Source of the DNA: an uncultured Acidimicrobiia bacterium
Lineage (GTDB): Bacteria > Actinomycetota > Acidimicrobiia > Acidimicrobiales > AC-14
Length of the DNA stretch: 64,000 nt
Assembly (NCBI GenBank): GCA_963836205.1
Contig: CAWIIV010000006.1
Coordinates: forward strand, 576,001-640,000
Reading direction: 5' to 3'
The notes beneath the pieces are model-generated. The model did no database searches. It was not told the DNA's origin and saw only the letters and a program-made list of their open reading frames with translations. A program made the translations under genes and the position numbers. Below are positions 1 through 64,000 of the stretch, piece after piece. The first letter of the stretch is position 1. The number at the start of each line of letters is the position of its first letter.

Positions 1-42
1 GAATGGGTGGCCGAGCGCGGTTCGCTCTGATCGGCCGGGCCG

Positions 43-867
43 CTAGGGGTCGACGTGGCGGCGGACGAGGTCGGCGAATCTCGACTGCGCCTCCCTCGTC
101 AGCGGGCCGGCGACCTCGGGCAGCGAGACACCGTCGACCGACGAGATGGGCTGCACCTCCCTTGTGCTCGAGCTGAGGAACGCCTCCCGGGCCGAGGCCA
201 GGGCCGACAGGGGCACGTCCTCCTCGACCACGTCGAGCAGCTCCAGCAGCAGGTCTCGCGTCACGCCGGCCAGGCAGCCCGACGACAGGGGCGGGGTGAC
301 GAGCCGGGACCCAAGGGCCAGGAACACGTTGGTGCCGGTGCCCTCGCACAGGTTCCCCACCAGGTTTCCGAAGATCGCCTCCCCCGCGCCCCGCTCCCGG
401 GCGTAGGCCAGGGCCACCACGTTCTCGCCGTAGGAGATCGTCTTGACGCCCACCAGGGCGGCCCGCTCGTTCCGGGGCCACGGCACGGTGACCACCGCCG
501 TCGCCGCCGGCCACGCTGTCAGCGGCCCGCCGGCCACGATCACGGTGGGGCCGGCGTCGCCCCGGCCCGCGCCCAGGGGCGACGGACCGCCGGTGACGGT
601 GATCCGCAGTCGCGCCGCCTCCAGGCTGTTGGCCGCGATGACCTCGTCCATGACCAGGCGCAGCACTGCGGGATCGGGGCACGGGAGCCGCATGGCAGCC
701 GCCGACGAGGCCAGCCGCTCCAGGTGGCGGCGGGCGGCGAACGGACGTCCCCCGTACACCCGGAGCGTCTCGAACACCCCGTCGCCGGTGAGCAGGCCGT
801 GGTCGAACGGCGAGATCCGGGCCTGTTCCGCGTCGACGAGCTCGCCGTCGACCCACACGTGGGTCAC
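43..867 (-). CDS. Class IV aminotransferase (aminodeoxychorismate lyase / BCAT-like)
   Basis: C-terminal part of ORF 43..3900: ISPFDHGLLTGDGVFETLR, HLERL, KTISY, EGTGTNVF, GCLAGVTR. GTG at 867 overlaps the upstream stop (GTGA). Confidence 0.9.
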   Translation of the reverse strand: MTHVWVDGELVDAEQARISPFDHGLLTGDGVFETLRVYGGRPFAARRHLERLASSAAAMRLPCPDPAVLRLVMDEVIAANSLEAARLRITVTGGPSPLGAGRGDAGPTVIVAGGPLTAWPAATAVVTVPWPRNERAALVGVKTISYGENVVALAYARERGAGEAIFGNLVGNLCEGTGTNVFLALGSRLVTPPLSSGCLAGVTRDLLLELLDVVEEDVPLSALASAREAFLSSSTREVQPISSVDGVSLPEVAGPLTREAQSRFADLVRRHVDP

Positions 868-1931
868 GACCGGGAGAACGTCCCCCCGGCCACGGCCAGC
901 AGCTGGCGGGCCTTGAGCTCGGTCTCGTCCCACTCGGACGCGGGGTCGGAGTCCCAGGTGATCCCGGCGCCGGTGCCCAGGTGGAGCTCGCCGTCGGCGG
1001 CCCAGAAGGTGCGGATGGCCACGTTGAGGTCGCCCGCGGCCCGGTCGGCGTCGACCCACCCCACCGCCCCGCAGTACACGTCTCGGGGCACCGGCTCCAG
1101 CGCCCGGATCACCCCGAGGGCGGCCAGCTTGGGGGCGCCCGTGACCGACCCGGGGGGGAACGTCGCCTCCAGCAGGTCGGCCCACCCCGCGCCCGGGCGC
1201 AGGCGGCCCCGCACCGTGCTCACCAGGTGGACCAGCCCCGGCTGCGACTCGACGTGCCACAGCGCCGGCACCTCCACCGAGCCGTACTCGCACACCCGCC
1301 CGAGGTCGTTGCGGACGAGGTCGACGATCATCACGTTCTCGGCCCGATCCTTCGCCGTCAGCCCGTCGGCCGTGATCGCGGTGCCCTTGATCGGCGAGGA
1401 CTCCACCACGTCGCCCCGCCGGCGGAGGAATCGCTCGGGCGAGGCGGAGGCCACCGCCATCGCCACCGCCACGTCCGCCGTCGGCAGCCGGACGAGGGCC
1501 TGGTGGGGGGCGGCGTGGGACGTGAACAGGGCCGCCCCCAGGTCGAGCACGTCGAAGCCCGGGGGCAGGGGCGCCGACAGCCGCCGGCACAGGTTCACCT
1601 GGTAGACGTCGCCGGCGGCGATGGCTTCCCGGATGGCCGCCACGCCCTTGACGTAGGCCGCCCGGTCGAGGCTCGACTCCCAGCCCTCGACCCGGGGCAC
1701 CGGCGCCCGCCCCACCGCCAGCCCCGCCGGCCATCCCGCCTCGGGTCGGGTGGAACGCTCGAAGCGGGCGCACACCGGCACCCCGTCGAACGGTAGGACG
1801 ACCGCCCACAGGCCGGTGCCGTCGAGGGCGGACACGTCGGAGGTCACGTCGAGCAGGCCGGTGAGGATCCGCCCGCCGACGATCGCCACGTCCCGGGTAG
1901 CGCCGTCGGTGGCGGCGCGGTGCGGCCTCAC
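864..1931 (-). CDS. pabB: Chorismate-binding enzyme (aminodeoxychorismate/anthranilate synthase component I family)
   Basis: GDVYQVNL, ASPERFL, SPIKGT, KDRAENVMIVDLVRNDL, FPPGSVTGAPK, LNVAIRT; coupled to a class IV aminotransferase. Start uncertain. Confidence 0.8.
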   Translation of the reverse strand: MRPHRAATDGATRDVAIVGGRILTGLLDVTSDVSALDGTGLWAVVLPFDGVPVCARFERSTRPEAGWPAGLAVGRAPVPRVEGWESSLDRAAYVKGVAAIREAIAAGDVYQVNLCRRLSAPLPPGFDVLDLGAALFTSHAAPHQALVRLPTADVAVAMAVASASPERFLRRRGDVVESSPIKGTAITADGLTAKDRAENVMIVDLVRNDLGRVCEYGSVEVPALWHVESQPGLVHLVSTVRGRLRPGAGWADLLEATFPPGSVTGAPKLAALGVIRALEPVPRDVYCGAVGWVDADRAAGDLNVAIRTFWAADGELHLGTGAGITWDSDPASEWDETELKARQLLAVAGGTFSRS

Positions 1932-2040
1932 CAGGCCAGCGTAGGGCCGGATGGCGAGATCCCGGTCCGGGCTCGCCCGCCCGCTCGGGGTCGGCCGGCG
2001 GCGATGCCGGGGGTCGGAGGAGCGGCGCTAGCCTCCCGGC

Positions 2041-3444
2041 GTGGGACGAGCCCTGAGGAGCGACGGAACCCGGGTCTGGCCCCTGCGCCTGCTCAAGGGC
2101 TCCATCGCGTTCCTGACGATCTGCGTGATCGCCGCCGCCGGCGGCTACATCTACGTACGCCACCAGTTGGGGAGGATCAACCGGCTCGTCATCCCCGGCC
2201 TCGACGACGACGGCGACGTCATGAACGTGCTCCTCGTCGGCTCCGACAGCCGGGAGCGGGTCACCGGCGACCTGGCCGAGACGACCGGCAAGGACGAGGT
2301 CAGCGGCCAGCGCAGCGACACCATCATGGTGCTGCACGTCGATCCCCACCAGAAGAAGGCGGCCATCTTCTCCATCCCCCGCGACCTCTACGTGCCGATC
2401 GCGGGCACCGACTACTCCGACCGCGTCAACACGTCCTTCGCCGTCGGGGGGGCGGCCGGTCTCATCGCCACCGTGGAGGAGGCCCTCGGCTTCCCGATCA
2501 ACCACTACGTGGAGATCGACTTCGTCGGCTTCCGCGACATCGTCAACGCGGTGCACGGCGTCAAGATCTACTTCCCGTCGCCCGTGCGGGACGAGGTCGC
2601 GGGACTGTTCGTCGACGATCCCGGGTGCGTCGAGCTCGACGGCGACGCCGGCCTGGCATTCGTCCGCAGCCGCAACTACGAGACCTACGAGGCGGGCGAG
2701 TGGCAGACCGACCCCACCGCCGACCTCGGCCGCATCCAGCGCCAGCAGGACTTCATCCGGCGCATGCTGCGCAAAGCGGTGTCGTCCGGCCTCAGCAACC
2801 CCCTCACCCTGAACCGGCTCATCGGCATCGGCGTGCGCGACGTCACGCTCGACGCGGAGATGACCACCGGCGACATCGTCCGCCTGGCCCGGCGGTTCAA
2901 GTCCCTCGACGCCAACACGGTCGACATGCTCACCTTCCCCACCGAGCCGGCCGACATCGGAGGCGCGTCGGTGCTGCTCCTCAAGGACGAGGAGGCCCGG
3001 CCCTACATCGACCGCCTCAACGGGTTGGCCCTTCCGGACGACCTCGACCCGGGGTCGGTGCAGCCGGCCGACATCCGGGTGCGGGTGCTCAACGGCTACG
3101 GGGCCGACGGCGTGGCCACCGAGGCCGCGGTGGGCCTCACCGGAGCCGGATTCAACGTGGCCGACCGAGGCGACGCCGACTCGTACAACTACTCGGCCAC
3201 CGTCATCCGGTACGCGCCGGGAGCGGCGGTCAAGGCCGACCTGCTCAACACCTACGTCGACGGCGGGGCGGTCATCGAGCAGGACTCGTCGCTGCGCACG
3301 GTCGACCTGACGTTGGTGCTCGGTTCCGACTACACCGGGCTGGTGAGCCCCAGCGCCACCGACTCCACCGTTCCGCCCACCACCGCGGTCGCGCCCGACG
3401 ACGCATCGCCGCCGAAGGGCGCCGCCGCCGGCCCCTCGTGCTGA
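2041..3444 (+). CDS. LCP (LytR-CpsA-Psr) family glycopolymer ligase with LytR_C domain
   Basis: N-terminal TM helix; NVLLVGSDSR, RSDTIMV, SIPRDLYV, DLGRIQRQQ; C-terminal VRVLNG...DLTLVLGSDY. Confidence 0.93.
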   Translation: MGRALRSDGTRVWPLRLLKGSIAFLTICVIAAAGGYIYVRHQLGRINRLVIPGLDDDGDVMNVLLVGSDSRERVTGDLAETTGKDEVSGQRSDTIMVLHVDPHQKKAAIFSIPRDLYVPIAGTDYSDRVNTSFAVGGAAGLIATVEEALGFPINHYVEIDFVGFRDIVNAVHGVKIYFPSPVRDEVAGLFVDDPGCVELDGDAGLAFVRSRNYETYEAGEWQTDPTADLGRIQRQQDFIRRMLRKAVSSGLSNPLTLNRLIGIGVRDVTLDAEMTTGDIVRLARRFKSLDANTVDMLTFPTEPADIGGASVLLLKDEEARPYIDRLNGLALPDDLDPGSVQPADIRVRVLNGYGADGVATEAAVGLTGAGFNVADRGDADSYNYSATVIRYAPGAAVKADLLNTYVDGGAVIEQDSSLRTVDLTLVLGSDYTGLVSPSATDSTVPPTTAVAPDDASPPKGAAAGPSC

Positions 3445-5537
3445 CGCCCCCGGGCCGGCCCGGTGCCCGCCGGCCGGCGATCCTCGCCCCCCGCGCCGCC
3501 GGCGACAGCGGCGGGGTCGACGACGAGTCGGACGATCTCGACGAAGGGGCCGGCGACGACGAGGTCGACGAGGTCGACGAGTCCGTCGCCGCGGTCGACG
3601 ACGAGGCCGAGGCCACCCGGGCCTACGCCACCTACGACGGCTTGTCGTTGGAGGACGCCACCGCCTACGAAGACGACGACCACGACGACGACCCGTACGA
3701 CGAGGTGTCCACCGTCGGGGAGACGTCCGCCGACGAGCCGTCGTACGACCTGGACGACGACGCGGGCGACGACTGGGACGACGACGACGGGCCCGACCCA
3801 CGCCGCTTCGCCGCACCCGTCGCCTTCGACGACGTCGCCGCCGACGACCACGCCGCCGACGACCACGCCTTCGACGACGACGCCTTCGACGACGACGCAT
3901 TCGACGACGACGCCTTCGCCGACGACTACGACGACGAGCCCGCCCCGGCCTGGGCGCCGAGGGCGGGCGGTCCCACCCGCCCCGGCCCGCCCGGGAGGCC
4001 GCCCCGGGCGCCCCGGGCGGTGGTGCTCAAGCAGCGCCGCCGTCGCCGACGCTTCCTCATCGGGCTGACGTTCTTCCTGTCGGCCACCATCACCATGGTC
4101 GGCAGCGGCTTCGTCTACCTGCAGTTCCGCCTGGGCCAGATCCCCCGGGTCGACGTCCCCAGCCTGGTCGGGGACCGGGACGGGGGGGTGATGAACGTGC
4201 TCCTGGTCGGGTCCGACAGCAGGGACCGGCTGGAGGGCAAGGAGGCCCTGCAGGCGGGCAAGGGGTCGGTCTCCGGCCAGCGCAGCGACACGATCATGGT
4301 GCTGCACATCGATCCCCAGCAGGAGCAGGCGGCCATCCTCTCCATCCCCCGCGACCTGTACGTGCCGATCGCGGGCGAGGGCTACTCCGACCGGGTCAAC
4401 GCCGCCTTCGCCCTCGGTGGGGCGCAGGGCCTGATCGAGACGATCCAGCAGTCGCTCGGCATCACCATCAACCACTACGTGGAGGTCGACTTCGTCGGCT
4501 TCAAGGACATCGTCGACGCGGTGGGCGGGGTCAAGCTCTACCTGCCGGCGTGGGTGCGGGACTTCACCAGCGGCCTCGACCTGCACGAGATCGGCTGCGT
4601 GGAGGTCGACGGCACCCAGGGGCTGGCGTGGGTCCGCAGCCGCAACTTCGAGTACCTGCTCCCCGACGGGCTCACCTGGACCACCGATCCCCGGGCCGAC
4701 CTGGGTCGGATCGAGCGGCAGCAGGACTTCATCCGCCGGATGCTCAAGAAGGCCCTCTCCTCGGGCATCACCAACCCCCTCCAGCTCAACAAGCTCATCG
4801 GCATCGGCGTGCGCGACGTCACCCTCGACGAGACCCTGTCGACCAAGGACATCACCACCCTGGCCCGCCGGTTCAACAACCTCGACGCCGACAGCGTCGC
4901 CCTCCTCACCCTCCCCACCACACCCGACGACATCGACGGGGCGTCGGTGCTCCTGCTCCGGGAGGACGAGGCCCAGCCCTACCTCGACCGCATCAACGGC
5001 CTGGAGGGGGCGCCGCTGCCCAGTCCCGGCGGAGAGACGCCGGCGGCCGGGCCGACGACCACGCTGCCCGCCGACTCCCTGCTGTATCCGGAGGACGTCG
5101 AGATCCGGGTGCTCAACGGCGAGGGCACGCCGGGAGCGGCAGCCGAGGCCGCCCGCGCCCTGGCGAGCGCCGGCTTCGTCATCGACGGCACCGGTGACGC
5201 GACCGCGACCGCGCGCACGACCATCCGTCACCCGGCCGACGCCCTGGCCCCGGCCCAGGTGCTCCAGCGGTCCCTCGCCGGCGGCGCCGAACTGGTGGTC
5301 GACGACACGGTCACCGGCACCGATGTCGTCCTCGTGATCGGCGCCGACTACGACGGCCTCACCGTGGGCCCGGTCACCCCCGTCCCCCGGCCAGCGACGA
5401 CGGTGCCGGCGGTGCCGGCGATGACCACCACCGTCGCCGGTGACGGGTCGACCACCACCACGTCGGACCCGACCACCACCACCATCCCGCCGACCACGCT
5501 CGGGCCCACCACCCTCCCCCCGGGCGTGGACTGCTGA
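3438..5537 (+). CDS. Second LCP family protein with long Asp/Glu-rich N-terminus and Thr/Pro tail
   Basis: Frame of ORF 1920..5537 from GTG 3438, overlapping the upstream stop. Same LCP motifs follow an acidic region, a poly-Arg stretch and a TM helix. Confidence 0.88.
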   Translation: MLTPPGRPGARRPAILAPRAAGDSGGVDDESDDLDEGAGDDEVDEVDESVAAVDDEAEATRAYATYDGLSLEDATAYEDDDHDDDPYDEVSTVGETSADEPSYDLDDDAGDDWDDDDGPDPRRFAAPVAFDDVAADDHAADDHAFDDDAFDDDAFDDDAFADDYDDEPAPAWAPRAGGPTRPGPPGRPPRAPRAVVLKQRRRRRRFLIGLTFFLSATITMVGSGFVYLQFRLGQIPRVDVPSLVGDRDGGVMNVLLVGSDSRDRLEGKEALQAGKGSVSGQRSDTIMVLHIDPQQEQAAILSIPRDLYVPIAGEGYSDRVNAAFALGGAQGLIETIQQSLGITINHYVEVDFVGFKDIVDAVGGVKLYLPAWVRDFTSGLDLHEIGCVEVDGTQGLAWVRSRNFEYLLPDGLTWTTDPRADLGRIERQQDFIRRMLKKALSSGITNPLQLNKLIGIGVRDVTLDETLSTKDITTLARRFNNLDADSVALLTLPTTPDDIDGASVLLLREDEAQPYLDRINGLEGAPLPSPGGETPAAGPTTTLPADSLLYPEDVEIRVLNGEGTPGAAAEAARALASAGFVIDGTGDATATARTTIRHPADALAPAQVLQRSLAGGAELVVDDTVTGTDVVLVIGADYDGLTVGPVTPVPRPATTVPAVPAMTTTVAGDGSTTTTSDPTTTTIPPTTLGPTTLPPGVDC

Positions 5538-5575
5538 CGGCGGAGGTTCGCCCACCGTCGGCGGGTCCCGTAGCG

Positions 5576-6619
5576 TTGGAGCCCGTGAGACTCCTCGTCA
5601 CCGGCGGCGCCGGGTTCATCGGCGCCAACTTCGTCCGCTACTGGACCCAGAACCACTCCCGCGACCACGTCGTGGCCTACGACCTGCTCACCTACGCCGG
5701 CAACCTGGCCAACCTCGACGACGTCCGCGACCGCATCGCATTCGTCCGGGGCGACATCGGCGACCTCGAGGGCACCGAGCGCACCCTGCGCGAGCACAAG
5801 ATCGACGTGATCGTGAACTTCGCGGCCGAGTCCCACAACAGCCTGGCCGTGCTCGACCCGGGCCGGTTCTTCCGCACCAACGTGATCGGCACCCAGACCC
5901 TCCTGGAGGCGGCCCGGCGGGCGGGCGGCATCACCCGCTTTCACCACATCTCCACGTGCGAGGTCTACGGCGACCTCGACCTCGACACCGACGAGATGTT
6001 CCACGAGGACTCGCCCTACCGGCCCCGCACCCCCTACAACGCGTCCAAGGCGGGGGCCGACCACGCGGTGCGGGCCTACTACGAGACGTTCGGCCTGCCC
6101 GTCACCCTCACCAACTGCTGCAACAACTACGGGCCCTACCAGTTCCCGGAGAAGGTCATCCCCCTGTTCACCTGCAACGCCATCGACGACCAGCCCCTGC
6201 CGCTGTACGCGTCGACCCAGAACCGGCGGGAGTGGCTGCACGTGATCGACCACTGCCGGGCGGTGGAGGCGGTGCTGCTCGAGGGCCGGGTGGGCGAGAC
6301 CTACCACGTGGGCAGCGGCGTCGAGCGCAGCATCCTCGAGATCGCCGACGTCGTGCTGGCCACGCTGGGCAAGCCGGAGTCGCTCAAGACCATCGTCCCC
6401 GACCGGCCCGGCCACGACCGCCGCTACCTGCTCGACTCGTCGAAGATCGCGTCCGAGCTGGGCTGGAAGCCAACCATCCCCTTCGACCAGGGGCTGGCGG
6501 AGACGGTGCAGTGGTACGCGGCCAACCGGGCCTGGTGGGAGCCGCTCATGGACCGGGCCCCCGTCGAGGAGGGCACCGCCTGGGACGAGCCCGTCGACGC
6601 CCAGAGCCTGGACCTGTGA
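5576..6619 (+). CDS. rfbB: dTDP-glucose 4,6-dehydratase
   Basis: TGGAGFIG, DLLTYAGN, NFAAESH, YNASK, NNYGPYQFPEKVIP, DRPGHDRRY. Start may be GTG 5585. Confidence 0.95.
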   Translation: MEPVRLLVTGGAGFIGANFVRYWTQNHSRDHVVAYDLLTYAGNLANLDDVRDRIAFVRGDIGDLEGTERTLREHKIDVIVNFAAESHNSLAVLDPGRFFRTNVIGTQTLLEAARRAGGITRFHHISTCEVYGDLDLDTDEMFHEDSPYRPRTPYNASKAGADHAVRAYYETFGLPVTLTNCCNNYGPYQFPEKVIPLFTCNAIDDQPLPLYASTQNRREWLHVIDHCRAVEAVLLEGRVGETYHVGSGVERSILEIADVVLATLGKPESLKTIVPDRPGHDRRYLLDSSKIASELGWKPTIPFDQGLAETVQWYAANRAWWEPLMDRAPVEEGTAWDEPVDAQSLDL

Positions 6620-6623
6620 CCTG

Positions 6624-7475
6624 ATGCGGGTGCTCGTCACCGGTGCCGGCGGGCAGTTGGGGCGGGAGGTGGTCGACGCCTTCCAGGCGGCCGGTCCGCA
6701 CCACGAGGTGCTGGCCTGTTCCCACGGGATGCTCGACGTCGGCGACCGCGACGCCTGCCTGCAGGTGATCCCCACGTTCGCCCCCGACGCGGTGGTGCAC
6801 GCCGCCGCCTGGACCGACGTCGACGGGTGTGAGACCGACCCCGACCGGGCCTGGCGGGTGAACGCCCTCGGCACCCGGCACGTGGCCGAGGCGTCCCGCC
6901 TGGTCGGCGCGAGGGTCTGCTACGTGTCGACCGACTACGTCTTCGACGGCACCGGCCACCGCCCGTACCAGGAGTGGGACGAAACCAACCCGCTGTCGGT
7001 CTACGGCCGGTCGAAGCGGGCGGGCGAGGCCGCCCTGGGGCCTCACGACACCATCCTGCGCACGTCGTGGGTGTGCGGGCGCCACGGGCACAACTTCGTC
7101 AAGACCGTCCTCCGCCTGGTCGGCGCGGGCACGGAGATGAAAGTGGTCGACGACCAGCACGGATGCCCGTCGTTCGCCGAAGACCTGGCCGGGATGATCT
7201 ACCGCCTGGTCGTCGGCCACCGCCCGGGACTGTTCCACGTGACCAACCAGGGACCCACCACCTGGTACCGGTTCGCGGTCGACATCGCCGCCGCCGCCGG
7301 CCTCGACCCGGCCCTGGTGCGGCCCATTTCCACCGCCGAGCTTCACCCGCCCCGGCCCGCCCCCCGGCCGGCCAACTCCGTGCTCGACAACACCGCCCTC
7401 CGCCTGTCCGGCGTCCCCCTGCTCGACGACCACCACGTCCCCCTCGAGCGGCTGGTGAAGGAGCTGACGTCATGA
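6624..7475 (+). CDS. rfbD: dTDP-4-dehydrorhamnose reductase
   Basis: TGAGGQLG, AAWTDVDGCE, STDYVFDG, YGRSK, VVDDQ, APRPANSVLD. Confidence 0.95.
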   Translation: MRVLVTGAGGQLGREVVDAFQAAGPHHEVLACSHGMLDVGDRDACLQVIPTFAPDAVVHAAAWTDVDGCETDPDRAWRVNALGTRHVAEASRLVGARVCYVSTDYVFDGTGHRPYQEWDETNPLSVYGRSKRAGEAALGPHDTILRTSWVCGRHGHNFVKTVLRLVGAGTEMKVVDDQHGCPSFAEDLAGMIYRLVVGHRPGLFHVTNQGPTTWYRFAVDIAAAAGLDPALVRPISTAELHPPRPAPRPANSVLDNTALRLSGVPLLDDHHVPLERLVKELTS

Positions 7476-7659
7476 TCGACATCGCCGTCATCAAGGTGAC
7501 CTGCGCCGATGTGAACCCAAGCGGGCCCAGCTCCTCATCGCCGACCCGACCTCGGCCGAGATGATCACGTACGCGTGCAACTCCCTCCTGGCGGCCAAGG
7601 TGTCGTTCGTCAACGCCATCGCCAACGGGTTCCAGTACTCGGGCCGTGCCGGCACCTGA
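7472..7659 (+). pseudogene. ugd: Collapsed remnant of a UDP-glucose 6-dehydrogenase
   Basis: ATG coupled to the rfbD stop gives MIDIAVI-KVTCADV; another frame gives DPTSAEMITYACNSLLAAKVSFVNAIAN followed by GFQYSG. These resemble the N-terminal, central and C-terminal Ugd motifs. Confidence 0.75.
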
Positions 7660-8548
7660 GATCCCGGGCCGCGGCCACCGGCCGTGCTCCGAAGTGGCCG
7701 CCGTGATCGTCAACTTCAACGCACGCGACCATGTGATCGAGTGCGTGCGCAGCCTGCGGGCCGACGGGGTGGGCGATGTGGTCGTCGTCGACAACGCCTC
7801 CTCGGACGGGTCGGCGGACGCGCTGGCCGCCTCCGACCCCGACACCCGGTTCCTGCCAACCGGTTCCAACCTCGGCTTCGGCACCGCGGCCAACGTGGGC
7901 GTGGCCAACACCGGGTCCGCCTTCGTCCTGATCCTCAACCCCGACACCATCGTGGAGCCGGGCACCACCAAGGCCCTGGCCGCCGCCCTCGACAACGACC
8001 ACCGCCTGGCCGCGGTGGGTCCCCGGGTCGACAACCCCGACGGCACCCTCTACCCGTCGGTCCGGCGCTTCCCCCGGATGACCGACGCCGCCGGCCACGC
8101 CTTCCTCGCCTTCTTCTGGCGGGGGAACCCGTTCACCCGGCGCTACCGGATGCTCGACTGGAACCACGCCGAGGCGAGCGAGGTCGACTGGGTCAGCGGG
8201 GCGTGCGTGCTCGTGCGGCGCACCGCGTTCGAGCAGGTCGGCGGCTTCGACCCCGCCTATTTCATGTACGTGGAGGACGTCGACCTGTGCTGGCGGCTGC
8301 GCCAGGCGGGATGGAAGGTCGGCTACGAGCCCGCGGGCCGGGTGGTGCACGCCGTCGGCGCCTCCAGCCAGCTCGCCCCCTACCGCATGATCCTGGCCCA
8401 CCACCGCTCGCTCCTGCGCTTCGCCAACCGCACGACGACCGGCTCCGGACGGGCCCTCCTGCCCGCGGTGGCGGCCGGGCTGGGCGTGCGAACGGTCCTG
8501 GCCTGGGCCCAGCACCGCCTCGACCGCCGACCTCCTGCCACGCACTGA
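7646..8548 (+). CDS. GT2 glycosyltransferase, WbbL-like rhamnosyltransferase
   Basis: VVVDNAS, NLGFGTAANVG, LNPD, WVSGAC, GGFDPAYFMYVEDVDLC; follows rfbBD. True start possibly near 7694. Confidence 0.88.
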   Translation: MPAPEIPGRGHRPCSEVAAVIVNFNARDHVIECVRSLRADGVGDVVVVDNASSDGSADALAASDPDTRFLPTGSNLGFGTAANVGVANTGSAFVLILNPDTIVEPGTTKALAAALDNDHRLAAVGPRVDNPDGTLYPSVRRFPRMTDAAGHAFLAFFWRGNPFTRRYRMLDWNHAEASEVDWVSGACVLVRRTAFEQVGGFDPAYFMYVEDVDLCWRLRQAGWKVGYEPAGRVVHAVGASSQLAPYRMILAHHRSLLRFANRTTTGSGRALLPAVAAGLGVRTVLAWAQHRLDRRPPATH

Positions 8549-8680
8549 CCCGGCGCCGGAGGCCCCGACCCCCTCGACGGTCTCCGCTACGCTGGCCGTT
8601 CCGGGCGGTTTCGGGGCCTCGCTCCGGCGTGTGGCCTGCGCCTGGGATACCTCGGCCGTCCGAGTACCTTCGAGGGGGTC

Positions 8681-9472
8681 ATGGGAAAGGCATCGTCAAG
8701 CAAGAAGGTCGCGCGCGCCGCTCGTACCGGTGGCGGCCGCACGCGCCGGGGGTCGTCGTCGTGGCTGTGGCCGGCGCTGATGGCCATCATCGTGGTCCTC
8801 GGCACGGCCGGGGTCGTCTACTCGCGTGAGCAGCGCCAGCCCGATACCAGCCGACCGCTCGCCAGCGGGGCCGGCTCGCAGGGCGACCACTGGCACGCCG
8901 CCATCGGCTTCTACATCTGCGGCACGTTCCAGCCCAACATCTCCGAGGCCGCCGACCCCCTGGGCATCCACACCCACGACGACGGCATCGTGCACATCCA
9001 CCCCTTCTCGTCCCGGGCCGCGGGCAAGAACGCCAAGCTGAGCGTGTACTTCGACACCGTGAAGGTCGACGTCTCCAACGACGAGCTCAAGCTCCCGGGA
9101 CAGGACAAGAAGAGCAACGGCGACGAGTGCGACGGCAAGGCCGCCACCGTCCAGGTCAAGACGTGGCCGTCGAGGGGCCCCGACGAGAAGGGCACCCTGT
9201 TCACGGGCGACCCGGGCGACATCCGCCTTACCGACAACCAGCTGATCACGGTGGCCTTCGTCCCCGACGGCACCGAGATCCCCCGCCCGCCGTCGGAACC
9301 GCAGCTCGACAACCTCAGTGACATCGCCACCACGCCGGTGCCCGACGAGCTCACATCGACCACCATCGCCCCCCCGGAGGGCACCACGACCGATTCCTCG
9401 GTTCCCTCCGACTCCACGACCATCCCGCCCGAGACGACCGTTCCGCCCGAGACGCCGCCGCCCGCCCCGTGA
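8681..9472 (+). CDS. Membrane-anchored hypothetical protein with His-rich motifs
   Basis: Basic N-terminus, one TM helix, DHWH...HTHDDGIVHIHP, Thr/Pro tail; translationally coupled to the next gene. Confidence 0.85.
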   Translation: MGKASSSKKVARAARTGGGRTRRGSSSWLWPALMAIIVVLGTAGVVYSREQRQPDTSRPLASGAGSQGDHWHAAIGFYICGTFQPNISEAADPLGIHTHDDGIVHIHPFSSRAAGKNAKLSVYFDTVKVDVSNDELKLPGQDKKSNGDECDGKAATVQVKTWPSRGPDEKGTLFTGDPGDIRLTDNQLITVAFVPDGTEIPRPPSEPQLDNLSDIATTPVPDELTSTTIAPPEGTTTDSSVPSDSTTIPPETTVPPETPPPAP

Positions 9473-10578
9473 CCTTGCACGCGGTCGTGCTGCTGGGGGG
9501 GATCGGCACCCGGTTGCGCCCGCTCACCTACTCGATGCCGAAACAGGCGCTGCCGATCGCCGAGATACCGATGATCGAGCGCGTCCTCGCCCACCTGCTC
9601 GAGCACGGGGTCACGGGGGCGGTGCTCTCCCTGGGCTACCTCCACCAGGCGTTCGCCACCCTGTTCGAGAGCGGGCGCTTCCACACGATGGAGGTATCGT
9701 TCGCGGTGGAGCCGGAGCCGCTCGACACGGCCGGGGCCATCCGCTTCGCGGCGGCCGAGGCCGGGATCGACGAGCGCTTCCTCGTCGTCAACGGCGACGT
9801 CCTCACCGACCTCGACATCACCGCCATGCTCGAGTTCCACGACTCCCGGGACGGGGCCGAGGCCACCATCGCCCTGGCCCACGTCGCCGACTCGTCCGCC
9901 TTCGGCCTGGTCATCACCGACGGCGCCGACGGCCGGGTGGAGCGGTTCGTGGAGAAGCCGCCCGCCGACCAGGCCGGTCCCGGCGACGTCAACGCCGGAA
10001 CCTACGTGTTCGAGCCTCGGGCGCTCGACCGCATCGCCGAAGGCCGGCGGGTATCGGTGGAGCGGGAGGTGTTCCCGGGCATCGTGGCCGACCGGGCACT
10101 CTTCGCCTTCCCGTCGCCCGACTACTGGACCGACACCGGCACGCCCACGCAGTACCTCCAGGCCCAGCTCGACATCGTCGGCGGCCACCGGCCCGGCCCC
10201 CCGGCGCCGGGCGCAGTCTCCGACGGCCACGGCGTCTGGCGGATGGGACGGGTCACGGTGGAGGGCGACGTCCAGGCGCCGGCCCTCCTCGGCGTCGACG
10301 CCCGGATCGCGGTGGCGGCCATGGTGCGCAACTCGGTGGTGGGTGCGGGCGCCATCGTCGACGAGGGGGCAGTGGTCGTCGACTCCGTCCTCCTCCCGGG
10401 GGCGTGGGTGGCGGCCTATGCCGCCGTCCGGGGCTCGATCGTGGGTCCGGGGGCGGTGATCGGGGAGGGCGCGTCGGTCACCGGCGGCTCGGTCGTCGGC
10501 GCCGGCATCAAGGTCGACCCCGGGTCCAACATCGTGGGCGCCCGGGTTCCCGCCGGCGTGGTCGCGGAAACGGGCTGA
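9469..10578 (+). CDS. NDP-sugar pyrophosphorylase (mannose-1-phosphate guanylyltransferase-like) with C-terminal left-handed beta-helix
   Basis: LLGGIGTRLRPLT..PK, EPEPLDTAGAI, NGDVLTD, FVEKP, WTDTGTP, hexapeptide repeats. Confidence 0.9.
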   Translation: MTLHAVVLLGGIGTRLRPLTYSMPKQALPIAEIPMIERVLAHLLEHGVTGAVLSLGYLHQAFATLFESGRFHTMEVSFAVEPEPLDTAGAIRFAAAEAGIDERFLVVNGDVLTDLDITAMLEFHDSRDGAEATIALAHVADSSAFGLVITDGADGRVERFVEKPPADQAGPGDVNAGTYVFEPRALDRIAEGRRVSVEREVFPGIVADRALFAFPSPDYWTDTGTPTQYLQAQLDIVGGHRPGPPAPGAVSDGHGVWRMGRVTVEGDVQAPALLGVDARIAVAAMVRNSVVGAGAIVDEGAVVVDSVLLPGAWVAAYAAVRGSIVGPGAVIGEGASVTGGSVVGAGIKVDPGSNIVGARVPAGVVAETG

Positions 10579-10588
10579 GAGGCCCCCG

Positions 10589-11533
10589 ATGAGGGCGCTG
10601 GTCACCGGCGGCGCCGGGTTCATCGGCTCGACATTGGTCGACCGGCTGCTGGCGGAGGGCCATGCCGTCGACGTGGTCGACGACCTGTCGAGCGGGGCCC
10701 TGTCCAACCTGGCCGACGCCCGCAACACGGCCGGGCACGACCTGAGCTTCCACCGCCTCGACATCCGGGAGCCGGGGCTGGTCGAGCTCATGGCCCGCCG
10801 CCGGCCCGAGGTCGTCTTCCACCTGGCCGCCCAGGCCGACGTGCGGGTCTCGGTCGCGCGACCGCTGTTCGACGCCGAGGTCAACATTCTGGGCACCCTC
10901 AACGTGCTGGAGGGGGCGCGGGCGGCGGGGACGGTCAAGGTGGTGCTGGCCGCCAGCGGGGGGACGCTCTACGGCGAGCCCGACGAGCTGCCGGTGCGGG
11001 AGTCGGCCCCCCAACGGCCGCTGTCGCCCTACGGGGTGTCGAAGAAGGCGGCCGGCGACTACCTGGCCGCCTACCGGGAGTTGCACGGGATCGAATTCAC
11101 CGCATTGGCCCTGGCCAACGTCTACGGCCCCCGCCAGGATCCCCACGGGGAGGCGGGTGTGGTGGCCATCTTCGCCGGCCTGCTGCTGGCCGGGGAGCAG
11201 TGCATGATCTTCGGCACCGGCGAGCAGACCCGCGACTTCGTCTACGTCGACGACGTGGTCGACGCCTTCGCCCGGGCCGCCACCCGGGGGAGCGGGCTGC
11301 TCATGAACGTCGGCACCGGCCGGGAGACGTCGGTCAACCGGCTGTACCAGACCATGGCCGACGCCGCCGGTGTGGCCGCGCCGCCGCTCTACGCCCCCGC
11401 CCGGGCGGGTGAGCTGGCCCGGTCGTCCCTCGACCCGGGCCGGGCCGCCATCCACCTCGGCTGGGAGTCGTGGACGAGCTTGGAGGCCGGCACCGCGGAA
11501 GTGCTGCGCTGGTTCGAGGCCCGCCGGGACTGA
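10589..11533 (+). CDS. NAD-dependent epimerase/dehydratase (UDP-glucose 4-epimerase-like)
   Basis: TGGAGFIGS, HLAAQADVRVSV, YGVSK, NVYGPRQDPHGEAGVV, TRDFVYVDD. Confidence 0.92.
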   Translation: MRALVTGGAGFIGSTLVDRLLAEGHAVDVVDDLSSGALSNLADARNTAGHDLSFHRLDIREPGLVELMARRRPEVVFHLAAQADVRVSVARPLFDAEVNILGTLNVLEGARAAGTVKVVLAASGGTLYGEPDELPVRESAPQRPLSPYGVSKKAAGDYLAAYRELHGIEFTALALANVYGPRQDPHGEAGVVAIFAGLLLAGEQCMIFGTGEQTRDFVYVDDVVDAFARAATRGSGLLMNVGTGRETSVNRLYQTMADAAGVAAPPLYAPARAGELARSSLDPGRAAIHLGWESWTSLEAGTAEVLRWFEARRD

Positions 11534-11547
11534 CTGACGTCTGGCTC

Positions 11548-11952
11548 TCAGCCGGCCGCTCCGTCGAGCCGCCGGACGAGCTTCTGCGGCGCGAGGAGCC
11601 GGTAGCTCTCGGTGACGAGCTCGGCCACCTCGTCCCACCCGACGCCGGCATCGAGGACGAGACCCACGATGTTCGGCCGCCAGGGAGGAGTGAAGAACGG
11701 GTGCCCGGCGTGGCGGAGGGCGTCGAGCTCGGGGGCCGCCGACTGGAAGGTGAGCACGGTCACCGGGCCGGGGGACCGGGCGGCGCGGGCGTAGCCCGGC
11801 GGCCATCCGGCCTCGATCGAGACGACGTGGGCGAACGTCCTGGCCCGGATGCGCCACCGCGTCCCCACCCACGCCTGCTCCTCGTAGGCCTCCGGCAGCC
11901 GCTCGCACACCCGGCGGAGGCGGACGAGGGTCTCGGGCGGAACATCGATCAT
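11548..11952 (-). CDS. MmcQ/YjbR family protein
   Basis: LRRVCERLPEAYEEQAW...WRIRARTFA...WDEVAELVTESYRLLAP; ATG at 11952. Confidence 0.85.
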   Translation of the reverse strand: MIDVPPETLVRLRRVCERLPEAYEEQAWVGTRWRIRARTFAHVVSIEAGWPPGYARAARSPGPVTVLTFQSAAPELDALRHAGHPFFTPPWRPNIVGLVLDAGVGWDEVAELVTESYRLLAPQKLVRRLDGAAG

Positions 11953-12047
11953 CGGTTGCAGTTCTTCCGGATGGTGTCGATTTGGAAGAGTCGGGTTCGT
12001 GTTGGTGGTGAGGGTCGGAACGAGCCGCCCGGACCCGAGGAGCCCCG

Positions 12048-12503
12048 ATGACTGCAACCACCAACCCCACCGCCACAGTCACCTCGTCGCCGGCCGTTCC
12101 TTCGGCCACCACCTGCTCGCCGAAGCTGTGGCGCCCCGGCATGATCGCCGGCCTGGCTGCCGCCGCGGCCACCACCGCCGTCGCCGCCGTCGCCCATGCG
12201 TGCGGCGTCTCCCTCGAGACCGCGCCCGGCGAGGCCATCCCCGTCATCGGCTTCGGCCAGCTGACCCTCTTCTTCACCGTCATCGGCATCGTCCTGGCCC
12301 GCACCATCGGCCGCCGGGCCCGCCATCCCCGGTCGACGTTCACCAGGACCACCGTCGCCCTCACCGCCCTCTCCCTGGTGCCCGACGTGACCCTCTCCGC
12401 CGGCGCCTCCACCAAGATCACGCTGATCCTGACCCACCTGGTCGCCGCCGCCGTCGTGATCCCCGCCCTCTCGTCCCGCCTGCCGGAGCGTGGGACGCAC
12501 TGA
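12048..12503 (+). CDS. Small four-TM membrane protein (DUF6069-like)
   Basis: Four hydrophobic segments, LSLVPD and LILTHLVAAAVVIP motifs; GGAG RBS upstream. Confidence 0.75.
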   Translation: MTATTNPTATVTSSPAVPSATTCSPKLWRPGMIAGLAAAAATTAVAAVAHACGVSLETAPGEAIPVIGFGQLTLFFTVIGIVLARTIGRRARHPRSTFTRTTVALTALSLVPDVTLSAGASTKITLILTHLVAAAVVIPALSSRLPERGTH

Positions 12504-12732
12504 CCGAGGTCGCCGCCGACGGCCATGGGCACGGACCGCCTGGTTCGTGCCCATCGGCGCGCTTGGGAGCTAGACCGGCTGGAGGGCCCGAACCGATGAT
12601 CTGAGAAGGTCGTCGCGGGGCATCACCAGGCGAGCGCCTTCGACGCCGATCACCGCGTGGAGCGCAGCGCTGATGATCGTCGCGCCGTGCCGCAATGCCT
12701 CGAACTGGCCTGCCTCGTCGACCCTCGATTCG

Positions 12733-13437
12733 CTACCGGAACAGGTCGTCCCCCGGCGCCCGCACGATCTCCGAGCGGACCGAGCCACCTTCCCGGAGCC
12801 AGGAGCGGTCGGCGCCCCTCACGACGGCGGCGCAGATCCCGGACGCCTTGCCCATGACCAGCTCGGCGGCGGACGCGAGCTCGTCGGCCACCGCTACCTC
12901 GGTCGCGTGCAGCTCCCGGCCCTGGGTGTCGGTGGTGCCCCGCAGGTCGACGACGGCGGCGATGCCGGCGCAGCCGATGGCCACGTCGGTAAGGCCCCGC
13001 CGCCACGGGCGGCCGAAGGTGTCGGACACGATCACCGCCACCTCCACGCCGGTCCGGGCCCGTAGGCCGTCCCGGATGCGGCGGGCGGAACGGTCGGCGT
13101 CGACCGGCAACAGAGTTGCGTAGCCGTCGGGGACGTTGGACAGGTCGACGCCCGAGTTGGCGCACACGAACCCGCCCCGGGTTTCGGTGATGACCAGGTC
13201 GCCTCGCCGGCGGAGGACGCGCACCGCCTCCGCCTCCACCACCGCCGCTCGGGCCTGCCGGTCGTCGTGGTCGAGGGCCACCATCCGCCCCTCGGCCTTC
13301 GACACCACCTTTTGGGTGACAACCACGACGTCGCCGTCCTCGAACGGCACCGAGGCCGCCACCAGCAGGTCGGCGAGCCGGTCGCCGGGCCGAACCTCGG
13401 GCACCCCCTCGACGGGGATGATCTCCAGCCGTCCCAT
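12733..13437 (-). CDS. cofE: Coenzyme F420-0:L-glutamate ligase
   Basis: PEVRPGD, VVTQKVVSKAEGR, CANSGVDLSN, SDTFGRPWRRG, ADELASAAELVMGK; ATG 13437 overlaps the cofD stop. Confidence 0.93.
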   Translation of the reverse strand: MGRLEIIPVEGVPEVRPGDRLADLLVAASVPFEDGDVVVVTQKVVSKAEGRMVALDHDDRQARAAVVEAEAVRVLRRRGDLVITETRGGFVCANSGVDLSNVPDGYATLLPVDADRSARRIRDGLRARTGVEVAVIVSDTFGRPWRRGLTDVAIGCAGIAAVVDLRGTTDTQGRELHATEVAVADELASAAELVMGKASGICAAVVRGADRSWLREGGSVRSEIVRAPGDDLFR

Positions 13438-14363
13438 CAGGCCCCGACGACGGCGGCGGCCAGGGCGACCGCCTCCGCCCGGCCCCGCATGACCGACGGG
13501 GTGACGACGCAGCGCATCCCTTCGTCCTCCACCGCGCCCGCCAGCCACCCGTCGGCCTCGTCGACGACCAGCACCGACGCCAGCGACGCGTACAGCCGCG
13601 CCACGCCAACCACCGACACGTCGTGGCCGAGGTCGGCCAGCAGGCGGGCGGCCGGACCCTTGAGGGCGGCACCCGCGACGATGGGCGACACCGCCACCAC
13701 GTCCTCCCGCCGGGCCTCGACCGCGGCCCGCACCCCCGGCACGGCGAGGATCGGGTCGATCGACACGATCGGGTTGGACGGGCAGATCACCACCCGATCG
13801 GCGACCGCCAATGCATCGAGGACGCCCGGCCCGGCCGCCGCGAACGACGCCCCCGCGAACCGCACCGACCGCACCGGGACGTCGTGGCGACGGCGCACGA
13901 AGTAGTCCTGGAACTCGATCTCCCCCTCGCCCGGCACCTCCACCCGGGTCTCCACGCGGTCGTCCGACATCGGTAGCAGCCGCACGCCCACCCCCCAGGC
14001 GGCGGCGACCTCGGCCGTCACCAGCGACAGGGGTGCTCCCCCCGCCAGCCGGCGGGTGCGGTAGAGGTGGTTGGCCAGGTCGCGGTCGCCCAGGCGGAAC
14101 CAGGTGAGATCGGGACCGAACCGGTCGAGGGCGTCCATGGCCGCCCACGACTCGCCGGCCAGGCCCCAGCCGGTCTCCGGGTTCACGGCGTCGGCCAGGG
14201 TGTAGGTGACGGTGTCGAGGTCGGGGCAGACGTGCAGGCCGTGGATGACGAAGTCGTCGCCGGTGTTGACGATGGCGGTGACGGAGGCCGGGTCGACCAC
14301 CTCTACCAGGCCCCGGAGGAGCCGGGCGGCCCCCACCCCGCCTGCGAGGGCCGCGATGCGCAC
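13437..14363 (-). CDS. cofD: 2-phospho-L-lactate transferase
   Basis: LAGGVGAARLL, NTGDD, CPDLDTVTYTL, WFRLGDRDLA, FQDYFV, PSNPIVSI, ALKGPA. Confidence 0.95.
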   Translation of the reverse strand: MRIAALAGGVGAARLLRGLVEVVDPASVTAIVNTGDDFVIHGLHVCPDLDTVTYTLADAVNPETGWGLAGESWAAMDALDRFGPDLTWFRLGDRDLANHLYRTRRLAGGAPLSLVTAEVAAAWGVGVRLLPMSDDRVETRVEVPGEGEIEFQDYFVRRRHDVPVRSVRFAGASFAAAGPGVLDALAVADRVVICPSNPIVSIDPILAVPGVRAAVEARREDVVAVSPIVAGAALKGPAARLLADLGHDVSVVGVARLYASLASVLVVDEADGWLAGAVEDEGMRCVVTPSVMRGRAEAVALAAAVVGA

Positions 14364-14418
14364 GCCGGAGAGGCTACCGGCGGACCACGGCCCCGAAGGC
14401 CCCGGCCACTAGCCTCGC

Positions 14419-14502
14419 AATCCCAGTGACGACCAAATCCCAGTGACGGCCCAATTCCAAGTGACGGCCCAATTCCAGTGACGGCCCAATTCCAGTGACG
14501 GC
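14419..14502. repeat. Tandem 17-bp repeat, about 5 copies (AATYCCAGTGACGGCCC)
   Basis: Units start at 14419, 14436, 14453 (18 bp), 14471 and 14488 (partial); no spacers. Confidence 0.92.
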
Positions 14503-16465
14503 ATCGACCCACGATCGCGTCGACCCGCAGCCGGCCCTCCCCCCCGAAGGCGGGCGGAACCCGGGCGCGCCGCGTCCGGCCCGACGGATCCCCCGAGCCC
14601 ACCTGCTCGTCCTCGTCGCCATCGCCGCCGTCGGCCTCCTCCGGGGGCTGTTCTGGGTCGCCACCACCGAGGTGTGGAGTCCCATCGACGAGGCCCACCA
14701 CTACGGCTTCGTCCAGTCGCTCGCCACCGGCCACGGCATCCCCACCGTGGGAAAGGACGTGATGCCGGTGGAGGTGGTCGAGGTCATCAAGGCCTCCCCC
14801 ACCCTCGCCTCCCGGTCGACGCCCCACCTCCCCACGCTCGACGACGGCTACTGGTCGGTGGCATCGTCGCAGTACGAGGCGGTCCAACCGCCGCTCTACT
14901 ACGTCCTGCTGGTGCCGGCCTATTGGGTCTCGCGCCCGTTCGGTTTCGTCGCGTCGATCTACGGGTTGCGCATCGGGTCAGTGCTGATCGCCCTGGCCGC
15001 AGTCCCCCTCACCTGGATGCTGGCCAAGGAGCTGTTCCCCCGCCGGCCTGCGGTCTGGCTGGCGGCGCCGGCCGTCCTGGTGGCGATCAACGGCTTCAAC
15101 ACCAACCTGGCCACCATCGGCAACGACGCCTTGGTGGTACCCGTCGCCGCCCTCGCCCTGCTTGCTGCGGCCCGCTTCCACCGCGCCCCCAGCCTCAGGA
15201 CAGCGGCCCTCACCGGGCTCGCGCTGGGGGCAGCCCTCCTGGCCAAGACCACCACCCTGGGCCTGGTCGGCGTGCTCGCCCTCCCCTACCTGTGGTTGCT
15301 CGCCACCCGGCGCCAGTCGCTCACCCAGGTGCTCAAGGCGGGCGCAGTCACGGGGGCGTGCGCGGGGGCGGTGCTGGCGCCATGGGTGTTGTGGAACCTG
15401 GCCACCTACGGCTCACCCACCGCGGCCGACGCCAGCAGCGCCATCACCGGCCAGATGATGGCTCGGTCGCAGCTGGGCCTCGGCACCCTGTGGGACCACG
15501 TCCGGCTGGCCAACATGGGCTTCTGGGACTCGGCCCTGTTCAGCCACCTCACCGGTCCTCCCTACGAGCGGGTGTGGGTGTGGGCGGCCGTGGCGGCGGT
15601 GGTCGCCGGCGTGGGGACGGCCCTGGCCCGACGGGACCGAACGGCGGCGGTGGCTCTGGCCTGGGTCGGCACCGCCCTGCCCCTGGCCTTCCTGGGTATG
15701 GAGGCCATCGTGTTCGGCCTCTTCGACGGCGTGGGCCATCCCGAGGGCCGTCACCTCTACACCGCCCTGGTCCCAGTGAGCATCCTGGTGGCGGCGGCGG
15801 CCGTCATCGCCCTCGGGCCGCGCTGGGGCGTGGTCGCGGTCGCGGCCGTGATCGCGGTCGCCTTCGTGGCCGAGCAGTCCCAGGCGCGGGACTACGTGAC
15901 CGCCACCTACTCCGCCGGCCGCCTCCCGGGCGACCTGACCCCCGTCGTCGACCAGCCGTTGAACGAGGGATTCGTGTCCACGTCCGCCATCCGGGTCGAC
16001 CCGCCCTGCCCGGTGCGAGCCGTGGGCCTGGTGGTCGACGGTCCGCCGCCGGCCACGCTCCTCGTCGACGGTGCCGCCACCCCGCTCACCGGCACGGTGG
16101 CCGAGCTCTCCCGTAGGCCGCGTCCGTCCGATCCCGAGGTGCAGGTGTACTCGCTGCCCTCGCCCCTCGCCGCCCCGTTCGACGTGGTCGCGCCCGAAGG
16201 CCTGGTGGTCGGCACCAGCCTCGCCGACACCGAACCCCGCCTGGCCCTGGCCGACGGACCGGGCGACCCCGTCGCCCGCCTGTACTGCCAGGTGCCCGAC
16301 TCCGTGCGGGCCCGCTTCGACCAGCAGTTCCCCCCGCTGCACCCGAGCCAGCTCGGCTACGACACCGTCCGCCTATGGCCCCGGGCGTGGGCCGCCCTCG
16401 GCGTCCTCGGCCTGCTGGCTGCGGTGGGCGCGGCCCTCCGCCCCCGGAAGTCGGTGGACGGGTGA
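14495..16465 (+). CDS. Polytopic GT-C-like (DUF2142/ArnT-like) membrane glycosyltransferase with C-terminal extracellular domain
   Basis: First loop SPIDEAHH, YEAVQPPLYY, GNDAL, AKTT, GRHLY; about 12 TM segments. Confidence 0.8.
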   Translation: MTASTHDRVDPQPALPPEGGRNPGAPRPARRIPRAHLLVLVAIAAVGLLRGLFWVATTEVWSPIDEAHHYGFVQSLATGHGIPTVGKDVMPVEVVEVIKASPTLASRSTPHLPTLDDGYWSVASSQYEAVQPPLYYVLLVPAYWVSRPFGFVASIYGLRIGSVLIALAAVPLTWMLAKELFPRRPAVWLAAPAVLVAINGFNTNLATIGNDALVVPVAALALLAAARFHRAPSLRTAALTGLALGAALLAKTTTLGLVGVLALPYLWLLATRRQSLTQVLKAGAVTGACAGAVLAPWVLWNLATYGSPTAADASSAITGQMMARSQLGLGTLWDHVRLANMGFWDSALFSHLTGPPYERVWVWAAVAAVVAGVGTALARRDRTAAVALAWVGTALPLAFLGMEAIVFGLFDGVGHPEGRHLYTALVPVSILVAAAAVIALGPRWGVVAVAAVIAVAFVAEQSQARDYVTATYSAGRLPGDLTPVVDQPLNEGFVSTSAIRVDPPCPVRAVGLVVDGPPPATLLVDGAATPLTGTVAELSRRPRPSDPEVQVYSLPSPLAAPFDVVAPEGLVVGTSLADTEPRLALADGPGDPVARLYCQVPDSVRARFDQQFPPLHPSQLGYDTVRLWPRAWAALGVLGLLAAVGAALRPRKSVDG

Positions 16466-17514
16466 GCGAGCCCATCCGCAAGGAGCACCGCCATATCGAG
16501 TTCCCGGGCGCGGCCTGGACCGCGTTCGACCGCTACAGCCGGTACGGAGCGATCGTCCGGGCCCTGCGGGCGACGCTCGGGGCGGGACGCCTCCGGGTGC
16601 TCGACGTCGGCGACGGCGCCGGCTACCTGTCGGCCTTCGACGCCGACCTCGACGCGGTGTCGGTCGACCTGTCACCCACAGCCGAGCCCCTGGCCGGCAC
16701 CGTCCGCCTGGCCGCCGACGGCACCCGCCTCCCCTTCCCCGACGCCAGCTTCGACGCGGTGGTCAGCAGCGACGCCCTCGAACACGTCCCGCCCGGGCTG
16801 CGGGACGGCTTCCTGGCCGAGCTGGTCCGCGTCAGCCGGGAGCTGGTGCTCCTGGCCGCTCCCTTCGACACGCCGGGGGTGGCGGGGGCCGAGGAGCTGG
16901 TGCGGCGGTTCGTCCTCCTCGTCACCGGGAGCGCCCAGGAGCAGCTCGACGAGCACCGCGACCACGGGCTGCCGGGCGTCGACGACACCGTGGCCCGGTT
17001 TGCCGGTCTCGGCCTGCAGGTGGCGGTGGCCGGCGCCGGCAACCTCCACGACTGGCTGGCCATGATGCTGCTCAAGCACCAGCTGGTGGCCCGGCCCGCC
17101 CTCGGACCCCTCGATACCGGCTACGACATCGCCTACAACTGGATGTTCTCGGGACGTGACCACGTGCCGCCCTTCTACCGCCACCTGGTCGCCGCCGGCC
17201 GCACCGCGCCGCCGTCTTTCGGTGACCCCTCGCCCCTCGACGGCGCCCCCGCCGACAGCATCGCCGGGCTGCTGGCCGTGTTCACCGCGGCCAACGTGGC
17301 CGAGGCCGTCCGGCAGGACACCAATCACCGGGTGGCCGCCACCGAGCGCCTGGTGGCCGACGTCTCCCCCCGCCTGGCCGCCATCGAGGATGCTGTCGCC
17401 CGCCTCGACGCCCGCTCCCAGGCCATCGAGACGTCGATCGAGCACCTCCTCCACCTCGTCCGCCACCCGGTGGCGAGCGCGGTCGACAAGGTCCGCCGCA
17501 AGCCCAACCGGTGA
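16462..17514 (+). CDS. Class I SAM-dependent methyltransferase with coiled-coil tail
   Basis: VLDVGDGAG, LPFPDASFDAVVSSDALEHV; GTG 16462 overlaps the upstream stop. Confidence 0.87.
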   Translation: MSEPIRKEHRHIEFPGAAWTAFDRYSRYGAIVRALRATLGAGRLRVLDVGDGAGYLSAFDADLDAVSVDLSPTAEPLAGTVRLAADGTRLPFPDASFDAVVSSDALEHVPPGLRDGFLAELVRVSRELVLLAAPFDTPGVAGAEELVRRFVLLVTGSAQEQLDEHRDHGLPGVDDTVARFAGLGLQVAVAGAGNLHDWLAMMLLKHQLVARPALGPLDTGYDIAYNWMFSGRDHVPPFYRHLVAAGRTAPPSFGDPSPLDGAPADSIAGLLAVFTAANVAEAVRQDTNHRVAATERLVADVSPRLAAIEDAVARLDARSQAIETSIEHLLHLVRHPVASAVDKVRRKPNR

Positions 17515-17518
17515 CCGG

Positions 17519-20206
17519 TCAGCGGTTCGAGAGGTGGCGGCGGACGGCCTTGGCCGAGTAGCGGGTGAGGCGCACAACGGTCGACTTGGCCCCGTCGGTG
17601 CGCACGCTCTCCCGCAACACCGCCACCAGCCGGCCGGCTTCGGCCCGCGCCGCCTGCGCCCGCCGAGCCGCGGGTGCAGCCGACGGCGGGAGCGCGTCTG
17701 AGGTGGACGCCGCCCCGTAGGGCTCCAGCTCGAACGGGTGAGGCGGCTCGGTGTGGGCGACCGGCACCCAGGCCGAGGCCGACTCGGACGGTTGCCGCAG
17801 CTCGGCCGTCTCGAGGATCTCCCGGTACCGGTGGGCCTGGAGGTGGGGCGACCAGCGCAGCAGCGCCTCCCGCCGGGCGTGGCGACCGACCGAGTGGCGA
17901 AGGGCGTCGTCGACCAGCAAGCGGTCGATGGCGTCGACCCACGCCTCGACCGTCGCCGCCAGCATCCCCGTTACCCCGGGAGTGATCGCCTCCCGGAACG
18001 GTTCGGTGGGACTGGCGACCGTCGGCGTCTCCACCAGGGCCGACTCCAGCCACTTGATGGCGCTCTTGGACTCGTTGAAGCGGCTGCCGGGGGCGAGGGG
18101 GGCGAGGTTGACGTCGAGCTGGCGCAGCAGCCGCGGCAGCTCCAGCCAGGGCAGGAACGGGAAGCGCACGACCCGGTCGGCGAACGGGTCGAGGGCGGCC
18201 GACGGCGTCACCAGGCCCGCCAGCCACAGCTCCACGCCCGGATGGCGGGTGAGGATCTCGGCGATGGCCGGCTCCACGTGGGCCCAGTCGAGGTCGTGGG
18301 TGTTGGTGCCGCTCAGGTATCCGATCCGGGGCGGGCCCGGCTGGCGGCCCCGCCGCAGGGCATCGTCGGACGCCGCCCCCAGCAGCACCCCGACGCCGTT
18401 GGGGAACTGGCGGGCGGGCAGCCCCGTGACCTCGGTGGCGTGCCGGCAGAGTGCGGGCGTGGTGCCGACGAAGGCGTCGCAGGCCTCCATCGTCGTCCGG
18501 TAGCGGCGGACGCCCTCCATCCACAGCTCGGCCTCGTCCGGCGGCAGGATCTCGAGGGCGGGGATCTCGGCGGCCACGTCCGGGTCGAAGATGAGGTCGT
18601 CGACGTCGAACAGGACGGGGACCCCCCGGTCGCGCACCGAACCGATCGTGGCCAGGATCTCGACCGTGGCCGGCACCCGGTAGACGACGACCGCGTCAGC
18701 CTGGGCGGCCAGGCGGGGGACGTCGGGGTGGCGGTAGTGGCGGACGACGCTCTCCACCCCGACCAGCGCCAGCGCCTCCGCCGGCAGCCGGGCCCGGTAC
18801 CGCAGCGGCGCCCCCTCGATCCCCACGACGAACAGCACTCGGCGGACGGATCGCCTCCTGGGGTTGGCCGGCGCAGCGGGTCCGGCCAGCAGCCCGGCGT
18901 ACAGCCGCTCCAGGCCCGCGACCTGGTCCTCGATCGACCGGACCGGAAGTGGCGGGCGGCACCCGGCCCGCAGGCGTTCCAGCAGCGCTCGATCGACGAC
19001 CAACGACCGCATGGCCGCGGCCAAGGCCTGCCCGTCCCCCGCCGGGACCACCAACCCGTTACGGCCGTGGTCGACGACCTCCTCCGGGCCGAGGGTGTCG
19101 GTGCACACCACCGGCAGTCCCCGGATGAGCGCCTCCCGGGTGACCAGGGAGTACGTCTCCCGCATGAGGGACGGGGCGACCACCACGTCGGCACCGGCGA
19201 AGACCGCGTCCAGGTCGACCGGGTCGAAGGGAGGCCGGACGTCGACCGGCAGGCGATCGCTGGCGGCCGGGGGGGCCACCTGGTCGTTGCGAGTGGGGCC
19301 GTCCCACCCGTAGGCGGTCAACCGCCAGCCGGGCCGCGAGGCCATCCGCCGGGCCGCCTCGAACAACACCTGAGCGCCCTTCATGGGATTGGTCCCCCCG
19401 GTGAACAGGAACCGCACCGGTCCCGTCTCGGCCTGCTCCGAACGGCCCGCGCCCGCCAGCCCGGTCACATCCGCCGGCACGTCAGCCGGCTCCGACCCGC
19501 CCGCCGGCCCGGTCGCTCCCCTTTCCGCCGGCACTCCCGTCGGCCCGCCGACGGCGGCACTACCGCCGCCGTCCGGCAGACCGTTCTCGTCGACGACCAG
19601 GCGGTTGGGGTCGACGCCGTTGGCGGCCAACACCCGGGCCGCGACTGCCGACGGGGCCAGGATGACGTCGGCCCGCTCCAGCATGGTTGCCAGCCGTCGA
19701 TTGCGGGCCTCCAGCCACGGCCGGTCCACCTCGCAGGGGCAGTTCCCGGCCGCCACCACCAGCGAGCACGGCTGCATGGCCCGGTCGACGAGGAACTGGC
19801 GGGGGCAGCACCACCAGAAATCGTGCATGGTGACCACGACCTTGGCCCCGCTGTCGGCCGCGATCGGCACCAGGTTCCCGCCCAGGGACTGGAGGGCGTG
19901 CAGGTGGACGACCTCCGGGCGCACCTCCCGCAGGTGGGCCGCGAAATGGGCGCCGACGTCGGGGTTGTCGAAATTCCGCTCGTCGCCCCACCCGATCCAC
20001 CGGCCGCTGACCACCCACCGCACGGGTAGCCCGGTGTCGTCGACCTCCTCCCAGGACTCCAGCGGCGGACGCTCCCCCAGCCACCCCGCATACACCGACA
20101 CGTCGTGGTCCCGCCCCCGCAGGCCCCGGGCCAGGCGCTGGGGTTGGAGCGTGCCGCCGCTGACGAAGTTCGGCGGAAAGTGGGCCGACACGACGACGAT
20201 CCGCAT
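17519..20206 (-). CDS. Bifunctional glycosyltransferase (two GT-B/GT4-like domains)
   Basis: VVTMHDFW, KGAQVL, ETYSLVTREA in the first domain; FDVDDLIF, GYLSGTNTH, FNESKSAIKWLE in the second. Confidence 0.9.
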   Translation of the reverse strand: MRIVVVSAHFPPNFVSGGTLQPQRLARGLRGRDHDVSVYAGWLGERPPLESWEEVDDTGLPVRWVVSGRWIGWGDERNFDNPDVGAHFAAHLREVRPEVVHLHALQSLGGNLVPIAADSGAKVVVTMHDFWWCCPRQFLVDRAMQPCSLVVAAGNCPCEVDRPWLEARNRRLATMLERADVILAPSAVAARVLAANGVDPNRLVVDENGLPDGGGSAAVGGPTGVPAERGATGPAGGSEPADVPADVTGLAGAGRSEQAETGPVRFLFTGGTNPMKGAQVLFEAARRMASRPGWRLTAYGWDGPTRNDQVAPPAASDRLPVDVRPPFDPVDLDAVFAGADVVVAPSLMRETYSLVTREALIRGLPVVCTDTLGPEEVVDHGRNGLVVPAGDGQALAAAMRSLVVDRALLERLRAGCRPPLPVRSIEDQVAGLERLYAGLLAGPAAPANPRRRSVRRVLFVVGIEGAPLRYRARLPAEALALVGVESVVRHYRHPDVPRLAAQADAVVVYRVPATVEILATIGSVRDRGVPVLFDVDDLIFDPDVAAEIPALEILPPDEAELWMEGVRRYRTTMEACDAFVGTTPALCRHATEVTGLPARQFPNGVGVLLGAASDDALRRGRQPGPPRIGYLSGTNTHDLDWAHVEPAIAEILTRHPGVELWLAGLVTPSAALDPFADRVVRFPFLPWLELPRLLRQLDVNLAPLAPGSRFNESKSAIKWLESALVETPTVASPTEPFREAITPGVTGMLAATVEAWVDAIDRLLVDDALRHSVGRHARREALLRWSPHLQAHRYREILETAELRQPSESASAWVPVAHTEPPHPFELEPYGAASTSDALPPSAAPAARRAQAARAEAGRLVAVLRESVRTDGAKSTVVRLTRYSAKAVRRHLSNR

Positions 20207-20289
20207 CCGCCGCGACCCTACCGCCGACGGCGAACGCCCGAGTCCCCGCTTCCGTCCAGGTGCAGCGACGCGAAAGCGAGGACGATAGG

Positions 20290-20326
20290 TGTGCAGTTAT
20301 GTGGGCTCTACCGACCTAACTGCACA
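20290..20326. repeat. Intergenic inverted repeat (REP-like hairpin)
   Basis: TGTGCAGTTA (20290-20299) and TAACTGCACA (20317-20326): perfect 10-bp arms between divergent genes. Confidence 0.7.
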
Positions 20327-20473
20327 ACAACCACCAGGGTCGGGGTTGGCGGACCAGGCGGGGGCGGGCGGCGGGCTCGTGGCGATGAACCGCGAGCCCT
20401 GGGGGGTATCCTGGGCGGCCGACGATGCGTCACATTCACCCTACGACGACGCCTGCCGGGAGAGCGTAGGTAC

Positions 20474-21380
20474 ATGCGGGTGCTCGAAGAAGAGGTCGTG
20501 GCGACGCCCACGGGGAGAGGCAAGCCCCGGAAGCCACGCCTCTGGGCGGCCACCGTCGGCAGCGTCCGGGAGATGGCGGACGCCCGCAACCTGCTGGCCA
20601 ACCTGACCCTGCGCGAGCTCCGGGGCAAGTACAAGCGGTCGCTGCTCGGATGGGCGTGGTCGCTGGTGAACCCGTTGGCCACCATGGCCATCTTCGCGGT
20701 CGTCTTCGGGGTCTTCCTCAAGGTCGACGTGCCGCCCGGCGACCCCAGCGGCCTCGACGTCTTCGCCCTCTTCCTCCTGTGCGGGATCCTGCCGTGGAAC
20801 CTGGTGGCCAACGGCATGACCGGCTCCATGGGCACGATCCTGGCCAACTCCAACCTGATCAAGAAGGTCTACTTCCCCCGCCAGGTCCTTGTTGCGGCCA
20901 ACGTGGCCTCGTCGGTGGTCGCCTTCCTCATCGAGATGGCGGTGCTGGCCGTCGTCCTGCTCATCGCCGGCAACTTCGTGGTCCCCTGGCTGTTGCCGGT
21001 GGTCGCCCTGATGGCGGTGCAGGCGGTGTTCGTCCTCGGCATCGGCCTCGCCCTGGGCGTGCTCAACGTCTACTTCCGCGACGTCCAGCACTTCACCAGC
21101 ATCCTGCTCCAGATCTGGTTCTACGCCACCCCCGTCGTCTACCCGGTGTCGTTCGTCCCCCGCAACGCCCATCTTCTGGGCCTCACCATCCCGGTGCGGA
21201 CCATCTACGACCTCAACCCGATGGTCCGCTTCGTGGAGGTCTACCGCGACCTCCTCTACGACGTCCGGGCGCCGGCGGCGGGCGACCTCCTCTACCTCCT
21301 CGTCGTCTCCGTCGATCACCCTCGTCGTCGGGCTGATGGTGTTCGCCCGCCTCGAGCCCAAGCTGGCGGAGGAGCTGTGA
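20474..21380 (+). CDS. wzm: ABC-2 polysaccharide exporter permease (+1 frameshift near 21314)
   Basis: RELRGKYKRSLLGWAWSLVNPL, KKVYFPR, FYATPVVYP, LNPM. Removing one base at about 21314 restores ITLVVGLMVFARLEPKLAEEL*, overlapping the wzt start. Confidence 0.88.
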
Positions 21381-22595
21381 CCGAGGCGCCGCCGGCGGTC
21401 GTGGTCGACCACGTCACCAAGCGCTTCCGCCTCTACCACGAGCGCAACCAGCACCTGAAGAGCACGCTCCTACGCGGCCGGCGGGCCCGGTACGAGGAGT
21501 TCTTCGCCCTCCGCGACGTCGACCTCACCGTCCCCGAGGGCTCCACCTTCGGCCTCATCGGCGAGAACGGGTCGGGCAAGAGCACGCTCCTCAAGTGCAT
21601 GGCCCGCATCCTGCGCCCGGACGAGGGCCAGATCGAGGTCAAGGGCAAGGTGTCGGCCCTGCTCGAGTTGGGCGCCGGCTTCCACCCCGAGCTGTCGGGA
21701 CGGGAGAACGTGCAGCTCAACGGCTCGATCCTCGGCCTGGGCAAGAAGCAGATCGCGGCCAAGTTCGACGAGATCGTGGAGTTCGCCGGCCTGGAGCGGT
21801 TCATCGACACACCGGTGAAGAACTACTCGTCGGGCATGTACGTGCGGCTGGGCTTCTCGGTGGCCATCAACGTCGACCCCGACGTGCTCCTCGTCGACGA
21901 GGTCCTGGCCGTGGGCGACGAGAGCTTCCAGCGCAAGTGCAACGAGAAGTTCGCCGAGCTCAAGGCGGCCAAGAAGACGGTGGTGGTCGTGTCCCACGGG
22001 CTGTCGTCGATCCGCAGCCTGTGCGACCAGGTCGCCTGGCTCAAGGGTGGCGACCCTGCACGCCTGCGGCCCGGCCGGCGACGTGGTCGACCAGTACATC
22101 GACGAGGTCCACCCCGACCGCCAGCAGGTGGCCGGCTCCGGCACGAGGTGGGGGTCGGGCGAGGCCCGGGTCGACCGCATCGAGCTCATCGACGGTGCCG
22201 GCTCGCCCACGGGCAAGGTCCGCACCGGCGACCAGGTCACGTTCCGCTTCCACTACGTGATGAGCGAGCCCATCCCCCGGCCCGTCTTCGGGATGTCGAT
22301 CCACACCCTCGACGGCCAGCACGTCACCGGCCCCAACACCCGGGAGGCGGGCTGCGTCCCCGAGCGGCTGGAGGGGGAGGGCCACGTCGACCTGGTGGTG
22401 CCCGTCCTCATGCTCCTGCCCGGCACCTACGACGTGTCCACCGCCATCACCGACTACGCCACGCTCCACCAGTTCGACTTCCGCCACCGCACGTTCCGCT
22501 TCGACGTGGAGGCGGGCCAGCCCAAGGAGTCCTACGGCGGGGTCATGTCGCTCGGCGGGCTGTGGCAGATTCATGCCTTGGACGGAGGACTGTGA
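21377..22595 (+). CDS. wzt: ABC exporter ATPase with Wzt C-terminal carbohydrate-binding domain (+1 frameshift near 22050)
   Basis: GENGSGKST, LLELGAGFHPELSGREN, YSSGM, LLVDEVLAVGD; continues in ORF 22047..22595 (RWGSGEA...LLPGTY). Confidence 0.88.
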
Positions 22596-25036
22596 ACGCC
22601 AACCAACTCCACCCGGACAGGGTCTCGGTGGTCATCCTCCACGAGGGCGCCATCGCCGACACCATGGCCGGGCTCCACGCGGTGGCCGAGCTCGACTTCG
22701 ACGCCGACCGGGTGGAAGTCGTCCTGGTCGACGTGGGCACCCTCGGCGGCGCCGAAGGCCGGTTGCGGGAGTCGGCACCGGGCGCCGTCGTGGTGTCCCT
22801 GAAGTCCGACCCCGGGCGGGCGGAGGCCCTCAACCGGGCCGTCAAGGCGTGCACCGGAACCTCCGTCGCCTTCCTGGGGGCGGGCCACGTCCCCGACCGG
22901 CAGTGGCTCCGGGCGTCGCTCGACATCCTCGACCGCGACCACTCCGTCGCCTGCGTGGCCACCCGGGTGGAACGGGCCGGGGCCGGGGCCGGGGCCGGCG
23001 GGGCCTGGCCGCCCGCCGTGAACTTCCTCGGCCTCCCGGTGCCGGCCGAGATGGGGTCGACGGCTGCCTCCGGGGCGACCGTGCAGGACGTGCTCTACGC
23101 CCCGGTCGAGGCCATGGTCATCCGGGCCGACGTCTTCGACGCCATCGGCGGCTTCGACGCCCGTTACGAGCGGGGCCTGGAGGACGTCGACCTCGGGTGG
23201 CGGCTGTGGCTGCTCGGCCACCGGGTGGTCGCCGCGCCCGACGTGGCCGTCACCGGACCCCGCCTCGAGCCGGCCCCGCCCTCGGTGCGGGAGCAGTTCC
23301 TCCGGGAGCGCAACGCCCTCTTCACCATCTACAAGAACTACGACGACGCCAGCCTGGCCGCGGCCATGCCCGCCGCCCTCGCCCTCGGCGTCCGGCGGGG
23401 CGTCGTGCTCGGCGGCGACCAGCCCGGGCCGGCCACGACCGCGTCGCCCCAACTGGTGGCGTCGGCCCACGCCATCGACGCCTTCGTCGGCAGCCTGCAC
23501 GAGCTGGCGCCGGTGCGGAAAGCGCTCCAGGCCAACCGCCAGCGCACCGACCAGGAGATGATCCGACTCCTGCGCCTTCCCCTCGGGGCGGACCTCGACG
23601 ACCCCCGCTACCGGGTCGCCTTCGCCGAGGCCACCGCGTCCCTGGGCGTGCACGAGCGGTTCGGCAGCCGCCGCCGCATCGTGGTCGCCACCTGCGACAC
23701 GCTCACCCCAGCCATGGCCGGCCCCGCCATCCGGGCCTGGCAGATCGCGTCCGCCCTGTCGCTGGAGCACGAGGTGGAGCTGGTCACCACCTCGACCGCC
23801 ACCGTCACCCATCCCCGGTTCAAGGTGCGCTCGGTGAACGACCACGACCTGCGGGAGCTGGAGGAGTGGTGCGACGTCCTCCTCTTCCAGGGGTGGTTCC
23901 TCACCGGCCGGCCCTTCCTGCTCAAGTCCACCAAGGTCGTGGTGGCCGACATCTACGACCCCCTCCACCTGGAGCAGCTGGAGCAGGCCCGCGACGAGGG
24001 TGAGAAGCGGCGGGTGGAGCTGGTGTCGGAGGCGGTCGGGGTCCTCAACGAGCAGCTCATCCGGGGCGACTTCTTCCTGTGCGCCAGCGAGAAGCAGCGG
24101 GACTTCTGGCTGGGCCAGATGTCGGCCCTGGGCCGGGTCAACCCCCTCACCTACGACGAGGACGGCACCATGCGGTCGCTGATCGCGGTGGTTCCCTTCG
24201 GCATCTCCGACGCCCCGCCGGTGCACAGCCGCCCCGCGCTCAAGGGTGTCGTGCCTGGCATCGGCCTCGACGACAAGGTCATCCTCTGGGGCGGCGGCAT
24301 CTACAACTGGTTCGACCCCCTCACCCTGCTGCACGCGGTCGACCGCCTGCGCCGGCGGGTACCCAACGTGCGCCTGTTCTTCATGGGCCTCAAGCACCCC
24401 AACCCCGACATCCCCGAGATGCGGATGGCGGTGGCGGCCCGGGCCCTGTCCGACCAGCTCGGCCTCACCGGCACCCACGTGTTCTTCAACGAGGGATGGG
24501 TGGAGTACGAGGACCGGCAGAACTACCTGCTGGAGTCCGACATGGGGGTCAGCACCCACATCGACCACCTCGAGACGGCGATGTCGTTCCGCACCCGCAT
24601 CCTCGACTACCTGTGGGCGTCGATCCCGGTGGTGTGCACCGCCGGCGACTCGCTGGCCGACCTGGTGGAGTCGAGCGGGCTGGGGCTGACAGTCCCGTCG
24701 GGAGACGTGGAGGCGCTGGAGGCGGCCCTGTTCCGCATCCTCGACGACGAGGGCTTCCGCAAGGGATGCGTCGAGAACGTGGCCCAGGTGGTGCCCGGGC
24801 TGGTGTGGTCGCAGGGGCTGCGGCCGCTGGTGGAGTTCTGCCGGGCCCCCCGGCGGGCGCCCGACCTCCTCGACCACGACGCGGCCCACCACATGCGCCA
24901 CGACCTCGCCCCCGGCCGCAAGACCCTCGCCGGGTGGCGGCACGACCTGCGGACCGGCATCGACTACCTCCAGTGGGGCGGTCCCCGCCTGGTGGCGAAG
25001 AAGGTCCTGGGCCGAGTCCGCCGGCTTCTGTCCTGA
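22592..25036 (+). CDS. Bifunctional glycosyltransferase (GT2-like + GT4-like)
   Basis: GTG 22592 overlaps the wzt stop; GGFDARY..GLEDVDLGWR, MAGPAIR, DIYDP, WGGGIYNWFDP, SFRTRILDYLWA. Confidence 0.88.
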   Translation: MNANQLHPDRVSVVILHEGAIADTMAGLHAVAELDFDADRVEVVLVDVGTLGGAEGRLRESAPGAVVVSLKSDPGRAEALNRAVKACTGTSVAFLGAGHVPDRQWLRASLDILDRDHSVACVATRVERAGAGAGAGGAWPPAVNFLGLPVPAEMGSTAASGATVQDVLYAPVEAMVIRADVFDAIGGFDARYERGLEDVDLGWRLWLLGHRVVAAPDVAVTGPRLEPAPPSVREQFLRERNALFTIYKNYDDASLAAAMPAALALGVRRGVVLGGDQPGPATTASPQLVASAHAIDAFVGSLHELAPVRKALQANRQRTDQEMIRLLRLPLGADLDDPRYRVAFAEATASLGVHERFGSRRRIVVATCDTLTPAMAGPAIRAWQIASALSLEHEVELVTTSTATVTHPRFKVRSVNDHDLRELEEWCDVLLFQGWFLTGRPFLLKSTKVVVADIYDPLHLEQLEQARDEGEKRRVELVSEAVGVLNEQLIRGDFFLCASEKQRDFWLGQMSALGRVNPLTYDEDGTMRSLIAVVPFGISDAPPVHSRPALKGVVPGIGLDDKVILWGGGIYNWFDPLTLLHAVDRLRRRVPNVRLFFMGLKHPNPDIPEMRMAVAARALSDQLGLTGTHVFFNEGWVEYEDRQNYLLESDMGVSTHIDHLETAMSFRTRILDYLWASIPVVCTAGDSLADLVESSGLGLTVPSGDVEALEAALFRILDDEGFRKGCVENVAQVVPGLVWSQGLRPLVEFCRAPRRAPDLLDHDAAHHMRHDLAPGRKTLAGWRHDLRTGIDYLQWGGPRLVAKKVLGRVRRLLS

Positions 25037-25053
25037 CCATCGCCCGGCGGCCG

Positions 25054-26562
25054 GTGGGCGCGGCCGTGGGGCCGGCGCTGGTCCTGCTCGCCGCCGCCGT
25101 AGTGTTGGCGGGCTGGGTCTTCACCAACCCCGTGGGCGGCTCGCCCGACGAGCTCAACCACGTGCTGCGGGCGGAGGCCGTGGGGCGGGGCGACCTGGCG
25201 GGTCGGCCCAACCCCGAGCTGGAGGCGCACGGCGCCGACGAACGGGTGGTCAAGTCGTGCTGCGAGACCGACAACCCGGCCCGCCTGCGGTGGGTCCGGC
25301 GGGGGGCCCGCATGGTGAAGGTCCCCGCCGCCCTCGACTTCGGGGCGTGCTTCGACGAGAGCGCCGGGTACGTCGCCCGGTGCGTGGCCGACGGGCGGGG
25401 GCCGGTGCCGGCCGAGCGGCTGACGACCATGGGGACCTTGGAGCCGGTGCCCTACCTGGTTCCGGGCGTGGCGACCCGGTTCGCCGACACTCCCGTGGCT
25501 GCCGTCCGGTGGGCGCGGGCGGCCAACGCCCTGGTGACGCTCGTGCTGCTGGCGCTGGCCGCCTGGGTCCTGCGGTCACCGGGGGGGCCGCTGGCCTGGC
25601 TGGGGCTGCTGGCCGCGGTGAGCCCCATGGTGCTGTTCGTGGGGGCGTCGCCCGCTCCCAGCGCGCTGGAGGTGAGCGGCGGCATCTGCTTCGCCGCCGG
25701 CCTGATCCGGCTGGCCCGGGCGCCCGACCAGGCGGCGACGGCATCGGTGTGGGCGACCCTGGCCGTGGGCGGGATGGCGCTGGCGGCCAGCCGGTCGCTG
25801 GGCCCGGTGTGGGTCGTCTTCGACGTGGCCGCGGTGACCGCCCTGGTCGGGCCCGGCCGGTTTTGGCGCACGGCCCGCGCCGGCGGGGCTTGGGCAGTGG
25901 GGGCGGTGGTGGCGGTGGTGGCCGCCGGAGCCGCGACCGCGGGGTGGGAGCTGACCCACCAGCCGGGCGTCCCCTTCGACGGGGGGTTCTTCCTCAACCA
26001 GCTCGGTCCGTCGATCGCCGACCTGCCCCGGGTGCAGCAGGAGCTGGTGGGCGTGTTCGGATCGGTCGACGTCCCCCTGCCCGGCCCCGCCCGGTGGGCG
26101 TGGACGGCGATGCTGCTGGGCCTGGTCGTGACCGCGTTCACGCTCGGCAGCCGGCGGCAGCGCACCGTGCTGGCCGCGGCCGCAGTGGGGGTGGTCGTCG
26201 TCACCGTGCTCGTGTCGTCGGCCTTCCTCCGCCAGAACGGCTTCCAGGTCCAGGGCCGCCACGTGCTCGCCTTCGCCGTGCTCCTCCCCCTGCTGGCGGG
26301 CGAGGTCGTCCACACCCGACGTCGCCGCCTGCCCCGCCGGCTGTCCTCGGAGGTCCTCATAGGCGGGGCGGTCGCGCTGGCCGTTGTGATCCACCTGGTC
26401 GGGCTCGACGCCAGCCTCCGCCACTTCACGGGACCCGACCACGCCCCGGCGGTGCTCCTCGTCCCCTGGTGGATCGAGGTTCTCGCCGGCGCGGCCATCG
26501 GCGGGGCGTGGCTTTGGCGGAGACAGATGAGTTCGCGACCGGCTATTCGTCGAAGCCCGTGA
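25054..26562 (+). CDS. DUF2142-like GT-C membrane protein
   Basis: GSPDELNHVLRA loop, multiple TM helices, QGRH motif. Start approximate. Confidence 0.78.
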   Translation: MGAAVGPALVLLAAAVVLAGWVFTNPVGGSPDELNHVLRAEAVGRGDLAGRPNPELEAHGADERVVKSCCETDNPARLRWVRRGARMVKVPAALDFGACFDESAGYVARCVADGRGPVPAERLTTMGTLEPVPYLVPGVATRFADTPVAAVRWARAANALVTLVLLALAAWVLRSPGGPLAWLGLLAAVSPMVLFVGASPAPSALEVSGGICFAAGLIRLARAPDQAATASVWATLAVGGMALAASRSLGPVWVVFDVAAVTALVGPGRFWRTARAGGAWAVGAVVAVVAAGAATAGWELTHQPGVPFDGGFFLNQLGPSIADLPRVQQELVGVFGSVDVPLPGPARWAWTAMLLGLVVTAFTLGSRRQRTVLAAAAVGVVVVTVLVSSAFLRQNGFQVQGRHVLAFAVLLPLLAGEVVHTRRRRLPRRLSSEVLIGGAVALAVVIHLVGLDASLRHFTGPDHAPAVLLVPWWIEVLAGAAIGGAWLWRRQMSSRPAIRRSP

Positions 26563-26594
26563 CATCGTTCGTGGAGCGCGACCAAGGAGCCACC

Positions 26595-27419
26595 ATGCCG
26601 ACACGAGACACCGCCCCCATCGGAGCGCCCTGCTGGGTCGACCTGATGACGTCCGACCAGGAGCGGGCCCGCGACTTCTACGGCCAGGTCTTCGGCTGGA
26701 CCGCCTCCGAGTCGTCCGAGGAGTTCGGCGGCTACTTCTCGTTCAGCAAGGAGGGGGCTTTGGTCGCCGGCGGCATGCCCCAGCAGCCGGGCTCGGAGCA
26801 GCCCGACGTGTGGTCGATCTACCTGGCCACCGACGACGCGGCCAAGACCGTCGAGACGGCCACCGCCAACGGCGGGCAGGTCCAGGTCGACGTCATGGTC
26901 ATCGCCGACCAGGGCACGATGGCCTACGTCATCGACCCGGGCGGGGCCATGATCGGGATCTGGCAGCCCGACGTCCACAAGGGATTCGGCATCCACGGCG
27001 AGCCGGGGACGCCGAGCTGGTTCGAGCTGCACACCCGCGACTTCGACGCTTCCGTCGCCTTCTACCGCACCGTGTTCCGCGACGAGATCCAAGTCGGCAG
27101 CGACACCCCCGAGTTCCGCTACACGATGCTCGCCGACGGCGAGACGGGGCTGGCCGGGATCATGGACGCCTCCGGCTTCCTCCCCGAGGGGGTTCCCGCC
27201 CATTGGTCGGTGTACTTCGGGGTCGACGACGTCGACGCCTCCCTGGCCAAGATCGTCGAACTGGGCGGCTCGATCGTGCAGCCGGCGGAGGACACGCCCT
27301 ACGGCCGCCTCGCGTCCGCCACCGACCCAATGGGCGCCCAGTTCAAGCTCGTCGGCCCCAACGCGGCCCCGCCGGCCGACGCCGACGCCGGCGCCGGAGC
27401 CGACGCCTCGTCCGCCTAG
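26595..27419 (+). CDS. VOC/glyoxalase family protein (two domains)
   Basis: GAPCWVDLMTSD, FYGQVFGW, DPGGAMIGIWQ, PSWFELHT, DTPYGR; AAGGAG RBS. Confidence 0.92.
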   Translation: MPTRDTAPIGAPCWVDLMTSDQERARDFYGQVFGWTASESSEEFGGYFSFSKEGALVAGGMPQQPGSEQPDVWSIYLATDDAAKTVETATANGGQVQVDVMVIADQGTMAYVIDPGGAMIGIWQPDVHKGFGIHGEPGTPSWFELHTRDFDASVAFYRTVFRDEIQVGSDTPEFRYTMLADGETGLAGIMDASGFLPEGVPAHWSVYFGVDDVDASLAKIVELGGSIVQPAEDTPYGRLASATDPMGAQFKLVGPNAAPPADADAGAGADASSA

Positions 27420-28273
27420 TCGCTCCGCACCACTGACCCGCCGGTGGATCCCGTCGTCGGGGTCCGCCGGCGGGCCACGCCCACGCCCTTGAAGAAGTTG
27501 TAGACGAACACCCCGTCCGCCTCGGTCGTGCGGTGGAGGGCGCGGATGCCGGCGTCGAACCGGTCGGCCTCGATCAGACCGGCCTCGATGGCGGGCCGGC
27601 GGATGCCCTCGACCATGGCGGTGAAGGTCTTGCGGGTGAAGCCGTCGACCAGGTCGGGCCGGTTGGCGTCGATGTAGACCATCAGCGGCCGGACCCGCAC
27701 GTCGCCGAAACCGGCGTCCGCCAGGAGCGGATAGAGCCGGCGCCCGATCAGGCCGTCGCCGCCCGCCGCCCGTTGGAGGGTGACCAGGCAGTCGATCGCC
27801 TCGTAGGCCGAGGGGTCGTCGGGATGGAAGTACGTCGAGCCGTGGTCGCCCTCGACCACGGTGATCGTGCCTCCCGGCCGGAGCAGCCGGCTGAGCACCG
27901 CCAACGCCTCCGCCGGCCGGGACAGGTGCTCGAGGACGAAGCAGACGAACACGTGGTCGAAGGACCCAGGAGAAAAGGGCAGGTCGTAGAGGTCGGCCTG
28001 CCGCAGCTCGACGTTGGTGAGCCCCAGCCGTTCGACCTTCGCCCTGGCCTCGGCGAGGGACTCGGGGGAGACGTCGACCGACACGAACCGGGCGTCGGGG
28101 CTGCGCCGGGCAAGGGTCACAGTCTGGGCGCCGACCCCGCAGCCCGCTTCGAGGACGAGGCTCCCGGCCGGATAGGCGGTGTCGGCGTGGAGCAGGTCGA
28201 CGAGCGTCCCCGCCTGGTCCTCCAACCGCTCGTGCTCCCGCCGGTCGTACCCGTGGACGTACATCTCGCTCAC
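27416..28273 (-). CDS. SAM-dependent methyltransferase
   Basis: YVHGY, VLEAGCGVG, SFDHVFVCFVLEHL, LLRPGG. Confidence 0.9.
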   Translation of the reverse strand: MSEMYVHGYDRREHERLEDQAGTLVDLLHADTAYPAGSLVLEAGCGVGAQTVTLARRSPDARFVSVDVSPESLAEARAKVERLGLTNVELRQADLYDLPFSPGSFDHVFVCFVLEHLSRPAEALAVLSRLLRPGGTITVVEGDHGSTYFHPDDPSAYEAIDCLVTLQRAAGGDGLIGRRLYPLLADAGFGDVRVRPLMVYIDANRPDLVDGFTRKTFTAMVEGIRRPAIEAGLIEADRFDAGIRALHRTTEADGVFVYNFFKGVGVARRRTPTTGSTGGSVVRSD

Positions 28274-28485
28274 CGCCGCGGCCCGGTTGCGGGGTGGCCG
28301 GCGTCGTCCAGGGTCGAAAACATCCCCACGAGACTGGCATGCGGTCGCGAGCGACCGAGCGACCGGCCGGGGCGCCGATTTCGGCTCGGTGTATCAGCAG
28401 GGCACCTCACCGACTCTTTCACCCAAGAACGAAGTGCGGGATGTCCGGGAGTCGGGCAGTTCGACCGCACATGGGGGGTAACGGG

Positions 28486-31400
28486 ATGGCGGCAGTCCTC
28501 CTCGTCTGGCTGCGGTACACGCTGCTCGGCGGAGCGATGCTTTTGGGCTGGTTGCGGCGCGTCTTCTATTCCGGCTGGCGACGGCCATTGGCCTGGCTGG
28601 CCGTCGTCGCGGCCGGGATGTGGGTCCTCGTGAACCCGGGCCCAGTGGGCGGCGGGTGGTGGAAGATCGAGCCGGTGCTCGGCGTCTATGCCGTTCTCGT
28701 ATCGATCCGCTGGATCTGGAAGGCCAGGACCCGTCTCGTCATCGGCACCTTCATCGACTACCGGCTCGACAAGCCCACGCCTCTGCCGGGCCTCAGCGCC
28801 CTGCTGCAAGTGGAGCTCGGCCGCCTCTACGACCTGGTCAACCTCGTCGACCAGAATCGCGCCGTCCCCGACATCCTGCGCGGCCCGCAGAGCGTGTCCT
28901 TCGACGAGCAGCGCACCCTGGACGAGGCCGAGGACGATCCCAATCTCATCGTGGACGAACCCCTCGACGTCCCCGCCCCCATGATGGCGGAGGACCTCAC
29001 CGAAGTCCTCGACGCCGCCCTCAGCGTCGAGGCGACGATGCTGGTCGGGCGGGTGAAGATCCCCATCGGCGCCCTCGCCGGCCTCGTCGGCCGTCTGGCC
29101 CAGGGGCCTCGGCTCAGCGGTTCCCTGCACCGCACCGACCAGGGCCTCGTCCTCACCGCCCGAACGGTCGGCACCGCCCAGGCCCGGACCTGGCGGGTCG
29201 ACGGCGCACCGGCGACCGCCGGAGAGGGCGATCCCGAGGAGTGGCCCGAGGCACTTCTCGACGAGCTGGCGGTGCGCATCTTCACCGATCTCGCCCTCGA
29301 GGGATCGGTGAAGTGGCAGGCGACGTGGGCCTACGTCAAGGGCCTGCGCGCCTACCGGGGCTCCCTCCGCACGAGGAAGGACCGCCGGCTCGGCCTGGAG
29401 CGGGCCAAGGACCATTTCATCGAGACCATTGCCGAGGACGAGCGGTTCGACCTGGCCCACTACAACCTGGGCGTGGTGGCGACCGAGCTCAGCCAGAAAG
29501 AGGCGGCGGAGTCCGCGTTCCTGGCCGCCATCCGGTTGAACAACCAGCGGTGGGCCCCGTACTACGGCCTGGCCCAGCTGTATTTCGCCAACGATCGCCA
29601 CGACGAGGTGCTGCCCCTGTGCGGTCGCATCCTCCACCTCCGCCAGCACCGGGCGGAGGCGTACCACCTGCGAGCGCTCAGCAACCGCCGCAACCGAGAC
29701 CTGGACGCGGCCATGAAGGACAGGAATGCCGCCGCCCGCTGTTCGTGGCTCAGACTCTGCGGGGCCGTCGTCCAGGGCCGGGAGAGCGACGCCCGGAAGC
29801 TGGCCGCCACCAGCCTGCGGAACCTGGGCTGCCTCCGGGCCTACGACGCCAAGCGGAAGTGGCCGGCGCTCGAGGCTCCGGGGAACGAGGACAAGGAACG
29901 GAGGTCGCTACGACTCCGGCTGGGCTACCTGGCCGCGGCCAAGGAGCTGAAGCAGGGTCGCTTCGTCAACCCGTCCGACGCCGAGCTCCATTTCGAGCTG
30001 GGAAAGATCTACGCCGCCCGGAGGCAGTGGTTGCGGGCCGCCCGCCAGTTGGAGAAGGCGGTGGAGATCGATCCCGATCGGCCCCGCTTCTGGATTCAGT
30101 TGGCACGGGCCTACGCCGGACCCCGCTCCGATCGTCAGCGTCGACTGTGCCAGCGGCGGGCGTTGTTCGCCTCGGAACGGGCCCGGACCCAGCCGTCGTT
30201 GATCGTCGACCAGGGTTTCGAACGCCTGAAGAAGGTCTACACCCGGTTGGAATGTGACGAACACCTCAGCCAGGTACGAGAGCTGCAGGAGTTCGAGAAC
30301 GACCGCCGCACGTGGAACGGGACGGTCCCATCGAGCCCCGAACTGGAGAGGCGCCTGTCGGGGCTGAAGTCGGGGCCGGTGTGGGAGAGGACCCAGGTCT
30401 GCGTCCAGCTGGCGGAGCGCTACCTCGACGTGATCGACAAGAAGCGGGCCTCGCGCGTTGCCGATCTCCTGGCCGACAACCTCGAAGACCTGCGCCGCCA
30501 CCACCCGCGTGAGGTGAAGGAGAACCACATCTACGCCTTGGTTGCGGAAGCCCTCCACGCGGCCGACCGCGACACCGACGCGCTGCGCTATGGCGAAGCG
30601 GCTGTCTTCTACGACCCTCTGAGCGCCCGGGCGCGCAAGGCCCTGGCCGCGGTGTACGCAACTCTGGGGCACTTCGAGCAGGCCACCGACGCGTGGCGGG
30701 CCGCCCTTGTCTGCGACCCCGATGGCCCCGACACCAACCTCGCCCTGGGTGAGACCCTCATGCGCCACGCCCTCGGATCTCCGGAGTCGGACGCCCGCCG
30801 GGCGATGTTCACCGAGGCCACGACCTACCTGCGCAGTGCGCTCAAGCTCGCCGCCGTCTCAGGCATCTCGACCGGACCCCGGGACGGCGCGTCGAAGATG
30901 TCGGAGATCGAGGGCAGAGCGCGCTTCTGGCTCGGTCGGGCCGCCTTCGAGCTGGACGTCTACGAGCAGGCCGTCACCCATCTGCAGGTCTGCGTAACGC
31001 TCGACCACGAGCCCCTTCTGGCCCGTCTCCGGCTCGGAGTCGCCTACCTGCGCATGGGTCACGTGTGCGACGGAGAGCGCGTCCTGGCGGAGATCAAGAG
31101 CTACGCCGAAGCCATGGCGTCGTCACCGCAGAACGGATCGACCATCGTCGGGCCCCTCGGCGACAGGCTGACGGTCAGAGAGGTGCTGGCGTGGGCGAGG
31201 GTCTACCTGGCCGGTTCGCGCATCGAGCGGGATGTCGACCTGGAGGACGCGATCAAGGACATCCGGGAAGTCGCCGCGAAGGCCCGGTCAAAGTCCGACG
31301 GCGGCACTTCGCCGGGCCTGCTGGCGGCGTGCGCGGACAAGGAGGGGTGGGCCCGATTCCTGCTCAACGAGCACGAGCGCGCCGTCGAGAAGTTGCAGGA

Positions 31401-31653
31401 GTCGATTCGACTGGAGCCCACCGCCGAGGCCTACCTCCACCTCGCCCAGGTGCACGCAAACCGGGCGCTCGACACCACGGCACCGGCCAAACGCCTCCGC
31501 GACGAGACCCGCGCCCGGCACTACGGCGAGTTCGCTCGGAGCCTGGGCCTGGGATCCCAACAGGCTGAGCCCCTCGATCGCCTCATCCGACGCCTCGATG
31601 TCGAAGGGCCCCCGCAACAGGACTCGTGCCCGGCGCTCCTCCACGTTCTCTAG
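28486..31653 (+). CDS. Large TPR-repeat protein with N-terminal TM segments
   Basis: Hydrophobic N-terminus, then repeated TPR-like helices (AHYNLG, PYYGLA, LHFELG, TNLALG, ARFWLG, AYLHLA). Confidence 0.85.
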   Translation: MAAVLLVWLRYTLLGGAMLLGWLRRVFYSGWRRPLAWLAVVAAGMWVLVNPGPVGGGWWKIEPVLGVYAVLVSIRWIWKARTRLVIGTFIDYRLDKPTPLPGLSALLQVELGRLYDLVNLVDQNRAVPDILRGPQSVSFDEQRTLDEAEDDPNLIVDEPLDVPAPMMAEDLTEVLDAALSVEATMLVGRVKIPIGALAGLVGRLAQGPRLSGSLHRTDQGLVLTARTVGTAQARTWRVDGAPATAGEGDPEEWPEALLDELAVRIFTDLALEGSVKWQATWAYVKGLRAYRGSLRTRKDRRLGLERAKDHFIETIAEDERFDLAHYNLGVVATELSQKEAAESAFLAAIRLNNQRWAPYYGLAQLYFANDRHDEVLPLCGRILHLRQHRAEAYHLRALSNRRNRDLDAAMKDRNAAARCSWLRLCGAVVQGRESDARKLAATSLRNLGCLRAYDAKRKWPALEAPGNEDKERRSLRLRLGYLAAAKELKQGRFVNPSDAELHFELGKIYAARRQWLRAARQLEKAVEIDPDRPRFWIQLARAYAGPRSDRQRRLCQRRALFASERARTQPSLIVDQGFERLKKVYTRLECDEHLSQVRELQEFENDRRTWNGTVPSSPELERRLSGLKSGPVWERTQVCVQLAERYLDVIDKKRASRVADLLADNLEDLRRHHPREVKENHIYALVAEALHAADRDTDALRYGEAAVFYDPLSARARKALAAVYATLGHFEQATDAWRAALVCDPDGPDTNLALGETLMRHALGSPESDARRAMFTEATTYLRSALKLAAVSGISTGPRDGASKMSEIEGRARFWLGRAAFELDVYEQAVTHLQVCVTLDHEPLLARLRLGVAYLRMGHVCDGERVLAEIKSYAEAMASSPQNGSTIVGPLGDRLTVREVLAWARVYLAGSRIERDVDLEDAIKDIREVAAKARSKSDGGTSPGLLAACADKEGWARFLLNEHERAVEKLQESIRLEPTAEAYLHLAQVHANRALDTTAPAKRLRDETRARHYGEFARSLGLGSQQAEPLDRLIRRLDVEGPPQQDSCPALLHVL

Positions 31654-31802
31654 CAACCGTCTGATTTGTCAAGAGTCCTGCGGACCGCGGTGAAATAGGC
31701 GTCCGTTGTCGGGCGCGTCGATCCGGGTGCGGGGTGCTCCCCCCTTTTCGGCGGCCTCCCTGCGGCAGCACGCTGACTTACGCGACCTCGCACGAGGGCG
31801 GG

Positions 31803-32180
31803 TCAGATGTGGTCGACCTCGATCTTGCCCGCCGCCCCAAGCCGGAGGTAACAGACCGTGTGGACCGCGAACACAGAGGCAGCGAACTCGTCGTCGTTAG
31901 CCCATCGGGTGTAGATCGCGCCCTGCTTATTGAGAACCTCCCCCACGGCAAGCATGGCCTGACCGGTCGCGTCGACGCTCGCCAGGGCCTGATGCCTCGG
32001 GATGCGGTGCCGCTTGAAGACGGCGTTACTTTGGCCGAGCACCGCGACCCAATCCTCGAGTTCGACGCCATCTTGCCGAACCAGGTCCATCACGCCGCAC
32101 ATGCCATGGCCGTTCATTCGCAGGTACGCAGCCGGGGAAAGGTGTTGCAAGGTGATGGCTATCGCCTCTTCCAGGCCCAT
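31803..32180 (-). CDS. Hypothetical cargo protein (125 aa)
   Basis: ATG 32180, globular-looking composition, lower GC; its TGA lies in the junction with the IS right-end remnant. Confidence 0.55.
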   Translation of the reverse strand: MGLEEAIAITLQHLSPAAYLRMNGHGMCGVMDLVRQDGVELEDWVAVLGQSNAVFKRHRIPRHQALASVDATGQAMLAVGEVLNKQGAIYTRWANDDEFAASVFAVHTVCYLRLGAAGKIEVDHI

Positions 32181-32992
32181 CCGGGCCCGAACGGAACTCC
32201 GATCTGGTCTCGCCCGGCCCAACGCCTCAGAGCGCGCTGAACGAGCTGCTCCCCGCTCGGGGAACTGCTGCCGACGCCCGAAGCCGGCAGCCCGGGGGGG
32301 GCCTGTTGGGCTGTCGCAGGAGGCCGTGGCGCAGGCGCGGTAGGTTTCACCGGCCAGTCCTCCCCAGCAGCCGCATTTCGCCAGGTGCGGTCATTCTGGT
32401 ATCGGGGCACGATCTCCTTGCCAGTGAAGCCAAGGACCTCCTCAAGGATCAGCCTGATCGGAGCAGGCCCGGGGAGGCGGGCGAGGGATTCGCTCAGTCC
32501 GTCCTCACCGGGAGCGACGATGGCGACCTCCAGTTCGTCATACTCGAGTCGACAGGCAGCTGCCCGAGCTTCGATCCCAGCGGCAGCGAGCCGATCATTC
32601 GCTGCATCGAGCGCCGCGGCGAGCCGCTGGACGGCCGACCCGCCGACCCGTTGGGCGGGCCTTTGCTCGGATTTCGGAGTAGCACGGCCGACTTCCCCCG
32701 TTGGACGGGGTCTAGCTGGAGGCCCGCCCGATGAACTTCGGACCCTGATGTAGCTGGCGCTGGAGCGACCGTCGCCGTCTACCCCGACGACGGTCAGGCC
32801 TTCCCGCTGAAGGCGTTCGACGGCGAGGTCGGTAAGAACATCCAACCGGTAGCGGATAGGGAAGTCAGTCGATCGCACCGCCACGACAAATTCTCCCTGC
32901 CCGCCATTGGCAGCCTCGCGTGCCTGCCGGTCGATCTCAGCGAAGCCCCGTCCGAGCCCGTCCGAGCCGGTCAGCTTCGAAAACAGCCCCAC
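32159..32992 (-). CDS. Hypothetical cargo protein
   Basis: GGGAGG RBS, MGLFSKL start, lower-GC codons; the C-terminal part may be spurious. Confidence 0.6.
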   Translation of the reverse strand: MGLFSKLTGSDGLGRGFAEIDRQAREAANGGQGEFVVAVRSTDFPIRYRLDVLTDLAVERLQREGLTVVGVDGDGRSSASYIRVRSSSGGPPARPRPTGEVGRATPKSEQRPAQRVGGSAVQRLAAALDAANDRLAAAGIEARAAACRLEYDELEVAIVAPGEDGLSESLARLPGPAPIRLILEEVLGFTGKEIVPRYQNDRTWRNAAAGEDWPVKPTAPAPRPPATAQQAPPGLPASGVGSSSPSGEQLVQRALRRWAGRDQIGVPFGPGWAWKRR

Positions 32993-33122
32993 GTTTCCCT
33001 CCCAATTCAGTGCCCATCACGGTCGCCAGAGAACGCTGATACACCTCCGACAGGGTCCCCCACTCGCTTGAGCAGGGGTCCCAGCGTGGAGTCGGCAACC
33101 CCGACCTCACAGGAGGATTCCG

Positions 33123-34526
33123 ATGGCCCACGTTGGAGGACAGCTTCAAGCGCAGTTCATGGCCCGTATCCGCGGGCGTGACCCCGAGCGTTGCCTGGTG
33201 GTGCCCGTCGACGTCGGCAAGTCGTCGGCGATGGCGCTCGTCGCCGACCACTACGGCGAGATGGTCGTGGCGCCCTTCGAGTTCGTCCTCACCGAGACCG
33301 GGTTCGCGGTGCTGTCGGGAGCGATCGCCCGGGCCGAGGCGACGCGCTCGGCCGAGGTCGTGCGGGTCGGGGTGGAATCGGCCGGGCACTACCACCGCAC
33401 GCTCGTGGCCCGCCTGCGGGCCGGCGGCCACGAGGTCGTCGAGCTCAACCCGGCGGCGGTGAAGGAGGCCCGGTCCCAGCAGCTGCTGCGCCGCCTCAAG
33501 AGCGACGCCCGGGACCTGGGGGCGATGGCCGAGCTGATGATCCGTGGCGCCGGCCGCCCCCCGGCGGTGCGCACCGACGCCCTGGCCACCCAGGGCGCAT
33601 GGGTCGCCCACCGCCGGCGCAAGGTGTCGGCCCGGGTGGCGCTGGCCAACCAGGTCATCGGCCAGCTCGACCTGGTCTTCCCCGGCCTCGACGGCTGCTT
33701 CTCCGACCTGCTCGGCGCCCGCGCCGGGCGGGTGATCGTCACCCACATCTGCGACCCCGACCGCGTCCGGCGCCAGGGGATCGAGGGCCTGCGTCGCTTC
33801 GTGGCCCGACGAGGCGTGACGCTGTCGGGGCCCAAGGCCACCCAGGTTGTCGAGGCGGCCCGGGTGGCGCTGCGCCTGCCAGCCGCAGAGCGGGCCGTCC
33901 TGGGCAGGGTCTTAGCCGCTGACCTGGCTCTTCTCGCCAGCCTCGAGGCCGGGATCGTCGCCGCCGAGGTGTCCCTGGCCGAGGTCCTGGCGGACACCCC
34001 GGCGCGGATACTGACCTCCCTGCCCGGGGTGGCGGTGGTGCGGGCCTCGAACTACGGCGCCGGCATCGGCGACCCGGCCCGGTTCCCGAACGCGGCCGCC
34101 GCCTACCGGGCGGCGGGCCTGGTCCCGACGCTGTACGAGTCGGCCGGGAGATCCCGGTCCCGCCAGCACATCAGCCGGGAAGGCTCCGTCGAGCTGCGCC
34201 AGGCGATCATCGAGCTCGGCCGGGGCCTGGCCCAGCACGAGGCCGACTTCCGCCACTACCGCCGCCGGATCCTCGACTCGGGCAAGCCGGCCTCGGTGGC
34301 GGCCGTCGCCGTCGGCCATCGGGCCCACCGCCTGGCCTTCGCCATGCTGCGCGACCAGTTGCCCTACGACCCGGCCCGATGGACCGAGTCGGTGGCGGCG
34401 GGCATGACCGCCATGGCGAAGACCCGACGGGCCCACCAGAACGACGTGACGTGCCCGCCGCCGGCCACCAGCGTGCCCGAAGGGGGTGAGGCCGACAACA
34501 CCACCGCCAGACGCTCTCGGGGCTGA
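33123..34526 (+). CDS. IS110 family transposase/recombinase (DEDD RuvC-like + Tnp domain)
   Basis: VPVDVGK, VGVESAGHY, KSDARD, LTSLPGV, AGLVP..YESAG, ISREGSVELR; AGGAGG RBS. Confidence 0.95.
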   Translation: MAHVGGQLQAQFMARIRGRDPERCLVVPVDVGKSSAMALVADHYGEMVVAPFEFVLTETGFAVLSGAIARAEATRSAEVVRVGVESAGHYHRTLVARLRAGGHEVVELNPAAVKEARSQQLLRRLKSDARDLGAMAELMIRGAGRPPAVRTDALATQGAWVAHRRRKVSARVALANQVIGQLDLVFPGLDGCFSDLLGARAGRVIVTHICDPDRVRRQGIEGLRRFVARRGVTLSGPKATQVVEAARVALRLPAAERAVLGRVLAADLALLASLEAGIVAAEVSLAEVLADTPARILTSLPGVAVVRASNYGAGIGDPARFPNAAAAYRAAGLVPTLYESAGRSRSRQHISREGSVELRQAIIELGRGLAQHEADFRHYRRRILDSGKPASVAAVAVGHRAHRLAFAMLRDQLPYDPARWTESVAAGMTAMAKTRRAHQNDVTCPPPATSVPEGGEADNTTARRSRG

Positions 34527-34700
34527 AACGCCCCGAGATCGGCGGCGGGGGGCCCGGACCGATGTCGAGTGCGCTACGACGTCCTTCGGGAACGTCGCTT
34601 CTAGCATGACGCCGGGTCCCTCCCACTGAAGCGAGCGCGAACGTGGTTGCCTGACCCGCCCTCGGGCGAGGTCGCGTATGTCAGCGTGTGCCGCGAGGGA
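34390..34700 (+). ncRNA. Candidate IS110 bridge RNA (target- and donor-binding loops)
   Basis: Stem 34394-34404/34452-34462. Stem 34551-34557/34612-34618 encloses CGCT, a UUCG hairpin and TCTAG. A loop GGTTGC-CT, hairpin, GTATGTCAG spans 34645-34684. These segments match the element junctions. Expression not shown. Confidence 0.65.
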
Positions 34701-34826
34701 GGCCGCCGAACCGGAAATCACCCCGAACCGGATCGACGCGCCCCTCGACGGACGCCTACTTCACCGCGGCTCCACAAGACTGTTGACAAACCAGACGGTT
34801 GCTAGACCCGAGTGGTCAAAGGGTGC

Positions 34827-35104
34827 CTACGTGCTCTTCGTGCGGCTCCACTCCCAGTTGCCGGGGCCGCTGTCCCACCAAACATGCCACCCGGGGAAGC
34901 TGGAGCCGCTGGAGGGGAAGATCAACAGCTTGGTCACGGCTTTTCCGAAGTCGTAGAAGGCGCCGACGTCCGCCTTGCCGCCGTTGAAGTCACCGACCAC
35001 CGGCTTCGTGCGGCTCCACTCCCAGTTGCCGGGGCCGCTGTCCCCACCAAACCTGCCATCCTGGAAACCCACTGCCGCTGGAAATGAACACCAAGAGCTT
35101 GGTG
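34827..35104 (-). pseudogene. Fragment of an FG-GAP/VCBS-like repeat protein (two near-identical repeats)
   Basis: WWDSGPGNWEWSRTK appears twice (one copy with a frameshift) around PVVGDFNGGKADVGAFYDFG. Confidence 0.7.
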
Positions 35105-35390
35105 TGCCGCGCCACGAGCGTGCGGTGGTAGTGCCCGACCGACTCCACCCCGACCCGCACGATCTCGGCCGAGCGTGCCGCCTCGGCCCGGGCGATCGAG
35201 GCCGCCAGTACCGCGAAGCGGGTCTCGGTGAGGGCGAACTCGAACGGAGCCACAACCATCTCGCCGTAGTGGTCGGCGACCAACCCATCGCCGCCGACCT
35301 GCCGACCGGCACCACCAGGCAGCACTCGAGGTCCCGCCCGCGGATGCGTGCCATGAACTGCGCTTGGAGCTGTCCTCCAACATGGGCCAT
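35105..35390 (-). pseudogene. Truncated, frameshifted N-terminus of an IS110 transposase
   Basis: MAHVGGQLQAQFMARIRGRD...LVADHYGEMVVAPFEF...VGVESVGHYHRTLVAR, nearly identical to 33123 onward, with small deletions. Confidence 0.9.
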
Positions 35391-35574
35391 CGGATGTCCT
35401 CCTGTGAGAGTCGGTTGCCGACTCCACGCTGGGGGGGCCCTGCTCAGGTCGAGTGGGGGACCCTATCGAAGGTGCATCAGCGGCGAGGGCCAAGGGGGGA
35501 CGAAACGGCGCCGCCGACGACGGAAGGGGCCGCCTCGACGACATCGTCGCTCGGGACGGCGGACGCCCCTTCGA

Positions 35575-35904
35575 GCGGCGTGCGCGGACAAGGAGGGGTG
35601 GGCCCGTTTCCAGCTCAACGACCACGAGCGCGCCGTCGAGAAGTTGCAAGAGTCGATTCGACTGGAGCCCACCGCCGAGGCCTACCTCCACCTCGCCCAG
35701 GTGCACGCAAACCGGGCGCTCGACACCACCGCACCGGCCAAACGCCTCCGCGACGAGTCCCGCGCCCGGCACTACGGCGAGTTCGCTCGGAGCCTGGGCC
35801 TGGGATCCCAACAGGCTGAGCCCCTCGATCGCCTCATCCGACGCCTCGATGTCGAAGGGCCCCCGCAACAGGACTCGTGCCCGGCGCTCCTCCACGTTCT
35901 CTAG
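35575..35904 (+). repeat. 330-bp direct duplication of the TPR gene 3' end (31324-31653)
   Basis: Colinear at offset 4251 with about 6 substitutions seen by eye; ends in the same TAG. Confidence 0.95.
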
Positions 35905-36118
35905 CGGCCTGTGGCCCCCGGCGGACGGCAGGGTCCGCCTCGACGACCTCGCCACTCGGACGGGCGGGCGACCTTCGGCCCACGGACCGCCGTTAGTATC
36001 CGGATCGCCCCCGCCGCCCGTCGGCCGAACGTCCCGGAGCCGTCCCGCGCCCTCCCCCGCCAACCGCGCCGACACCCCCAGCCGGCTCCGGCAGTGGGCC
36101 CGGGCCTCGGAGGGCACG

Positions 36119-37393
36119 GTGGCCATCGCCGCCGGGCTGATGGTGCTCGGCCTCACCGCCTACGGCTTCCTGGTCATCGCCGCCCGGGCGCTGGGCCCCG
36201 AGGCCTACGCCCCCTTGTCAGCCCTGTGGGCGATCGTCTTCCTCGTCGGACCGGGTTGCTTCATCCCCATCGAGCAGGAGCTGGCTCGCAGCCTGGCTGC
36301 CCGGCGGGCCGCGGGCCTGGGCGGGGGGCCGGTGATCCGGCGGGCGGCGGCCCTCGGCGGCGGTGCCCTCCTGTTCCTCACCGTGGCCTGCACCGTGGCC
36401 GGCGTGGTCCTCCTCGACCAGCTGTTCGACGGCGAGGCCCTGCTCGTGGTGGGCCTGCTCCTGTCCCTGGCCGGGTACTACGCCGAGCACCTGGCCCGGG
36501 GCGTCCTCGCCGGCTACGGACGGTTCCGGCCCTACGGCATCGCCCTCGCCACCGAGGGCACCCTGCGCCTGGTGGGCTGCGCCGTCCTGGCCGTCCTCGG
36601 CGTGGCCACCGCCGGCGCCTACGGCATCGTCCTCGGCGCCGCACCCCTGGTCGCCACCGCCGTCGCCCTGCGGGGCCAGCACGACCTCGCACCCCCGGGC
36701 CCCGAGGCCGACCGGCGGGAGCTCACGGTGGCCCTGGGCTGGCTGCTGGCCGGATCGGTGCTGGCCCAGGCTCTGGCCAACGCCGGGCCGGTGGCGGTGA
36801 AACTCCTGGCCGACGACAACGAGCGGGCCGTGGCCGGACGCTTCCTGGCCGCCCTCATCGTGGCCCGGGTGCCCCTGTTCCTCTTCACCGCCGTCCTCGC
36901 CCCCGCCCTCCCCCGCCTGGCCCGGATGGCGGCCGCCGGCGACCGCCGGGGCTTCGACGCCGGCCTCCGCCGCCTGCTGGCGCTGGTGGCGGCCCTGAGC
37001 ACGGCCGGCATCCTCGGCGCCCTGGTCGCCGGCCCCACCGTCGTGCGCACACTCTTCGGGGCCGACTTCGAGCTGCCCGCCCACGACCTCGCCACCCTGG
37101 CCGTGGCCTGCGCCGCCTACCTGTTCGCCATGACGTTGGCCCAGGCCCTCATCGCCGTCTCCGGCCACGGCCGGGTGGCGATGGCCTGGCTGGCGGGCGT
37201 GGTGTCGTTCGGAATCGTCACCGCCCTCGGGTCCGACCTCCTCACCCGGGTCGAGCTGGGGATGGTGGCCGGCGGGGTGGTATCGGCGGTGGCCATGGCC
37301 GGGCTCCTCCTCCCCCTCCTCCACCACCGGGTGGGACCGACCCCGTCGGCGGCGGGGCTCCTCACCTCGCCGCCCCCGGGGATGACGCCGTGA
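36119..37393 (+). CDS. Oligosaccharide flippase (Wzx/MOP-like)
   Basis: RALGPEAYAPLSALW, PIEQELAR, ARVPLFLF; about 12 TM segments. Start may be somewhat upstream. Confidence 0.8.
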   Translation: MAIAAGLMVLGLTAYGFLVIAARALGPEAYAPLSALWAIVFLVGPGCFIPIEQELARSLAARRAAGLGGGPVIRRAAALGGGALLFLTVACTVAGVVLLDQLFDGEALLVVGLLLSLAGYYAEHLARGVLAGYGRFRPYGIALATEGTLRLVGCAVLAVLGVATAGAYGIVLGAAPLVATAVALRGQHDLAPPGPEADRRELTVALGWLLAGSVLAQALANAGPVAVKLLADDNERAVAGRFLAALIVARVPLFLFTAVLAPALPRLARMAAAGDRRGFDAGLRRLLALVAALSTAGILGALVAGPTVVRTLFGADFELPAHDLATLAVACAAYLFAMTLAQALIAVSGHGRVAMAWLAGVVSFGIVTALGSDLLTRVELGMVAGGVVSAVAMAGLLLPLLHHRVGPTPSAAGLLTSPPPGMTP

Positions 37394-38431
37394 CCGGCAT
37401 CGACGTCGTCATCCCCGCCTGGGGCGACGACCCGTGGCTCGAACGCTCGGTGGACTCGATCCTGGGGTCCACCGGCGTCGAGGCGACCGCGGTCGTCGTC
37501 GACAACGGCAACGACCCGGCCACCATCGACCGCCTGGCCGCCCGCCCCCGTGTCACCGTCGTCCGCCCCGGGTCCAACCTCGGCTTCGCCGGCGGCTGCA
37601 ACGCGGGCGCGGGCGCCGCCGCCGCCACCGCCGACTTCGTCGCCTTCCTCAACCAGGACGCCGTCCTCGAACCCGACGCCCTGGCCGCCCTGGTCGAGGT
37701 GGCCTCGAGGCCCGGCGTGGGCATCGCCTCGGCCAGCGTCCGCCTGGCCGACGACCCCGAGCTGATGAACTCCGCCGGCAACCCGGTGCACTTCCTCGGC
37801 TTCTGCTGGGCCGGCGCCTACGGGGAGCCGGTCGCCGACCACCAGGTCGAGGTCGACGTCGTCGGCGCCGCGGGCACAGCCATGGCCATGCGCCGCGACG
37901 TCTGGGACGCCCTGGGCGGGTTTCGCCGACGAGTACTTCGCCTACCACGAGGACACCGAGCTCAGCGCGCGGGTCCGGCAGCGGGGGCTCCGCATCGTCT
38001 ACGTCCCGACCGCGGTCGTCACCCACCGCTACCACTTCTCCCGCAACGCCCAGAAGTGGTACCTGCTCGAGCGCAACCGGCTGGTGTTCGTCCTCACCAC
38101 CTACGAGCGCCGCACCCTCCTGCTCCTGGCCCCCGCCGCCCTGGGGGTGGAGATCGGCATGCTCCTGGTGGCGGCCCGGGCCGGCTGGCTGCGACCCAAG
38201 CTGCGGGGCTGGGGCTGGCTGGTGGGCCACCGCCGGTGGATCGCCGAGCGCCGCCGCCAGCTCCAATCGGACCGGGTGGTGGGTGACCGGGCCCTCGCGC
38301 CCCACCTCGCCACCCGCTTCGACGCGGCCAACATGGGCATCCCCGGATGGATCGGCCCCCTCGACGCCGGGCTCTCGGCCTACTGGTGGCTGGCCCGGAG
38401 GATGCTCCGCCGCGACCGCTCCCTCGCCTAG
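37390..38431 (+). CDS. GT2 glycosyltransferase (+1 frameshift near 37921)
   Basis: VVVDNG, NLGFAGGCN, FLNQD; after the shift FADEYFAYHEDTELS, YLLERNR. Confidence 0.85.
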
Positions 38432-38443
38432 GCTCTCGGTGCC

Positions 38444-38815
38444 TTGAGTTCCCGCGGCCACCTGCTCGTCCTGCTGGTGACGCTTTCGAGCGTCCTGTTC
38501 ATCGTCCGGCTCCTCCGACGCCACCACCTGCCGGCGCGCTACGCCCTGCTGTGGCTCTCGGTGGGCGCGGTGCTGATCTTCCTGGCCGCGTTCCCCGGCG
38601 TGCTCGATGCCACGTCCGACTTCCTGGGCATCTCCTACGGCCCCACCACCTTCTTCCTGGGCGCCATCACCCTGCTCCTGCTGGTGGTGGTGCACTTCTC
38701 CTGGGAGCTGTCCCGCCTGGAAGAACGCACCCGGCTGCTGGCCGAGGAGCTGGCCCTGCTGCGGACCGAACCACCGACACCCCCCGACCGGGAGGACGAG
38801 ACAGCCCGATGGTGA
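38444..38815 (+). CDS. DUF2304-like small membrane protein
   Basis: RYALLWL, LGISYGP, SWELSRLEERTRLLAEELALL. Confidence 0.85.
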   Translation: MSSRGHLLVLLVTLSSVLFIVRLLRRHHLPARYALLWLSVGAVLIFLAAFPGVLDATSDFLGISYGPTTFFLGAITLLLLVVVHFSWELSRLEERTRLLAEELALLRTEPPTPPDREDETARW

Positions 38816-40242
38816 ACCGCCCCTGGGGCGCACTGCCCTGTCCCCGGCGGCGGACGACAACCAGCGTGGCCCTGAGCCTGGCCCTGGCGCTGGCGTTCTC
38901 CGTCCTGGCCGCGCCCACGGCCACCGCCACCGGCCGGACGGCCCAGTCCGAGCCCACGCCCCACACCGAGTCCGACGCCTCCGAGGCCGGGGCCCAGGCC
39001 GAGAGCCAGGCCCCGGCCGAGATCCCGGTGCCCACCGGCTCGTTCGTCACCTACCGGGTCTTCACCACCCAGTACGCGTCCCACGACCCCGCCAGCGTCG
39101 AGGTGGCGGTGCCCGACAAGTGCGCCAAGTTCGCCGCCCTCAAGAACACCGGCGCCCTCAGCAGCCAGGGCTGCCCCGCCGGCTACAGCACCAGCCTCGA
39201 CTACCGGGTCATCGTCACCCTGGCCAACGGCCGCAGCGAGATCATCCCGGTGAAGGACGTCGGGCCGTGGAACGTCGACGACAACTACTGGAACCCGAGC
39301 GCCGCCGGCTCGCCCCGTCCCCGGCGCCTGTTCGGCAGCCTCCCCACCGGCAAGCCCGCGGCCACCGCCGCCTTCAGCGAGGGCTTCAACGTGCAGGCCA
39401 ACTGCAAGGACCTCGAACAGCAGCCCACCACCCGCACCGCCGGCGCCGACCAGTTCGGGCGCTGCGTGCTCAACCCGGCCGGGATCGACCTGTCGCTGGA
39501 GGCGGCCAAGAAGCTCGGCCTGCGCCCCGGCGAGAACGCCTTCGTCAACGTCACCTTCCTCTGGGAGCCGGTGACGCCCGGCACCAAGCCCGGCCTGAAC
39601 CGCCTGAACGTCCGTTACCTGCGCCAGACCCGCACCAGCGGACCGGCCGACTTCAGCTACACCTACGGCGACCCGGCCGACTTCCCGCTCATGGGCGACT
39701 GGGACGGCAATGGCACCAAGACCCCGGGCGTGTTCCGGGCCGGCACGTGGTTCCTGCGCAACTCCAACAGCACAGGAGTGGCCGACATCACGTTCGGCTA
39801 CGGCAGCCCCGGCGACTACCCGGTGGTCGGCGACTGGAACGGCGACGGCGTCGACACCATCGGGATCTTCCGGGCCGGCAACTGGTACTTCCGCAACGCC
39901 AACTCCACCGGCGTGGCCGACGCGGTGTGGCCCTTCGGCGACTTCGGCGACATCCCGGTGGTGGGCGACTGGAACGGCAACGGCACCGACACGTTCGGGG
40001 TCGTGCGCCGGGGCATCTGGTACATCGCCGACTACTTCGACGCCGGCCGGGCCGAGCAGGTCTTCGGCTACGGCAACCCCGAGGACACCCCCGTCGTCGG
40101 CGACTGGGACGACGACGGTGACACCACCGCCGGGATCTTCCGCGACGGGCAGTGGTACACCACCGACACCCTCGGCTCCAGCGCCGCCGACGACAACTTC
40201 CACTTCGGTGACCCCGCCGACCGTCTCGTCCCCTGGAGCTGA
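38809..40242 (+). CDS. Secreted protein: RlpA/DPBB-like domain + C-terminal 5-repeat GDW(D/N)G domain
   Basis: Signal peptide; PVKDVGPWN and GIDLSLEAAKKLGL motifs; five ~40-aa repeats at the C-terminus. Confidence 0.8.
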   Translation: MVNRPWGALPCPRRRTTTSVALSLALALAFSVLAAPTATATGRTAQSEPTPHTESDASEAGAQAESQAPAEIPVPTGSFVTYRVFTTQYASHDPASVEVAVPDKCAKFAALKNTGALSSQGCPAGYSTSLDYRVIVTLANGRSEIIPVKDVGPWNVDDNYWNPSAAGSPRPRRLFGSLPTGKPAATAAFSEGFNVQANCKDLEQQPTTRTAGADQFGRCVLNPAGIDLSLEAAKKLGLRPGENAFVNVTFLWEPVTPGTKPGLNRLNVRYLRQTRTSGPADFSYTYGDPADFPLMGDWDGNGTKTPGVFRAGTWFLRNSNSTGVADITFGYGSPGDYPVVGDWNGDGVDTIGIFRAGNWYFRNANSTGVADAVWPFGDFGDIPVVGDWNGNGTDTFGVVRRGIWYIADYFDAGRAEQVFGYGNPEDTPVVGDWDDDGDTTAGIFRDGQWYTTDTLGSSAADDNFHFGDPADRLVPWS

Positions 40243-40274
40243 TCGGGGGGCGGTCCGGCGTAGACTCGGGGGTC

Positions 40275-41072
40275 GTGAGCCGGGCGGAGGTCAACGGGCC
40301 GGGCCCACCGGAGTCGCTCCTCGTGATCATCCCTGCCCTCAACGAGGAGGCGGCCCTCGGCGGGGTCATCAAGGAGCTGCGGGCGTGGTGGCCCCACGTC
40401 CACATCCTGGTGGTCGACGACGGCTCCACCGACACCACCGTCGAGGTGGCCCGGGCCGAGGGCGTCGCCGTCGCCCCCCTCGTCTTCAACCTCGGGGTGG
40501 GCGGGGCCCTACAGACCGGCTTCCGGTACGCGGTCCGTCACGGCTACACCCGGGCCATCCAGTTCGACGGCGACGGCCAGCACGACGCCTTCGAGATCCC
40601 CGCCCTCCTGGCCGCGCTCGACGACGGGGCCGACCTGGTCATCGGCAGCCGCTTCGCCGCCACCGCAAGCGCGAGCGCCGCCGCTGTCGGTGAGACCTAC
40701 GCGGTGGGCCGGATCCGGGGCGGGGCCATGCGGGGCCTGCAATTGGCGGTCCGCATCCTGGGCGGGCGCCCCTTCACCGACGCCTCGTCCGGGTTCCGGG
40801 CCTTCTCCGCCCCCCTGCTCGACTTCTTCGCCCAGCGCTACCCCAACGAGTTCCTGGGCGACACCGCCGAGGCCCTGCTCCTCGCCTGCCGGGCCGGCTT
40901 CGACGTGGTCGAGGTGCCGGTGCGGATGAGGCCCCGGGCCGGCGGCACCCCCTCGAACGGCCGGGTCAAGCTCGCCTATCACTACGTGCGGGTCCTGGTG
41001 AGCATGATCGGGACCTCGCCCACCTCGCGGCCGACGGTGCGCGACCCGCTCCCCGACGCCGGACCCAGGTGA
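40275..41072 (+). CDS. DPM1-like GT2 (polyprenyl-phosphate sugar synthase)
   Basis: IIPALNEE, VVDDGSTD, NLGVGGA, FDGDGQH, VIGSRF, TDASSGFRA. Confidence 0.9.
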   Translation: MSRAEVNGPGPPESLLVIIPALNEEAALGGVIKELRAWWPHVHILVVDDGSTDTTVEVARAEGVAVAPLVFNLGVGGALQTGFRYAVRHGYTRAIQFDGDGQHDAFEIPALLAALDDGADLVIGSRFAATASASAAAVGETYAVGRIRGGAMRGLQLAVRILGGRPFTDASSGFRAFSAPLLDFFAQRYPNEFLGDTAEALLLACRAGFDVVEVPVRMRPRAGGTPSNGRVKLAYHYVRVLVSMIGTSPTSRPTVRDPLPDAGPR

Positions 41073-42418
41073 CCCGCCGGGGCGTCCGGGTCGTCGTCGT
41101 CAACTACAACGGCGGCGGAACCACGCTGGCCTGCCTCGAAAGCCTGCTCGCCAGCGACTGGCCGGTCGACGACCTCGACGTGGTGATGGTCGACAACGCC
41201 TCCACCGACGGCGTGGTGGCTGCGGTCAAGGCGGGGATGCCGCGGGTGACGGTGATCGAGGCCGGGTCCAACCGGGGCTTCGCCGGCGGCTGCAACCTGG
41301 CCATGCACGACCTGTCGGAGGTCGACTACGTCGCCCTGGTCAACAACGACGCCATCGTCGAACCCAACTGGCTCCATCCCCTGGTGGCGGCCATCGACCG
41401 CGACCCCGGCATCGGCGCGGCCTGCCCCAAGATCCTCTTCACCGGCTCCTTCGTCGACATCCTGCTCGAGTCGTCGACCGCCGTCCGCGGCCTCGGCGAC
41501 CGCCGGCCCCTCGGCGTGCGCCTCAGCGGGGCCCGCCTCGACGGGCAGGACGCGTCCGACCGCATCCAGCTGGTCGACGGCTTCTGGGGACTCGAGCACG
41601 GCCACAACGGCGAGGGGGCCTTCCAGTGGAGCAACGGCGCCGCCCATCTGCGGGTGCCGGCCCGTCCCGACGGCACCCTCCCGCAGGTGGAGCTGCGCCT
41701 GGCGGCCGGCAGCCACCGCACGGTGGTGGTGCGGTCCGATCCCGAGGAGATCGAGCTGGCGGTGACGCCCAGCCCGGCGTGGTACGACGTCCCCGTCGCC
41801 GGCCTTCCCTACGCCGTGCTCAACAACGCCGGCAACGTGCTGCTGGCCGACGGCTACGGCGCCGACCGCGGCTACCAGCAACGCGACCGCGGCCAGTTCG
41901 ACCGATCCGACGAGGTCTTCGCCTGGTGCGGCGCGGCGGTGTTGCTCTCCCGCCGTTACCTGGAGTCGGTCGGGCTCCTCGAGGAACGCTTCTTCCTGTA
42001 CTACGAGGACACCGACCTCTCGTGGCGGGGCCGGGCCCAGGGGTGGCGCTACGTCTACGTGCCCGAGGCGGTCGTGCGCCACGAGCACTCGGCGTCGTCG
42101 GTGGAAGGGTCGCGGCTGTTCGCCCACTTCGTGGAGCGCAACCGGTTGCTCATGCTCGCCCGCAACGCCCCGTTGTCGCTGGCCGCCAAGGAGGCGGGCC
42201 GCCACCTGCTCATCACCGGCTCCTACGCCCGCCGCGACATCCTCAGCGCGGTGGCCCAGGCCCGCCGGCCGACAGTCGAGACCGTCCGGCGCCGGCTCCG
42301 GTCCCTCGGCGGCTATCTCCGCCTGCTGCCCGTCGCCCTCGCCGACCGCCGCCAACTCCGGCGCCTCCGCACCGTCAACGACCGCGAGCTCCTCGCGGAG
42401 TGGGTCACCAAGCCCTAG
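41069..42418 (+). CDS. GT2 glycosyltransferase with an internal inserted domain
   Basis: VVVNYNG, NRGFAGGCN, VNND, then a ~115-aa insert before NNAG, FFLYYEDTDLSWR, ERNR. Confidence 0.88.
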   Translation: MTRRGVRVVVVNYNGGGTTLACLESLLASDWPVDDLDVVMVDNASTDGVVAAVKAGMPRVTVIEAGSNRGFAGGCNLAMHDLSEVDYVALVNNDAIVEPNWLHPLVAAIDRDPGIGAACPKILFTGSFVDILLESSTAVRGLGDRRPLGVRLSGARLDGQDASDRIQLVDGFWGLEHGHNGEGAFQWSNGAAHLRVPARPDGTLPQVELRLAAGSHRTVVVRSDPEEIELAVTPSPAWYDVPVAGLPYAVLNNAGNVLLADGYGADRGYQQRDRGQFDRSDEVFAWCGAAVLLSRRYLESVGLLEERFFLYYEDTDLSWRGRAQGWRYVYVPEAVVRHEHSASSVEGSRLFAHFVERNRLLMLARNAPLSLAAKEAGRHLLITGSYARRDILSAVAQARRPTVETVRRRLRSLGGYLRLLPVALADRRQLRRLRTVNDRELLAEWVTKP

Positions 42419-42472
42419 TTCCGCCGGAGCACCGCTCTACCAACAGTCGAGCTCGCGGCGCCCGGCGCTCGG

Positions 42473-44350
42473 CTACGTCTGGGACTGGCTGCCGGGGAAC
42501 GGGCCTCGGACGTCGACGGTGCGCTTGAGAAGGGTGAGGCTGGGCAGGCCGCCGTCGGGGTTGAGCCGCTTCCAGATGAGCTCGAGCTCGGGGTCGTGGA
42601 GCTCGCCGGCGGCGGTGGCGAGGGCCTCGGCCAGCCAGTCGAAGCCCTGGGCCAGCTTGCACTCGGGCAGGCCCAGCTCGTCGGCCCGCTCGGTGAAGGT
42701 CTTGAAACGGGCCCGGGTCACCTGGTCCCACTTGGGGGTGACGGTGGGACTCATCACCGCCGCCGACCGGAGGAGGTTGGCGTAGCGGGGAAGGAGCTGG
42801 GCCTCGTCCATCTTCAGGCAGGCGTCGCCGATCTCCACCAGGGCGAGCTTGGCGTCGGTGTAGGTGACCGGTCCCATGCCGCGGATGTCGGCCATCGACA
42901 ACCCGGCCATGACGATGGTCTCCAGCAGGTGGCCCAGGGCGGCCTCGGCCAGGGCCATCTCGTACAGGTACGACCGGCCCATCCGGTCCCAGTCCTGCTT
43001 CATGACGTCGTCGGCGAACGACTTGCGCAGGATCGCCGACGCCTCCGCCGGCAGCCCGCTCATCCGGTAGGTGCGGGCCTGCAGCACCGAGAACAGGGAG
43101 AACTTCTCGCCCATGGCCGCCGCCGCCTCGTCGGCCACCACCCGGGCGATGCGGTCGGCCCGGTCGCGGGGGATGCCGAAGCGCTCGTAGCGCCCGGCCA
43201 GCACCGGTCCGGCCGTCATGATCGGCCCGTCGGACACCAGCGGACCGAGCTTGCGGCCCACCCGTCCGGTGGACTGCACCAACCGGCGCCAGATGTCGTC
43301 GAGGTCGCGGTCGCCGGCCCGGCCGGCGTCGACCAGCCGCACCGCGGCCTTGGCGATGGCCGGATGGCGGGTGCGCAACGAGCTCCCGCTTCCAGCGCCG
43401 AGGCCGGCGGCGATCAGCCGAGCCCGGATCGCCGGTGCGCCCGCCCGTTCGATGCGAGCCAGGTCGGCGATCACGGCCAGGTCGACGCCGTCGAAGTCGC
43501 ACGCCTCGGCCACGGCCACGGAGAGGAACGCCTCCAGATCGGCCGATCCGACATCGGCCACCAGTGCCGCCACGTGCTCGAGCAGGCCGTCGGGGCCGAA
43601 GCGCTGGTCGAGGATGCCGCCGAGCATGGTGGCGTCGCACATCCCCTGGCGGGACCCGACCGCGTCGAGCAGGTACTGGCCCCGCTCGTCGGCGGGGTCG
43701 GTTTCGAGCGCCCCCAGCGACCCGGCCCCGGCCCACACCTCCACCAGGCGGTCGGCGTCGGCGGGGGCCAGCTCGATCAGCTTGGTCCGCATCCCGAGCG
43801 TCGGCCACAGGCTGACGAACTTCTCCCACGGCGGCTCCGCGCTCCGCCCCTGGTGCTTGAACTTGGACTCCCAGTCGGGACTGCGCCCGACGAGCACCCA
43901 GTGGATGTCCTTGCGGCGCTTGGCCAGGGGCGTGACCGTGCTCTCCAGGTCGGCCGCGATCTCCTCGGCGTCGTCGCTGACCAGCACCCACGGCCCCTCG
44001 GGCAGGGCGGCCACGGCATCGTCGTCGAGGCGGGTGCCCGGGTCGCGGAACAGCACCTTGGTGCCGGCCCGCACCAGGTCGACCGCGATCTGGCGGACGG
44101 TGGTGCTCTTGCCCTGGCCCCGCGGCCCCACCAACAGCACCATGGCCGACTCGATGGTGCGCTCGAACGCCGCCACCGCGGGCGCCACCGCCTGGCGGCG
44201 CAGGACCTGGTCCTCCGGCGCCTGGGCGACGCGCCAGTCGGCCGGGCCACCGTCGTAGAAGCGAATGAGGTCGTCGGCCCCCAGCGGCCCGCCGTTGTCG
44301 GCAAGCAGCTCCGGGGTGACTTCGGTCCAACCTGGCAACAACTCGCTCAC
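42473..44350 (-). CDS. P-loop NTPase (STAND-like) with helical C-terminus
   Basis: FYDG..ADW pre-motif, Walker A GPRGQGKST, Walker B WVLVSDD, long alpha-helical tail. Confidence 0.75.
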   Translation of the reverse strand: MSELLPGWTEVTPELLADNGGPLGADDLIRFYDGGPADWRVAQAPEDQVLRRQAVAPAVAAFERTIESAMVLLVGPRGQGKSTTVRQIAVDLVRAGTKVLFRDPGTRLDDDAVAALPEGPWVLVSDDAEEIAADLESTVTPLAKRRKDIHWVLVGRSPDWESKFKHQGRSAEPPWEKFVSLWPTLGMRTKLIELAPADADRLVEVWAGAGSLGALETDPADERGQYLLDAVGSRQGMCDATMLGGILDQRFGPDGLLEHVAALVADVGSADLEAFLSVAVAEACDFDGVDLAVIADLARIERAGAPAIRARLIAAGLGAGSGSSLRTRHPAIAKAAVRLVDAGRAGDRDLDDIWRRLVQSTGRVGRKLGPLVSDGPIMTAGPVLAGRYERFGIPRDRADRIARVVADEAAAAMGEKFSLFSVLQARTYRMSGLPAEASAILRKSFADDVMKQDWDRMGRSYLYEMALAEAALGHLLETIVMAGLSMADIRGMGPVTYTDAKLALVEIGDACLKMDEAQLLPRYANLLRSAAVMSPTVTPKWDQVTRARFKTFTERADELGLPECKLAQGFDWLAEALATAAGELHDPELELIWKRLNPDGGLPSLTLLKRTVDVRGPFPGSQSQT

Positions 44351-44577
44351 GTTCCTCCCTCGACACCTTCACCCAGCTGGCGCAGCGCTTCGGCCAGTGC
44401 TGCTCGTAGCCGGCGGGCGGACTGGGGCGTCAGGTGGGTGATGATCCCCGTGCCCCGCCGGTCCTCCTCCTCGACCGTGATCTCCACGCGAATGTCCTGG
44501 CACGCGTCGCAGTCGTCGGCGATGGCGACCGCCCACGACGCCGGGGGCCGCTCGCCACCCCGGGGGTGGTCGTCCAT
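44347..44577 (-). CDS. Small CxxC protein
   Basis: DDCDAC motif, HLTPQSARRLRAAL; stop overlaps the NTPase GTG. Alternative start 44601. Confidence 0.75.
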   Translation of the reverse strand: MDDHPRGGERPPASWAVAIADDCDACQDIRVEITVEEEDRRGTGIITHLTPQSARRLRAALAEALRQLGEGVEGGT

Positions 44578-44590
44578 CCCGTAATCGATT

Positions 44591-44663
44591 GATTTCTTCA
44601 TGCCGACTTCTTCATTGCGACTTTTTCATGGCGACTTCTTCACACGACCTGCGGCTTCTTCAT
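44591..44663 (-). repeat. 14-bp-period direct repeats (ATGAAGAAGTCG), 5 copies
   Basis: On +: gatttcttcat 44591, cgacttcttcat 44604, cgactttttcat 44618, cgacttcttcac 44632, cggcttcttcat 44652. Confidence 0.85.
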
Positions 44664-45230
44664 GGGGATGTCCTCGCCGCCGGCGGTGTTGGCGATCTTG
44701 GCGATCTCGCCCTCGACCACCTGGTCGAGGTTGGGCGTCTGCGAGTCGACCATCGGGTCCCAGCCGGGGCGGGCGCTCACGTCGTAGCCCGCCTCCAGGA
44801 TCAGCTTCTCGATGTGGAGCTGGGCCTCGGGTCGGAAGCGGCGGACGACACCGCCCGGCAGCATCGGCAGGGGGATGTTGAGCATCCCGCACGCAACCTC
44901 GAGGGTGGCGTCGTACTGGCGGATGTAGTCGGTCCACTCTCGAGTCTGGTCCTCGTACTCGATCCGGGTGAACTTCGAGTAGCCGGCCATGATCGTGTTG
45001 AGCCGGCGCAGCTGGGCCCCGATGATGACGATGTCGAGGTCGGCGCCGGGCGCCTCCAGCAACCACTCGTCGACCTCGTGGCGCTTGGCCAGCTGGGCCG
45101 CCTTCTTGTTGTAGACCTCGATCTCCTGCGGGTACGTGCTCGACTGCGCCTGGGCGAGCATGGCCCGGATCCGCACCACGATCTTCAGCCACTCGGCTTC
45201 GGCCCGCGCTTCTTCTTCGTCGTCAGTCAT
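44640..45230 (-). CDS. Protein with DUF2786-like N-terminal domain
   Basis: RIRAMLAQAQSSTYPQEIEVYNKKAAQLAKRHEVD resembles the DUF2786 helical hairpin. Confidence 0.7.
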   Translation of the reverse strand: MTDDEEEARAEAEWLKIVVRIRAMLAQAQSSTYPQEIEVYNKKAAQLAKRHEVDEWLLEAPGADLDIVIIGAQLRRLNTIMAGYSKFTRIEYEDQTREWTDYIRQYDATLEVACGMLNIPLPMLPGGVVRRFRPEAQLHIEKLILEAGYDVSARPGWDPMVDSQTPNLDQVVEGEIAKIANTAGGEDIPMKKPQVV

Positions 45231-45318
45231 GGGCCGTCAGCCTCGGGAAGGTTTTCGAGCTACTGGGCGTCATCGCAGGTGGGCGACGACATCTCCTTCC
45301 CGCATGATAGCCGGGGGG

Positions 45319-45747
45319 TCAGGAAAGGCTGCCCTCCACGTTGATCCTGACGCCGCCCCGCAGGGCATTCGACACCGGGCAAGACCCCTCGGCCGCGGTG
45401 AGGGCCTCCCGGAAGGCCCTCTCGTCGGCGCCGGGGACGGTGGCCACCACGACCAGGTCGATGGCGGTGATCGTCGGCGGCTCGAACGTGCAGGTGGCCT
45501 CCACCTCGAGCAGGGCGGGCGGGTTGCCCCGGGAGCTGAGCTCGTTGGACAGGGCCATGCAGAAGCAGGCCGCGTGGGCGGCCGCCAGCAGCTCCTCGGG
45601 GCTCGTCTTGCCGCCCGGCTGGTCCTCGGTGCGAGCCGGCCAGCTCACCGGCGCGTCGGTGAACAGCCCCGTGCTGGCGGCCGAGACCGTCCCGTTGCCC
45701 TCGAACAGGTCGCCTTCCCACTTCGCACTCGCCCTGCGCTGCGCCAC
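45319..45747 (-). CDS. osmC: OsmC family peroxiredoxin
   Basis: WEGDLFEGNG, TSPEELLAAAHAACFCMAL, CPVSNAL; AAGGAG RBS before GTG 45747. Confidence 0.92.
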   Translation of the reverse strand: MAQRRASAKWEGDLFEGNGTVSAASTGLFTDAPVSWPARTEDQPGGKTSPEELLAAAHAACFCMALSNELSSRGNPPALLEVEATCTFEPPTITAIDLVVVATVPGADERAFREALTAAEGSCPVSNALRGGVRINVEGSLS

Positions 45748-45817
45748 GAGAGTCTCCTTGGTTGCCGTCCGGTGCCTCCAACGTATGCCGGGCGTTCGAT
45801 CGGGGCACACATGAGCC

Positions 45818-46105
45818 GTGGACAACGAAGCGATGCTCTGGAAGGGAGCCGGCGCCCTGAGCGGGGCGGCGTCGGGCGGGCTGACCCGGACGGCGATGAA
45901 GAAGGGCTGGACGAAGTGGAGGGGCTCCGACCCGCCCACCAACCCGGCCTCGCCGTCCACCAAGTGGTCGGAGGCTCTGGCGTGGGCCGCGGCCTGCGGG
46001 GTCGCCATCGCGATCGCCCGGCTGGTGGCCCAACGGGGAGTGGCCGAGGCCTGGAAGAAGGCCACCGGCTCGTACCCCAAGGGATTGGAAACCGTCAGCC
46101 CGTAG
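45818..46105 (+). CDS. DUF4235-like small membrane protein
   Basis: W.KWRGSDPPTNP, WSEALAWAA, W.KATG.YP. Confidence 0.8.
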   Translation: MDNEAMLWKGAGALSGAASGGLTRTAMKKGWTKWRGSDPPTNPASPSTKWSEALAWAAACGVAIAIARLVAQRGVAEAWKKATGSYPKGLETVSP

Positions 46106-46138
46106 CCGCGGCGGGCCCGGGCGGGTCGACGCCCGGCG

Positions 46139-46600
46139 TCACTCGCGGACGAGGAAGTCGACCGCGAGAAGCACGGGGCCGTCGACGGTCACCGCGTGGG
46201 GCACCGAGGGCGGGATGGGCTGGGTGTCGCCCGCACCGAGCTGCACGTGGATCGGAGGGTCGGTCTCCAGGGATATGCCGGCGGAGCCTTCGATGACGCG
46301 GAGGCGGCCCCACACGCCTTCGGCCACCCGGTGCGCCTTCCGGAGGGCGGCGGGCAGGGTCGTGGCGTCGAAGGGGCCGGCCGTGCGCGTCACGCGGAGC
46401 GAGCCGGGGAGCTCGGCCCGGTCGCACAGCGGGCAGTCCACGTCGGTGCCGAGGCGAGCCGTCCGCCCGGCCTCGGTCGTCACCCAGGGACGCTCCTGGA
46501 ACGGCGGCCGGTGCCGCATGTGCTGGCCGTGCAGGCACGACAGCTCCGCCACCCAGTCGCCGTGCTCGTCTTGGTGGAAGCCCGCAATCACCCGTCGCAC
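46139..46600 (-). CDS. DUF3565-like metal-binding domain fused to a DUF1971/TehB-N-like cupin
   Basis: GFHQDEHGDWVAELSCLHGQHMRHRPP...CPLC, then TLPAALRKAH...GVWGRLRVIEG...IPPSVPH. Confidence 0.8.
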   Translation of the reverse strand: MRRVIAGFHQDEHGDWVAELSCLHGQHMRHRPPFQERPWVTTEAGRTARLGTDVDCPLCDRAELPGSLRVTRTAGPFDATTLPAALRKAHRVAEGVWGRLRVIEGSAGISLETDPPIHVQLGAGDTQPIPPSVPHAVTVDGPVLLAVDFLVRE

Positions 46601-46764
46601 GGGGCCCGTCCTCCCTGGTTGGCCTCGTCGATCACGGCGGGCGGCCGACGCCGCTGTTCGTGGGCATGAAAAGGTGCGTGCAGCACCCTTTTCCGACCCA
46701 AGAACTGTGCCGGGCACGGGAATGGCGAACGACGACCGGTTTGCCCGGTGGGGACGACGCCTCG

Positions 46765-47631
46765 TCACGACAGGCCGAGCGCGTCGGCGACCGAGGCGAG
46801 GTAGTCGACGTGGCCGTCGACGGAGTCCAACCCGAGGCCCATCGTGACCACCGAGAAATGGGTACCGCCTGCCTCGCGCCAGGCGTCGATCTCCGCGGTG
46901 AGGTCGCCCACGGTCCGACTCAGGGACACGTACTCGCCGCCGAACTCGTCGACCGGCCGGCCGAGGTCGCCCACCCGCTCACGCAGCCGGTTCCACGTGT
47001 CGACGGCGTGGTCGACACCACCGCCACCGAAGAAGATGAAGCCGTCCGCCAGCCGGGCGGCCCGGTCGAACGCCTTCTCGCCCGATCCACCGAGCCAGAT
47101 CGGGACGGGCCGCGTCGGCTTCGGGACGAGTGCGGCTCTGTTCACCCGGTCGAAGCGGCCCGCGAAGTCGACGACCGGTTCGGTGAACAACCGGCGCAGC
47201 AACTGGATCTGCTCCTCCTGCCGGGCGCCGCGGGTACGGAAGTCCTGCCCGAGGGCCTCGTACTCGACGTGGTTCCAGCCCACCCCCACACCCAGCCGCA
47301 GCCGCCCGCCGGAGAGGAGCTCGACATCGGCCGCCTGCCGAGCCACGAGCGCGGTCTGGCGCTGCGGGAGGATCAGGATCCCGGTGGCGAAGCCGATCCG
47401 CTCGGTGATGCCGGCCAGATAGGCGAATATCACGAACGGGTCGTGGAACGGGTCGTGCTCGGTGTACGGGCCCGTCAGCGGAGGCGTTCGATCGGCGTGA
47501 ACGGCGCCGAGCACGTGGTCGTAGGCGAGGAGATGGGAAAAACCCAGGTCCTCGACCGCGCTCCCGATCCGCCCGACCGCGGTCGGCTCTCCTCCAAGCT
47601 CGTTCTGGGGGTAGACGACTCCGATCTGCAC
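46765..47631 (-). CDS. LLM-class F420-dependent oxidoreductase
   Basis: YDHV, DPFV, ILILPQR, LSGGRLRLGVGVGW, EYEALG, PIWLGG, ADGF. Confidence 0.92.
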   Translation of the reverse strand: MQIGVVYPQNELGGEPTAVGRIGSAVEDLGFSHLLAYDHVLGAVHADRTPPLTGPYTEHDPFHDPFVIFAYLAGITERIGFATGILILPQRQTALVARQAADVELLSGGRLRLGVGVGWNHVEYEALGQDFRTRGARQEEQIQLLRRLFTEPVVDFAGRFDRVNRAALVPKPTRPVPIWLGGSGEKAFDRAARLADGFIFFGGGGVDHAVDTWNRLRERVGDLGRPVDEFGGEYVSLSRTVGDLTAEIDAWREAGGTHFSVVTMGLGLDSVDGHVDYLASVADALGLS

Positions 47632-47651
47632 GGGCTTCAGCCTGGCACGGG

Positions 47652-47840
47652 ATGAATCGGGTCAGCGTCGGGTCACGGCCACCCGACGCCGGGCGCGGGA
47701 GCGACGAGCACCCGCTCTACACGCCGCCGACGGACGCGGAGCTGACCGCGAGGTGCCCGTTCGACGGGAGGTCGCCGTGCAACGACCTCGCCCGAGAACT
47801 GCTCCAGAGCGGCGAGCTGCCCCTGACCCGGCGGCGCTGA
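47652..47840 (+). CDS. Possible small hypothetical protein
   Basis: 62-aa ATG ORF with GC-biased codons in an otherwise empty gap; no motif recognised. Confidence 0.3.
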   Translation: MNRVSVGSRPPDAGRGSDEHPLYTPPTDAELTARCPFDGRSPCNDLARELLQSGELPLTRRR

Positions 47841-47945
47841 CAGCCCGCACCGCCCCGACCGGCGCTCAAGTGGGTTCCATCCCCTGCCGACAACGGGCCC
47901 GAGTGGGGTGCTCGGCGCGTGCCGGAGCCTGGAAAGGCAACCGGT

Positions 47946-50900
47946 ATGTACATCACCATCACGTCGATCCGGCTCGGCGCGGTCGTCCGACGGCTGGCGG
48001 GCCTGGTGGCCGTGGCGGTGGTAGCCAGCCTCCTCGCCGCGGTACCCGCCGCCGCCCTGGTGTCCGGCGTCCTCGACCCGACGTTCGGCACCGGTGGGAT
48101 CACCCGCGTCGACCTGGCCGGGCCCAGCATCGACGTCGCCAATGCCGGCGTGAGCAATCCGGGCGGCGCGGAGACCGTCCTCGTCGGATCGGCCAACGGC
48201 CACTTCGCCCTGGCCGGGTCGTCCGGGGTGTCGCCGTTCGGCAATGCCAGGCACCAGGTCGTCCTCGACTTCGGCCGCCCGTCGGCCGCCTACGCGGCGG
48301 CAGCTACCAACGACGTGGTCGCAGCCGGGCGGGCGGGCGACGACTTCGCGGTGGCCCGCCTGACCCGGTTCGGGAACCCGGTCCCCGGCTTCGGCGACCA
48401 GGGCCGGGTTACGACCTCGTTCGGACGCCCGGCGGTGGGCCGGGGGGTGGCGCTGCGGATCGACGACACGTTCGTCGTGGGGACGGTCGGCGTCGGCACC
48501 GACGCCGACGTGGCCCTGGCCCGCTACGACAGCCAGGGGCAACTGGTCCCGGAGTTCGGAGCCGGTGGGACCATGGTCGCCGACCTCTCCGGAGGCGCCG
48601 ACGCCGCCTACGCGGTGAGAAACGTGTCCCGCGGCGGCCCCGGAAACCTCGTCGTCGGGGGACGGGCCGGCGGTGCCGCCTTCGTCGGTCGCTACCTGCC
48701 CGACGGCACGTGGGACCCCAGGTTCGGTGATCGGCGGTCGGGTCCTCCTAGACCTCACGCCCGGCGACGACATCGCCTACGGCCTCGACATCTGGGCCGA
48801 CGGTCGCATCGTCGTGGCCGGCATCACCGCCTCGGGAGGCTTCGTCGCTCACCTGACACCGGCCGGAGCCCTGGACGCGACCTTCGGCACGGGCGGCCTG
48901 GTGACGGTCGACCTCGGCCCGGCCGGCGGCTTCAGCTCGGTGGTGTTCGGTGAGAACCCGGCTCGCCAAGCGGTGATCGTGGCCGGAGGGACGATGGTCA
49001 CACCGTCCGGGACCGACGGTGTGCTGGTCCGCCTCACGACCGCCGGCCAGATCGACACCGGCTGGGGCACCGGCGGCCGGACCGTCGTCGACTTCGGCGG
49101 CCCGACCGACAGGGGCAACGCCGTCCTGCGCCAGGGCGCATCTGCCGACAGCGCCTTCCTGATCGGCGGCGACGGCACCGACATGCGGCTGGGGGTGGTC
49201 GACACCGCCGGTCATCTGGTCCCGCCGTCGGACATCGTGTCCGGCCGGATCGACTTCTCCGTCTCGTCCGAGTGGGGCGAGGAGATGGTGGTGCAACCCG
49301 ACGGCGCCATCGTGGTCGTCGGTGGCGGCGACGCCGGGCTGGTGGTGACGCGCTTCCGCCCCGACGGTCGCCTCGACCCGACGTTCGGCCGCGGCGGCGT
49401 GGTCGTCGAGCCGCTCGGGGAGGGCACCGCGGTCGCGCTCCAGGCGGACGGGAAGATCCTGGTCGGCGGGCGGCGCGGCACCCGGGTGTGGGGCGTCTAC
49501 CGCCTCCTGGCCGACGGTCGGATCGACCAGGCCTTCGGCAACCTCGGGTTCGCCGGCTACGACCTCAGCGGCATCTCCACGGTGGGTGGTATCGCGGTAC
49601 GACCAGACGGCCGCATCGTGGTCGGCGCCACACGGCTCCTCGTCCTCAGCCCTTCGGGCCAGATCGAGACGTCCACCAGCCTGGGCATCACCGAAGCCGA
49701 TGTCGTCTCGGGGCTGGCGATGGAACAAGACGGCGTCGTGGTGGCCGTGCTCCGGAAACGCAACGAGATCCTCGGGTCGGGCGGACGGGCCGTGCGCCTC
49801 CTCCTCGACGGTACCCTTGACACGTCCTTCGGCACGACCGTCCGGGGCGCGGCCGGCGGCGTGGTGCGTCTCGCCGACGGCAGGTTCGTGTTCGCCGGCG
49901 AGATCGTCACCGGACGCTCGCCCGGGGGCCTGCCGACGGGTACCGACCTCGTCCTGACCGCCATGACCCACGACGGGTGGAACGACGAGACCTTCGGTGG
50001 ACCCGGGTCGGGCGGCATCGTCAAACTGGACATCGGGCAGTACGACCACGTTCCTGATCTCACCGTCACGCCCGACGGGAAGGTGCTCGTCTCGTTCTCC
50101 CACGGCGCCGACTCGATGCGCCGTGTGGGCCTGGCCCGCTTCCTGCCCGACGGCCGCCTCGACCGCAGCTTCGCGTCGCAGGGGACATGGATCGGCACCC
50201 TGGTGTCGTGGGGGACGGCCGTCGCCGTCGGAACCGACGGCCGGGTGCTCGTCGCGGGGCGGACCGACGGTCCGAATCTCGACGTGGCCCTGATGGCTAT
50301 GGCACCGGCGTCGGTGGCGAGCGGGCCTCCGCGGGCGTGGGGCTTCGGCGGGCTGGGCCAGTCGGGCGTCGGGACCGCCCCGGTCGTCGCGGTGGCCGGG
50401 GGCACCCATCACACCCTGACCGTGGCCGGGGACGGGTCCGTCCGGGCCTCGGGCTGGAACCTCACCGGACAGCTGGGGAACGGGACGACCGTCGACAGCA
50501 ACGTCCCGGTGAGGGTGACGGGCCTCACCGGGGTGGTCGCGGTGGCGGCCGGCACCTATCACAGCCTGGCCCTGAAGGCCGATGGAACCGTGTGGGCGTG
50601 GGGATGGAACCACTTCGGCCAACTGGGCAACGGGACGACCGTCGACAGCCGCGTCCCGGTGCGCGTGGCCGGGCTGACCCAGGTCACCGCAATCGCCGCC
50701 GGATCCCACCACAGCCTCGCCCTGCGGGCCGACGGAACCGCCTGGGCGTGGGGGTGGAACAGCCTCGGCCAGCTGGGCACCAGCACCCACCTCGTCAAAT
50801 CGACCGCCGACAGCGCCACGCCGGTGCCCGTGCGCGCCCCCGGTGCGATCACGGCGGTGGCGGCCGGCAGCTACCACAGCCTGTTCCTGTACGGCGACGG

Positions 50901-51360
50901 GACCATTTACTCGGCCGGCTGGAACGCCTTCGGCCAGCTCGGCCACGGGCCGGAGAACGGGCTCGCCCCCTCCGGGGTCCTCGACTCGGGCAGTTCCCGG
51001 GGCCGATACGTGGCGATCGCAGGAGGCGGGCTCCACAGCCTGGGCGTCAAGGCCGACGGGACGGTCGCGGCCTGGGGGTACAACCAGCTGGGCGAGCTGG
51101 GCGACGGATCGAGGACCGACAGCCAGGTTCCGGTGACGGTGAAAGGCGTCACCAATGCCCTGGCGGTGGCCGGCGGCGGGTACCACAGCCTGGTCCTGGG
51201 ACGGAACGGCGTCGTCCAGGGATGGGGCTCGAACGGCTACGGCCAACTCGGCACCGGCACGACGGCCGACCGCACCGAGCCCACGGTCGTGACGGTCATC
51301 CCGGCCGGCACGGTCGTCTCCGGCATGGCCGCCGGCACCCTCCACTCCCTGGCGTTCTGA
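47946..51360 (+). CDS. Secreted beta-propeller protein: delta-60 repeats + RCC1 repeats (+1 frameshift near 48729)
   Basis: Signal peptide; repeated LDPTFG.GG and QPDG.IVV; C-terminal HSLAL.ADG.VWAWGWN..GQLG repeats; ORFs 47919 and 48673 join at about 48729. Confidence 0.85.
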
Positions 51361-51471
51361 CCGACCCGGCGCGGCGAGGCCGTTGCGGCCCGCGCTCCCG
51401 GGGACGCGAGAGATAGGGTGCCCGGACACACAGCGGGCCACGCTCGGCGAAGACGAGGCGAGGAGATTCTC

Positions 51472-52011
51472 ATGGCGCGGAAATTCCGGACCGTCGTTTT
51501 CGCATCCTGCCTGCTCCTGACCTTGTTGGCGCCGAGACCCGCTTCGGCTGCCGCTCCCCGCCTTGTCGACCTGACGTGTCTTTTCAGCGCGACGATCAAT
51601 TTCAACCCCGGATTGACGCTCTCTTCCCAATCCGTGCAGATATCCGGCTCGGTTGCCGCCGGCTCATCGATGTCGCCGAAACTCCCCTGCTTCTCGGTGA
51701 CGGGTGTTCGCTACACCGGTGCGAGCGCCCCCGTGAGCGGTACTGGGACGCTCGGTTGTGTGACCACGGGCGCCTCGGCCAGCGTCAAAGGCACATTGCC
51801 GGTGACGTGGAACAACGGTGACACGTCCACGATCACGTGGAGCGTGACGGTGGGCGGACCACTGCCGACGGTTTCGGCGAAAGTCACTTCCGGTCAGCTC
51901 AACGGGACGAGCATCGTCGTCCTACCCTTACCGACCCGCCTGGATGGCAGCTGCCTGACTCCGCTCAAGAGCGTTTCCTTCATTGGCGTCCTGACGTTCC
52001 TCGGCCTGTAG
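51472..52011 (+). CDS. Secreted beta-rich hypothetical protein (lower GC)
   Basis: AGGAG RBS, Sec signal ending ASA, four Cys in the mature part, VTWNNGDTST. Confidence 0.8.
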   Translation: MARKFRTVVFASCLLLTLLAPRPASAAAPRLVDLTCLFSATINFNPGLTLSSQSVQISGSVAAGSSMSPKLPCFSVTGVRYTGASAPVSGTGTLGCVTTGASASVKGTLPVTWNNGDTSTITWSVTVGGPLPTVSAKVTSGQLNGTSIVVLPLPTRLDGSCLTPLKSVSFIGVLTFLGL

Positions 52012-52432
52012 GAGCTGCTCGAAGCCGACCTCGGCACGCAGGGTCCGCACGGGCCCGAGCACGGCTACTCGGCTCGTGACAGGCAGGTTCGGCCGGCGCG
52101 GCCCAGTGCCGCCCCGAGCACTCCGAACGGCATCCAGAAGAGTGGGAGCAGGACTAGGAGGACGGTGAAATTCAGGATGTTCTCGTCGACGGCGTCGAGC
52201 GGCACTCCGTCGCCGGCAAGGATCAGGCTGGAGTCGGCCCGGGTAAGTCCACGTCGCGGGCCTTGGTCGGGGTGTCGACGGCATTGGCCCGGTCTGTGTC
52301 GGTCAGGACAGGAGTGGGAACGTCCTCGTCGCGTCGGAGAAGCGTCGACGGCAGGAAGCAGAGAGTCGAGCTCCGCCACACGCCCCGCCAGGGTGCCCTC
52401 ACGCGTTTGGGCCAATCCCCGTGATGGGCGAG

Positions 52433-53035
52433 CTACGGGCGGGGCAACACCTGGTCGACGAGGGCGGGAACGGCGGCGGGGTCGAAGGGCTCGTGCAGCA
52501 AGAGCCGGCGCACGATCAAGGGTCCGATGAGGCACTCGGCCAGGACCACGAGGTCGACGTTGGCCGAGATCTCACCCGCCGTCACCCCCTCGGCCAACAG
52601 GTTCACCAGGATCTGGCGCCTCTCGCGGGCGAGCCGGCAGTGGACGGCGAGTATCTCCGGGTCGCGCTCGGCGGCGTCGATGATGGCGGGCAGGCAGGAC
52701 GACCAGGTGGAGTCGGCCAGGCCGGTGGCGATCGCCTGGAGCAGGACGGTGACCCGCGCCCGCACCGACCCGCCCGGGGGGGCACCGACGATGGGCTTGA
52801 GGGTGCGGATGGCGTCCTCGATCAGCTCGAGCTTGCCCGGCCAGTGGCGGTAGACGGTGCTCTTGCCGACCCCGGCCTTGGCCGCCACCGCCTCCATGGT
52901 GAGGCCCCCGCACCCGACCTCGGCCATGAGGTCGAGGGCGGCGGCGAGGATGACGCGGCGGGACCGCTCGACCCGGGGGTCGACGGCACCGGCGCCGGCG
53001 GCGGCAGCGGCAGCAGGAGCGGCGGGGACGTTCAG
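52433..53035 (-). CDS. TetR/AcrR family regulator
   Basis: DPRVERSRRVILAAA...LTMEAVAAKAGVGKSTVYRHW; frame extends upstream of ATG 52927 to a CTG overlapping the MFS stop. Start uncertain. Confidence 0.88.
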   Translation of the reverse strand: MNVPAAPAAAAAAGAGAVDPRVERSRRVILAAALDLMAEVGCGGLTMEAVAAKAGVGKSTVYRHWPGKLELIEDAIRTLKPIVGAPPGGSVRARVTVLLQAIATGLADSTWSSCLPAIIDAAERDPEILAVHCRLARERRQILVNLLAEGVTAGEISANVDLVVLAECLIGPLIVRRLLLHEPFDPAAVPALVDQVLPRP

Positions 53036-54630
53036 GCCCCCACCGCCGTCCGCTCGGACTCGACCCGATCGCCGTCGGCGGTGGCCGCGTCCTCCGTCTG
53101 CCGGCTGAACACCACGAACACCACGACCGCCGCGGCCAGCGCCAAACCGGCCGCCACCGTGCTGGTGAGGTTGAAGGCGTCGGTGAAGGCGGTACCGGCC
53201 CGGGCCGCCAGCTCGGCGCCACCCCGTCCCGCCTGCTCGGCGATCACGGTGGCCGCGCCCACCGACTCGGTGGCGGCGTCACGCACCTGGGGCGGCAGGG
53301 AGAGGCCGTCGAGGTCGACCGAGGTCCGGTAGAAGGCGCTGGCGATGCTGCCCAGGACGGCGATGCCGAGGGCCCCGCCCACCTCCCGGGTGGTGTCGTT
53401 GACGGCCGAGCCCACGCCCGCCTTGGCCGGGGGGACGGCGCTCATGATGCTGCCGGTGGCCGGCGCCGCGGTGAGGCTCATGCCCGCCCCCAGCAGGACC
53501 AGGGCGAGGGCCAGCACCGCGTACGGGGTGTCGGGCCCGATCAGGCCCAGCACGCCGAAGCCGGCGGCGATGAGGACGAACCCGCCCGCCATGACCTTGC
53601 CCGTACCCACCTTCTCGGCCAGGGCCGCGCTGCGGGGGGCGATGGCGATCAGGGCCACCGCCAGGGGCAGGGTGGACAGGCCCGCGCTCAGCGGCGAGTA
53701 GCCCCGCACGAACTGCAGATAGAGGGTGAACAGGAAGAACAGGCCGAACATGATGAAGAAGGCCACGGTGACGACGGCGCTGCCCACGCTCATACGCCGG
53801 TCCTTGAACAGGCGCAGGGGCAGCATCGGGTAGCGGGTGCGCCGCTCCCAGGCCAGGAAGCCGACAAGGCCCACCGCGGCGAAGGCGAACGCGGCCAGCA
53901 CGACCGTGCTCGTCCAGCCCTTCTCCGGGCCCTCGATGATGCCGTAGACGAGCGCGCCCAGGCCGACCAGAGAGAGCCCGGCGCCGACCGGGTCGAGGGG
54001 GGTGGCCTCCGGGTCCTTCGACGTGGGTGAGAACACCGCCACCGCAAGTACCACCAGGGCCACGATGGGGATGTTCACCAGGAAGGCCGATCCCCACCAG
54101 AACTTCTCCAGCAGGGCGCCCGAGACGATGGGCCCCAGGGCGCCGCCGGCACCGGCGAACCCGGCCCACATGGCGATGGCCTTGCGCCGCTCGTGGGGCG
54201 GGAAGATGGTGGTGAGCAGCGACAACGTGGCCGGCATGACGAAGGCGGCACCGAGACCGGTGATGATCCGGCCCACGATGACCTGGCCCGCACCGGTGCC
54301 GAGACCGCCCACGAGGGAGCCGGCGGCGAACACCACCAGGCCGAAGATGAGCGCCCGCTTGCGCCCGAACCGGTCACCCAGGGCGCCGGCGGGCAGGAGC
54401 AGGGCGGCGAAGACCAGGGCGTAGGAGTCGACGATCCACTGGAGGGCGCTGGCGCCGGAGCCGAGCTCCCGCTGCATGCTGGGCAGGGCCACGTTGAGCC
54501 CCGACACCGACATGACCACCATCACCAGCGACAGGCACATGATGCCCAGCAGGAACCACCGCCGACGGTGGACCACCGGGTCCTCGTGGAGAAGTCCGGT
54601 TGGCGGGGTGGGCTCACGCAACTCGGTCAT
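53032..54630 (-). CDS. MFS transporter, DHA2 (14-TM) efflux type
   Basis: LNVALP, LQWIVDSY, GALGDRFGRKR, MPATLSL, WGSAFLVNIP, GSAVNDTTREVG. Confidence 0.93.
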   Translation of the reverse strand: MTELREPTPPTGLLHEDPVVHRRRWFLLGIMCLSLVMVVMSVSGLNVALPSMQRELGSGASALQWIVDSYALVFAALLLPAGALGDRFGRKRALIFGLVVFAAGSLVGGLGTGAGQVIVGRIITGLGAAFVMPATLSLLTTIFPPHERRKAIAMWAGFAGAGGALGPIVSGALLEKFWWGSAFLVNIPIVALVVLAVAVFSPTSKDPEATPLDPVGAGLSLVGLGALVYGIIEGPEKGWTSTVVLAAFAFAAVGLVGFLAWERRTRYPMLPLRLFKDRRMSVGSAVVTVAFFIMFGLFFLFTLYLQFVRGYSPLSAGLSTLPLAVALIAIAPRSAALAEKVGTGKVMAGGFVLIAAGFGVLGLIGPDTPYAVLALALVLLGAGMSLTAAPATGSIMSAVPPAKAGVGSAVNDTTREVGGALGIAVLGSIASAFYRTSVDLDGLSLPPQVRDAATESVGAATVIAEQAGRGGAELAARAGTAFTDAFNLTSTVAAGLALAAAVVVFVVFSRQTEDAATADGDRVESERTAVGA

Positions 54631-54643
54631 GGAGGGTCCTTTC

Positions 54644-54680
54644 GACACGCCAACGTCTCGCTACGAGACGCGAACGTATC
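54644..54680. promoter_or_regulatory. Tandem palindromic operators, probably bound by the downstream TetR
   Basis: GACACG-N4-CGTCTC (54644-54659) and GAGACG-N4-CGTATC (54665-54680), immediately upstream of the MFS-TetR operon. Confidence 0.7.
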
Positions 54681-54746
54681 AGAAGTTCCCGATACCAGTG
54701 GCGGGCGCCGTCAGTCGCTGACGACGCCCGCCTCCGGCCCTGCTGT

Positions 54747-55919
54747 CTACGGCCGCCAGGTCAGCTGCTTGTCGCTGGCGTTGCCGTAGCTGAACGAGGC
54801 GTCGGCCACGCCCGTGGTGTTGGAGTTGCGGAGATACCAGGTGTTGCCGCGGACGACACCCGGTGTCACCGAGTCGTTCCCGTCCCAATCGCCGGGCACG
54901 GCCTTGTCGGTGGAGTTGCCGTAGGTGAAGTTGCTGTCGGCTGCGCCCTGGCTGTTGGAATTGCGGATGTACCAGACGCTCGCACGCACGACGCCGGGAG
55001 TGTCCGAACCGCTGCTGTCCCAGTCGCCCACGACCGGGACGTCACCCGGATTGCCGTAAATGAAGGAGATGTCGGCTGCGCCCTGGCTGTTGGTGTTGCG
55101 CAGGTAGAACGTGCCGTTGCGGACGACGCCGGGGGTGACGGTGCCGTTGCCGTCCCAGTCACCTGCGATGGGCGTATCGCCCGGGTTGCCGTAGATGAAC
55201 GTCACGTCGGCCGCGCCGGTGGAGTTGGCGTTGCGCAGGTACCAGGTGCCGGCCCGCACCACGCCCGGGGTCACCGAGCCGTTGCCGTCCCAGTCTCCGG
55301 TGATGGGGATGTCGCCGGTGGGGTTGCCGTAGACGAAGACGGTGTCGGCGTTGCCCGTGGTCTGGCTGTTGCGCAGGTACCAGGTGTCGGCCCGCACCAC
55401 GAGGGGCCGGTCGCGCTTGGGTCCCGCGGGCGGGATCGTCGAGGTCGTGGTCGAGCTGGTGCTGCTCGTGCTGCTGCTGCTGGTGGTCGTGGCGCCGACG
55501 ACGGTGGTGCTGGTGGTCGTGGTGGCGCCCGGCGTCGTGGTGGTCGTGGTGGTGGAGGTGCTCGACGTGGTGGTGGTGGCGTTGACGCAGGAGCTGAACA
55601 CGGCCGAGTCGACCTCTTGGCCCACGACCACGACGACGGCGTTGACGCTCTTGGGAACCGCCTTCTCGATGGAGCTGCTTGCGGGGACGGTGAACGCGAT
55701 CGGCGGCCCCGCTCCTTGGATGGTGCCCGTCACCGACGTGGTCCGCTGGTTGTTGAGGACGACGAAGTTGGTCGTCTCGGCACCGGTGCCACAGCGAGGC
55801 GTCACGGTCAGCTGGGCGATCGCCGCGTTCGCCATCGTCGGGAGAAGCAGGAACCCGACGGCGACCATTGTCGCCAGACACACTGCCCTCATAGTCCGAA
55901 ATCGAGTGGACCGATCCAT
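54747..55919 (-). CDS. Secreted protein: small beta domain, Thr/Ser linker, C-terminal 5-repeat GDWDG domain
   Basis: Signal peptide ending ANA, poly-Thr linker, five W/FY(L/I)RN...AD..F.YGN repeats. Alternative start 55970. Confidence 0.87.
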   Translation of the reverse strand: MDRSTRFRTMRAVCLATMVAVGFLLLPTMANAAIAQLTVTPRCGTGAETTNFVVLNNQRTTSVTGTIQGAGPPIAFTVPASSSIEKAVPKSVNAVVVVVGQEVDSAVFSSCVNATTTTSSTSTTTTTTTPGATTTTSTTVVGATTTSSSSTSSTSSTTTSTIPPAGPKRDRPLVVRADTWYLRNSQTTGNADTVFVYGNPTGDIPITGDWDGNGSVTPGVVRAGTWYLRNANSTGAADVTFIYGNPGDTPIAGDWDGNGTVTPGVVRNGTFYLRNTNSQGAADISFIYGNPGDVPVVGDWDSSGSDTPGVVRASVWYIRNSNSQGAADSNFTYGNSTDKAVPGDWDGNDSVTPGVVRGNTWYLRNSNTTGVADASFSYGNASDKQLTWRP

Positions 55920-55962
55920 CTTCACCCTGCCTTCCGCTTGTCCGATTCGATCGAATTCAACG

Positions 55963-57687
55963 TCATGCACTGCGCCACGTCAGTGGCTTGTCGCCGGAGT
56001 TGCCGTAGCCGAAGCTGACGTCGGCCGTGCCCGTGGTGTTGGAGTTGCGGACGAACCAGGTGCCGGCGCGCACGACGCCTGGGGTGGTGGCGCCGTTGCC
56101 GTCCCAGTCGCCCGGCAGCGGGATGTCGGTGGGGTTGCCGTAGCCGAAGGTGGCGTCGGCCGTCCCGGTGCTGTTGGAGTTGCGCAGGAACCAGGTGCCG
56201 TTGCGGACGACGCCCGGGGTGGCCGAGCCGGTGCTGTCCCAGTCGCCGACGACCGGGAGGTCGCCCGGGTTGCCATACGTGAAGGAGACGTCGGCCACGC
56301 CCGTCGTGTTGGCGTTGCGCAGGTACCAGGTGCTGCCCCGGACGACCCCGGGGGTGACGGTTCCGTTCCCGTCCCAATCGCCTGCGATCGGCGTGTCGCC
56401 CGGGTCGCCGTAGGTGAGGGTCACGTCGGCGACGCCGGTGGAGTTGGCGTTGCGCAGGTACCAGGTGTTGCCCCGCACCACGCCCGGTGTGGCCGAGCCG
56501 TTGCCGTCCCAGTCGCCGGTGACCGCCGTGTCACCGGTGGGGTTGCCGTAGTCGAACACGACGTCGGCGGTGCCGGCGGTGGCGGTGTTGCGCAGGTACC
56601 ACTTGCCCGACCGCACGACGAGGGGCCGGGCCTTCTTGTCGACCGTCCCCGGCACCGTGGTGGTGGTCGACGTGCTGGTGCTGGAGGTACTGGAGGTGCT
56701 GCTGGTGCTGCTGGTGCTGCTGGTGCTGGTGGTGGTGCTGGAGGTCACCGGCGACCCGCCCAGTGGCTGCCAGTCGGGCGAGGTGGCGCCGGCCCCGCTG
56801 ATCACCTTGGCCAAGGCGTTGCCCGGGATGTTGTAGCCGTAGAGGCCGTCGCCCTCGGGACCGCCGGTGAGCCGGAAGAAGATGATGTTGCCGTCGGGCG
56901 ACCACGTGGGCTCGGCCACCAGGCAGCCGCCGTCGGGCACGTCGTCGGGGCTGGCGCCGCTGGAGGAGATCCGGAAGATCCGGCTGTCGCACCCGGCCGC
57001 CTCGGCGGTGAAGACGATGCTCGACCCGTTGGGCGACCACTTGGGTGTGACCAGGTTGTCGTAGGGCTTGGCGTCGGGGGAGGTGGTGCCCGTGAGGGGG
57101 ATGACGTCGGTGCCGTCGGCCTTCATGCTGTAGATCCCCGAGCCGCCCTCGCCGTCGCCCCGCTGGAAGACGATCCGCTCGCCGTTGGGGGACCACTCGG
57201 GGGCGCGGTCGTCGGTGTCGGTGCCGAGGGCGTCGCCGTTGGTGAGCTGGGCCAGTCCGCCGGACCCGTCGGCGTTGATGACGAAGAGCCGGTACTCGCC
57301 GCCGACCCGGTCGCTGGAGAAGACGATGCGGTTGTTGTCGGGCGACCACGCGGGCTGGACGTCGTCGGCCGCGTTGCTGGTGAGGTTGGCGACGAAGGAG
57401 CCGTTGGCGGCCACCTTGAAGACGTCACCGTTGCTGTTGACCTGGCGGTCGAACGTCAGCCACGCCCCGTCCACCGACCACGCAGGGTGGTCGGCGTCGT
57501 CGAGAAACTTGGCCGGGCTGGTGCCGTTGGGCAGCGCGGTCCACAGGTCGCCGTCCTGGATCCAGGCGATGAGGCCGTTGGCGCCGGGGAAGGTGGCCTG
57601 GCTCTGGGGCACCACGACGCCCAGCGCGACGGCCACGACGACCCCCGCGGCGACCTTGATCCGAGTTGCTATTGCCCGCATGCGCAC
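55963..57687 (-). CDS. Secreted TolB/PD40 propeller protein with Ser/Thr linker and C-terminal 5-repeat GDWDG domain
   Basis: Signal peptide, FPGANGLIA, repeated P.WSP(D/N)G..IVF, same C-terminal repeats as its neighbour. Confidence 0.9.
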   Translation of the reverse strand: MRMRAIATRIKVAAGVVVAVALGVVVPQSQATFPGANGLIAWIQDGDLWTALPNGTSPAKFLDDADHPAWSVDGAWLTFDRQVNSNGDVFKVAANGSFVANLTSNAADDVQPAWSPDNNRIVFSSDRVGGEYRLFVINADGSGGLAQLTNGDALGTDTDDRAPEWSPNGERIVFQRGDGEGGSGIYSMKADGTDVIPLTGTTSPDAKPYDNLVTPKWSPNGSSIVFTAEAAGCDSRIFRISSSGASPDDVPDGGCLVAEPTWSPDGNIIFFRLTGGPEGDGLYGYNIPGNALAKVISGAGATSPDWQPLGGSPVTSSTTTSTSSTSSTSSTSSTSSTSTSTTTTVPGTVDKKARPLVVRSGKWYLRNTATAGTADVVFDYGNPTGDTAVTGDWDGNGSATPGVVRGNTWYLRNANSTGVADVTLTYGDPGDTPIAGDWDGNGTVTPGVVRGSTWYLRNANTTGVADVSFTYGNPGDLPVVGDWDSTGSATPGVVRNGTWFLRNSNSTGTADATFGYGNPTDIPLPGDWDGNGATTPGVVRAGTWFVRNSNTTGTADVSFGYGNSGDKPLTWRSA

Positions 57688-57839
57688 CCCCTGCGGCCCT
57701 GTCGGCCAGACCGCGGTCCGGCGAACCGATGGGCCACCCTAACGATCGAGTCTGGTTCCCGCCATCGCGACACCCACTGTCCCTAGACGCCCGGTCGCTG
57801 GGGATGGTTCCGAAGAGGCTGTGGACGTCCTGGGGGTAA

Positions 57840-58163
57840 CTAGGAATCGAAGTGGAAAGCCAGCCAACTGGTGCCTTCGTCGACGCTCATCAGGCGATGG
57901 GGCACGTGGGCCGGGAGGACAACCCAGTCGCCGGCTGCGAGCTCGACTGTCTGGCCGTCGACGTCGAGGGTGGCGTTGCCGGCGAGGATGGCCACCCATT
58001 CGTCGCGGTCTCCGAGGTAATCCACCGGCGTGTCCACCCGGCCGCTGAGGATCTGCTCGACGACGGGCCGGCCGTCGGTCGTGTCGACGAGGAGATCGAA
58101 CCGCTCGCCGTCGGTGGGAGCGTCCGAGGGCGGCCGCAGCCGACCCCGCCGGACCTCACTCAC
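57840..58163 (-). CDS. Small cupin-domain protein
   Basis: EQILSG, DEWVAILAGNATL, L.AGDWVVLPAHVPHRL. Confidence 0.85.
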   Translation of the reverse strand: MSEVRRGRLRPPSDAPTDGERFDLLVDTTDGRPVVEQILSGRVDTPVDYLGDRDEWVAILAGNATLDVDGQTVELAAGDWVVLPAHVPHRLMSVDEGTSWLAFHFDS

Positions 58164-58171
58164 GGTGACGG

Positions 58172-58915
58172 TCAGCCCTTGTTGGCCCCGTGGGCCCGGA
58201 CGTAGTCGTTGACCTCGTAGTACGCGTCGATCGACTCGCCCGCGTCGCCCCAGAAACCGTCGAGGACGTCGTACTCGATGGCCTGCTGGTCGACGTACCA
58301 GTTGTTGACGTCGGTGATCTCCAACTCGCCCCGGCCGGAGGGGACGAGGGTGGTGATGATCTCGAACACCGACTGGTCGTAGAAGTAGATGCCGGTGACG
58401 GCGTAGTCGCTGGCGGGGGTGTCGGGCTTCTCGACGATGCGGAGGACGCGGCCGTCGAGGGCGAGCTCGGGGACGCCGAGGTGGCTGAGGTGGGCCGGGT
58501 CCTCGACCTTGGAGAGGAGGATGCGGGCGCCCTTGGGTTGGGCGCGGAAGTTGTCGACCGCCATGCGGATGGACCGGCCCACGATGTTGTCGGCCAACAT
58601 CACCACCACTTTGTCGCCGTCGACGAACCGCTCGGCGAGGGAAAGGGCCTCGGCGATGCCGCCGGCGCGCTCCTGGTAGGCGTAGGAAAGGCGCTGAATG
58701 CCCCACTCGTTGCCGTTGCCGAGGAGCCGGAGGAACTCCCCCGCGTGGGTGCCGCCGGTGACCATCATGATCTCGTCGACGCCGGCGGTGACGAGGGCCT
58801 CGATGGCGTAGGTGACCATCGGCCGGTCGTAAATCGGCAAAAGGTGCTTGTTGGTGATGCGGGTCAGGGGATGCATCCGGGTACCGGTCCCGCCCGCGAG
58901 GATCACGCCTTTCAC
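58172..58915 (-). CDS. rfbA: Glucose-1-phosphate thymidylyltransferase-like nucleotidyltransferase
   Basis: GVILAGGTGTRMHPLT..NKHLLPIYDRPM, IVEKP, AVTGIYFY, PSGRGELEITDVN, WGDAG. Confidence 0.85.
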   Translation of the reverse strand: MKGVILAGGTGTRMHPLTRITNKHLLPIYDRPMVTYAIEALVTAGVDEIMMVTGGTHAGEFLRLLGNGNEWGIQRLSYAYQERAGGIAEALSLAERFVDGDKVVVMLADNIVGRSIRMAVDNFRAQPKGARILLSKVEDPAHLSHLGVPELALDGRVLRIVEKPDTPASDYAVTGIYFYDQSVFEIITTLVPSGRGELEITDVNNWYVDQQAIEYDVLDGFWGDAGESIDAYYEVNDYVRAHGANKG

Positions 58916-58939
58916 GGAGCCGAGACGTTAGCCCGCCCG

Positions 58940-59450
58940 CCGGGCGGCCCAAGAGGCGCGGCGCGGGTGGGCGGGGGGCGAACGGGGGGCCGTCGGCGCC
59001 GTGCGCGGGGGGCCGGGCGAGCGGGGGCGCGGGGGCGTGAGGCGGGGGCGCCGTGTGCGGGGGCGTGAGGCGGGGGCGCAAGGCGGGGGCGCCGTCGGCG
59101 CCGTGCGGGGGCGTGAGGCGGGGGCGCCTTGTGCGGCGTCGTGAGGCGGGGGCGCAAGGCGGGGGCCGCGAGGGCGGCGCGGGCCGTCGTCCTCCTTCCC
59201 TCTACATCCACGAGCCGTACCACTCGGGATCACGGCCACCTCGCCGGGACCCCCTCGGCACCAAGGGTTCTCGGCCGCCCCGCCCACGGTCGCCCCGCCC
59301 ATGGTCGCCGCGCCCACGGTCGCCCCGCTCGCCCCTCCGCTCTCCCCCGCCGCTCCGCTCTCCCCGCTCGCCCGCTCGCCCGCTCCGCTCTCCCCGCTCG
59401 CCCGCTCCGCTCTCCCCGCCGCCCGGCCGCCCCGCTGACCCCGCCGCCCG
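58940..59450. repeat. Low-complexity GC repeats: G-rich block then C-rich block
   Basis: CGTGAGGCGGGGGCG four times in 59031-59155; CGCTCTCCCCGC-type units in 59330-59420. Confidence 0.8.
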
Positions 59451-59523
59451 GCCTGCAACCTCGCCGCCGGCGTGAATGGGCCCGCGACCGACCAATGCTG
59501 CTCAGAAATGCACCTCCACATTC

Positions 59524-59552
59524 TTGACAACCGAACATGTGTTCGATAGCAT
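59524..59552 (+). promoter_or_regulatory. Housekeeping-type promoter with an overlapping LexA (SOS) box
   Basis: TTGACA (59524-59529), 17 bp, TAGCAT (59547-59552); CGAAC-ATGT-GTTCG (59532-59545) matches the actinobacterial SOS box. Confidence 0.88.
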
Positions 59553-59558
59553 GAGGGT

Positions 59559-60729
59559 ATGTCGGAAGGGTCGACGGGGGGCAGGCTGGCAGAGGTTGTG
59601 ACGATGCTGCGCGAGATGGTGTCGGGCTTCGAGCCGGGTGCGCTCGACGGGCCGGCGGCGGTGGAGGCGCTGGGGCTGTTCGGCGAGGTCGAGCGGCTGG
59701 GGGCGGCGGGGGTGGCGCTGGCCGGGGGACGGGTGGAGGCGACCCGGGCCTGGCAGGGCTCGGGGACTCGTTCGGCGGCGCATTTCGTGGCGTTGCGCTG
59801 TGGTTCGTCGGTGCGCTCGGCGGTGGTGGCGCTGGAAACGGCCCGCCGGCTGGAGTCGCTGCCGGCGACGGAGGAGGCCCTGCGTTCCGGGAAGGATGTC
59901 CCTGGCCCAGGCGAAGGAGGTCGCCTCGGTCGCCGGGGAACGGCCCGAGCGCGAGGCCGAGCTGGTGGCGGCGGCGTCTTCGGCGACCTTGCCGGCGTTG
60001 CAGGAGCGGTGCCGGGCGGTGCGGGCCGAGGGAACGGCGGCTTCCGAGGGCTACCGACGAGTCCACCAGCAGCGCTTCCTGCGGCACTGGAGCGACGAGG
60101 AGGGGGCGTTTCGCCTGGAGGCCCGGCTCTGTCCCGACACCGGGGCCAAGCTGCTGGCCGCGCTGGAGGTCCACCAGCGGCGGATCTTCGCCACCGCCCG
60201 GGGCGAGGGCCGCCGAGAGCCCTACGAGGCCTACGCGGCCGACGCCCTGGTGGCGCTGGCCTGCGGGGAGGCGGAGCGAAGGGGCCCGGTGCCGGTGGTG
60301 CACGTCCGGGTCGACCACGCGGCGCTGGTCCGGGGCCACGTGGAGGAGGGTGAGGTGTGCGACATCCCGGGGCTGGGCCCCATCCCGGTGGCCACCGCCC
60401 GGGCCCTGGCCACCGACGGCGTGTTGAAGGTGCTGGTGACCAGGGGCGTCGACGTGGTGGCGGTGGCCCACGGGGGACGGACCGTCCCCGCCCACGTGCG
60501 CTCGGCGCTGGAGGCGAGAGACCCCAAGTGCGTCGTCCCCGGCTGCGACGTGGGGGAGCGCCTGGAGATCGACCACCTCGTCTCCTTCGCCGAGGGTGGT
60601 CCCACCACGCTGGAGAACCTGGCCCGGCTCTGCCACCGCCACCACGCCCTCAAGACCCACCAGGGCTGGGTCCTGGCCGGCCGCCCGGGAGCCTGGACAT
60701 GGGACCCACCACCGGAGATGCCACCGTGA
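59559..60729 (+). CDS. DUF222 / HNH endonuclease (REP13E12-like) (+1 frameshift near 59895)
   Basis: ADALVAL, GLGPIP, AL.ARD..CVVPGC, EIDHL...GGPTTLENLARLCHRHHALK; ORFs 59559 and 59638 join at about 59895. Confidence 0.88.
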
Positions 60730-60958
60730 GGTGCCGGGTGAGGGCTGGCCGGAACGCCGGTTCCATGTCCATGGCTCCAACGCGCCTCAAAGCCGGTTGA
60801 CGGTGGACGAGCCCAGGTCGAGATCGGACGGGGCGGGGTCGGGCCGGGGCGGCGTTCGGCCGGGTCGTGGGGTGCAGGGGGTCGGGTCGGACCGTGGTTG
60901 GGCCGGGCCGGGGGCGTGGTCGGGGGTGGTCGGGCCGGACGGGTGGTGCCGGGGCGGG

Positions 60959-61185
60959 GGTGGTGCCCGGTCGTGGTGGCGCCGGTCGCGGTGGTGGCCG
61001 GTTGTGGTGATGCCCGATCACGGTGGCGCCCGGTCGTGGTGATGCCCGGTCGGGATGCCGGTCGGTGGTGGCCGGTTGTGGTGGCGCCGGTCGCGGTGGT
61101 GGCCGGTTGTGGTGATGCCCGATCACGGTGGTGGCCGGTTGTGGTGGCGCCGGTCGCGGTAGTGGCCGGTCGCGGTGGTGCCGGC
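60959..61185. repeat. Minisatellite of about 15 degenerate 15-16-bp units (GGTGRYGSCCGRTYRY)
   Basis: Contiguous units GGTGGCGCCGGTCGC, GGTGGTGGCCGGTTGT and GGTGATGCCCGATCAC, with a 47-bp higher-order block repeated. Confidence 0.88.
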
Positions 61186-61297
61186 GGCGGGGCCCGCGGG
61201 GGTGCGATGGGACCGAGGGATCGCGCCGCATCTGGGCCGCGGTGGGCCGGTAGCTTGGGAATCGTGGTTGATCGTCGTCGATGGAGACGGGGTCCCG

Positions 61298-61942
61298 GTG
61301 GATGACTCGGGTGGGCGAGGATCGTGGCGGCGCGTTCTGTTTGTGGGGTTGCCGGTCGTGGTGGTCTTGGCGGGGATCGTGGGGCTCGTCGCCGCGCTCA
61401 CCGGTGGGGACGATGACGCCACAGTCCGCACCAGTCAGTCGACCGTCACCACCGCCGCGACCTCGTCCACCGATGTCCCCGGCGGGCAGCCGGCGACAAC
61501 CGTCACGACGACGGCCGGATCGGTGGCAGCACCCACGACGGTGGGCACCGCACCGGAGCAGTCGGTGACGACCACTACGCCCGCGGCGACGCCCGGTGGC
61601 GCTCGGGTGCAGGTGAAGTTCGTGGACGGGTCGGGCGTCCGGCTCCGGGACGGGCGCCTGGTGAGTGAGACCGGGCAGGACCTGAGCGCTCTCGACGGCG
61701 TGCTCGCCGACTACCCGGGTGTGACCATCGAGCGCCTGTTCCAGCGTCCCGAGGAAGACCTGGCCGCGGAGCGGGCGGCGGCCGAGGCCCGTACCGGTCT
61801 CCCCCAGCCCGACCTGAACCTCTACTACCGCCTGACGGTGGCCGAGGGGGTCGACGCCAGCGGCTTCATCGGCGAGCTCGAGGGCGTGGCGGTTGTCGAC
61901 CGGGCCTACCTCGACCCGGGCGCGGCACCACCCCCGGGGTAA
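61298..61942 (+). CDS. Membrane-anchored stand-alone subtilase propeptide-like protein
   Basis: One TM helix, Thr-rich stalk, C-terminal ~105-aa domain colinear with the prodomain of the next gene; GGAG upstream of GTG 61298. Confidence 0.82.
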   Translation: MDDSGGRGSWRRVLFVGLPVVVVLAGIVGLVAALTGGDDDATVRTSQSTVTTAATSSTDVPGGQPATTVTTTAGSVAAPTTVGTAPEQSVTTTTPAATPGGARVQVKFVDGSGVRLRDGRLVSETGQDLSALDGVLADYPGVTIERLFQRPEEDLAAERAAAEARTGLPQPDLNLYYRLTVAEGVDASGFIGELEGVAVVDRAYLDPGAAPPPG

Positions 61943-61984
61943 ACGTTGGCTTCAGAGCGGCGGGACGACCAGAGGAGCGGAAGG

Positions 61985-63919
61985 ATGCAAGGCATGCGAC
62001 TTCACCGAGGGCGCCACCTCGCCGCACTGGCACTGGCGTTGGCTTTGGCGCTGGCCACGATCACGCCCGGGATGGCGTCGAGCGCGGGCGCGGGCACGCA
62101 GACTCCGCCCGGCCCGTCACAGGCGCTCGAGCCTCGGATCGACACGGCCAAGGCCGCCCTCGCGTCCCAGCCGGTCGACCCGTCGAACCGGTCGGTCATC
62201 GTCAAGTTCCGGGAGGGGACGGGCGTTCGCCTGAATGGGGGGTCGCTGACGTCCTCCACCGATGTCTCCGGCGTGACGGCGGTCCTGGCCAAGTACCCCG
62301 GAACCACGGTGGCCCGCCTGTTCCGGCGGCCGGCGGCCGATCTGGCCCAGGAGAAGGCGCGGGTGGAGAGCCGTACCCGCCGCCAGCAGGCCGATCTCAA
62401 CCTCTACTTCCGCCTCGTGGCGCCGGAAGGGGCCGACGTCGCTGCCCTCATCGCCGACCTCAACGCTCTACCTGTGGTCGAGGCCGCCTACAGCGAGCCC
62501 AAGGCGGTGGCACCCCCCGTGACGCCCGACTTCACCGGCCAGCAGGGCTACCGGCAGACGGCGCCGGGCGGGATCGGTGCCGACCTGGTGTCCGCCCTGC
62601 CCGGGGGCAAGGGCCAGAACATCACCATCGCCGACATCGAATACAGCTGGAACGTCGACCACGAGGACCTGGCCAAGGCCCGGTTGGCCGGCGCCCTCAT
62701 CGCCAACGGCACGCCCGACGACCCGTTCGACGACAACGATCACGGCACCGCCGTCCTGGGCGAGATCGTCGGCGACGAGAACGCGTTCGGGGTAACCGGC
62801 ATCGTCAGCGCAGCCACCCTCCGGCTGGTCAACGCCAACACCACCGGCGGCTACGACCTGGCCAACGCCATCAGCCTCGCCACCGGCGCCCTCGCCGCAG
62901 GCGACGTCATCCTCATCGAGCAGCAGACCACCGGTCCCAACGGTGGGTGCGACGCGGTGAGCCAGGTCGGGTGCGCACCAGTGGAGTGGGTGCAGGCTTT
63001 CTACGACGCCATCGTGCTGGCCACCGGCGCAGGCATCATCGTGGTGGAGGCAGCCGGTAACGGCACCCAGGACCTCGACTCCGCGCCGTACAACCCCCTG
63101 AACGCCAGGACCGACTCCGGCGCCATCATGGTGGGCGCCGGTGGTGCCCCCGGATGCACCGCCCCCGCCCGGGGTCGACTCGACTTCTCCAACTTCGGCG
63201 CCCGGGTCAACCTCCAGGGCTGGGGGGAATGCGTCGTCACCACCGGATACGGCGACCTCCAGGGCGGCGCCGACCCCAACGTCTGGTACACCGACACCTT
63301 CGGCGGCACGTCCAGCGCATCCCCGATCGTGGCCGGAGCGGCCGGCGTCGTGTCGAGCATCGCCCAGCAGCGAGGCGTCACCCTCACACCCCAGCAGGTC
63401 CGCACCCTCCTGCGGGACACAGGGACGCCCCAGGAGCTCGGCATGTCCGCCCTCACCGGCAACATCGGGCCCCTCCCCAACCTCTTCCGTGCCACCCAGA
63501 GCTTCAGCTGCTCGACGCCCCCGCCGGCCACCATCACCGCGGTGGCCGGGGTGATCACCATCGGCACCCCGGGCGACGACGTCATCATGGGGACCGGCGG
63601 CGCCGACCGGATGGCGGGTATGGGCGGGAACGACACCGTCATCGGCGGAGGCGGCGACGACGAGCTCCAGGGCGGGGAGGGCAACGACACCCTGTGCGGC
63701 GGCGCCGGAAACGACCGGATCACCGGTGGCAACGGCAACGACCACCTCCAGGGCGACGGGCAGAACGACGACCTGACCGGCGGGGCCAACGACGACGTCC
63801 TCCTCGGCGGGTCCGGGGTCGACCGCCTCACCGGCGACGCCGGTACCGACCGCTGCCTGGCCGGCGGTCAGGTCGGCGACGTTTCCGCGCCCGCGCCCTT
63901 GTGCGACATCCTCGTGTGA
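61985..63919 (+). CDS. Secreted S8 subtilase with propeptide and RTX-type Ca-binding repeats
   Basis: Catalytic motifs IADIEY (D), HGTAVLG (H), EAAGN, GGTSSASP (S); GG.GND.L repeats; signal peptide. Confidence 0.93.
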   Translation: MQGMRLHRGRHLAALALALALALATITPGMASSAGAGTQTPPGPSQALEPRIDTAKAALASQPVDPSNRSVIVKFREGTGVRLNGGSLTSSTDVSGVTAVLAKYPGTTVARLFRRPAADLAQEKARVESRTRRQQADLNLYFRLVAPEGADVAALIADLNALPVVEAAYSEPKAVAPPVTPDFTGQQGYRQTAPGGIGADLVSALPGGKGQNITIADIEYSWNVDHEDLAKARLAGALIANGTPDDPFDDNDHGTAVLGEIVGDENAFGVTGIVSAATLRLVNANTTGGYDLANAISLATGALAAGDVILIEQQTTGPNGGCDAVSQVGCAPVEWVQAFYDAIVLATGAGIIVVEAAGNGTQDLDSAPYNPLNARTDSGAIMVGAGGAPGCTAPARGRLDFSNFGARVNLQGWGECVVTTGYGDLQGGADPNVWYTDTFGGTSSASPIVAGAAGVVSSIAQQRGVTLTPQQVRTLLRDTGTPQELGMSALTGNIGPLPNLFRATQSFSCSTPPPATITAVAGVITIGTPGDDVIMGTGGADRMAGMGGNDTVIGGGGDDELQGGEGNDTLCGGAGNDRITGGNGNDHLQGDGQNDDLTGGANDDVLLGGSGVDRLTGDAGTDRCLAGGQVGDVSAPAPLCDILV

Positions 63920-64000
63920 CGGCCGCCTCCCGGGTGCCCGGTGGGCGGCGCCGCTAGGCTCGGGGGATGGACCTGCCGCCCCCGGTGCAGGACCCGGAAC

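Follow-up and report, generated by a model that had tools for sequence, protein, structure and literature searches.

The window, i.e., the whole 64,000-nucleotide stretch of DNA that we analyzed, belongs to the draft genome of an uncultured Acidimicrobiia bacterium (25 contigs, 88.6% completeness). It harbors a TPR gene (28294-31653, + strand) whose TAG stop codon is part of a CGCTAGA sequence. At this position, two segments homologous to the right and left ends of an IS110-family element are found in inverted orientation, at 31649..31806 and 35108..35482, respectively (both on the − strand), and the DNA that they enclose carries an intact element, IS-A (33034..34806, + strand). We refer to the two arms and everything between them as the shell, and to the lineage of the arms as B. 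A sequence-only reading had described the locus as a cargo-carrying, transposase-dead IS110 derivative spanning 31652..35480, with an autonomous copy nested inside. The arms were found as described, with their boundaries amended to 31649/31653 on one side and 35482 on the other, according to the way in which the shared core is assigned.

IS-A is 1773 bp long and encodes a 467-aa transposase (33123..34526, + strand). The protein combines an N-terminal DEDD (RuvC-like) domain, DEDD_Tnp_IS110, and a C-terminal Transposase_20 domain (PF01548, E 9e-24, and PF02371, E 9.5e-14, respectively), as expected for the IS110 family, and it scored 145.3 bits against the NCBIfam model NF033542 (transpos_IS110), for which the cut-off is 140. 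The genome contains three copies of IS-A that are 99.9-100% identical, the nested one and two others at 100% and 99.9%, indicating that the element was recently active. The nested copy is thus an intact relative of the shell, in agreement with its earlier description as autonomous. Insertion of IS-A is site-specific, without terminal inverted repeats and with no target duplication past a short shared core. When its first 80 nt were compared with its last 80 nt, the best inverted match had a length of 9 nt, and 278 of 500 shuffles gave a match as good. IS-A resembles the IS1111 type in that its noncoding region lies downstream of the gene that encodes the transposase, but it differs by the absence of the subterminal inverted repeats of that subgroup.

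The 280-bp 3′ noncoding region of IS-A (34527..34806, + strand) is conserved among relatives. Its guide-like segments, TCTAGC at IS position 1567, GGTTGC at 1612, and TCAGCG at 1648, are complementary or identical to the core with the right target flank, to the right end, and to the left end of the element. At one related locus (L022), the first of these segments reads GTAGC and the right junction GCTAC, a two-sided change. IS110 elements guided by bridge RNAs were reportedly described by Durrant et al. in 2024, and we infer that the 3′ noncoding region may give rise to a guide RNA of the IS-A family. A scan of 31000-36500 with Rfam yielded a chance miRNA as its sole match (E 0.29), and a scan of the region for promoters and terminators returned sites no more common than in shuffled sequences. 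A TTGACA sequence is present near the right end of IS-A, which could form a promoter once the ends are joined, as described for seekRNA/bridge-RNA elements of the IS1111/IS110 type (PMC11187229). IS-A further resembles those elements in its pair of transposase domains, its strict short target, the lack of terminal inverted repeats and of a target duplication past the shared core, and a long noncoding region with short segments that match the target and the two ends. In contrast, its transposase is long, and its guide RNA is a putative one, predicted from sequence.

The left B arm corresponds to IS-A positions 1-379 (86.7% identity, E 1.7e-125) and the right one to positions 1618-1773 (86.3% identity, E 6e-44), as determined by BLAST searches of the genome. 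These matches are far above chance, and the arms are genuine remnants of element ends, as the earlier reading had proposed. The two arms are similarly diverged from IS-A (87% and 86%), and this drift of 13-14% includes indels. The left arm contains the start of the transposase gene, with gaps of 6 nt and 1 nt that cause a frameshift, and the shell's own transposase is thus reduced to its frameshifted N-terminal ~95 codons. IS positions 380-1617 (1238 bp) are missing, and with them the bulk of the transposase gene as well as the 5′ half of the 3′ noncoding region that is conserved among relatives. The shell lacks both an intact recombinase of its own and a complete guide region, and its sole intact transposase is that of the nested IS-A. 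Its left end retains CGCTGA and its right end GGTTGCTAGA, with terminal bases identical to those of IS-A at the positions matched by the IS-A guide-like segments. The claim that both recombination ends had been kept is supported for the terminal bases, and weakened by the absence of half of the guide-RNA region.

The inner border of the right arm coincides with an internal sequence that resembles the right end. Alignment to IS-A starts only at position 1618, directly past the internal GGTTGC (followed by CT) of intact relatives, and the arm is devoid of ~60 nt that are conserved in all five intact relatives compared. GGTTGC is present just twice in that orientation within 1773 bp, and its other occurrence is the true right end. 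No end-like motif comparable to that at the inner right breakpoint is present at the opposite junction, 35107/35108. A BLAST search of the genome revealed no solo copy of the 156-bp right-end module, and among 10 genome loci there was none with a closer relationship to B than that of IS-A. Three metagenome loci contained a 23-nt word chosen to be specific for the right end of B, but all of them are other members of the family, only 70-76% identical to B.

The shell is inverted relative to the + strand and interrupts the CGCTAGA that overlaps the TPR stop codon. In all four pairs of IS ends in the genome, i.e., those of the three IS-A copies and of the B shell, the left junction reads CGCT and the right one GCTAGA, and relatives in other MAGs display the same terminal pattern. 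The left outer flank of the shell is the 3′ end of the TPR gene (31317..31652, + strand), and the right outer flank (35483..35567, + strand) is a homologue of the DNA that follows a second TPR 3′-end copy (35568..35903, + strand), the latter having no upstream gene body. Joining the two outer flanks reconstitutes CGCTAGA. Thus, both donor ends of one element flank one target, in keeping with the earlier proposal that the two ends belong to one site-specific insertion.

That proposal had also relied on an uninterrupted match to the joined flanks. The 12-mer does occur at 35897-35908, at the end of the second TPR 3′-end copy, where CGCTAGA is contiguous and unoccupied. However, this empty site is not an independent allele from another genome. 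It lies 4.25 kb away, in the second of two tandem units of ~0.42 kb by which the target is duplicated, and is thus a paralogue. The TPR parts of the two units are 98% identical (31324-31652 versus 35575-35903), whereas the parts beyond the site are only 79% identical (35510-35565 versus 35914-35970, the latter within 35904..35988, + strand). This inequality of the two halves is not accounted for by the decay of an old insertion.

The missing IS interior has been replaced, as had been noted, by 1528 bp of lower-GC foreign DNA together with the nested IS-A. The GC content of 31600-33100 is 0.64-0.69, compared with 0.70-0.77 for IS-A and 0.75-0.78 for the downstream sequence, and the GC3 of the foreign DNA is 0.70-0.78 versus 0.87-0.94 in neighboring genes. 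The foreign DNA looks like one contiguous chromosomal piece, with the end of an FG-GAP/VCBS gene, a short spacer in which IS-A is inserted at a CGCTAGA site, and a hypothetical gene extending to its own stop. The FG-GAP/VCBS part (34827..35107, − strand) is a 3′ fragment of 93 codons plus the native stop, with an internal 168-bp repeat. Its assignment, also made from the sequence beforehand, is confirmed by its longer homologues, the best of which is 74% identical. PF01839 and/or PF13517 were present in 13 of these 14 proteins, and the fragment stops at the native C terminus of a 736-aa homologue. The 93-aa fragment by itself gave no Pfam match at E<=0.01 and none in NCBIfam.

The remainder of the foreign DNA contains two ORFs, ORF277 (32159..32992, − strand) and ORF139 (31803..32222, − strand), the stop codon of the latter overlapping the first bases of the right B arm. 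ORF139 shares 46% identity with the protein P0009 over the latter's C-terminal half, and the ends of the two coincide. In P0009, the N-terminal domain and the tail motif of ORF277 are encoded in one frame with the ORF139 domain. The frame break between the two ORFs is located near 32181-32184. ORF277 and ORF139 are thus probably a single frameshifted gene, in which ORF277 would represent the N-terminal and middle domains and ORF139 the C-terminal domain. ORF277 is a member of a rare family that lacks a Pfam domain. In its predicted structure, two small alpha/beta domains were modelled with confidence (mean pLDDT 78), without a PDB match at E<=0.001 (best E 0.0088). Neither ORF matched anything in Pfam, NCBIfam, or PADLOC, word-based homologue searches retrieved only each query itself, and a protein atlas gave no usable match for ORF139. 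The two ORFs had been described as lower-GC and as part of the cargo; their GC content is indeed lower, but the proposed cargo amounts to the 93 codons that end an FG-GAP/VCBS gene, together with a hypothetical gene that is probably frameshifted, and not to a working gene set.

The whole region lies within a strain-specific island of ~8.6 kb. In five same-genus genomes, homologues of window positions ~26300-27377 and 35988-36033, where homology to the genus resumes, are separated by 85-2450 bp. An integrase-borne island was considered, but none of the ORFs was seen to encode an integrase. The island corresponds to a variable part of a cell-envelope glycan locus.

The shell and its foreign DNA are single-copy in the genome according to BLAST, and the foreign DNA had no match in 40 relatives. 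The search for other contexts in this genome and its relatives, which had been suggested from the sequence, was thus negative. ORF277 was present in one of 401 genomes of the class, namely its own, with two further marginal matches (E~1e-3). A 24-nt junction word had no exact match in a metagenome collection, and in a plasmid collection neither the DNA of 31653-33033 nor the protein encoded by ORF139 was matched. In five soil metagenome runs, 5-11% of the sampled words were present. Four of these runs yielded contigs of IS relatives and no contig that spanned the foreign DNA or either shell junction, and the strain itself was not found in them; one 502-nt contig covered 31200-31543, and faint, low-identity matches were scattered over parts of the foreign DNA. 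The absence of other shell copies is weak evidence, because the lineage is mostly represented by MAGs, with one genome per species in the collections, and because an exact 24-nt match was needed.

We consider it fairly probable that the locus represents the gutted shell of one old IS110-family insertion. A B-lineage element would have inserted, in inverted orientation, at the CGCTAGA overlapping the TPR stop codon. Positions 380-1617 would have been lost, with 1528 bp of lower-GC DNA from another organism in their place, and the younger, currently active IS-A would have inserted later in the spacer of that DNA. Such a shell would be able to make neither guide RNA nor transposase. As its end bases are those matched by the IS-A guide-like segments, excision and re-insertion of the 3.8-kb unit by IS-A would be possible in principle, and its mobilization in trans is conceivable. 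We nevertheless judge that the shell has not been detectably excised and re-inserted by IS-A. In our view it is not a working gene-carrying vehicle but a relic undergoing decay, within a strain-specific island that is prone to rearrangement. The sequence-only suggestion that the nested recombinase could mobilize the unit is thus compatible with the match between the terminal bases and the guide-like segments, but it gains no support from a shell that is single-copy and was not found in 40 relatives, 400 other genomes of the class, or the metagenome scan.

A shell that functions as a non-autonomous, gene-carrying IS110 derivative, moved as a unit in trans by the nested or other IS-A copies, is unlikely in our view. 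The presence at one target of both ends, each with the bases that IS-A itself has where the guide-like segments match, would be explained by it, and the retention of both termini at exactly the needed bases fits a unit held mobile as well as a relic. IS-A is active in this genome, seekRNA-dependent transposition of IS-end-flanked cargo has been reported for the superfamily (PMC11187229), and natural cargo-bearing IS110 loci and a 9.2-kb circle have been described (bioRxiv 10.64898/2026.08.14.744561). However, the shell occurs in no other genome or context, the divergence of its arms from IS-A, with indels, resembles neutral decay, and its content is a truncated gene followed by a probably frameshifted one. 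As IS-A is inverted relative to the shell, its own ends would moreover compete for the recombinase. The same preprint reports that the mobility of whole units falls with size and that elements with truncated recombinases were inactive in its assay. An assembly artifact, or arms left by two IS copies that were joined by rearrangement in the duplicated target region, would agree with the oddly unequal halves of the tandem unit, with the rearranged nature of the island, with the draft status of the genome, and with the lack of soil contigs across either junction by which to verify the assembly. We nonetheless regard it as very improbable, given that the arms are in the order and orientation of a single element, are equally diverged from IS-A, and flank exactly the two halves of one target. 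At only ~87% identity the arms would not collapse with IS-A in assembly, and the three identical IS-A copies were themselves resolved within contigs of 277-683 kb.

The position of the inner right breakpoint, exactly past GGTTGC-CT, hints at a joint made by a recombinase and not by random decay. The recombinase might thus have captured the foreign DNA itself, by means of a guide-RNA "half-match" at the internal GGTTGC-CT that joined it to the last 156 bp of the IS. The shell would have arisen from this event, possibly with a later deletion between repeats of the left arm, in a manner comparable to the partial or modular products of expanded IS110 loci and of ISPpu9. Consistent with such an event, a reported enrichment concerns one-sided donor matches at internal boundaries and partial circles in which one true terminus is used again (bioRxiv 10.64898/2026.08.14.744561), and ISPpu9 forms circles of submodules (PMC12288879). 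On the other hand, the coincidence was noticed post hoc and concerns one junction only, the other one lacking a comparable motif; the foreign-side bases at the right junction are unlike a donor end, and no intermediate or sister product was found. We therefore think that this origin of the shell is unlikely. That the shell should be all of these at once, a natural transposase-less IS110 cassette whose foreign DNA was captured by a half-match joint and that is still movable by its nested active relative, appears quite improbable.

A decaying shell of this kind has features in common with several known systems. Transport of cargo by IS110 ends had been presented in the sequence-only reading as little described, but it is reported in at least two sources. 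Hu et al. (bioRxiv 10.64898/2026.08.14.744561) describe natural IS110 loci that bear cargo and were repeatedly re-inserted, and Siddiquee et al. reported in 2024 (PMC11187229) that a cargo placed between IS ends moved when transposase and seekRNA were supplied, and that a deleted noncoding region was complemented from a separate plasmid. As cargo-bearing and nested IS110 loci appear in that 2026 preprint, the novelty of the shell is modest. Like the loci described there, it has IS110 ends at a target that can be defined and that has an unoccupied counterpart, additional non-IS DNA enclosed by these ends, re-insertion of an IS110 element into the occupied locus, an adjoining tandem duplication, and a one-sided, end-like internal boundary. 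In contrast, the loci of Hu et al. were selected for the element's own IS110-domain gene and many have read or circle support, whereas the transposase of the shell is dead, the only intact one being that of a nested, inverted, 13%-diverged relative. Furthermore, what the shell contains is not adaptive cargo but part of one gene and a second gene that is broken. The work of Pares-Guillen et al. 2025 (PMC12288879) on ISPpu9 provides another parallel, a 3′ module between repeated end-like boxes that could act as a unit of its own, which would here be the last 156 bp of the IS with GGTTGC on both sides. However, the modules of ISPpu9 were observed both in circular form and as copies elsewhere in the genome, whereas the search of the present genome returned no such free-standing copy.

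Typical non-autonomous IS derivatives are short and multi-copy. The shell resembles such derivatives, and nested relics in general, in that the ends were kept, the transposase was lost, and an active relative entered later; it differs from the typical ones by being single-copy and enlarged by unrelated DNA. If it were shown to move, it would represent a compact natural case of trans-mobilized DNA between IS110 ends. Its breakpoint would then suggest that recombination takes place in the guide-RNA region itself, with a bearing on the growth of bridge-RNA elements and on the off-target behavior of bridge recombinases. Should the cassette with the half-match joint prove true, it would provide a worked example, from an uncultured soil Acidimicrobiia, of how minimal elements become gene carriers. 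As it stands, the locus is mainly a clean, well-delimited instance, situated in a variable island, of IS decay, replacement by foreign DNA, and re-insertion. In addition, an IS110 lineage of Acidimicrobiia that has received little study can now be usefully described, with its CGCTAGA target, a putative 3′ guide region, and the guide-like segments therein.

The two inverted IS110-family pieces on either side of the intact resident element IS-A were aligned with it, and both derive from one older copy, here called B, which is related to but distinct from IS-A. The left-end piece (35108 to 35482, minus strand) corresponds to IS-A positions 1 to 379 (333 of 384 aligned columns, 14 gaps) and the right-end piece (31649 to 31806, minus strand) to positions 1618 to 1773 (138/160, 6 gaps); the two arms have diverged from IS-A to the same extent. 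The left arm retains the beginning of the transposase gene, disrupted by one 6-nt and one 1-nt gap, which bears out the earlier proposal that the outer element is transposase-dead. B and all three IS-A copies in the genome share the junction pattern flank-CGCT...GCTAGA-flank, and the ends of relatives in other metagenome-assembled genomes (MAGs) are identical in pattern. On the plus strand, the outer left flank of B is the 3′ end of a gene for a 1119-aa TPR protein, whose TAG stop codon lies within the target CGCTAGA, and the outer right flank (35483 to 35567) is 79% identical over 57 nt to the sequence downstream of an uninterrupted site. Thus, the two halves of a single target flank the arms, which are ordered and oriented as in one element, and together with the equal divergence of the arms this upholds the sequence-only reading that both ends belong to one insertion.

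The same reading had pointed to an uninterrupted copy of the target at 35897 to 35908. CGCTAGA is indeed contiguous there, but the site lies in the second unit of a tandem duplication of about 0.42 kb and does not represent an empty allele. Unit 1 (31317 to 31652 plus 35483 to 35567) is interrupted by the IS shell formed by the B arms; unit 2 (35568 to 35988) has no gene body upstream and adjoins the position from which relatives are again homologous. The 3′ end of the TPR gene is 98% identical between the units, whereas the stretch downstream is only 79% identical. The disparity between the two halves might reflect units from different alleles, or gene conversion of the coding part. The unoccupied site in unit 2 may be a good target that is still unused. 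By eye, the motif AGGCCGC in the non-coding region of IS-A (34668 to 34680), which also forms the left flank of this CGCTAGA (35890 to 35902), matches better here than at the corresponding flank of the sites where the three IS-A copies reside.

IS-A itself (33034 to 34806, plus strand) is an intact IS110-family element of 1773 bp, as expected for an autonomous copy nested in the shell. Its transposase gene (33123 to 34526, plus strand) encodes 467 aa with DEDD_Tnp_IS110 and Transposase_20 domains and scores 145.3 bits against the NCBIfam IS110 model, above the cut-off of 140 bits. Two further copies, on contigs C15 and C14 of the 25-contig draft assembly, are 100% and 99.9% identical, which shows that IS-A has moved recently. 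Its closest relatives come from Acidimicrobiales/Acidimicrobiia MAGs. One related element in a same-genus genome (L002/L023, G001:C7:862779-864514) is 89% identical to IS-A and has its frame broken by indels; the alignment stops at position 1735, and the right end is not recognizable.

B lacks IS positions 380 to 1617 (1238 bp) and carries 1528 bp of other DNA there, IS-A not counted. The GC content of this DNA (0.64 to 0.69, versus 0.70 to 0.78 nearby) and its GC3 (0.70 to 0.78, versus 0.87 to 0.94 in neighboring genes) are both low. At 34827 to 35107 (minus strand), it encodes 93 residues and a stop. This piece had no Pfam match itself, and FG-GAP and/or VCBS repeats are present in 13 of its 14 longer homologues; the best of these, a 736-aa protein (P0028), is 74% identical and ends at the same point. 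The piece is a gene tail that was cut within a repeat. It contains a perfect 41-nt direct repeat (34836 to 34876 and 35004 to 35044, spacing 168 bp), paralleled in P0028 by near-identical 57-residue tandem repeats.

The remainder of the foreign DNA (31803 to 32992, minus strand) holds two hypothetical ORFs, ORF277 and ORF139. Word-based searches with either returned only its own protein. A full HMMER scan with ORF277 gave 26 proteins at E ≤ 0.001, its own record included, the best relative being 41% identical; in 13 of these that were scanned, the matching stretch had no Pfam domain. For ORF277, AlphaFold confidently predicts two small alpha/beta domains (mean pLDDT, 78), with no PDB match at E ≤ 0.001. 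A 273-aa homologue (P0009) combines in a single frame the N-terminal domain of ORF277, the motif of its tail, and an ORF139-like domain (46% identity over 121 residues) whose ends coincide with those of ORF139. Most simply, then, the two ORFs would be one gene whose frame was lost near 32181 to 32184, although an overlapping gene pair is conceivable. The family is rare and unnamed, with nearly all members on short metagenome contigs; its members combine the N-domain with a middle domain or with an ORF139-like domain, some with zinc-ribbon additions. The "cargo" is thus a stretch of another organism's chromosome, made up of the tail of an FG-GAP gene, a spacer and what is probably a broken gene. 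The proposed swap of the IS interior for foreign DNA therefore stands, whereas its "two ORFs" most simply reduce to one frameshifted gene.

A guide-RNA mechanism for the superfamily has reportedly been described by Durrant et al. in 2024. The 280 bp of non-coding DNA that follow the transposase gene of IS-A (34527 to 34806, plus strand) are conserved among relatives and contain three guide-like segments. The first (TCTAGC, IS position 1567) and third (TCAGCG, position 1648) are reverse complements of the core plus right target flank and of the left end, respectively; the second (GGTTGC, position 1612) is the same as the right end at 1764. The comparison covered 34527 to 34806 and the loci L014, L015, L022 and L023. 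In L022, segment 1 is GTAGC and the right junction is GCTAC, so that both have changed in a matching way. The region had no Rfam model; as a candidate guide RNA, it fits the mechanism established for the superfamily (Siddiquee et al. 2024, PMC11187229). IS-A resembles IS1111 in the position of its non-coding region and differs in having no subterminal inverted repeat (278 of 500 shuffles scored equally well). A TTGACA near its right end would, once the ends are joined, be separated by 17 nt from a weak -10-like hexamer of the left end, a promoter-like arrangement that is suggestive only. Since its right arm starts at 1618, the shell has no segments 1 and 2 and about 60 fewer conserved nucleotides; from its content, it would be unable to make its own RNA or enzyme. 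The B termini are identical to those of IS-A (CGCTGA at the left end, the terminal 15 nt at the right), which makes their recognition by the IS-A machinery plausible.

The inner breakpoint of the right arm is the single detail that deserves follow-up. The arm begins with CT, exactly after the position of the internal GGTTGC in intact relatives, and this hexamer occurs only twice in the same orientation in the 1773 bp, the second being the true right end. Hu et al. (bioRxiv 10.64898/2026.08.14.744561) report that one-sided matches to a donor end are enriched at the internal boundaries of expanded IS110 loci, and sub-modules of ISPpu9 form circles (PMC12288879). In this light, the breakpoint could be the footprint of a joint made by a recombinase at the right-end look-alike. 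However, the coincidence was noticed post hoc and concerns one junction only, the other inner junction (35107/35108) having nothing similar. One metagenome relative (L025) lacks IS-A positions 1584 to 1642, the stretch that contains the internal GGTTGC.

The anatomy of the shell is thus confirmed and is of a kind already known. Like the expanded loci of Hu et al., it has additional DNA enclosed by IS110 ends, re-insertion at an occupied locus and a tandem duplication alongside; unlike them, its outer element is dead, the one intact element being a relative nested inside it in inverted orientation. The supplements of Hu et al. may list similar cases. Cargo between IS ends has been moved experimentally when enzyme and RNA were provided in trans (PMC11187229).

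Mobility of the shell, as assembled in the contig, is unproven, and no evidence for it emerged from the genome, relatives, class genomes or metagenome words. Other copies of the ends and their cargo, for which the earlier reading had suggested searching, did not appear: the foreign DNA and both B arms are single-copy in the genome, none of 10 genome loci compared is closer to B than IS-A is, and the foreign DNA was found in 0 of 40 relatives (including three genomes flagged unpublished, G015, G017 and G023, with chance-level matches only). Of 401 class genomes, only its own contained ORF277, besides two marginal matches at E of about 1e-3. No metagenome sequence matched a 24-nt junction word, and a word specific for the B right end retrieved only other family members, 70 to 76% identical to B. 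The runs sharing words with the locus were soil metagenomes only, with contigs of IS relatives, none spanning the foreign DNA or the shell junctions. These are weak negative results in a lineage represented mostly by MAGs, and they are compatible with mobility.

In five same-genus genomes, the homologues of about 26300 to 27377 and of 35988 to 36033 lie 85 to 2450 bp apart, so about 8.6 kb is strain specific among the genomes searched. This island (about 27400 to 35990) contains a SAM-methyltransferase-like ORF (27416 to 28273, minus strand), the TPR gene, the shell and the second target unit; no integrase was seen in it. The surrounding genes have LytR-CpsA-Psr, ABC-transporter and glycosyltransferase functions, making the island a variable spot within a cell-envelope glycan locus. 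Nearby, an open frame of 1643 aa (20105 to 25036, plus strand) joins ABC-2 membrane and ABC ATPase domains to two glycosyltransferase domains; it could be a gene fusion, or the simple ORF call may have run several genes together.

What the first reader, a model, noticed from the sequence alone, without database searches (positions are those of the whole stretch)
33036..34803. IS110 element whose 3' non-coding end encodes a readable bridge-RNA-like guide
Seen: the junctions define a CT core, the target CG-CT-AGA (shared by two independent insertion sites here) and the circle-junction donor ACGGTTG-CT-GATACAC. Downstream of the recombinase, loop 1 carries CGCT (34572-34575, target left + core) and TCTAG (34600-34604, reverse complement of CTAGA) around a UUCG hairpin, closed by stem 34551-34557/34612-34618. 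Loop 2 carries GGTTGC-CT (34645-34652, donor-left-like) and GTATGTCAG (34676-34684), which pairs with CTGATACAC at 8 of 9 positions including one wobble. Established: IS110/IS1111 recombinases use RNAs with target- and donor-binding loops. Inference: this is an actinobacterial, 3'-encoded, potentially reprogrammable system with a short target motif.
Basis: partly seen in the sequence, partly recalled or inferred. Interest (0 to 1): 0.85.

Follow-up and report, generated by a model that had tools for sequence, protein, structure and literature searches.

The report
IS110 element with downstream bridge RNA
This is an apparently intact (not assayed) IS110-family insertion sequence whose non-coding tail encodes a two-loop guide ("bridge") RNA that matches both its insertion sites and its own ends: a real but already known kind of system, with the RNA gene in an unusual place.

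Summary
Window 33036-34803 is a 1768-bp IS110-family element. It has three copies in this genome (two identical, one with a single difference), CT at both junctions, and CG-CT-AGA at all insertion sites.

The 277-nt stretch after the recombinase gene folds into two internal loops. Across 39 distinct homologous right ends the helices covary: 98.1% of cells are paired against 38.7-49.0% in slid controls, and 13 of 33 pairs show compensatory changes.

Loop 1 covaries with the flanking DNA. Left flank: 166 of 234 positions match (permuted mean 79.0). Right flank: 140 of 190 (permuted mean 88.4). None of 10000 permutations reached either value. Loop 2 covaries with the element's own ends: 74 of 78 positions (permuted mean 51.2). 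In the 4 relatives whose core is TT instead of CT, all four guide segments change in step.

No transcript, RNA-protein complex or circular form was observed.

It is a known kind of system. The one unusual point is a mix of features. Guide order, simple loops, absence of subterminal inverted repeats and the 467-aa recombinase are IS110-type, yet the RNA lies downstream, as in IS1111 elements. The same layout occurs in Rhodococcus, Mycolicibacterium and Streptomyces plasmids.

The parts
33036..34803 (+). Whole IS110-family element, 1768 bp counted with CT at both ends; one CT belongs to the target
   Evidence: Three full copies in the genome, two identical and one with a single difference, each in different flanks.
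33036..33122 (+). Left end, 87 nt non-coding. It begins with the CT core followed by GATACAC (right donor half). It holds a possible TG-n-TACACC -10-like element and a ribosome-binding site, AGGAGG.
   Evidence: Sequence. The left end starts CTGATAC or TTGATAC in all 44 relatives in which it could be located. The promoter role is inferred.
33123..34526 (+). Recombinase gene, 467 aa: DEDD RuvC-like domain plus Tnp domain, with Ser340 in the motif YESAG
   Evidence: Pfam PF01548 (E 9e-24) and PF02371 (E 9.5e-14). NCBIfam NF033542 scores 145.3 bits against a cut-off of 140. Residues 274-421 align to the IS621 transposase 8wt6, E 6.6e-10.
34536..34705 (+). Conserved bridge-RNA block of about 170 nt. 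Its true 5' and 3' ends are unknown.
   Evidence: nhmmer finds the block in 60 of 90 fetched loci. Consensus structure. Covariance model R1 scores it at 165.7 bits.
34548..34557 (+). Outer stem of the target-binding loop, 5' strand; pairs with 34612-34621
   Evidence: Alignment columns 17-26 pair with 91-100, with compensatory GC/AU and CG/GC changes.
34563..34566 (+). Inner stem of the target-binding loop, 5' strand; pairs with 34608-34611
   Evidence: Columns 32-35 pair with 86-89; 6 sequences have UA in place of CG.
34569..34575 (+). Left target guide GUGCG plus the core match CU. [quoted passage not shown]
   Evidence: 166 of 234 flank positions match across 39 insertion events, against a permuted mean of 79.0; 0 of 10000 permutations reach the observed value.
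34577..34597 (+). Hairpin inside the target-binding loop, with a UUCG tetraloop
   Evidence: All 3 scored pairs show changes on both sides.
34598..34604 (+). Right target guide CUUCU plus the core match AG; the reverse complement of CT-AGAAG
   Evidence: 140 of 190 flank positions match across 38 events, against a permuted mean of 88.4; 0 of 10000 permutations reach the observed value.
34612..34621 (+). Outer stem of the target-binding loop, 3' strand
34631..34638 (+). Outer stem of the donor-binding loop, 5' strand; pairs with 34688-34694
   Evidence: Columns 111-118 pair with 187-194; 12 and 7 sequences carry both-side changes at two of the pairs.
34643..34650 (+). Left donor guide GUGGUUGC. 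Its last 6 nt equal the right-end sequence GGTTG plus the first core base.
   Evidence: 74 of 78 positions match in 13 distinct guide/end pairs, against a permuted mean of 51.2; 0 of 10000 permutations reach the observed value.
34652..34674 (+). Hairpin inside the donor-binding loop
   Evidence: Column 135/169 is GC in 20 sequences and CG in 18.
34676..34684 (+). Right donor guide region GUAUGUCAG. The supported pairing is GUCAG with CTGAT of the left end, with one G-T wobble.
   Evidence: The final G becomes A in all 4 loci with a TT core. G becomes A (AUCAG) in L017, L042 and L049. Position 4 varies without compensation.
34688..34694 (+). Outer stem of the donor-binding loop, 3' strand
34783..34788 (+). 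TTGACA, a -35-like hexamer 13 nt before the core; candidate half of a circle-junction promoter
   Evidence: The right end was located in 42 of 49 parsed sources. The hexamer is TTGACA in 33, TTGACT in 3, TTGACG in 3, TTGACC in 2 and TTGCAA in 1, with 13-nt spacing in 38 of 42. The function is inferred.
34796..34803 (+). Left donor half GGTTG (34797-34801) plus the CT core (34802-34803) at the right junction

Best explanation
Window 33036-34803 is an intact IS110-family insertion sequence with near-identical copies, suggesting recent movement. Its right non-coding end carries the gene for a bridge RNA, also called a seekRNA. The RNA is read in the same direction as the recombinase gene and is about 170 nt long (34536-34705).

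STRUCTURE. The RNA has two internal loops, each wrapped around a hairpin.
- Target-binding loop. [quoted passage not shown] The fully matched site would be GTGCG-CT-AGAAG. The three real sites share only CG-CT-AGA.
- Donor-binding loop. Its 5' side (GGUUGC) matches the right end plus the first core base. Its 3' side (GUCAG) pairs with CTGAT at the left end.

PROPOSED MECHANISM. The DEDD/serine recombinase, loaded with this RNA, would bring the joined ends of an excised circle (..ACGGTTG-CT-GATACAC..) together with the target. It would exchange strands at CT, leaving CT at both junctions.

PROPOSED EXPRESSION. A conserved TTGACA 13 nt from the right end probably forms a junction promoter with the left end. 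In that case the recombinase mRNA and the RNA in its 3' part would be made as one transcript from the circle.

SHOWN HERE: element boundaries, copies and target motif; RNA helices by covariation; guide-target and guide-donor covariation.

INFERRED: the transcript and its processing, binding to the recombinase, the circular intermediate, the junction promoter and the chemistry.

CLASSIFICATION (about 70% confident). By architecture the element is IS110-group, not IS1111-group, although its RNA lies downstream.
For: PROTEIN. Both IS110-family Pfam domains are present. NCBIfam 'IS110 family RNA-guided transposase' scores above its cut-off. The C-terminal domain aligns to the IS621 and ISCro4 recombinases, with YES340 opposite the YESG of IS621.

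MOBILITY. There are three full copies in different flanks, two identical and one with a single difference. An uninterrupted paralogous site exists, as does a diverged orthologous empty site with matching spacing.

STRUCTURE. Counted on 39 distinct homologous right ends: 33 pairs, 98.1% of cells paired against 38.7-49.0% when partners are slid, 13 pairs with changes on both sides, and 0 of 500 shuffles reaching the observed values for four of the five measures (2 of 500 for further pair types). By my sum of the per-pair table, 119 of 1283 cells are G-U. These would be A-C mismatches on the other strand, so the plus strand is the one that folds.

TARGET GUIDES. Left flank against the 5' loop side: 166 of 234 positions, permuted mean 79.0. 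Right flank against the reverse complement of the 3' loop side: 140 of 190, permuted mean 88.4. Taking one event per distinct guide gives 96 against 52.0 and 85 against 49.2. None of 10000 permutations reaches any of these.

CORE. The 4 loci with TT in place of CT at both ends (L031, L032, L036, L066) have all four guide segments changed accordingly.

DONOR GUIDE. With the end defined only by the -35-like box plus 13 nt, 74 of 78 positions match, permuted mean 51.2, 0 of 10000. This includes L049, whose end ACACGCGC matches its guide 8 of 8.

OTHER HOSTS. The same scaffold lies after the recombinase gene in three named plasmids. In Rhodococcus opacus PD630 the left guide matches the flank 6 of 6. 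In Mycolicibacterium chubuense NBB4 and in Streptomyces sp. NBC_01320 the right guide matches 5 of 5.

GEOMETRY. It agrees with the published IS621 rule that the 5' side of a loop pairs with the bottom strand and the 3' side with the top strand, both covering the core (PMC11208160, passages read).
Against: NO EXPRESSION EVIDENCE. No transcript, RNA-protein complex or circle junction was seen. No listed run that holds the sequence is on record as RNA.

PROMOTERS. No sigma-70-like promoter or intrinsic terminator was found in the integrated copy. The proposed -10 partner, TACACC, lacks the usual final T.

SINGLE-SEQUENCE FOLD. It is not exceptional, with a z-score of -0.97.

WEAK MATCHES IN THIS ELEMENT. 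Its own three sites match the left guide at only 2, 3 and 5 contiguous bases, and the right guide at 3 each.

RELATIVES THAT FIT BADLY. L047 left flank 1 of 6; L026 right flank 0 of 5; L011 right flank 2 of 5; L051 and L052 right flank 2 of 5. The M. chubuense left flank also fits poorly.

CORE COVERAGE. The left donor guide reads only the first core base. The base that follows is a constant C where T would be expected.

ALTERNATIVE PAIRING. RNAalifold also pairs UGC of the left donor guide with GUA upstream of the right donor guide, so those bases may have another role.

PARTIAL SAMPLE. 14 of the 63 sources examined, all distant relatives, could not be parsed by my pattern and are not in the statistics.

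NON-INDEPENDENCE. Related sequences are not independent, so the permutation figures overstate significance.
Confidence: 0.9

Rival explanations
1. The mechanism is the same, but the element belongs to the IS1111 group, whose members are known to encode the RNA downstream. The finding would then be an entirely ordinary IS1111-type seekRNA.
For: The layout has a short left end (87 nt) and a long right end (277 nt), with the RNA downstream. Durrant et al. and Siddiquee et al. describe this layout as typical of IS1111. Durrant et al. state that RNA location closely predicts the phylogenetic split.
Against: - No subterminal inverted repeat. The best exact inverted repeat between the two ends of the window copy is 4 nt, and 199 of 200 shuffles do as well. 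Among 30 distinct end pairs tested, only L036 (8 nt, 6 of 200) stands out.
- The bottom-strand match lies 5' of the top-strand match, as in ISEc21 and IS621. Siddiquee et al. report the opposite order for every IS1111 member they tested.
- The recombinase has 467 aa, against 330-350 aa for IS1111.
- The donor loop is a simple internal loop, not a multi-loop.
- Siddiquee et al. note that some IS110-family elements have downstream non-coding regions.
- No tree with ISfinder reference proteins was built, so this rival is not excluded.
Confidence: 0.06
2. The conserved right-end block acts as DNA rather than RNA. It would be either a set of recombinase-binding sites, or single-stranded DNA guides that pair with the target as in IS200/IS605 elements.
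For: Covariation alone cannot separate a folded RNA from folded single-stranded DNA of the same strand. No transcript was observed.
Against: The protein belongs to the family in which RNA guidance has been shown biochemically and structurally. 119 of 1283 helix cells are G-U pairs and the helices are strand-specific. The two-loop geometry copies that of the IS621 RNA. IS200/IS605-type guides go with an unrelated HUH transposase (recalled, not tested here).
Confidence: 0.02
3. The matches are coincidental, and the region is only a structured 3' untranslated region or terminator of the recombinase mRNA.
For: The motifs in the window itself are short (4 and 5 nt), and the single-sequence fold z-score is -0.97.
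Against: No permutation of 10000 reaches the observed guide-flank or guide-end agreement. All four guides switch together with a change of core. No terminator-like site was found.
Confidence: 0.02

Closest known systems
IS621 / ISEc21-type (IS110-group) bridge RNA or seekRNA systems (Durrant et al. 2024, PMC11208160; Hiraizumi et al. 2024, PMC11208158, listing and abstract only; Siddiquee et al. 2024, PMC11187229)
   Same: - DEDD plus Tnp-domain recombinase.
- CT core dinucleotide (the IS621 core is recalled as CT).
- One RNA with a target-binding loop followed by a donor-binding loop, each an internal loop around a hairpin.
- In each loop the 5' side pairs with the bottom strand and the 3' side with the top strand.
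- No subterminal inverted repeats.
- A -35-like box in the right end close to the junction.
   Different: - The RNA gene lies downstream of the recombinase gene, in the right end, not upstream in the left end.
- The recombinase is much longer: 467 aa, against chains of 328 aa (IS621) and 341 aa (ISCro4) in the Protein Data Bank.
- The left donor guide covers only the first core base.
- The guides are shorter: about 5 and 3 to 5 nt beyond the core, against the 8-9 and 4-7 nt per loop side (core included) reported for IS621.
- If a junction promoter exists, it would drive the recombinase gene first and the RNA second.
IS1111-group elements with right-end-encoded seekRNA or bridge RNA (ISEc11, ISPa11, ISKpn4; PMC11187229, PMC11208160)
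   Same: Short left end and long right end. The RNA lies downstream of the recombinase gene. Target selection is RNA-guided, with matches to both strands.
   Different: - IS1111 members have subterminal inverted repeats of 7-17 bp; none are found here.
- Their recombinases are 330-350 aa; this one is 467 aa.
- Their top-strand match lies 5' of the bottom-strand match; the order here is the reverse.
- Their donor-binding bases often sit in a multi-loop; here they sit in a simple internal loop.
Unnamed IS110-family elements on plasmids of Streptomyces sp. NBC_01320, Mycolicibacterium chubuense NBB4 and Rhodococcus opacus PD630 (48%, 45.5% and 41% protein identity)
   Same: The same clade of long recombinases. 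The same loop scaffold lies downstream of the gene, with guides that match their own flanks.
   Different: They have different guides, targets and end sequences. In the Streptomyces copy the 5' loop side does not show the CT core in register. These elements are annotated only as 'IS110 family transposase', with no RNA annotated.

Membership tests
IS110 family (DEDD recombinase insertion sequences) | N-terminal DEDD RuvC-like domain and C-terminal Transposase_20 domain | tested here: met
   PF01548 E 9e-24 and PF02371 E 9.5e-14. NF033542 scores 145.3 bits against a cut-off of 140.
IS110 family (DEDD recombinase insertion sequences) | Conserved serine in the G..P....SG motif of the C-terminal domain | tested here: met
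   GLVPTLYES340AG aligns with GLTPRRYESGS of IS621. The residue after Ser is Ala, not Gly, and is invariant in the 4 aligned relatives. That this serine is the catalytic one in IS621 is recalled, not tested.
IS110 family (DEDD recombinase insertion sequences) | Site-specific insertion, with no target duplication beyond a shared core dinucleotide and no terminal inverted repeats | tested here: met
   Three copies lie at CG-CT-AGA with CT at both junctions. Empty sites carry a single CT. No inverted repeats at the ends.
IS110 family (DEDD recombinase insertion sequences) | Circular intermediate with a promoter formed at the junction | tested here: inconclusive
   A conserved TTGACA lies 13 nt from the core in 38 of the 42 located right ends, but the -10 partner is weak. 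No right-end-to-left-end joint was seen in contigs of 4 runs, and contigs cannot show absence.
Bridge RNA of IS621 / IS110-group type | Two internal loops, each enclosing a hairpin, supported by covariation | tested here: met
   5 helices, 98.1% of cells paired, 13 of 33 pairs with compensatory change.
Bridge RNA of IS621 / IS110-group type | [quoted passage not shown] | tested here: met
   166 of 234 and 140 of 190 positions match; 0 of 10000 permutations reach either value. Core covariation in the 4 TT-core loci.
Bridge RNA of IS621 / IS110-group type | Donor loop pairs with both element ends across the same core | tested here: met
   74 of 78 positions for the left donor guide. For the right donor guide, G changes to A with the TT core in 4 of 4 loci. 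Only the first core base is covered by the left donor guide.
Bridge RNA of IS621 / IS110-group type | Encoded in the left end, upstream of the recombinase gene | tested here: not met
   The conserved RNA block is 34536-34705, after the stop codon at 34524-34526. The left end has only 87 nt.
Bridge RNA of IS621 / IS110-group type | The RNA is transcribed and bound by the recombinase | not testable with these tools
   No listed run that holds the sequence is on record as RNA.
IS1111 group / IS1111-type seekRNA | Long non-coding region downstream of the recombinase gene | tested here: met
   277 nt downstream against 87 nt upstream.
IS1111 group / IS1111-type seekRNA | Subterminal inverted repeats of 7-17 bp | tested here: not met
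   the window copy's best exact repeat is 4 nt (199 of 200 shuffles do as well). 29 of the 30 distinct end pairs are unremarkable. Imperfect repeats were not scored.
IS1111 group / IS1111-type seekRNA | Top-strand match located 5' of the bottom-strand match | tested here: not met
   Here the bottom-strand match (34569-34575) is 5' of the top-strand match (34598-34604). The rule is taken from PMC11187229 sections 9 and 12.
IS1111 group / IS1111-type seekRNA | Recombinase of about 330-350 aa, related over its full length to that of IS1111 | tested here: inconclusive
   The length is 467 aa, outside the range given in PMC11187229 section 6. No IS1111 reference protein was available for comparison or for a tree.

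The most novel reading that the evidence does not exclude
A clade of long-recombinase, IS110-type elements may carry an IS621-like two-loop bridge RNA transposed to the right end. It would span Acidimicrobiia, Streptomyces and Mycobacteriales and lack subterminal inverted repeats.

In the circular form the order would be junction promoter, recombinase gene, RNA. The guide would then be cut from the 3' part of the recombinase mRNA.

Its code would be compact, about 5 + 2 + 3 to 5 bases. In nearly all members it is centred on CTA(G/A). In this host CTAG is tenfold depleted, so the shared 7-base motif already gives only 36 candidate sites in 4 Mb.

No text that I could read describes the RNA of such elements.
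Probability: 0.45. Interest if true: 0.45.

Novelty: new member of a known kind. Interest (0 to 1): 0.38.

Why it matters
It shows that a reader working from sequence alone can correctly decode a bridge RNA: which bases read the target and which read the element's own ends.

It adds a well-supported natural series of retargeted guides. There are 23 distinct left and 22 distinct right target guides, several donor variants and a change of core, all from high-GC actinobacteria. Systems from this group have not been characterised experimentally in the papers I read.

It documents a mixed layout, with IS110-type RNA architecture encoded downstream. This bears on how the RNA gene moved between element ends during the IS110/IS1111 split.

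It also offers compact orthologues that could be tried as programmable recombinases in high-GC hosts.

It does not reveal a new mechanism.

Tried and rejected
RFAM. No match to any family at E up to 1 over 32500-36500.

SINGLE-SEQUENCE FOLDING. z-scores of -0.97 (plus strand) and -0.18 (minus strand), uninformative by themselves.

PROMOTER AND TERMINATOR SCAN of 32900-34900. Nothing found.

SEQUENCING RUNS. No RNA holder is listed. The best holders carry under a fifth of the sampled words. Contigs of X1-X4 laid on 32936-34903 gave no right-end-to-left-end joint. They came from relatives at other sites, with loose ends at 33035 and at 34805/34807, next to the element's boundaries.

EMPTY SITE FOR THE CONTIG-15 COPY. 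Left-flank orthologues were found in 5 same-genus genomes, but the right flank is not adjacent there.

FAMILY PLACEMENT. tblastn against plasmids at E up to 1 did not settle IS110 against IS1111, because the annotations say only 'IS110 family'.

LITERATURE. Searches 'bridge RNA' + 'IS1111' + 'IS110', 'seekRNA', a six-term actinobacteria search (uninformative) and 'bridge RNA' + 'downstream of the recombinase' (0 papers) found no description of a downstream RNA in an IS110-type actinobacterial element. The Kocuria paper (PMC12500396, passages) describes an upstream region. The preprint 10.1101/2024.06.21.599552 had no relevant passage.

Rejected for the distal four bases: position 4 varies freely, and the degenerate copy changes both partners without restoring a pair. 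An alternative, GUA..UCAG pairing with CTGA+TAC across a 2-nt bulge, fits all variants but cannot be tested because TAC never varies.

Full report
WHAT IS THERE

Window 33036-34803 (plus strand) is a 1768-bp insertion sequence. Its one long reading frame, 33123-34526, gives a 467-aa protein with the two Pfam domains of IS110-family recombinases: DEDD_Tnp_IS110 (E 9e-24) and Transposase_20 (E 9.5e-14). It passes NCBIfam NF033542, 'IS110 family RNA-guided transposase', at 145.3 bits against a cut-off of 140. Residues 274-421 align to the solved IS621 recombinase (8wt6, E 6.6e-10) and residues 294-427 to ISCro4. The motif GLVPTLYES340AG lies opposite GLTPRRYESGS of IS621. The non-coding parts are 87 nt on the left and 277 nt on the right.

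BOUNDARIES, COPIES AND TARGET

The genome (4.05 Mb, 25 contigs) holds three full copies: two identical and one with a single difference. Their flanks are:
- ggggcg|CT..CT|agacgc
- agaacg|CT..CT|agaccc
- ggtgcg|CT..CT|agatct

A fourth, roughly 87% identical, broken copy lies on the minus strand of the window. Its right end is 31652-31806, flanked CT|agagaacg. Its left end and the 5' part of its gene are 35108-35480, flanked ..ctcgccg|CT. A 97% identical paralogue of that right flank ends in an uninterrupted ccgCTAGagaacg (minus-strand reading) near 35890-35905.

For the contig-14 copy, a 78% identical orthologous region in a genome of the same family has 27 nt between shared anchors. The window genome has the same 27 nt if the element and one CT are removed.

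The junction itself was not observed.

All motifs are at the stated coordinates. In the minimum-energy fold and in the alignment fold, they lie on the two sides of a symmetric 9-by-9 internal loop:
- 5' side: AGUGCG-CU-A, 34568-34576
- 3' side: CUUCU-AG-CA, 34598-34606

The loop encloses a UUCG-capped hairpin (34577-34597). It is closed by stems 34563-34566/34608-34611 and 34548-34557/34612-34621.

By themselves these short matches prove nothing. The fold z-score is only -0.97, and Rfam has no matching family.

RELATED ELEMENTS

A scan of species-representative genomes gave 10 loci in Acidimicrobiales, Acidimicrobiaceae, Pilimelia and other actinomycete MAGs, at 67-90% protein identity. A metagenome scan with a 4-protein alignment gave 97 relatives, of which 80 were kept. 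An HMM of the right-end core found the block in 60 of these 90 loci.

STRUCTURE

I aligned 39 distinct cores (alignment A2). RNAalifold predicts 33 pairs in 5 helices. Counted with controls:
- 98.1% of cells form standard pairs, against 38.7-49.0% when partners are slid by 1-3 columns.
- 13 pairs show changes on both sides, in 102 cells.
- No shuffle of 500 reaches the observed value for four of the five measures; 2 of 500 do for further pair types.

Summing the per-pair table gives 119 G-U cells out of 1283. The plus strand, the sense of the recombinase gene, is therefore the one that folds.

TARGET-BINDING LOOP

I parsed the two loop sides by a scaffold pattern in 49 of 63 sources: 60 loci plus the three genomic copies. 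The 14 that failed are the most distant relatives. Ends were located from the conserved left-end start (C/T)TGATAC and from a -35-like box near the right end.

Over 47 unique insertion events:
- Left flank. The 6 nt left of the element equal the 5' loop side at 166 of 234 positions (39 events), against a permuted mean of 79.0.
- Right flank. The 5 nt right of the element equal the reverse complement of the 3' loop side at 140 of 190 positions (38 events), against a permuted mean of 88.4.
- With one event per distinct guide (23 left, 22 right), the figures are 96 against 52.0 and 85 against 49.2.
- No permutation of 10000 reaches any of these values.

Per-position agreement is 5, 26, 26, 34, 37, 38 of 39 for positions -6 to -1, and 37, 36, 32, 19, 16 of 38 for +1 to +5. 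The effective code is therefore about 5 + 2 (core) + 3 to 5 bases.

Misfits exist: L047 (left 1 of 6), L026 (right 0 of 5), L011 (right 2 of 5), and L051 and L052 (right 2 of 5). Because relatives share ancestry, the permutation figures overstate independence. Even so, the many different guide-flank pairs are hard to explain otherwise. Examples are TTCCG, CTAG, ACAG, CTAAG, GCGCG and CGTTT on the left, and AGCG, AACGG, ACGG, AAGGA, ATTCG, AAAGA and ACTCA on the right.

DONOR-BINDING LOOP AND THE CORE

Four relatives (L031, L032, L036, L066) start with TTGATAC. Where the right end is present, it ends in GTTGTT, so their core is TT. In all four:
- the left target guide ends in UU instead of CU;
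- the right target guide has AA instead of AG;
- the left donor guide reads GGUUGU instead of GGUUGC;
- the right donor guide reads GUCAA instead of GUCAG.

None of the other 45 parsed sources shows these changes, except that the decayed copy L019 has AA in its right target guide.

The left donor guide also follows other end variants. AGTTGC goes with guide GUAGUUGC in L033. CATTAC and GTTAC occur in a third subgroup. ACACGCGC in L049 matches its guide 8 of 8. I then defined the end only by the box plus 13 nt, without using the guide. On that basis, 13 distinct guide/end pairs agree at 74 of 78 of the last six positions, against a permuted mean of 51.2; 0 of 10000 permutations reach this.

The base after this guide is a constant C where the second core base T would be expected. 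Only the first core base is therefore read on that side.

For the right donor guide, covariation supports (G/A)UCA(G/A) pairing with (C/T)TGAT.

HOW IT MOST LIKELY WORKS

The geometry equals the published rule for IS621. [quoted passage not shown] I therefore take the region to be a bridge RNA.

Its first loop selects GTGCG-CT-AGAAG-like sites. The three real sites match 2-5 and 3 contiguous bases on the two sides. Its second loop holds the joined ends of the excised element. The recombinase then exchanges strands at CT.

A -35-like hexamer lies 13 nt before the core in 38 of the 42 located right ends: TTGACA in 33, and a close variant in the other 9. Together with TG-n-TACACC at the left end, it could form a junction promoter of the kind shown for IS621, ISEc11 and ISEc21. 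That promoter would drive the recombinase gene first and the RNA behind it.

All of this paragraph is inference. No promoter or terminator was found in the integrated copy, no RNA-holding run is listed, and no junction-spanning contig was seen.

SPECIFICITY IN THIS HOST

The genome has 71.4% G+C. CTAG is about tenfold depleted: 1022 observed against 10558 expected from base composition. CGCTAGA occurs 36 times against 385 expected. The fully matched 12-mer occurs nowhere, and only 8 sites match 9 of the 10 guide positions. The short shared motif is thus already rare here.

COMPARISON WITH WHAT IS KNOWN

RNA guidance in this family, and a downstream RNA gene in the IS1111 group, are established. 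Sources were PMC11208160 (passages), PMC11187229 (abstract and sections 6, 9, 12, 13), and the review PMC13604230 and PMC12288879 (passages). The finding is therefore not a new kind of system.

On the defining features of the IS1111 group, this element fails three and meets one:
- No subterminal inverted repeats.
- The reverse order of strand matches.
- A 467-aa rather than a 330-350-aa recombinase.
- It does have the downstream location.

Apart from location, its RNA architecture is that of the IS110 group. Siddiquee et al. mention that some IS110-family elements have a downstream non-coding region. I found no text describing their RNA. I built no tree with reference proteins.

DISTRIBUTION

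The nearest named records are plasmids of Streptomyces sp. NBC_01320 (48% identity), Mycolicibacterium chubuense NBB4 (45.5%) and Rhodococcus opacus PD630 (41%). All three carry the same loop scaffold after the gene, with guides matching their own flanks. R. opacus matches 6 of 6 on the left. The other two match 5 of 5 on the right. The M. chubuense left flank fits poorly.

A covariance model of the RNA (R1; 178 positions, 30 pairs) finds 4 places in the window's genome: the three copies and the remnant. In an even sample of the phylum it finds matches in 4 of 151 genomes, counting the window's own. One of the other three, G187, is flagged unpublished.

VERDICT

The element is a new, well-documented member of the bridge-RNA-guided IS110 family, with an uncommon layout.

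Noticed in passing
window 31652-31806 (-) and 35108-35480 (-): Two pieces of a second, roughly 87% identical IS110-type element. Its right end and its left end with the first 290 or so nt of the gene are separated by 3.3 kb. That 3.3 kb holds the intact element and an unrelated ORF (32159-32992, minus strand). About 1.24 kb of the broken copy's interior is missing. This looks like a rearrangement between element copies.
   Followed up: partly
window 31317-31652 and 35568-35905: A direct repeat, 97% identical over the 300 nt the tool compared and about 336 bp long by eye. It consists of the 3' ends of two paralogous ORFs (..LHLAQVHANRALDTTAPAKRLRDE..LLHVL*). The first copy abuts the broken element's right end. 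The second ends in an uninterrupted CTAG whose TAG is the ORF's stop codon.
   Followed up: partly
window 34836-34876 and 35004-35044: An exact 41-bp direct repeat, 168 nt apart, in the 300-bp piece between the intact element and the broken one. On the minus strand it repeats a peptide ..SGPGNWEWSRTK.., so it looks like a fragment of a repeat-containing gene.
   Followed up: no
whole genome G000: CTAG is about tenfold under-represented: 1022 observed against 10558 expected at 71.4% G+C. In 37 of 38 events the right flank of elements of this clade begins with A, so most targets contain CTAG or CTAA.
   Followed up: partly
L011, L017, L019: The recombinase reading frames of these three relatives contain an internal stop, yet the downstream RNA block is still well conserved. 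L019 has also lost its right end and has a G-to-A change in the core match of its right target guide.
   Followed up: no
L068-L076, L086, L100 (Streptomyces plasmid): A more distant subgroup keeps the loop scaffold, but its 5' loop side reads ..CAAGUAUC.., so the CT core is not in register. In L100 the left flank is ..CAAGTA|CT and the right guide matches 5 of 5. My pattern could not parse these.
   Followed up: partly
alignment A2 columns 128-130 with 175-177 (window 34648-34650 with 34676-34678): RNAalifold pairs UGC at the end of the left donor guide with GUA just before the right donor guide. Only one-sided changes occur (G-U to A-U in 9 sequences, C-G to U-G in 4). This may be a closed state of the free RNA, or a by-product of donor covariation.
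   Followed up: no
L042, L045, L047, L051, L054 flanks: The third subgroup inserts at sites of the form ..CTCGTTT-CT-AGACAAACGAG... This is an imperfect palindrome and may be a repeated genomic element or another mobile element's end.
   Followed up: no
window 54754-56620, 50382-51305 and 3476-3952: Other repeat families in the window: 135-nt tandem units in two blocks, 150-nt units in a coding-like array, and an Asp-rich 15-nt periodic stretch.
   Followed up: no
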